DNA of 20,826 nt from Candidatus Iainarchaeum sp. (GCA_903916665.1 CAIWXP010000181.1:1-20826), one strand, 5' to 3'. Shown: positions 1 through 20,826, counted from the first letter of the stretch. Notes: a model not told the origin generated them from the letters alone. Program-made: numbers and translations.

Positions 1-37
1 AAAACAGATTTAAAAAAATAAAATTAGTATTAAAAAA

Positions 38-541
38 TTAAATACATCTTTTTGATAAAATAAAAACTACCTGCTGTCCTACCCTTTGTTTATCTAAATA
101 ACCTTCTCTATTCAATTTATTTAATCTTTGAGAAGCAGCATTTAAACCCTTATAGTTACAACTTTCCTGTATATCTTTTGCAGTAATCATTTTTTCCTGA
201 GCCATTTTCAAAATAGTTTTATCTGACTCTGTTAAAAATAAACCCTCTATCTCTTTTGGTTCATTGGACATATAATTTTCAAAAGACCCTGAGATTCCCC
301 TTCCAGATTCTAAAATACTTTGCATTCTTTCGTATTTTTTATTTAGATCTTCTATCAAATCATTGGTTCTTTTTCTTTCTGACATTAGCTTATAAATCAA
401 AAGACCTAAAACTTCAGGCCTATCACTCAAAGCATAGATCTGTTCTATAATCTCAGATTCGTTGGCCTCACTAAGCTGTTGCAACACCACTTGTAAGCCA
501 TTGCTTTGAGTATATTCATGATTTATTATGTTTTGTGTCAT
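38..541 (-). CDS. Putative winged-helix (MarR/TrmB-like) transcriptional regulator, 167 aa
   Basis: Complete ORF ATG..TAA. The C-terminal ~65 aa (LTESDKTILKMAQEKMITAKDIQESCNYKGLNAASQRLNKLNREGYLDKQRVGQQVVFIL) has the helix-turn-helix-plus-wing pattern of wHTH regulators. The N-terminal ~100 aa are helical and unrecognised. Confidence 0.55.
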   Translation of the reverse strand: MTQNIINHEYTQSNGLQVVLQQLSEANESEIIEQIYALSDRPEVLGLLIYKLMSERKRTNDLIEDLNKKYERMQSILESGRGISGSFENYMSNEPKEIEGLFLTESDKTILKMAQEKMITAKDIQESCNYKGLNAASQRLNKLNREGYLDKQRVGQQVVFILSKRCI

Positions 542-570
542 AAATGTCCCTTATTTATAACATCTGTTGT

Positions 571-597
571 AAGATTTTGAATACTTTGAAAAATCTT
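571..597. promoter_or_regulatory. Inverted repeat AAGATTTT-N11-AAAATCTT upstream of the regulator gene (candidate operator)
   Basis: Perfect 8-bp arms at 571-578 and 590-597, 30-56 nt upstream of the ATG at 541. Function is inferred only from position. Confidence 0.3.
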
Positions 598-733
598 ATC
601 AACTGTGTCATAACATATCATGACGAATTCATGACTTTAAATACTTTCGGTTAAAAAAACAAAACTAGAGACTAAAAAACATACTAAAACTTAACTTATA
701 GACCAATACAAGTTAAGAAATATTAAAAAGTCT

Positions 734-1021
734 TCATGACTCGTGTTTACTTAAAGAAATTTCAATTGCTGAAACTCTTACGTTACTACCATCTTCATTT
801 TTTAGTTCTTCAGTAGAAATTTTTATATCATCTACTTTTAATTCCTTAGCAAATTTATTCCTTGCCATCTCAGCAACATCTACTGCCGTGCTAATGGCCT
901 TTCCTCTTGCTTTAAGTAATATCTTATTTGAACCTTGATTCAATACAGTTATAACTGCTAATACGTAGCTCTTAGTATCCTTCTTGCCAATCAATATTGT
1001 ACTGTCTTTTGCTGGATCCAT
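734..1021 (-). CDS. albA: Alba (Sac10b family) DNA/RNA-binding chromatin protein, 95 aa
   Basis: ILIGKKDTKSYVLAVITVLNQGSNKILLKARGKAISTAVDVAEMARNKF...VRVSAIEISLSK matches the Alba family pattern across its whole length. I moved the start to the second ATG (1021) because GGAGGG (1027-1032, minus strand) lies 5 nt upstream of it. The track ORF begins at 1036. Confidence 0.93.
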   Translation of the reverse strand: MDPAKDSTILIGKKDTKSYVLAVITVLNQGSNKILLKARGKAISTAVDVAEMARNKFAKELKVDDIKISTEELKNEDGSNVRVSAIEISLSKHES

Positions 1022-1063
1022 GAAATCCCTCCACATTAGCAGATTTTATATAGTATTATATTT

Positions 1064-1081
1064 CATTAAGATTTATAAATG
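1064..1081 (-). promoter_or_regulatory. Core promoter of alba: 18-nt motif containing the palindromic TATA box TTTATAAA
   Basis: CATTAAGATTTATAAATG (plus strand). The TATA centre at ~1075 predicts a TSS near 1049 and a ~28-nt leader carrying the GGAGGG SD. The identical 18-mer recurs at 18753-18770. Confidence 0.5.
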
Positions 1082-1107
1082 CTTGGTATATTATGTAGCA
1101 TAAAGAA

Positions 1108-1117
1108 GTATATAAAT
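1108..1117 (+). promoter_or_regulatory. TATA-like element (GTATATAAAT) for the PAC2-family gene
   Basis: Centred ~60 nt upstream of the ATG at 1172. This would give a ~30-nt leader containing the SD AGGTGA at 1162-1167. Confidence 0.35.
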
Positions 1118-1171
1118 CAGAAAAACATTCTTACTCTATAATTTAAATTAAATATTATATTAGGTGATTTT

Positions 1172-1906
1172 ATGAATTCTCAAAAAACAACTAAAGTTGT
1201 AGACTATGTTAAAGATGATTTTAAAGGTTATTATTTAATTGAAGGCACACCATCTCCTGATTTAATTGCAACAATTGCAACTCGCTATTTAGTAGATACT
1301 TTAAAATTGGTTAAGGTCGCACATTTAGAAAGTCAAAGTATTATTCCAATTGTTAGAATTAATAATGGTGTTGCAGAACATCCAATTAGAATTTATGCAT
1401 CAAAAGAACATAAAATATTAGTTTTATTGGCAGATCAAATTATAGATAATAATCAACTATTTACTTTTTCAGAAACATTAATTGAATGGTGTGAATCAAA
1501 AAAAGTAAAAGGAATAATTTCACTGTTAGGAATGGTGCCAAATAATAATTTACAGGGTATCTATGGTGCAACAAATAAAAGTAGTGCTCATGATTTATTA
1601 AAAAAATATGATGTTAAAATTTTAGACAATGGATTAATTTCTGGAATTAGTGCAGAATTATTATTACTATCAAAAACCATTGATGCCCATATTTTATTGG
1701 CCAATCCTGGAAATTCAACAAATTTTGATAGTGCTGCAAAACTATTAGAACTAATATCAAAAATGTTTAATTTTGAAATTAATACTCTACCATTGGAACA
1801 GGAATCAAAAAAAATAATTGCAACATTAAAAGAAAAAATGCAACAAATGTATGATCAACAAAATATTTCTGGAAATAAAGATGACAAAGGAATGACATTT
1901 ATTTAA
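1172..1906 (+). CDS. PAC2-family protein (archaeal proteasome assembly chaperone homologue), 244 aa
   Basis: SD AGGTGA lies 4 nt upstream of the ATG. YYLIEGTPSPDLIATIATRYLVDTL...IIPIVRINNGV...IRIYASKEHKILVLLADQ...IEWCESKKVKGIISLLGM follows the PAC2 (PF09754-type) pattern common in archaea. Confidence 0.75.
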   Translation: MNSQKTTKVVDYVKDDFKGYYLIEGTPSPDLIATIATRYLVDTLKLVKVAHLESQSIIPIVRINNGVAEHPIRIYASKEHKILVLLADQIIDNNQLFTFSETLIEWCESKKVKGIISLLGMVPNNNLQGIYGATNKSSAHDLLKKYDVKILDNGLISGISAELLLLSKTIDAHILLANPGNSTNFDSAAKLLELISKMFNFEINTLPLEQESKKIIATLKEKMQQMYDQQNISGNKDDKGMTFI

Positions 1907-2197
1907 TTAAAATAATCTTCCTTGCCTTGGTAAAGTTCTCAAAAATGAATCAGCATCATAAACAAATTTTCCCCGCATTGCATTTTCTAAAATTTGTTCT
2001 GATTTATCATTACTTTCTGGACGCATATCAATTAATTGTTTTTCTAAAATAAGTTTTTGTTTTTCCAAACCAATTACTATTGCCAATGATTCTGTATAAC
2101 TCAATTTATCCTGTCCTTTTGTTTTATTACTTTTCAAAATTTCTAATAGATCTTCTAATCTAGGATATTTTCTTAAATATATTCTCGCTTTTTGCAA
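1907..2197 (-). CDS. Hypothetical small protein, 96 aa from a TTG start. Possibly the 3' part of a longer ORF interrupted by TAG.
   Basis: The open frame has no early ATG (the first internal Met is codon 58), so the track start is TTG. An in-frame ATG at 2317 is separated from it by one TAG at 2246-2248. No family recognised. Confidence 0.4.
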   Translation of the reverse strand: MQKARIYLRKYPRLEDLLEILKSNKTKGQDKLSYTESLAIVIGLEKQKLILEKQLIDMRPESNDKSEQILENAMRGKFVYDADSFLRTLPRQGRLF

Positions 2198-2338
2198 TTC
2201 TATTTGTAAAGGATATTTTTTAAGAGTTATTCTACTTTGTTTAGACTATTCTACAACTCGAGAATGCAAATCATCCAATCTTTTTAATTGTTCTGGTTTC
2301 TTTGGTTCAACAAACATACAACCACATTAAAATAATAT

Positions 2339-2839
2339 TTATGCTCTTGGACCACGATATCCTTTTGATCTTAATTCTTTTTTTCGTCTTAATGCAAATG
2401 CCGATGCACCTAAACCCAAACCAAATGCAACACCTGCAGGAATAGATACACTTCCAACTTGTTTTGTTCTTTCCCAATGAGCACCATTAAATTTATCTTT
2501 TAAATTATTATATTCTTTACTAGTTTGCGTTATACTAGCATCCAAATCATCCAATTGTTTTTCTAAAGTAGTTGAATTATCATCTACCTGTGATGTTTTA
2601 ATTTGAGATAAATTTGTTGCCAGTGATCTTTTTAATTTATCTAATTTTTCTTTTGTTAAATTAGAAGTATACAAAAAACTATTTAATCTAATTCTTACAA
2701 TTTGCAATTCTTCTTGAATCTTTGGTAATTCTTCACCAGGAAATAATTTTAACATATAAGGAGTAGGCAAACCACTAAAGACACCTAAAATCAAGCCCCA
2801 AAATAAATATTTTCTTAATGTTACTCTTTTTATTGCCAT
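2339..2839 (-). CDS. Membrane protein with TM helices at both ends and a central coiled coil, 166 aa
   Basis: Start moved to ATG 2839 (MAIKRVTLRKY...). The 29 upstream codons of the track ORF translate AT-rich terminator/promoter DNA. There is an N-terminal TM (LFWGLILGVFSGLPTPYML), a heptad-like K/L/Q/D-rich middle, and a C-terminal TM (VSIPAGVAFGLGLGASAFAL) followed by the basic tail RRKKELRSKGYRGPRA. A TATA box lies 26 nt upstream. Confidence 0.7.
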   Translation of the reverse strand: MAIKRVTLRKYLFWGLILGVFSGLPTPYMLKLFPGEELPKIQEELQIVRIRLNSFLYTSNLTKEKLDKLKRSLATNLSQIKTSQVDDNSTTLEKQLDDLDASITQTSKEYNNLKDKFNGAHWERTKQVGSVSIPAGVAFGLGLGASAFALRRKKELRSKGYRGPRA

Positions 2840-2860
2840 AATAAAATTGACTAAAAGAAC

Positions 2861-2869
2861 TATATATAT
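2861..2869 (-). promoter_or_regulatory. TATA box (TATATATAT) for a leaderless transcript of the 166-aa gene
   Basis: Centred at 2865, 26 nt from the ATG at 2839. This is the canonical archaeal TATA-to-TSS distance. Confidence 0.4.
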
Positions 2870-2887
2870 GTTTGTAATTGAAATTAT

Positions 2888-2924
2888 AAAAAAATAAAAA
2901 AAAGAGGTGTGAAAAAAATCACAC
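2888..2924 (-). terminator. Hairpin plus oligo-T terminator after the 263-aa membrane-protein gene
   Basis: The minus strand reads GTGTGA-TTTTTT-TCACAC (2924..2907), followed by CTC-TTTTTTTT-A-TTTTTTT (2906..2888). It starts 40 nt downstream of the stop at 2964. Confidence 0.5.
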
Positions 2925-2963
2925 ATTATTTATTTGCATTTTCTTTTGCAATTGTTAAAAGGC

Positions 2964-3755
2964 TTATTTCTCTAGTGCAAAATAATAGGCTATTACACAG
3001 AAATAAATTTGCATTGCAACACCAGCAAATAACATTACTATTTGTCCTAATATTGGAATCATACCTAATAACCCCAAAATAAAGGAAGCAACACATAATA
3101 CTAGACCCAACACAACTGCATAACCAACTAATCTCATAGAAGTGAATGGTTTTGTTAATGCTGTGCCTAATGCTGCACCAAATGATTCGCCATTGGCTAT
3201 TTTTCCTACCAATAATAGCATACCAGTCATGGCATAAATTACCAATACTATTGTTAATAATGCGCCAATAATCCATCCTAATATTGGAATCCATATTAAT
3301 ATTGCCCAAATTACAACCAATATTAATCCAATAATAATTAAATAAATTAAATGTGCTAAAAATAGCATAAATCCTTTACCAAATGCTGATCCTAAACCTT
3401 CAAAAAAATCCAATGATTTCTTTTTATCAGTTGCAGGAATTCTTGAAATTGTAAAACAATACATTACATCCATAAAGTACATTGAGAATAACATTAATAT
3501 TCCAAAAAATACAAAGAATCCTACCAATGCACCAACCATGCTTAATATATTTGATTGCATTGCTATAGGGTCTGCATTTGCACTAGCTGACATTACTAAA
3601 TTTAATAATGCTATACCACCAAATGCAAAAAATCCAATTATCAATGCGACTACAAGAAATATTCCATAGATTAATGCCAAAACAAATGTTGACCAATATA
3701 AATCTTTATGAAATATTTTTGAGAATACTTTTCCAAAATAATCTCCTAATTCCAT
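2964..3755 (-). CDS. Polytopic integral membrane protein (~6-7 TM), 263 aa, family unrecognised
   Basis: SD AAGGAGTG lies ~8 nt upstream of the ATG. There are repeated 20-25-aa hydrophobic runs separated by short polar loops. It starts 31 nt downstream of the giant 1,446-aa gene. Confidence 0.8.
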   Translation of the reverse strand: MELGDYFGKVFSKIFHKDLYWSTFVLALIYGIFLVVALIIGFFAFGGIALLNLVMSASANADPIAMQSNILSMVGALVGFFVFFGILMLFSMYFMDVMYCFTISRIPATDKKKSLDFFEGLGSAFGKGFMLFLAHLIYLIIIGLILVVIWAILIWIPILGWIIGALLTIVLVIYAMTGMLLLVGKIANGESFGAALGTALTKPFTSMRLVGYAVVLGLVLCVASFILGLLGMIPILGQIVMLFAGVAMQIYFCVIAYYFALEK

Positions 3756-3786
3756 TTATTCACACTCCTTAAAATTTTATGATATT

Positions 3787-6700
3787 TTATTCAAATTCTT
3801 TTTTATTAATAAAATATAAGAACATAATTGTTGCAAATAAACTTGCAAATATTAATAAATATTTTTCATTGCCTTCAAACAAAGGAATATCCCATGCGCC
3901 GGTTTTTCCGTAGGTTGGGGTATCGCTATATATTGGATTTCCGCCCGGTTTTGTTACTCCACCAACATCTACCCAACCATCCGTTGCAAATTTATCACTA
4001 AATGGTAACATTTGAGAATTTCCTACAGTCCATTCTCCTGTTGTTGGATCAAAATAAAATGAACCATTTCTTCCTTGGGCTAATAATAAATCTCCTTTCT
4101 TACCATCAAACGATAACATAGGTCTTCCATTTTCATTACTAAAATCCAATGAATGTGTTACTCCATCTGCAGTTGTAACTTTAAATCCTGTATCCGTTGC
4201 TTCTAAAGATTTAATTTCTGAATCTGAAATTACTTTTCCTGTTTTTTTATCCACAACTTTCATATATTGTTTACATTGACCATTGGTATCTTTTTTTGAG
4301 TAAAACATTATTTGATAATCCGGTGTTTCAAAATATTGGAATGGTCCTGCATTTTGCAATGCTTGATCAAATTTTTCACCAGCTGCTTTTGCAGTAGTAT
4401 CATTTTGATTTCCTAAAACACTTAAATTAAATGCTTGTTCTTCACAACCTGTTGTTGGATTTGTTACTGTCACAGGAGTTGCAGAAAACTTTTGAACATC
4501 TCTTCCATTTATTTGTGCAATTATTCTAATCCACAACATAAAATCTTTTTGTGCAGTTCTATAAATCATCATTCCTTTTTGGAAAGTTACTCCACTAAAT
4601 TCTCCCAAATCTTGTTTATTAATAGAACTAACTAAATGTACTTTTCCATCAATAATTAAACTTTCAGAAATATCCTGTCTTTCTGATGCACCACCCAACA
4701 TTAAAAATGATTTTCCATTTGGATTCATTGTACCTGCTAACTTTGAACTTATTTCTGTAACTAATCCAGTATATTCTATTGGAGTACTATAATTAAATCC
4801 TGTTTGTTCTTTACAACCTGACATAAAACATAGTGTTGTACTTGAATCAATTATTTTAAAATCTCCATTTGGTAATAATTCAAAATAATCTACACCTAAA
4901 TCTGCGGGAATAAATGTTGCACTATGAGGTATTTCGTAGCCTCCAAATATTCCATTTCTTGCAGTCATAGCTACTAATTCACTATCTAATATTACATTAC
5001 CATCAACACTAATTGTATTATTATTTTTATCAATGGCTATACAACTTGTTTTTGAATTTTGATCTTTACCACAGGCAACTATTAAACTTTTATCTTCTCC
5101 TGTTTGACCACACATTGCTCTTGGCCCTATCCAAGTTAAGAATAATGCGCCAGTATCATATTTTCCTGAGGCATCATTTTTTGTAGTATAATGTATTTGC
5201 ATAAATTCTTTTTGTTTATCATCAACCAAGCCCATTAATTTATCTTTAATTTCACTTATTGCACTATCTACTTTACTCAATGCAGTATCAGGGCTAGGTG
5301 CTGTTGTACCTGTTCCCCCCTTTGAAACTAAAGTATCTAAAACACCTTGTTTTTGTGGAGATGCATCTTCAAATTTATGAACATAATGTATATAATATCC
5401 TTCTTCACTATCTACACAATCTTGGAAATGAGTCATAACTTGATCATCAATTAAATAGGTTCCTAAACCACCTGCAATTACTCCCATAACTGGGAAAAAT
5501 GCTGCAGCAACATAAAATATTGTGTTATCAATTATACCCATAGCTAAACCAATTCTTGCAGAATTATTCTGGAAATAATTATCCAATACCGGCATGGTTC
5601 CAAACACAGATGATTTTATTTTATCAAAACAAGTTTCTTTTGCAGCAATTGCTTCTTCAATATTAATACTATCATTAATTTTATTTTGTGCACTTGAACT
5701 AGTTAAATTAAAATCTATATTTGTGTGATGTGTAAATACTGCCAAACTTAATCCTTGTGATGCTGTTTTTGCATCAGGCAATTCTAAAAGATAATTAGTT
5801 GTATCATTTTTTGCAATTGTTGTTATTGTAATTCTATTTCCTGGACTTATTTTTCTTGATGTTGTACAATCAGGACAATTATTCATTGTTCCCGTATAAT
5901 AAACTACATCTTTAATATCTGTTCTTGTTTTTACACCCATAAAATTTAATACATTTTTTTCTAATTCTTTTGTTGGGATTATTGCACCTATTGCTTTTCC
6001 TAAATTTGCAACAAATAATTCACCAAAAAAATCACCACTAGAAAATTCTTCATTTGCAAAAAAATCAATATATGCATCATTGTAGGTTGCACCAGTACCA
6101 TGCCAAATTGTAACATTACTCATATCTCTATTTCCAACAAAATATGCTTTAAACGGAGAATCATCACTTGTTTTTACCATCCAATATGTTTGTGGGCCCA
6201 ATAATTTCATTACCAATGCTTTTCCAGGATCACTTGATAATGTATATTTTTCATTGTAAATTAACCATTGCATAGCATTCCAATATTTTGCATCTACTAC
6301 TCCTTGATCTTTCATAGTTTGCAATAAATCCAATGATCTGCCTTCTAAAGCATCTGCACTACTTTGTCCTTGATCAATAAAAGCGGCTTGCATATCTTTA
6401 ATAAATTTTGCCTGTTCATCTGGACTCAATTGAACATGAGTTCCACTATCATAAACATTTACACTTGTTTGGCCACCTAATTTTCCTTTTATTGAAGTTG
6501 CTGTTGATCCATTTAACGCTTCATCAACACCATTTATACTAACAATAAATTCTTTACCTGGATTTGCTTTAACAAAATCTTCTAAATCCTTAACAACTAC
6601 TGCTTGGAACTTAGACTTATCAACAGTGCCCAATCTAAAAATATCCAATTCTCCTCTAAGTGCTCTTTCTCTTACTGCTTTTTCAGATAATTGAGTATAG

Positions 6701-8127
6701 GTTAAAACACCTTTTGCATCCTGTGCATAATATCCACTATATTTCAAACCTTTTTTTTCAAAAAATAAATCCATTACAGAAAATCCCATGGCTTGAGATG
6801 TTTTATCCTGTTTAATTAAAATATCTATTGCTGCAGATGTATCCGATGAATTTGTTAATGCTTTTAATTCTGCAGATAAAGATCTACCAAAAGAATTTTT
6901 AGTTTCTAAATATTTTACAAATGCTTGTCTTTTTGCAGGATCATCCAATCCTTTTTTTATTGCATCCCATGATTGTCTTAATTTATCTGCACTACTTTCA
7001 GAAAATGCTTTTTCCAAATCTTTTATTTTTGTTGCATCGGCACCTAAAATTCCTGCGCTTCTAACTTCATTTGATGCATTAATTGCTGCTTTTTCATAGC
7101 CCCCGCTTTTTAAAATATATTTTGAAGCTCCTAATTGTGCAGACAATCTATCGGTCATATCTACTAAACTTTTTGGTGCTAATTTTTTAAATGCTCTTTG
7201 ACTTAATCCATAAATACCAGGACCTGCTGTTGCAACTAATAATGATCCAGAATAGGTACTATTATAATATTTGTTAAAAAAAGAATAAATATAAATTTTA
7301 CATCTATCTGGTGCATCACTACCAGTACAAATATCTTGGAATTCAACATTAAAACCTTGGGCCATAATATGATTTTTAATTAATACATCTGATTTTACTC
7401 TTCCAGGAACATCGCTGTTAACATCAACAAATAAATTTGAATCTTTCAAATCATTGATATCCACATTTGGTCTTGGTTCTTTTAAATTAGATTGTGCTAA
7501 AAATGCATCTTCATTTTTCTTTGCAATTTCTGGTGCTATTTTCTTTGTAAAATCACTGGATAATGCATCTGAACTAAACAGACCCATAAATGTTCTTTTT
7601 GCCAATTGATAACCTGTTACTCCATTTGAAAATGCCAAAGCATTATCATAAACACTACAAATTTTTGGATCTCTTACAGTACCTTCACATCTACCTAAAC
7701 GCATTGTTGTATTTAAAACCATTCCAACAGCATAATCCCCTTTACAGGTTTCTGAAAGTTTAGTATCTTTTGCATCGGCCCCTTCAAAATTACATTTCAA
7801 ATTTACTGCAGCTCCCATGGGACTATTTTTTTCAATAACATTTATTGTTGGACAATTTTTATCTGCCCCCTTTGCAAGAGCATCTGCTGCTGCCGCATTT
7901 GCATCTTTGGCCAAAGCAGCATCTCCCGATCGCATTTCACTGGGTTTAATACCCTTAAATAAAAAATTATCCCAGATACTTTGTACCTGTTGTGGTGTCA
8001 AAGTAACTGTTCTACAGGCGCCCAATAGACAAAGATCAGATTTACAAACAGAGCTTGAATCAGAATATATAAATCCAAAACTTGCAAATAATATTAAAAA
8101 TAAAGGTAATAAATAAATAAATTTCAT
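3787..8127 (-). CDS. Giant secreted, C-terminally membrane-anchored, Cys-rich surface protein, 1,446 aa, no recognisable domain
   Basis: Start moved to ATG 8127 (MKFIYLLPLFLILFASFGFIYS, a signal peptide). The track start at 8175 would overlap the upstream gene. The protein has many paired Cys residues, many N-x-S/T sequons, and a C-terminal TM YLLIFASLFATIMFLYFI followed by NKKEFE. Confidence 0.85.
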   Translation of the reverse strand: MKFIYLLPLFLILFASFGFIYSDSSSVCKSDLCLLGACRTVTLTPQQVQSIWDNFLFKGIKPSEMRSGDAALAKDANAAAADALAKGADKNCPTINVIEKNSPMGAAVNLKCNFEGADAKDTKLSETCKGDYAVGMVLNTTMRLGRCEGTVRDPKICSVYDNALAFSNGVTGYQLAKRTFMGLFSSDALSSDFTKKIAPEIAKKNEDAFLAQSNLKEPRPNVDINDLKDSNLFVDVNSDVPGRVKSDVLIKNHIMAQGFNVEFQDICTGSDAPDRCKIYIYSFFNKYYNSTYSGSLLVATAGPGIYGLSQRAFKKLAPKSLVDMTDRLSAQLGASKYILKSGGYEKAAINASNEVRSAGILGADATKIKDLEKAFSESSADKLRQSWDAIKKGLDDPAKRQAFVKYLETKNSFGRSLSAELKALTNSSDTSAAIDILIKQDKTSQAMGFSVMDLFFEKKGLKYSGYYAQDAKGVLTYTQLSEKAVRERALRGELDIFRLGTVDKSKFQAVVVKDLEDFVKANPGKEFIVSINGVDEALNGSTATSIKGKLGGQTSVNVYDSGTHVQLSPDEQAKFIKDMQAAFIDQGQSSADALEGRSLDLLQTMKDQGVVDAKYWNAMQWLIYNEKYTLSSDPGKALVMKLLGPQTYWMVKTSDDSPFKAYFVGNRDMSNVTIWHGTGATYNDAYIDFFANEEFSSGDFFGELFVANLGKAIGAIIPTKELEKNVLNFMGVKTRTDIKDVVYYTGTMNNCPDCTTSRKISPGNRITITTIAKNDTTNYLLELPDAKTASQGLSLAVFTHHTNIDFNLTSSSAQNKINDSINIEEAIAAKETCFDKIKSSVFGTMPVLDNYFQNNSARIGLAMGIIDNTIFYVAAAFFPVMGVIAGGLGTYLIDDQVMTHFQDCVDSEEGYYIHYVHKFEDASPQKQGVLDTLVSKGGTGTTAPSPDTALSKVDSAISEIKDKLMGLVDDKQKEFMQIHYTTKNDASGKYDTGALFLTWIGPRAMCGQTGEDKSLIVACGKDQNSKTSCIAIDKNNNTISVDGNVILDSELVAMTARNGIFGGYEIPHSATFIPADLGVDYFELLPNGDFKIIDSSTTLCFMSGCKEQTGFNYSTPIEYTGLVTEISSKLAGTMNPNGKSFLMLGGASERQDISESLIIDGKVHLVSSINKQDLGEFSGVTFQKGMMIYRTAQKDFMLWIRIIAQINGRDVQKFSATPVTVTNPTTGCEEQAFNLSVLGNQNDTTAKAAGEKFDQALQNAGPFQYFETPDYQIMFYSKKDTNGQCKQYMKVVDKKTGKVISDSEIKSLEATDTGFKVTTADGVTHSLDFSNENGRPMLSFDGKKGDLLLAQGRNGSFYFDPTTGEWTVGNSQMLPFSDKFATDGWVDVGGVTKPGGNPIYSDTPTYGKTGAWDIPLFEGNEKYLLIFASLFATIMFLYFINKKEFE
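3808..3861 (-). other. C-terminal transmembrane anchor of the 1,446-aa protein
   Basis: An 18-residue hydrophobic run followed by the short charged tail NKKEFE and the stop. Confidence 0.7.
5449..5559 (-). other. Internal hydrophobic segment of the 1,446-aa protein
   Basis: ARIGLAMGIIDNTIFYVAAAFFPVMGVIAGGLGTYLI (track-ORF aa 873-909). It is flanked on both sides by Cys- and sequon-containing sequence that looks extracellular. Confidence 0.6.
8062..8127 (-). other. Signal peptide of the 1,446-aa protein
   Basis: MKFIYLLPLFLILFASFGFIYS-DSSS: a basic n-region, a hydrophobic core and a small-residue cleavage-like site. Confidence 0.7.
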
Positions 8128-8135
8128 GCCAATCA

Positions 8136-8633
8136 CTAAAACCAAATCATTGTTAATATGCCACCAGGTATCCACGGAAATATCGTTCCCAAAGAAATTA
8201 ATATAACCGATATAATAAACATTGTTAATAATACATTAAATAAACCTAACTTAAATTTAAATTTATTCATTAAATAGGACCCTAAAAATATAAATAATTG
8301 TGCAAAAACAGTAACAATTAAGGCATATAATAGGAATTGGCCTATTAAATATAAAATAAATAATACAATATCAGGAGCATTTTGATAGCCTGTTAAAGGA
8401 AGTAAACCCAAAAAACTAGGCAGAAAATAAATTAAAGGCACCAATATTAACATTAAAATATAGGTAGAAATCAATGCAGATATGTTCCAACTTAGTTTTT
8501 TATTAAAAACTTTAAATAATAAATAGGTAGGATAGTATAAAATAGTTAAAATAACCATTAAAATTAAGGAGTACAATAATACGCTTCCTATTGTATATAA
8601 TATTGTATATAATAGTGTATTTACCTCTGCCAT
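8136..8633 (-). CDS. Small polytopic membrane protein (~5 TM), 165 aa, family unrecognised
   Basis: Almost entirely hydrophobic L/I/Y/F-rich helices. Its TAG stop lies 8 nt upstream of the giant gene's ATG, which suggests translational coupling. A TATA box lies 25 nt upstream of its ATG. Confidence 0.75.
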   Translation of the reverse strand: MAEVNTLLYTILYTIGSVLLYSLILMVILTILYYPTYLLFKVFNKKLSWNISALISTYILMLILVPLIYFLPSFLGLLPLTGYQNAPDIVLFILYLIGQFLLYALIVTVFAQLFIFLGSYLMNKFKFKLGLFNVLLTMFIISVILISLGTIFPWIPGGILTMIWF

Positions 8634-8653
8634 CTATAAAATAAGAAGCAAGG

Positions 8654-8662
8654 TATTTAAAA
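8654..8662. promoter_or_regulatory. Single quasi-palindromic TATA element (TATTTAAAA) in the centre of a 49-bp divergent intergenic region
   Basis: Its centre at 8658 is exactly 25 nt from the minus-strand ATG (8633) and 25 nt from the plus-strand ATG (8683). Confidence 0.4.
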
Positions 8663-8682
8663 CTATTTGTCTTTTTTTATTC

Positions 8683-9822
8683 ATGGCTATTAAAGAAATT
8701 GATAAATTAGTAGATATTTTATCTAAACAAAAAGATAAATACTCTGAGAAACAGATAAAAAATGCAATTTTAGCAGAAGGATATTCTGAGGATATGGCCA
8801 AGGACGTTTTAGCAAAAATCTATGCCAAGGATCAAAAACAAGAAGTTCCAATAGTAACAAAACAAGCTTCTAGATCCAGTGAAAGAGAAAAAGTAAAAAC
8901 AGACGAAATTAAATCTCAAGAACCAATAAAAGAAATTCCAAAAGAAGTTCCGCCAGCAATAAAACAAAATACTGATTATTATTCTGAAGTAAATTTATTG
9001 ATAGATCAATTAAAAGAAATAAACAAAGTAAAAAAAATGGATATTAGTACGCCTAATTTATTAAAAGATAACGAAATAATAACAACACAAAATAATAATT
9101 TACAAACTAATAACTTACAAAATAATTCTTCATCACAAATTAATTCCAATGATGTTAATCAACAAATAGAATTTAAAAAACAAGAATTAGCAAAAATAAA
9201 AATTGAAACAGAAGATGATGTAAAAATAATTATTAAAGATGGAACTATAATTAATTTAAACGATTATCCAAGAAGAGAATGGAGATCCTATAGAGATCAA
9301 GGAAAAAGTGTTGCAGAAAATAAAGAAGAACAAATGCAAAAAATAAGAATGGAAATTTATGCATTAAAAAGACAATCTGGAAGATCCCAAGAAGTTACAC
9401 AGGAAGAAAATATTTCAAAAAAGATTTCAGATAGAGTACGATTAAAAACAGGAAATAGAGTTCCTGAAAAAAGAATTGAAATTGCATCAAAAAACGAAGC
9501 CGAAAAATTAAGAGAAAAATATAAAAGTGAAGAAATAGAAAGAAAAGATTTAGATACTGCTGTTGAAAATATTTACACACAAATGATGAAAAATCCAAAT
9601 ATTTATGATGATGATAAAACATCAGAAAATACTAATTCACAAACTAATCAAACACAAAAACAAGAAAATAAAACCGCATCACAAAAAACAGATGAATTAA
9701 ATGATATGAGTTTAGATACTAATTTTAATTTGGATTCAAATAATTCAAATGATAATTCTGGAAATGGAGAATTTGATTTGGGTTTGGATTTAAGTTTAGA
9801 TGATAAAAAGAAGAAAAAATAA
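8683..9822 (+). CDS. Low-complexity K/E/N/Q-rich, probably disordered protein, 379 aa
   Basis: Complete ORF ATG..TAA. It has a short helical N-terminal module (IKNAILAEGYSEDMAKDVLAKIYA), then charged low-complexity sequence. The C-terminus is an acidic N/D/S-rich stretch ending GEFDLGLDLSLDDKKKKK. No TM segment or signal peptide. Confidence 0.65.
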   Translation: MAIKEIDKLVDILSKQKDKYSEKQIKNAILAEGYSEDMAKDVLAKIYAKDQKQEVPIVTKQASRSSEREKVKTDEIKSQEPIKEIPKEVPPAIKQNTDYYSEVNLLIDQLKEINKVKKMDISTPNLLKDNEIITTQNNNLQTNNLQNNSSSQINSNDVNQQIEFKKQELAKIKIETEDDVKIIIKDGTIINLNDYPRREWRSYRDQGKSVAENKEEQMQKIRMEIYALKRQSGRSQEVTQEENISKKISDRVRLKTGNRVPEKRIEIASKNEAEKLREKYKSEEIERKDLDTAVENIYTQMMKNPNIYDDDKTSENTNSQTNQTQKQENKTASQKTDELNDMSLDTNFNLDSNNSNDNSGNGEFDLGLDLSLDDKKKKK

Positions 9823-9844
9823 AATAAAAAATAATTAATTTAAA

Positions 9845-12800
9845 CTATGCAGTTTCTGTTGTACTTGGTGTTCTTAATGCTGCAATAAATGGGGTATTAC
9901 CTCTTGCTAATCTATGATCTGACAAACCTATTGCGGCCCAATCAAAACCAGGTAATGGATCATTTTTATTTCCATTTAATTCAAAATGTGCAACAACAGT
10001 TTTATCACTAACTTCTTTTAAAATATTTCTACTTTTTAAATTAGCCAATAAATTTTTTATTGCAACATGTTGTTCACTAGTATAGGGTTTTCCAGTATGT
10101 TTAAATGTACAATCTCTAATATCAAGACCTATAGAATAGGCATTTATTGATGAAAAAATACAAGTACTATCTGATGAACTACAACCAGCATGATTTGCGA
10201 CTTGACTTTCTGGAACAAAATTAAATATTGTTCCATCACAACCAACAAAATAATGTGATGAAACATTTAATCCTGCTGATTTCCACATTGTTAAAACAGC
10301 TTTTGCTGCACAGCTTTCATTGCTACCACAACTTTCCCAACCAGCACCGTCATGCAATACTACAAAACCAAATGCTTTTCTTGTATTACTATAATTTCCT
10401 TTTACTAAATCACCGTCATAGTAGGTTGAATTTAAAGCTATACCACCCAATGGTGCAGCACCTGAATTTAACATTAAATATTTTGATAATTCTGGACCTA
10501 ATTTATCTGAACTCAAACCAGAACTTGCAATGGGACCTGAATTTGAATCAGCACAGGCAACCCCATAACCTGTTTCTTTTGTTCTATATTGATTAACATA
10601 ATTTTTCACATTATTAATATATGCAACAGGACTATTTCCACCATCTCCTGCGGGCGCATAGATTGGAATTATTTGTTCCAAAGTATATTTTCCATCTTTC
10701 AAATAATGACTACTATTAGTAATATAATTATACCAACCTTTTATTGAATTTTCATAATTATCATAGGCACTCCATGCTCTATCTGTATTATATTTTGAAT
10801 CTGGCAATGCAATGTCAGTATAAACTATGTTTCCAATTCCTTTTGTTTTAACTGCAACACCTGCTTTTCCGTAGCCTGATTCTTGTCTAAAAAAAGCCAA
10901 TGCAAATGCAGGATCTATACCATATTGAACACCATATTTTACAAAATATTGACCACTACCTGCAGCAGGAGATCCTGCATCAGATAATATTTTATCAATT
11001 GTTTGTGCAGATAAAGAGGGCCCACCATTTATTCTTATATCAGATAATTCTGATGATGCTTTTACACAGGTAGAGCCAGATCCAGTACTTCCTGTTGAAG
11101 GATTTAAAGTATCTCTAGCAATGTATCCTTTGGTTGAATTTTCTAATTTACAAAATCCTAAAACATTGCTTGCATCTGTTGGTGTTATTACTGCGCTATA
11201 ACTTCCTGGACCACTATTTGTAACAATCATAACATAGCTTTGTTGTTTTACAAAAGTGTCTGGTAAAGTTATATCCATATTTAGTGCACCTTTTATTTCA
11301 CTGCTCATTGTTGCTGTCCAAACATTCTTATAGGTTAAAGTTGCAGCTTCTGCACTAATTACTCCTTTCAATAATCCTCTAAACATTTGTCCCCATCTTG
11401 AGTTTGCACTTAATTTCATTTTTTCCCAAGTTGATGACGGTGACAATGCACTTGCTGCATCTCCTAAATCTGTTGCAACTGTTTTTTTTGCAGCATCCAA
11501 TGCGGCATTCTTTGCAACTAATTCTGCATCTAATACTGCTGGTTTTGCTAATTCTGTTTCCAATGCAGTATATTTTGTTACTACTGCATCAAATTTTACT
11601 TTTTCTGCAGCAGTTAATGCTTTTATTTCAGTATCATAGGCGCCAGCTTTAAAATCAGCCCATTTAAAACTAGCCACTTTATTTCCACTTGCTGCGCTAT
11701 TCAAAACTCCTCTTGCACTATTTGCTTGAGAACCCATATTTGAAGTAATATCTCCAGCTACTCTTAATCCTGCTTTTTCTGTTGTTAATGTTTCAATTTC
11801 TGTTGTTAATTTAGCAACATCTTTTACTGATGTATTACCTGCTGTTGCTGCTAAATCTTTTATACTTTGTTGTTGCAAATCTGTTAATCCAACTTTAGTG
11901 TAAAAGTCTACAGCACTCATATTTTTCTTTGTAGCAATAGCACTTAAATTTTTATAGGCTTTTTCAAATCTAGGACTTGCACTTCTTAATGTTTTAAACA
12001 TTGTTGCTTCATCAGTAAATTTAGTAGGATCTAATTTTCCTGCAGTTACAGCTTCTGATAATGCGTCACTAAATTCTGTTACTGCATCTCTTTCAACTGC
12101 AGTTACTATCGCAGGTGATTTGTCAACAACAAATTGTTTTGCACCCTGCGGAACTGCTGTTGCAGCACCCAATGCAGCAGCACCACTATAACTTAAAGTA
12201 TCCTGTAAATTTTGTGCAGCTTTAGCAGGATCAGAATCTCCTGCGCCTTTTACTTTTTCATAGTCATCAAAAGCCCAACCAGTTAATGCAAAATTACTCA
12301 ATGCATCATGTACTGAATCATACCAAGCATGATCTGATCCTGGCAACCCCATTGCAACACTATTTCTATGATTTGCATAGGCACTAGTTGTTACTAAATC
12401 ACCCACAGTTAAACCACAGGTAAATAATGCCATACCCCAACTCCAAGGTCCCAAAACAGATTTTATACTTGTTAATCCTTCAGCAGCCATACATGCACCA
12501 AATGCTGCACCACCAGCTATTGCAGTTGCTTTCCAAAATTGACTATTAATTGTACTTGATAATGGTGCTAAATTACTTCCACTACATACTCCACTTGATG
12601 GTGTATGTCCTGTAATAAAAGGTGCTCCTTTTTTCTTATCCACAACTTCTTTGAAAACTTCACAACCATCTTTACTTGTGTTGCCACCTTGCCAATAGGT
12701 TTGTGCAAAATAATTTTTATTTTTCAATTCAGATGTTGAAACATTCATAACAAACATATAGGGTTCTACACCACAGGATTCAAAAGAAATTTTTTCAGAT

Positions 12801-15800
12801 TTTTCATCTCCATTAATTGGTTTTAAAATTAATTTTAATGGATCTGATTTACTATATTCAATTGCTTTACTTGGATCTGTAAAATTAATTTCTAAAATAT
12901 ATTCTTTTGATTGTCCACTAACAAAATTTACTGTTGAAACATTTGTTTCACTTTCATCAATTATTCTTGTAGTATAACCTTGAGGATTTGTAGGCTCAGT
13001 TAATAATTCTGCAGACCCTGCAGTTGGTCCAACAACAGAAAATTTAATTTGTTCTTTTCCAAATCCTGCTTTTACAGTTTTTTGTGCAACAGTTAAACCA
13101 TATTGTCCTGTTCTATCATCCGTTGCAGAAACAATTTGTGCTCCTTTATTATCTGAAGTTATACAACCAATATAGGCACCTTTCAAAAATGATTCAATTA
13201 ATTTAATTGCATCTTCTTTCTTATCTCTTACATCTATTGATTTATCTAAAGTAATAACTATTTGAGGAGTATCATCTGAACTTATTTTTGCTTCCATTGG
13301 ATGATTATTTAGAGTACCTCTTGTCAAATATAATGTATTTGCTTTTCCAGTAGCTAATCTTTCTTGACTAAATAATCTTTTTGAAACTTCTTTTGCAAAA
13401 GTATCATAGCTTCCTCTTAATGCAGTATCAAAATCTGTATAGGCTTGCATAAAACCATAGGTGTTTTCAACCGTTGATTTTGAATCCTTTGGTAAATATA
13501 ATGCACTATTTTGTATTTCTAAAGCACATTCTGGAGTTGCTTCATAGTCTGCTCTAATTAATACATTATAATAATCTTTTTGCATTACTCCATCTCTAAT
13601 TCCAAATGCACCTTCAAAACTAATTGTGTATTTTCCACATCTATTAATTTCTGAATCTACAAATAATCTATTAAACTGTGCTACACTTTGTTTTTCAATA
13701 TCAAAATTCTTTGTTGGTAAATAACTCACATCTTTTATTTCTTTTAATGAAGCTTGTAATATTTCTTTCAAATAACCTTCACCACTAATTGTATCATGCA
13801 TTAAATACATTGTAACGGGAGTCATTTCAACACCTATTTTTGCAAATGCACAACTCTGAGAACTTACATCGCAGGTTGTTGTTTTTATATTTTTTGTATA
13901 TTTTGATGCAATTGTTTTATAATTATTTACAAAACCAGTAATCTTACTTTGTAAAAATGTTGCAGCATCTTGACCATTACAATAATTTTGGGCACAGTCT
14001 GATCCAACCTTTGGTATTTTAACCATTTTCTTTGTTGTTTGACCACAGATACCAAATTCTTTTTCATCATAGGGAACTTTTTCATTTGATTGAGCAGCTC
14101 TACCTAAAACAAAATTAAAATTTAAATTCACACTATACTGTGTTCCTGTATTTTGTCCCTTTGCTAAAAATAAAATATTTTCCGCAGAATTCATTTCTTC
14201 GCCAGCATATAATGTTGATTTAACTTCCATTGTTTGTTTTGGTTGGATGGTAGTATTTTCAACGGTTATATTCAATTTAGTTTTATCTCTTATTGCTTTG
14301 TAAATTGGCATTTGTAATAATAGTGGTTCTGCACATTCATTTGTAATTGATATGTTTTTATTTTCCAATGTAACATCTAATTTTCCACTTCTAAAATATA
14401 TTTCATTGGTTGGAACATTTAATTTAAAACATTTGGGTGCAGAAACTGTAAAAAATATTGGAGTAACTGCAGTAACTGGTTTATTATCTATTGCACTGAA
14501 TGCAGATACTTTAACTGTTACAGCACTAACTACATTTGATTGTTGTATTCCCGGACCTTTTATTGTTAATTGTGACATTGCACTTTGATTAGGGTATAAT
14601 ACTGCAATTGTTCTTGGATTTGGAATTACTTGCGTATTAACAAATGTTTGACCACTGGTACCATTTGGATTCCATGAACTGGTTGGATTTATACTTGCAT
14701 CATACTGTGTTTGAGAATCACTTTGAGTTCTTACCTGCGGACCATTTAATGTTGGATTATAATATTCAGATTGTGGTGCATCACTATATGGCACACCTGC
14801 AGTATAGGGTGTTTGATTATAGGGCTGAGTCATAACTGTTATATTTCTCAATGGTACAGCACCTAAATTTGAAATAAATAATGGCATGGTTACATATTGC
14901 CCAGATGTTAAAGTTAATTGTGGATTTGATACACTAATTTGCATTGCTCCAAAACTATGTGTTAATTGTATATGCGTTGGAATTTGTTTCTTAAAAAAGC
15001 CTGTATCAATATTTACAAATGCCTCTATTTGTAATCCTTGAGCAGGCACTTCTGCTGTTGGTGATATTGTAAAACTTATTGTTTTAATTAACCCTTTATT
15101 TAGACTTACACTTGTACTTGAAAATGTTAAAATACTTATTAAACTATTATCATCTCTTAATATTAAATTAGGAGCTAAATTTACAAAATCTTCTTCACAT
15201 CTATTTTCTAAAGTTAGGTTTGCAGTATATTTTTCTTGCTGCGCATCAAAAAGATTTACTGCAATTTCATTAGGCGTTACTACTAAACAATCAGATTCTA
15301 AATCTGTATTTGAAATAAATGATAAATGTATTATTTGTCTTACTATTTCATTGCCATTTATTGTTCCGCTAATTACTAAATCTTGGTCACCATAAACTAC
15401 CTGTGGAGAATCAACGGTTACACTAACTAATAATTTTGTTGTTGATTGTGGCAATAAATTTGTTTTAATATATTTATAATTAACAACAAATGCTTTGGCA
15501 TCATCTCTTAATACTTGAAAACCTAAATTAGTAACTGGAAAATTTGATATGTTTGAAACATCAATTTCATAATCTCTTTGTAATTTTCCCTGTGGAATTC
15601 TAATTTCATGTTCTGTTTGAACACTTAAAACACCAAATCTAGAAACTATAAAACTACCTCTCGCAGTTACGTGTTGTGATGCTCTAACTTCATAGTTATA
15701 AACACCCGAAGGTAATGCATTTATTACATAGGATCCATTGGCACCTTTCTCATTTGTATTATCTCCTTTTAATAATACATTTGTAGTTCCATTATCTTCA

Positions 15801-18637
15801 TTAATACTTATTATTGCGCTACCTACTTTTCCCTGTGCATCAGAAACATTAAATATAACTGGTTTTCCAAATTCAATCATACCTTCAGAATTCAAAGTAA
15901 CATTTAAATTTTTCTGACCATCAATTCTAAAATCTAAATTTTTATTTATTCCTATTAAAGAACTTAAAAAAGATATGTTTCCATTACCTAATTTATTTGC
16001 TGTAAAATAAACTCTAAATTTTTTATGTTCATTTGCATTTAATATTAAATTATAACTTAAAGAATCTAAATTTCCATCCTTAGGATTAAAATTTATTACA
16101 TCATCATCACTATTATTAAATGATGTTGTTTTCAATAAACTATTTGAATTAAAATCTAGATTTGTAGATATTGCGTTTTTTGAAAAGAAATCAAAATCTA
16201 TTGCATAGGTTTCTCCCAATACTGCAGAAAAATCAGTATATTTAATATAGCCATCTGTAAAACTATAGGAATAGCAAACATCTGAAATATTTGAACATTC
16301 AAACAAACTTGAAAATACATTTATTTCTTCTGATTTTGATTCTGCATGTAATTTCTTCAATTTAGAATCCTGTGTAGTAATGGTTGATTTTGGATCACTG
16401 TTATATTCTTTTCCATCAAAAGAAGTTACTCTATAGTACATTAATAATTTATTTAAATCTAAAGCATTAGAAATATTTACTTTAACTTTTAATTCTGTTA
16501 AACCTTTGGGATTATTATAAATTATATTAACCCATTTATTTCTTATTCCTGCTCTACCAAATATTTGTAAATCTTTTATATTACTTTCATCAGAATTTTC
16601 AGTATAATACAAACCATATTCTTTTCCTACACTTGAAATTGAGTCTGCACCTAATATTGCATATTGCATTGATATTCCAGAAACATCCGGTTCTCCTAAA
16701 CGTACATTAACAGTTCCACTAGTTTGATCTTTTGGCCAAATAACTGAATATTTAAAATAATAGGTAGAATCTAATTTTACTCCATTTAATTTATTTCCAA
16801 AAGCATCATAAACACCTAAAAATGATATTTTGGGTTCCTTTGAAATATCTAAAGGACTTAATGTTATTTCCATTTTATCCGCAACAGTTACTTGTTTAGT
16901 ATAAACATTATCTTGACTATCCACAATTGTAACTTCTACTTCTTTTGCAGAACCAGGATAAAATTGTAAACTACCTTTTTCATTTGTGTTTCCATCAAAA
17001 AGAGTTTCTGTTTCTGTTTTAACGTTTACCTTTGCACCAATTAATGGTAAACCATTTATTCCATAAATATAAAGAGTACTTGTTTTTTGAACTGGTAATA
17101 AAGTTATTTCTATTTTATTATCTCCAGAAATTAATGGAGCTGTTTGTGTTCCAAATAATTCTTGAGTTGCAATATTTACTTTAATGGTTATATTTGGTTC
17201 TAACATTGCAGTGTATAATCCAGTTATTGAAGTTTTATTATCTGGGTAATATAATGGTAATTCTTTTTCATTATCCATTTGATAAATATCTACTATTGCA
17301 TTGGGAACTGGTTTATTATCTTTTGTTGCTGCAAAAATATTTGTTCTTGCGGCAGTCTTTAAATCAATTCTTTTTAAAGTTAATTCAACTGATCCAAAAT
17401 CTTTTTCTGAAACTACTTTTGATGTTGGATAATAATCTCCAATGGCATAGGCCGAAACAACATTGGCTCTTTTAATATCAATTCCAGAAAATTCTGCAAG
17501 ACCATAAACATCCGTTGTTTTTGTATCAATAATTAAACCATTGTCAGAATAAACTGCAACCGTTGCACCAGTTAAATTATTTTTTGCTTCATCTTTAACA
17601 ACAACACTTAATTTTGAACCACCAATTTCAAAATAAACATTTACTGTTTCTGTATTTGATCTCAATGTAATATTTTTATTTGTATCTTGAGAATCAAAGG
17701 TAACAAAACCATCCTTTGAAACAACATATCTTAATGGAATTCCTTTTGTAACATTGATTGGTACTTTTCCTTCTGCATCCGTAACTTCTTCTGCAACAGG
17801 AGATTTTGTTGTTGCATTATAAACTGTTATTTTTGCATTTTCAATGGGCTGTGAAAGAGCAGAAACAATAAAAGTTATTGTGCCCTGTTCACCAAATGAA
17901 ATTTCCTTTGGTTCCAATTTCATATCAACGGTTTCATTTTGATTTGGAACAAATGGCTGTGATAATTCTAAATAACCTTCTTTATCTGCAACTATTTTCA
18001 AAGTTGATCCTAAAGGCATATTTGTTAATTGTAACATTCCCGAATCATCGGTTTTTCCAGAAAATAATAATTGATCATCGGTATCAAAAACATTTACATC
18101 TGCACCAGAAATAACTGTTTGAGTACCATTATCTAAAAATCTTAATTGAACTGAACCCAAAGGAATATCTTTTTCAAAAACTAAATTTAATGTTTTTGTG
18201 CCAGAATCTGCAGTAAAAGTACTATCTGAAGTTAATTTATAACCTGTTAATTGAGTTCCTATTGTAACTAGATCTCCTTTTGACAAACCAGCTACATCAA
18301 TGGTTGCTCCAGTTTTTACTGTTCCTGTATATACTTGGACTTGACCCACACTTAATGTTAAAAATATAGGATCATTTATGGGACTGTTTCCAGAATCAAC
18401 CATATTCACAGTTAAAGCTAGAGAAAATTTGAAAATTATGGTAACTAACAAAACAATAATTACAATCAATAATAAAACTAAAAATATTGAAAACCAATGG
18501 CTGGGGATTCCATGACTCTCTAAAAATTCATTATATTTGTTTATTGGAATTCCTTTATTACTTAAGAATTCACTCATTCCCTGATACTTTTCCTGTACTT
18601 TTTCGTTTATTTTCGCAAAAAAATCCCCAATTCCCAT
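9845..18637 (-). CDS. Giant N-terminally anchored surface protein, 2,930 aa: beta-sandwich stalk, hydrophobic hairpin, helical region, GH73-type glucosaminidase and Amidase_2 murein amidase
   Basis: Uninterrupted 8.8-kb ORF (ATG 18637, TAG stop). Domain evidence is given in the sub-features below. Confidence 0.9.
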   Translation of the reverse strand: MGIGDFFAKINEKVQEKYQGMSEFLSNKGIPINKYNEFLESHGIPSHWFSIFLVLLLIVIIVLLVTIIFKFSLALTVNMVDSGNSPINDPIFLTLSVGQVQVYTGTVKTGATIDVAGLSKGDLVTIGTQLTGYKLTSDSTFTADSGTKTLNLVFEKDIPLGSVQLRFLDNGTQTVISGADVNVFDTDDQLLFSGKTDDSGMLQLTNMPLGSTLKIVADKEGYLELSQPFVPNQNETVDMKLEPKEISFGEQGTITFIVSALSQPIENAKITVYNATTKSPVAEEVTDAEGKVPINVTKGIPLRYVVSKDGFVTFDSQDTNKNITLRSNTETVNVYFEIGGSKLSVVVKDEAKNNLTGATVAVYSDNGLIIDTKTTDVYGLAEFSGIDIKRANVVSAYAIGDYYPTSKVVSEKDFGSVELTLKRIDLKTAARTNIFAATKDNKPVPNAIVDIYQMDNEKELPLYYPDNKTSITGLYTAMLEPNITIKVNIATQELFGTQTAPLISGDNKIEITLLPVQKTSTLYIYGINGLPLIGAKVNVKTETETLFDGNTNEKGSLQFYPGSAKEVEVTIVDSQDNVYTKQVTVADKMEITLSPLDISKEPKISFLGVYDAFGNKLNGVKLDSTYYFKYSVIWPKDQTSGTVNVRLGEPDVSGISMQYAILGADSISSVGKEYGLYYTENSDESNIKDLQIFGRAGIRNKWVNIIYNNPKGLTELKVKVNISNALDLNKLLMYYRVTSFDGKEYNSDPKSTITTQDSKLKKLHAESKSEEINVFSSLFECSNISDVCYSYSFTDGYIKYTDFSAVLGETYAIDFDFFSKNAISTNLDFNSNSLLKTTSFNNSDDDVINFNPKDGNLDSLSYNLILNANEHKKFRVYFTANKLGNGNISFLSSLIGINKNLDFRIDGQKNLNVTLNSEGMIEFGKPVIFNVSDAQGKVGSAIISINEDNGTTNVLLKGDNTNEKGANGSYVINALPSGVYNYEVRASQHVTARGSFIVSRFGVLSVQTEHEIRIPQGKLQRDYEIDVSNISNFPVTNLGFQVLRDDAKAFVVNYKYIKTNLLPQSTTKLLVSVTVDSPQVVYGDQDLVISGTINGNEIVRQIIHLSFISNTDLESDCLVVTPNEIAVNLFDAQQEKYTANLTLENRCEEDFVNLAPNLILRDDNSLISILTFSSTSVSLNKGLIKTISFTISPTAEVPAQGLQIEAFVNIDTGFFKKQIPTHIQLTHSFGAMQISVSNPQLTLTSGQYVTMPLFISNLGAVPLRNITVMTQPYNQTPYTAGVPYSDAPQSEYYNPTLNGPQVRTQSDSQTQYDASINPTSSWNPNGTSGQTFVNTQVIPNPRTIAVLYPNQSAMSQLTIKGPGIQQSNVVSAVTVKVSAFSAIDNKPVTAVTPIFFTVSAPKCFKLNVPTNEIYFRSGKLDVTLENKNISITNECAEPLLLQMPIYKAIRDKTKLNITVENTTIQPKQTMEVKSTLYAGEEMNSAENILFLAKGQNTGTQYSVNLNFNFVLGRAAQSNEKVPYDEKEFGICGQTTKKMVKIPKVGSDCAQNYCNGQDAATFLQSKITGFVNNYKTIASKYTKNIKTTTCDVSSQSCAFAKIGVEMTPVTMYLMHDTISGEGYLKEILQASLKEIKDVSYLPTKNFDIEKQSVAQFNRLFVDSEINRCGKYTISFEGAFGIRDGVMQKDYYNVLIRADYEATPECALEIQNSALYLPKDSKSTVENTYGFMQAYTDFDTALRGSYDTFAKEVSKRLFSQERLATGKANTLYLTRGTLNNHPMEAKISSDDTPQIVITLDKSIDVRDKKEDAIKLIESFLKGAYIGCITSDNKGAQIVSATDDRTGQYGLTVAQKTVKAGFGKEQIKFSVVGPTAGSAELLTEPTNPQGYTTRIIDESETNVSTVNFVSGQSKEYILEINFTDPSKAIEYSKSDPLKLILKPINGDEKSEKISFESCGVEPYMFVMNVSTSELKNKNYFAQTYWQGGNTSKDGCEVFKEVVDKKKGAPFITGHTPSSGVCSGSNLAPLSSTINSQFWKATAIAGGAAFGACMAAEGLTSIKSVLGPWSWGMALFTCGLTVGDLVTTSAYANHRNSVAMGLPGSDHAWYDSVHDALSNFALTGWAFDDYEKVKGAGDSDPAKAAQNLQDTLSYSGAAALGAATAVPQGAKQFVVDKSPAIVTAVERDAVTEFSDALSEAVTAGKLDPTKFTDEATMFKTLRSASPRFEKAYKNLSAIATKKNMSAVDFYTKVGLTDLQQQSIKDLAATAGNTSVKDVAKLTTEIETLTTEKAGLRVAGDITSNMGSQANSARGVLNSAASGNKVASFKWADFKAGAYDTEIKALTAAEKVKFDAVVTKYTALETELAKPAVLDAELVAKNAALDAAKKTVATDLGDAASALSPSSTWEKMKLSANSRWGQMFRGLLKGVISAEAATLTYKNVWTATMSSEIKGALNMDITLPDTFVKQQSYVMIVTNSGPGSYSAVITPTDASNVLGFCKLENSTKGYIARDTLNPSTGSTGSGSTCVKASSELSDIRINGGPSLSAQTIDKILSDAGSPAAGSGQYFVKYGVQYGIDPAFALAFFRQESGYGKAGVAVKTKGIGNIVYTDIALPDSKYNTDRAWSAYDNYENSIKGWYNYITNSSHYLKDGKYTLEQIIPIYAPAGDGGNSPVAYINNVKNYVNQYRTKETGYGVACADSNSGPIASSGLSSDKLGPELSKYLMLNSGAAPLGGIALNSTYYDGDLVKGNYSNTRKAFGFVVLHDGAGWESCGSNESCAAKAVLTMWKSAGLNVSSHYFVGCDGTIFNFVPESQVANHAGCSSSDSTCIFSSINAYSIGLDIRDCTFKHTGKPYTSEQHVAIKNLLANLKSRNILKEVSDKTVVAHFELNGNKNDPLPGFDWAAIGLSDHRLARGNTPFIAALRTPSTTETA
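9923..10369 (-). other. Amidase_2 (PGRP/T7-lysozyme-type) N-acetylmuramoyl-L-alanine amidase domain (aa ~2757-2905)
   Basis: GFVVLHDGAG...SSHYFVGCDGTIFNFVPESQVANHAG...NAYSIGLDI...YTSEQHVAIKNLLANL...VVAHFELNGNKNDPLPGFDW. The His, His and Asp zinc-ligand positions and the conserved Lys appear to be present. Confidence 0.8.
10583..11014 (-). other. GH73/FlgJ-type endo-beta-N-acetylglucosaminidase-like domain (aa ~2542-2685)
   Basis: GIDPAFALAFFRQESGYGKAGVAVKTKGIGNI...WSAYDNYENSIKGWYNYI...YAPAGDGGN. Compare the family pattern (I/L)xPxxxxAQAxLESGWGxSxLAxxxNNxFGIK...Y. The catalytic Glu codon is at 10880-10882. Confidence 0.7.
12374..12535 (-). other. Gly/Ala-rich hydrophobic helical hairpin inside the 2,930-aa protein (aa ~2035-2088)
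   Basis: WKATAIAGGAAFGACMAAEGLTSIKSVLGPWSWGMALFTCGLTVGDLVTTSAYA: two ~20-aa weakly hydrophobic segments joined by a short turn. Confidence 0.55.
15638..15895 (-). other. Additional carboxypeptidase-regulatory-like beta-sandwich domain (aa ~915-1000)
   Basis: GKPVIFNVSDAQGKVGSAIISINEDNGTTNVLLKGDNTNEKGANGSYVINALPSGVYNYEVRASQHVTARGSFIV. Confidence 0.6.
16838..18406 (-). repeat. About six tandem ~80-90-aa carboxypeptidase-regulatory/PEGA-like beta-sandwich domains (protein-level repeats)
   Basis: The pattern recurs in GADVNVFDTDDQLLFSGKTDDSGMLQLTNMPLGSTLKIVADKEGY, AKITVYNATTKSPVAEEVTDAEGKVPINVTKGIPLRYVVSKDGF, ATVAVYSDNGLIIDTKTTDVYGLAEFSGI and AKVNVKTETETLFDGNTNEKGSLQFYPGSAKEVEVTIV. Confidence 0.65.
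18425..18499 (-). other. Signal-anchor TM helix of the 2,930-aa protein
   Basis: HWFSIFLVLLLIVIIVLLVTIIFKF (aa 47-71), preceded by 46 polar residues that carry a duplicated GIP motif (NKGIP...HGIPS). Confidence 0.75.
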
Positions 18638-18650
18638 AAAATTCCCCTTC

Positions 18651-18713
18651 TTATTTTATGAGACTCTGTTGCATAATTTCAATTATTTTGAATGAAATTT
18701 GCAATTGTCCCAT
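18651..18713 (-). CDS. Candidate 20-codon upstream ORF in the leader of the giant gene (MGQLQISFKIIEIMQQSLIK)
   Basis: ATG at 18713 is preceded by AGGGGA 7 nt upstream. The TAA stop at 18651-18653 lies 13 nt before the giant gene's ATG. It could be a chance ORF. Confidence 0.2.
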   Translation of the reverse strand: MGQLQISFKIIEIMQQSLIK

Positions 18714-18752
18714 AATTAATCCCCTTTGTTAGCTAACTAATAGAATATTACC

Positions 18753-18770
18753 CATTAAGATTTATAAATG
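18753..18770 (-). promoter_or_regulatory. Core promoter of the 2,930-aa gene: the same 18-nt TATA motif as alba
   Basis: CATTAAGATTTATAAATG is identical to 1064-1081. Its TATA centre at ~18765 lies ~128 nt upstream of the ATG at 18637, which predicts a ~100-nt leader. Confidence 0.45.
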
Positions 18771-18820
18771 TATATATATTTTTTATATATATTACATATA
18801 AACGTGAGAAAAACAACAAA

Positions 18821-20254
18821 TTAGATTATGGGTGTCAATAGTCTTGCCAATGATTGTTTAAAACGAGTAAATTTACTTGTAGAATAGAGATCCTTTTTTG
18901 TTACAGCCCTACAATCCAATAAATCTTTTAAAAAAACTTTTGATAATTCATCGGTAACTTTATAATCAAAAATGAATGCACTTGCTTCAAAATCCAAATT
19001 TAAACTTCTTGAATCTAGATTTGTTGATCCAATTGATGACAGATTATCTGAAATCAATAATTTTGTATGAATAAATCCTTTTTGATATTCATATATTTTA
19101 ACACCCGCATCCAACAATTCCATATAAAATGTTTTTGAAGCATAGCTAGGAAAAACAGCATCATTTTTATCTGGTAATATTAAACGTACATCCACTCCTT
19201 TTAATGCTGTACTTTTCAAAGCCATTAGTAAAGCATCATCCGGTACAAAATAAGGAGTTTCTATCCAAAGTTTATTTTCTGAAGTAGTAATAGTTGAAAA
19301 AATAATTAATTTTAAATTCGCCCATCTATTATCTGGACCAGAAGGACTAATGTGTAAACTTGAATCTCCAACAATATTTATTTTAGGATATAACAAAGGA
19401 TCATAGATATCATTTTTTGTTGCAAATCCCCAATCTCTAATAAATATTGATTGCAAAGAATAAACTGCCGAACCCGAAATTCTTAATTGCATATCTCTCC
19501 AAAAATTAAATTTGCCCCCATCCAAATATTCTTGACCAATATTTATTCCACCAATATAGCCTATTTGCCCATCAATAACACAAATTTTTCTATGATTTCT
19601 ATGATTAATTTTACTTCTAAAAATTGAATAAAAAACAGGAATAAATTCTTCAATAATCACATTTTTTTCTTTTAAAGAATTCATTACTTTTTGAGGAAAT
19701 GTTGCACTACCCATACCATCAATTAATATTCTTACTTTGACCCCTTCTGATGCTTTTTTTATTAATAAATCCATTACTTTTTTTCCCAAAGCATCATTTC
19801 TAAAAATATAATATTCCATGTGAATTGTATCTTTTGCATTTTCTAAATCTTTAAATAATTCAGGATAAAATTCATCCCCATTATTTAATATTTTTACTTT
19901 ATTATTTGTTGAAAAAGGAAAATTTGTTGAATGCAATGCCAAATACATTGTATGTCTTTTATCTTTTATATCTTTTGAAAGTGTATCATGTTTTATACTT
20001 TCCTTTTGAGCATCTACAATTTCTTGAACAATTTTTTGATATCTTTTTTTGCCAAATTTCCAAGAATAATATTTCTTCTTAATTGATTCTCCAACCAAAA
20101 GATAAATTATTAGCCCAATTATAGGCAAAAATATTAATACTAACACCCAAGCAATTGTTTTATAGGGGTCTCTATTTTCCAATATTAATACTAAAACCAA
20201 ATCTAAAATGTAAATAATAAATAGAGCTATTAAAACCCAAAAAAACCAAAGCAT
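18821..20254 (-). CDS. cls: Cardiolipin synthase (phospholipase D superfamily, two HKD motifs), 477 aa
   Basis: Two N-terminal TM helices with the Cls-typical ENRDPYKTIAWVLVLIFLPIIGLIIYLLVG. HKD motif 1 is HRKICVIDGQIGYIGGINIG (H221/K223/D228, nt 19571-19594). HKD motif 2 is HTKLLISDNLSSIGSTNLDSRS (H396/K398/D403, nt 19046-19069). Confidence 0.92.
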   Translation of the reverse strand: MLWFFWVLIALFIIYILDLVLVLILENRDPYKTIAWVLVLIFLPIIGLIIYLLVGESIKKKYYSWKFGKKRYQKIVQEIVDAQKESIKHDTLSKDIKDKRHTMYLALHSTNFPFSTNNKVKILNNGDEFYPELFKDLENAKDTIHMEYYIFRNDALGKKVMDLLIKKASEGVKVRILIDGMGSATFPQKVMNSLKEKNVIIEEFIPVFYSIFRSKINHRNHRKICVIDGQIGYIGGINIGQEYLDGGKFNFWRDMQLRISGSAVYSLQSIFIRDWGFATKNDIYDPLLYPKINIVGDSSLHISPSGPDNRWANLKLIIFSTITTSENKLWIETPYFVPDDALLMALKSTALKGVDVRLILPDKNDAVFPSYASKTFYMELLDAGVKIYEYQKGFIHTKLLISDNLSSIGSTNLDSRSLNLDFEASAFIFDYKVTDELSKVFLKDLLDCRAVTKKDLYSTSKFTRFKQSLARLLTPII

Positions 20255-20276
20255 AATATAATATTATGTAGTAGGG

Positions 20277-20284
20277 TATATAAA
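20277..20284 (-). promoter_or_regulatory. TATA box (TTTATATA on the minus strand) for a leaderless cls transcript
   Basis: Centred ~26 nt upstream of the ATG at 20254, with no SD in between. Confidence 0.45.
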
Positions 20285-20397
20285 TTCTAGTCTAAACTTC
20301 ATTTTAAACTAGCCTTTTTAAATATTTCCTTTCAATTTTAATTACTAATTAAATATTATATATAACTATAATCTAGACTTTTATTGTAAAAGTCATT

Positions 20398-20470
20398 AGT
20401 CCCATGGTGTAGTGGTCTATCATCCGAGGCTTTGGACCTCGGGACCTGAGTCCGAATCTCAGTGGGACTA
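20398..20470 (+). tRNA. tRNA-Gln, anticodon UUG, 73 nt, no encoded CCA
   Basis: Manual cloverleaf. The acceptor stem is AGTCCCA/TGGGACT with discriminator A. The D-arm is GTGT-AGTGGTCTA-TCAT. The anticodon stem is CGAGG/CCTCG with loop C-T-TTG-G-A. The variable region is GGAC. The T-arm is CTGAG-TCCGAAT-CTCAG. The 5' AGUCCC start is typical of archaeal tRNA-Gln. The T-loop has C at position 55 where U is expected. Confidence 0.88.
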
Positions 20471-20472
20471 TA

Positions 20473-20500
20473 AACCCTTTTCTTTTAAAAAGAAAAGGTT
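20473..20500 (+). terminator. Hairpin with T-runs immediately 3' of the tRNA
   Basis: CCTTTTCTTT-TAA-AAAGAAAAGG is a 10-bp stem. The ascending arm itself supplies the oligo-T tracts (CCCTTTTCTTTT) that archaeal RNA polymerase uses for termination. Confidence 0.4.
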
Positions 20501-20513
20501 CTAAAGTTTACTC

Positions 20514-20562
20514 CCAAAAGAAACGTTGCTTTGCAATTAGTATTGCTCTGCAATACTTTTGG
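20514..20562. promoter_or_regulatory. Two TTGC-N3-GCAA palindromes nested inside a CCAAAAG/CTTTTGG inverted repeat (operator pair or small structured RNA)
   Basis: TTGCTTTGCAA is at 20526-20536 and (A)TTGCTCTGCAA(T) is at 20442+100, i.e. 20542-20554. The outer arms are at 20514-20520 and 20556-20562. The element lies 57-105 nt upstream of the ATG at 20619. Confidence 0.3.
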
Positions 20563-20618
20563 CTAGGTAAAAATAAAAACAATTCCTTAAAGATGCTATT
20601 TATTTATTGTGAAGTTAT

Positions 20619-20826
20619 ATGTTTGAATTAATTGAAAAAGATTTAAAAAAAATAAATTCTGATTTAACACAAAAAAGTATTGATATATATACTAGAAATA
20701 TTCGAATTGGTTTTCCTGAAGAATTATCTTTACTTGGATTATTTATTCCTTTTTTAGACTGTGGAACAAAAGAAGAAAAACAACAGACAAGAGAATTAAT
20801 TAAGAAATATTTGGAAAATCCTTTAG
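20619..20826 (+). CDS. 5' part of a hypothetical protein gene that runs off the window edge (69 codons seen)
   Basis: The frame is open from ATG 20619 to the window end (MFELIEKDLKKINSDLTQKSIDIYTRNIRIGFPEELSLLGLFIPFLDCGTKEEKQQTRELIKKYLENPL). It is not in the supplied track. No family recognised. Confidence 0.4.
   Translation, partial: MFELIEKDLKKINSDLTQKSIDIYTRNIRIGFPEELSLLGLFIPFLDCGTKEEKQQTRELIKKYLENPL

Follow-up and report, generated by a model that had tools for sequence, protein, structure and literature searches.

A probable anchored giant surface protein of Iainarchaeota with an exchangeable C-terminal cassette predicted to act on bacterial murein

According to our analysis, the 2,930-aa protein encoded in the stretch of DNA studied here (the window, 20,826 nt) is probably a surface protein of Iainarchaeota, a group of tiny DPANN archaea, in which an anchored scaffold presents an exchangeable GH73/Amidase_2 cassette with a predicted activity on external bacterial murein. 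The conserved scaffold consists, in order, of a predicted cytoplasmic N-terminal motif, a transmembrane (TM) anchor, beta-sandwich arrays, a Cys-rich core, a hydrophobic hairpin, a helical region and a small beta module. The exchangeable C-terminal cassette follows this module and is represented here by a putative GH73 N-acetylglucosaminidase and then a putative Amidase_2 MurNAc-L-Ala amidase. Acting together on bacterial peptidoglycan, the two enzymes would cut its glycan strands and remove its stem peptides. Murein is absent from archaea of this group, and since the producer makes none, the substrate would have to be external, namely bacterial walls or wall fragments touching the archaeal surface, where anchoring would hold both the enzymes and their products. 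Attachment to or attack on live bacteria and feeding on wall material cannot be separated at the sequence level; the scavenging of wall debris or a defence against bacteria would account for it equally well.

Archaeal host and gene neighbourhood

The protein is encoded by a single ORF on the minus strand (9845..18637, 2,930 aa and the stop codon), as the first-pass annotation had indicated, and its start agrees with the N-termini of the orthologues (MGIGDFF...). A Shine-Dalgarno-like motif, GAAGGGG, can be read 7–13 nt upstream of the ATG (18644..18650, minus strand); therefore the giant gene is not leaderless, contrary to the initial proposal of leaderless promoters at this locus.

The contig is archaeal and chromosomal and belongs to the Iainarchaeota (Diapherotrites, DPANN). 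The neighbouring Alba and PAC2 genes noticed at first reading were both found, and the syntenic contigs carry genes for a thermosome, archaeal-type ProRS, CysRS and RelA/SpoT. The archaeal producer assumed from the outset is borne out by the named relatives, all of which are Diapherotrites/Iainarchaeum MAGs or merely "uncultured archaeon"; the same is true of the named cluster members, and all seven GTDB loci (7/7) are archaeal. A bacterial contig (e.g., of CPR origin), on which the protein would be an ordinary autolysin or adhesin, is favored only by the bacterial ancestry of the tip domains, with Ktedonobacteria among the nearest named GH73 relatives. This explanation is effectively refuted by Alba and PAC2, the thermosome, the archaeal-type ProRS and the archaeal GTDB loci, and we consider it extremely improbable.

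Four further genes of the window are syntenic. The nearest encodes, in convergent orientation, a low-complexity cytoplasmic protein of 379 aa (8683..9822, plus strand; 356–382 aa in the orthologous loci), for which Pfam/NCBIfam-type searches found no family match. Three others lie on the minus strand: a 165-aa protein with four TM helices (8136..8633), a 1,462-aa protein (3787..8175; 1,459–1,471 aa across loci) that begins with a signal or TM segment, ends in a TM anchor and probably represents another envelope protein of this cluster, and a 263-aa polytopic membrane protein (2964..3755). The N-terminus of the latter, MELGDYFGKVF, resembles MGIGDFFAKIN of the giant protein.

Organization of the scaffold

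All features of the giant protein are given below with positions on the minus strand. Residues 1–46 (18500..18637) form a conserved, predicted cytoplasmic motif (…EKY-G-S-FL--KGIP---YN-FLE-HGIP), recognized from the invariant columns of alignment A1 and a block alignment. This family signature had no match in Pfam and NCBIfam; its looser pattern matched 39 of 140 sequences and is visible in most of the full-length N-termini listed. It is followed by a single strong TM helix, a signal anchor (aa 47–72, 18422..18499), whose strongly hydrophobic stretch at aa 51–69 (KD19 = 3.76) is the only peak of the protein above 1.3. Hydropathy thus agrees with the early description of about 46 polar residues and one signal-anchor helix. 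The single N-terminal anchor, together with the invariant Cys residues of the ectodomain, fits a surface protein with the N-terminus inside and the C-terminus outside, and we infer this N-in/C-out topology.

The anchor leads into an array of CarboxypepD_reg/bMG3-like beta-sandwich domains (aa 75–597, 16847..18415). The PF13620-type hits expected for this part of the stalk were obtained, along with PF11974. Iterative HMM searches resolved four strong repeats (aa 165–240, 254–329, 343–420 and 520–597) and two weak ones (aa 75–151 and 434–490), fewer than the seven or more originally counted.

A family-specific core with conserved Cys follows (aa 598–2020, 12578..16846), defined by the Cys alignment, AF2 and Foldseek. 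Thirteen of its Cys residues (781, 788, 1117, 1147, 1403, 1435, 1531, 1548, 1553, 1596, 1667, 1704 and 1825) are invariant in 8/8 aligned relatives, as is Cys 2049 of the adjoining hairpin, and the core is probably disulfide-bonded. The part that was modelled (aa 1400–2020, model residues 1–620; pLDDT 70–90) is beta-rich with alpha/beta inserts, and Foldseek related it to generic Ig/MG/ASH-like arrays with low TM-scores. The stretch without a Pfam assignment amounts to about 1,900 aa rather than the roughly 1,000 aa estimated earlier, and the sequons described as many do not exceed chance (38 observed versus 33.6 ± 5.2 in shuffles).

Next comes a conserved Gly/Ala-rich hydrophobic helical hairpin (aa 2024–2095, 12353..12568), apparent from the alignment, hydropathy and two AF2 helices (model residues 625–657 and 666–696). 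Its KD19 maximum is 1.27 here versus 1.5–2.1 in most relatives, where it is TM-like. The hairpin might attach the protein to the membrane a second time or serve in oligomerization; were it membrane-embedded, the preceding 2,000 aa would form a loop and the enzymes would lie about 430 aa from the membrane. This interval is made up of a helical region, followed by a small beta module and a linker. The Ala-rich long-helix region (aa 2096–2450, 11288..12352), identified from composition, low-confidence AF2 secondary structure and alignment, is poorly conserved and ends in an amphipathic Gly/Ala helix (aa ~2418–2442). The small beta module (aa 2451–2500, 11138..11287) is conserved (ITLPDxFVKxxxY…NFCxxEN-KGYI), with AF2 strands at model residues 1054–1087 (pLDDT 77–84). 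We take it as the cassette junction, because similarity to orthologues bearing other tips ends just past it; by sliding identity, similarity to the orthologue P0002 falls off after aa ~2500.

On the original reading, the enzymes would occupy the membrane-distal tip of a stalk of about 2,500 aa and form a contact-dependent device for attachment or attack. The long stalk would bring the tip enzymes to a bacterial host or prey, whose sacculus they would open in order to attach, reach the cytoplasm or lyse the cell; in that case the hairpin might enter the membrane of the target. We entertain this reading only tentatively. The position of the enzymes at the very end of an ectodomain of ~2,500 aa, consisting mostly of beta-sandwich domains, speaks for it, but the stalk would become a loop if the hairpin sat in the producer's own membrane, and within the family-specific core the models of the stalk cover aa 1400–2020.

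The position of the beta module also bears on a released bacteriolysin, whereby the C-terminal ~400 aa would be cleaved off after the module and diffuse as an antibacterial weapon. A conserved junction immediately preceding a variable tip is compatible with such release; on the other hand, no protease site or autoprocessing domain was identified in the protein. Moreover, the Pfam search recognized no cell-wall-binding domain (LysM, SH3b, PG_binding or GW) anywhere in it, which would leave a free enzyme with nothing to hold it on its target. The lack of a wall-binding or adhesin domain likewise weighs against an attack device, and that of a wall-binding domain also against the reading we prefer. 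Overall, we regard release as quite unlikely.

Predicted murein hydrolases of the tip and their exchange

The first domain of the cassette is a predicted GH73 N-acetylglucosaminidase (aa 2529–2693, 10559..11053) with Glu2586 as the putative catalytic residue. The match to PF01832 (aa 2563–2684, profile positions 2–121 of 123, E = 9.6e-5) scored 23.5 bits, under the cut-off of 30.2, so in this respect the original assignment fell short, whereas the predicted fold and the near-invariant Glu2586 upheld it. The AF2 model of aa 2529–2693 has pLDDT >90, and its best Foldseek matches in the PDB are LytB (7pj3, E = 2.7e-5), AtlE, Acp, Ecd09610, Auto, Atl (6fxo) and FlgJ (2zyc). More than 120 homologues were collected, some of them annotated as glucosaminidases. 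The column of E2586, within FRQESGYG, is nearly invariant in 73 homologues, and this Glu (motif xES/TGxG) aligns to hEtGnG of Clostridium perfringens Acp (5wqw). Judged by the model and the alignments, the GH73 domain of the 2,930-aa protein is real.

A linker with a conserved amidase N-terminal extension (LGPELSKYL…; aa 2694–2752, 10382..10558) was delimited in alignment A3 and had no Pfam hit to a known wall-binding domain. It is followed by the predicted Amidase_2 domain, a putative MurNAc-L-Ala amidase (aa 2753–2905, 9923..10381; key residues H2762, Y2796, H2816, D2839, H2884, K2891 and D2893). This assignment was confirmed by PF01510 (aa 2758–2895, profile positions 7–130 of 131) with 57.4 bits versus a cut-off of 26; NCBIfam AmpD matched partially at 46 bits, under its cut-off of 143. 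The closest solved relatives are AmpDh2, AmpD and AmiD (E = 5e-10 with a three-sequence profile). H2884 and D2893 align to the zinc ligands of all three, and K2891 to the corresponding position of AmpD and AmpDh2. The His/His/Asp zinc site first described as intact is therefore matched by alignment at these two ligands, while the first His, H2762 (VVLHDGAG), which is invariant in A3 and correctly spaced, is assigned on the strength of its motif and of a Pfam match that begins at profile position 7. In T7 lysozyme, the equivalents of Y2796, H2884, K2891 and D2893 are Tyr, His, Lys and Cys, and its catalytic Lys and Tyr are K128 and Y46. For the amidase, the AF2 model is unreliable (pLDDT <50) because the alignment is shallow; a homologue search with this domain only gave a single match.

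The general-base Glu of AmpD-type amidases (sIGiE, Glu116 in AmpD) is replaced by Asp in the window protein (D2839), as it is in the orthologues P0006 and P0129. This substitution and the GH73 score under the Pfam cut-off are the grounds for a degenerate tip, in which the hydrolase folds would be lectin-like murein-binding modules or inactive relics on a structural envelope protein; the family's largest tail clusters, which have no recognizable enzyme, point the same way. Against this, the protein has kept Glu2586 as well as its zinc-binding and Lys positions, all of which P0130, P0006 and P0129 share. T7 lysozyme has Cys at the position of the Glu in the AmpD GIE motif and is active without a Glu there, and this too counts against degeneration. 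In addition, the tip of the window protein shares 48–73% identity with that of P0130, whereas the scaffolds share only 38%, which indicates purifying selection on the tip. A degenerate tip consequently appears very unlikely, and we infer that both domains are bona fide murein-hydrolase folds or families with predicted activity.

An exhaustive core-profile search of 1.84 billion proteins yielded a family of 138 representatives (E <= 1e-3). Most are 2,650–3,000 aa long, with the core beginning at aa ~1,360–1,530; the N-terminal motif is shared, and conservation extends to the Cys-rich core and the gene neighbourhood. The window protein displays the features that define the group: a length of ~2,700–2,900 aa, the N-terminal motif with TM helix, the hydrophobic hairpin and the Cys-rich core (aa ~1,400–2,000). 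The tips found at the same scaffold position are GH73+Amidase_2, SLT+GDSL, SLT+Amidase_2, DUF2272+SLT, SLT alone and GH73 alone. SLT occurs in the orthologues P0002–P0006, L008, P0134, P0136 and P0166 (SLT+Amidase_2 in P0006) and was absent from the window protein in the Pfam search. The scaffold of the window protein is nearest to two bearers of SLT+GDSL (52% and 46% identity), and from this nested position it follows that the tip was exchanged at least once. This is a discrete lineage-specific family with an exchangeable C-terminal tip, first recognized here.

The presence of SLT, GDSL/SGNH and DUF2272 at the same position of orthologous scaffolds strengthens the case for murein as the substrate, and bacterial murein would accordingly be the target. 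A recognizable murein hydrolase tip is carried by about 16–18 of 84 full-length representatives. As about 80% of the full-length members have none, murein lysis is an add-on, and the primary role of the scaffold is something else. This rarity of lytic tips counts against a dedicated attack device, while cassette exchange, which diversifies the tip as in polymorphic effector systems, counts in its favor.

The same enzymes could serve nutrient scavenging. Cell-bound hydrolases would digest peptidoglycan debris or dead bacteria and free GlcNAc, MurNAc and peptides beside the transporters of the archaeon. Complete depolymerization needs both an enzyme that cuts glycan and an amidase or esterase, and the membrane anchor would keep the products near the cell. 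Based on the known chemistry of the families, SLT+Amidase_2 of P0006 would generate anhydro-muropeptides for AmpD-type cleavage, in a recycling-like manner. DPANN have also been reported as carbon scavengers (PMC10936187). However, an enzyme that only served feeding would hardly warrant the cost of a 2,500-aa scaffold, no amino-sugar uptake or catabolic genes were found in the 20.8-kb window or the syntenic contigs, and tip exchange resembles an arms race more than metabolism. Scavenging is thus a possibility that we rate as low as contact-dependent attack.

Comparison with known systems and significance

The window protein extends the idea that some DPANN archaea attack or feed on bacteria, which is not new and has already been published (Castelle et al., 2021; Vigneron et al., 2022; Strock et al., 2025). 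For large murein-lytic proteins of DPANN, a role in binding bacterial hosts or degrading their walls has been suggested by Castelle et al. (2021, PMC8204110), Vigneron et al. (2022, PMC9723730) and Zhang et al. (2024, PMC10936187), with the AR20 protein cited in both PMC8204110 and PMC9723730. In Woese- and Pacearchaeota, the role suggested for large proteins with SLT (PMC8204110, PMC9723730) is the same as that of the attack device considered here. Yet Iainarchaeota are not known to associate with bacteria, and this lineage has been described as possibly free-living (PMC10936187). The family fam00969, reported as Woese-/Pacearchaeota-specific (PMC8204110), shares with the window protein a size of ~3,000 aa, a predicted extracellular location, a murein-degrading domain and the functional hypothesis. 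It differs in its lineage and its SLT domain, whereas the window protein belongs to Iainarchaeota and has the two-enzyme GH73+Amidase_2 tip, SLT being found only in its orthologues. The exhaustive core-profile search gave only 138 representatives, and every named one is Diapherotrites/Iainarchaeum or just "uncultured archaeon", which argues that the two families are separate, at least as regards the core. In the literature consulted, we found no account of tips being exchanged on a conserved scaffold.

The secreted modular peptidoglycan hydrolases (PGHs) of archaea described by Strock et al. (2025, PLoS Biol, PMC12352652) likewise have catalytic domains of bacterial type that are shuffled between proteins, and an antibacterial role has been proposed for them. 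That haloarchaeal PGHs kill a bacterium (PMC12352652), and that stand-alone GH73 and GDSL genes adjoin giant genes in other archaeal contigs, would suit a released bacteriolysin. In contrast to these small, patchy and plasmid-biased weapons, the window gene is a giant, conserved, syntenic and chromosomal envelope gene, which speaks against release. The survey required both a catalytic and a wall-binding domain, and would therefore have missed the window protein, in which no binding domain is recognized.

Among bacterial and phage enzymes, the same two catalytic families occur in staphylococcal Atl/AtlE and pneumococcal LytB (GH73) and in AmpD/AmpDh2/AmiD and T7 lysozyme (Amidase_2), with the GH73 fold and Glu and the His/Lys/Asp positions of Amidase_2 in common. 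The label "Atl-like" initially given to the tip holds for the pair of families; the order is reversed, and wall-binding repeats are lacking. Atl is arranged as amidase, repeats and glucosaminidase and is processed into two enzymes, whereas the window protein has GH73, a 59-aa linker and Amidase_2 without repeats. Atl acts on the producer's own murein in division, while the producer here is a murein-less archaeon. Also unlike the Atl/AmpD group, both enzymes here are carried on an archaeal scaffold of 2,500 aa, and Asp takes the place of AmpD Glu116.

Polymorphic effectors (CdiA, Rhs and MAF-type) similarly join a long conserved scaffold and a junction motif to a variable C-terminal cassette that is incongruent with the scaffold. 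The window protein differs from them in having no TPS, T6SS or T7SS context, and its cassettes are wall hydrolases instead of intracellular toxins, with an N-terminal TM helix as the anchor. No cognate immunity gene lies directly downstream, where the neighbour is the convergent conserved 379-aa gene; for an attack device none would be needed, because archaea lack murein. Another likeness, by description, is to the giant "Archaeovorin" proteins of predatory Omnitrophota (West-Roberts et al., 2023, bioRxiv 10.1101/2023.11.21.568195). These too are surface proteins of great size made by ultra-small cells; SLT occurs in some of them, and a role in degrading the walls of other organisms has been proposed. 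They are bacterial, aimed at archaea or pseudomurein, 10–30 times larger, and have many enzymatic domains along their length rather than at the tip.

To our knowledge, all characterized hosts of DPANN are archaea, and the question of DPANN living on bacteria has so far rested on a few annotated SLT domains. The locus adds another phylum to the murein-lytic cases in DPANN, an enzyme pair predicted to act on murein at its glycan as well as at its peptide linkage, and tip swapping among orthologous scaffolds, as one would expect of enzymes directed at a bacterial wall that itself evolves. The last ~400 aa provide a compact testable reagent, and within the 138-representative family the tip type could be correlated with co-occurring bacteria. 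Since most members have no known enzyme, new domains acting on walls or envelopes may be sought among their unassigned tips.

In its strongest form, the contact-dependent reading holds that Iainarchaeota wield a lineage-wide giant envelope protein against bacteria, with the scaffold presenting the lytic cassette and the hairpin engaging the bacterial membrane; we think this unlikely. If it were true, Iainarchaeota would be episymbionts or predators of bacteria, and the protein would represent an archaeal, immunity-free analogue of polymorphic effector systems.

The giant gene, its host and its neighbours

The giant gene (9845–18637, minus strand) is a single ORF encoding 2,930 aa. A GAAGGGG motif lies 7–13 nt upstream of its ATG, which indicates that this gene is not leaderless. 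The N-terminus matches the orthologues beginning with “MGIGDFF…” residue by residue in the alignment, so the start codon is right. Hydropathy analysis of the whole protein gave one strong transmembrane (TM) helix (aa 51–69, KD19 = 3.76), and the scan found no second KD19 peak above 1.3. Among the homologous proteins, P0009 is a 524-aa fragment identical to the giant protein. A 20-codon ORF (MGQLQISFKIIEIMQQSLIK; 18669–18731, minus), with its own Shine-Dalgarno-like AAAGGGG, is located between the giant gene and a PLD/cardiolipin-synthase-like gene (18821–20254, minus) and may be a chance occurrence; tRNA-Gln(TTG) (20397–20471, plus) is found just past the latter gene.

The assignment to an archaeal producer held: the neighbours, the relatives and the syntenic contigs agree. 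Alba and PAC2 are among the neighbours in the window, and the closest homologue belongs to “Candidatus Diapherotrites archaeon CG08.” A survey of one genome per GTDB species revealed seven loci, all in archaeal MAGs (Diapherotrites, Iainarchaeum or uncultured archaeon), and the named members among 20 further family representatives, one of which is on a 1.05-Mb contig, were all of the same groups. The syntenic contigs carry a thermosome, archaeal-type ProRS, CysRS and RelA/SpoT. On these grounds a bacterial source of the contig was rejected, and the conserved synteny with housekeeping genes makes a viral or plasmid origin unlikely.

HMMER, run exhaustively over 1.84 billion representative proteins with a profile of aa 1400–2530, returned only 138 of them at E ≤ 1e-3, including 112 below 1e-30. 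Most of the 138 are 2,650–3,000 aa long, with the matched core starting at aa ~1,360–1,530, and full-length homologues of the window protein (2,878–2,943 aa) share 35–53% identity with it. Judged from their sequences, the giant proteins form a separate family with one uniform architecture. With few exceptions, the full-length members open with a cytoplasmic motif (…LE-KYY---DFL--KG-P-Y-YNDFLE--G-P) followed by the TM helix; no Pfam or NCBIfam model covers this motif. At one locus (L006:2273–23262) three giants of 2,905, 2,675 and >724 aa (the last ending at the contig edge) stand in tandem, each opening with the cytoplasmic “LEDKYY…DEKG-P” motif and a TM helix, so the N-terminal anchor module is common to paralogues with different ectodomains. 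Another locus, L007, has two giant genes (2,752 and 2,443 aa).

The gene order is kept in two other lineages: the giant gene, a convergent gene for a ~380-aa low-complexity protein, a 165-aa four-TM protein, a ~1,460-aa protein that has a signal sequence and is anchored at its C-terminus, a ~260-aa polytopic protein, and PAC2 (preceded by an extra gene in locus L002), plus Alba where the contig reaches. The neighbours of the giant gene had no NCBIfam match. The locus resembles a core cluster of envelope genes rather than a mobile accessory.

In the window, the ~1,460-aa protein has 1,462 aa (3787–8175, minus), an N-terminal signal/TM segment, a C-terminal TM anchor and no family match; in three lineages it is kept beside the giant gene, and it is a candidate for the S-layer or another major envelope protein. 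With the listed GTG start it overlaps the 165-aa ORF upstream; the real start looks to be an ATG 16 codons downstream (MKFIYLLPLF…). The 263-aa polytopic protein (2964–3755, minus), syntenic in orthologous loci, has a weak DUF4013 match and a start (“MELGDYFGKVF”) resembling that of the giant protein (“MGIGDFFAKIN”). In two distant family loci (L007:701–7021, minus; L010:4011–6326, minus), which come from an uncultured archaeon and from a Ca. Iainarchaeum MAG, the giant gene has a T2SSE type II/IV secretion/pilus ATPase gene as its neighbour; an intein containing a LAGLIDADG domain splits the L007 copy. L007 also encodes an 814-aa polytopic membrane protein that Pfam does not match. The 20,826-nt window itself has no T2SSE-type ATPase.

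The glucosaminidase and amidase domains

Of the two hydrolases that the first-pass annotation had read at the C-terminus, the glucosaminidase (PF01832) was found there by Pfam, at aa 2563–2684 with the whole profile covered, but below the cut-off (23.5 vs. 30.2 bits). The last 402 aa, used as the query, yielded 235 proteins; the best 120 of these all span the glucosaminidase part, many of them have a PF01832 domain or are annotated as glucosaminidases, and the named ones include Ktedonobacteria, an “archaeon” and Woesearchaeota. In a 73-sequence alignment E2586, the Glu of “FRQESGYG,” is nearly invariant. The AF2 model of aa 2529–2693 has pLDDT >90, and its top Foldseek matches in the PDB are without exception GH73 enzymes: LytB, AtlE, C. 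perfringens Acp, C. difficile Ecd09610, Listeria Auto, the Atl glucosaminidase and FlgJ. We therefore accept this region as GH73, even though its Pfam score lies below the threshold. Outside the giants, the closest GH73 relatives (P0012, P0013 and P0016; 374–387 aa, unnamed or Ktedonobacteraceae-like) have two tandem GH73 domains each.

The Amidase_2 domain (PF01510) was recovered at aa 2758–2895 with 57.4 bits against a cut-off of 26. It is divergent: a search with this domain only returned a single protein, which left the alignment too shallow for a usable AF2 model, and NCBIfam gave only a partial AmpD match for the giant protein. A three-sequence profile matched AmpDh2, AmpD, AmpDh3 and AmiD (E = 5e-10 to 1e-7), and H2884, K2891 and D2893 align with the zinc/catalytic residues of these enzymes. 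An hhalign comparison with T7 lysozyme aligned Y2796, H2816, H2884, K2891 and D2893. As the first zinc His we take H2762, within the invariant “FVVLHDG.” The general-base Glu of AmpD-type enzymes (“sIGiE”) is replaced by Asp2839, and is Asp in two relatives too. Within the amidase domain (aa 2753–2905; window 9923–10381), the Cys at aa 2800, 2819, 2826 and 2843 are invariant in the three-sequence alignment, being conserved in the amidases of two relatives (P0006 and P0129); none is aligned to a Cys of AmpD-type enzymes, and they could represent extra disulfides or a second metal site.

The ectodomain

Pfam placed CarboxypepD_reg and bMG3 beta-sandwich domains within the first 600 aa, and an iterative HMM built from the family resolved four clear and two weak repeats at aa 75–597; the array described by the first-pass annotation thus stands, with fewer repeats than the “at least 7” claimed. 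The supposed abundance of N-x-S/T sequons was not borne out (38 observed vs. 33.6 ± 5.2 in shuffles). Fourteen Cys positions of the ectodomain are invariant across eight relatives, which fits an extracellular disulfide-bonded domain.

The AF2 model of the core (aa 1400–2530, eight-sequence alignment) consists of a beta-rich array with alpha/beta inserts (aa 1400–2020, pLDDT 70–90), two ~32-residue helices (aa 2024–2056 and 2065–2095), ~350 aa modelled with low confidence as long helices, and a small beta sheet (aa 2453–2486, pLDDT 77–84). Foldseek matched it to generic beta-sandwich arrays (hydin/ASH, alpha-2-macroglobulin, S-layer SbsB, pilins) with query-normalised TM-scores of 0.07–0.13, so the model supports an Ig-like array and nothing more specific.

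In the alignment the two helices are a conserved Gly/Ala-rich hydrophobic hairpin with a conserved Cys in each helix. Its hydropathy in the giant protein is 1.27, below TM level, vs. a borderline 1.5–2.1 in most relatives. If the hairpin were inserted in the membrane, both ends would be outside and the first 2,000 aa would be a loop; the enzymes would then be ~430 aa from the membrane, with a stretch of helices, a small conserved beta module and a short linker in between, rather than at the end of the proposed 2,500-aa stalk.

Exchange of the tip and its possible uses

The position of GH73+Amidase_2 in the window protein is occupied by other modules in its relatives. The same pair was found in P0130 and in P0269 (a 481-aa fragment), whereas P0002–P0005 and locus L008 have SLT and a GDSL/SGNH esterase, P0134 has DUF2272 and SLT, P0136 and P0166 have SLT alone, and P0144 and P0183 have GH73 alone. 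The fragment P0129 has the end of a GDSL domain, then an amidase. P0006 has SLT and Amidase_2, and a separate 511-aa GDSL-family gene lies directly downstream (L011:9429–10964), so the esterase module is fused or stand-alone depending on the lineage. The C-terminal ~200 aa of P0239 and P0245 show a Cys…His pattern (“HRCARFVTEVSN…THVVLYVG”) that recalls the CHAP and NlpC/P60 peptidases; these tails had no Pfam match at E ≤ 0.05.

Over the scaffold (aa 1–2000), the window protein is 52% identical to P0002/P0003 and 46% to P0004/P0005, all with SLT+GDSL tips, whereas P0130, with the same tip modules as the window protein, has only 38% identity to it over the scaffold but 48–73% over the tip. The similarity to P0002 drops just past the beta module “ITLPDxFVKxxxY…NFCxxEN-KGYI” (aa ~2451–2500). 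At least one tip replacement must thus have taken place at this junction.

All recognisable tips come from families known in murein metabolism, which is the strongest sequence-level argument for a murein substrate. GH73, SLT and Amidase_2 act on the beta-1,4 GlcNAc-MurNAc and MurNAc-L-Ala bonds; pseudomurein has neither and was set aside as the target. Membership in the Atl family was likewise rejected, because the domain order is reversed and the repeats are absent.

For large DPANN proteins with murein-lytic domains, attachment to bacterial host walls has been proposed (Castelle et al., 2021, PMC8204110) and restated (Vigneron et al., 2022, PMC9723730; Zhang et al., 2024, PMC10936187), and archaeal peptidoglycan hydrolases (PGHs) have been shown experimentally to kill bacteria (Strock et al., 2025, PMC12352652). 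The survey in the latter study covered only proteins that also had a wall-binding domain, and would therefore exclude the giant protein. The NCBI pipeline names two family members “glucosaminidase domain-containing” and “transglycosylase SLT domain-containing”; in the literature searched, no mention of Diapherotrites together with glucosaminidase was found. The concept of DPANN murein-lytic giants directed against bacteria is thus already known; the phylum, the pairing of GH73 with Amidase_2, the scaffold family as defined here and the pattern of tip exchange are new. Overall, what the first-pass annotation observed was largely confirmed; its interpretation was partly supported and is not original.

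Most likely, the giant protein is anchored to the cell surface and displays its two enzymes, the glucosaminidase and the MurNAc-L-Ala amidase, to peptidoglycan of external, bacterial origin. Live bacteria, as partners or as prey, could have their wall opened, wall debris could be digested as food, or competitors could be killed, possibly once the tip is released; the sequence fits these three uses equally well in kind. Exchange of the tip speaks for an interaction that is antagonistic or host-specific. A classical diffusible weapon is disfavoured, as the scaffold is chromosomal, syntenic and lineage-wide and the protein has no wall-binding domain. A recognisable lytic tip is present in only ~16–18 of the 84 full-length representatives, and in the three largest tail clusters (with 29, 15 and 11 members) the tip is either missing or without a Pfam match. 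In this family murein lysis is therefore an add-on, and the scaffold has another basic role.
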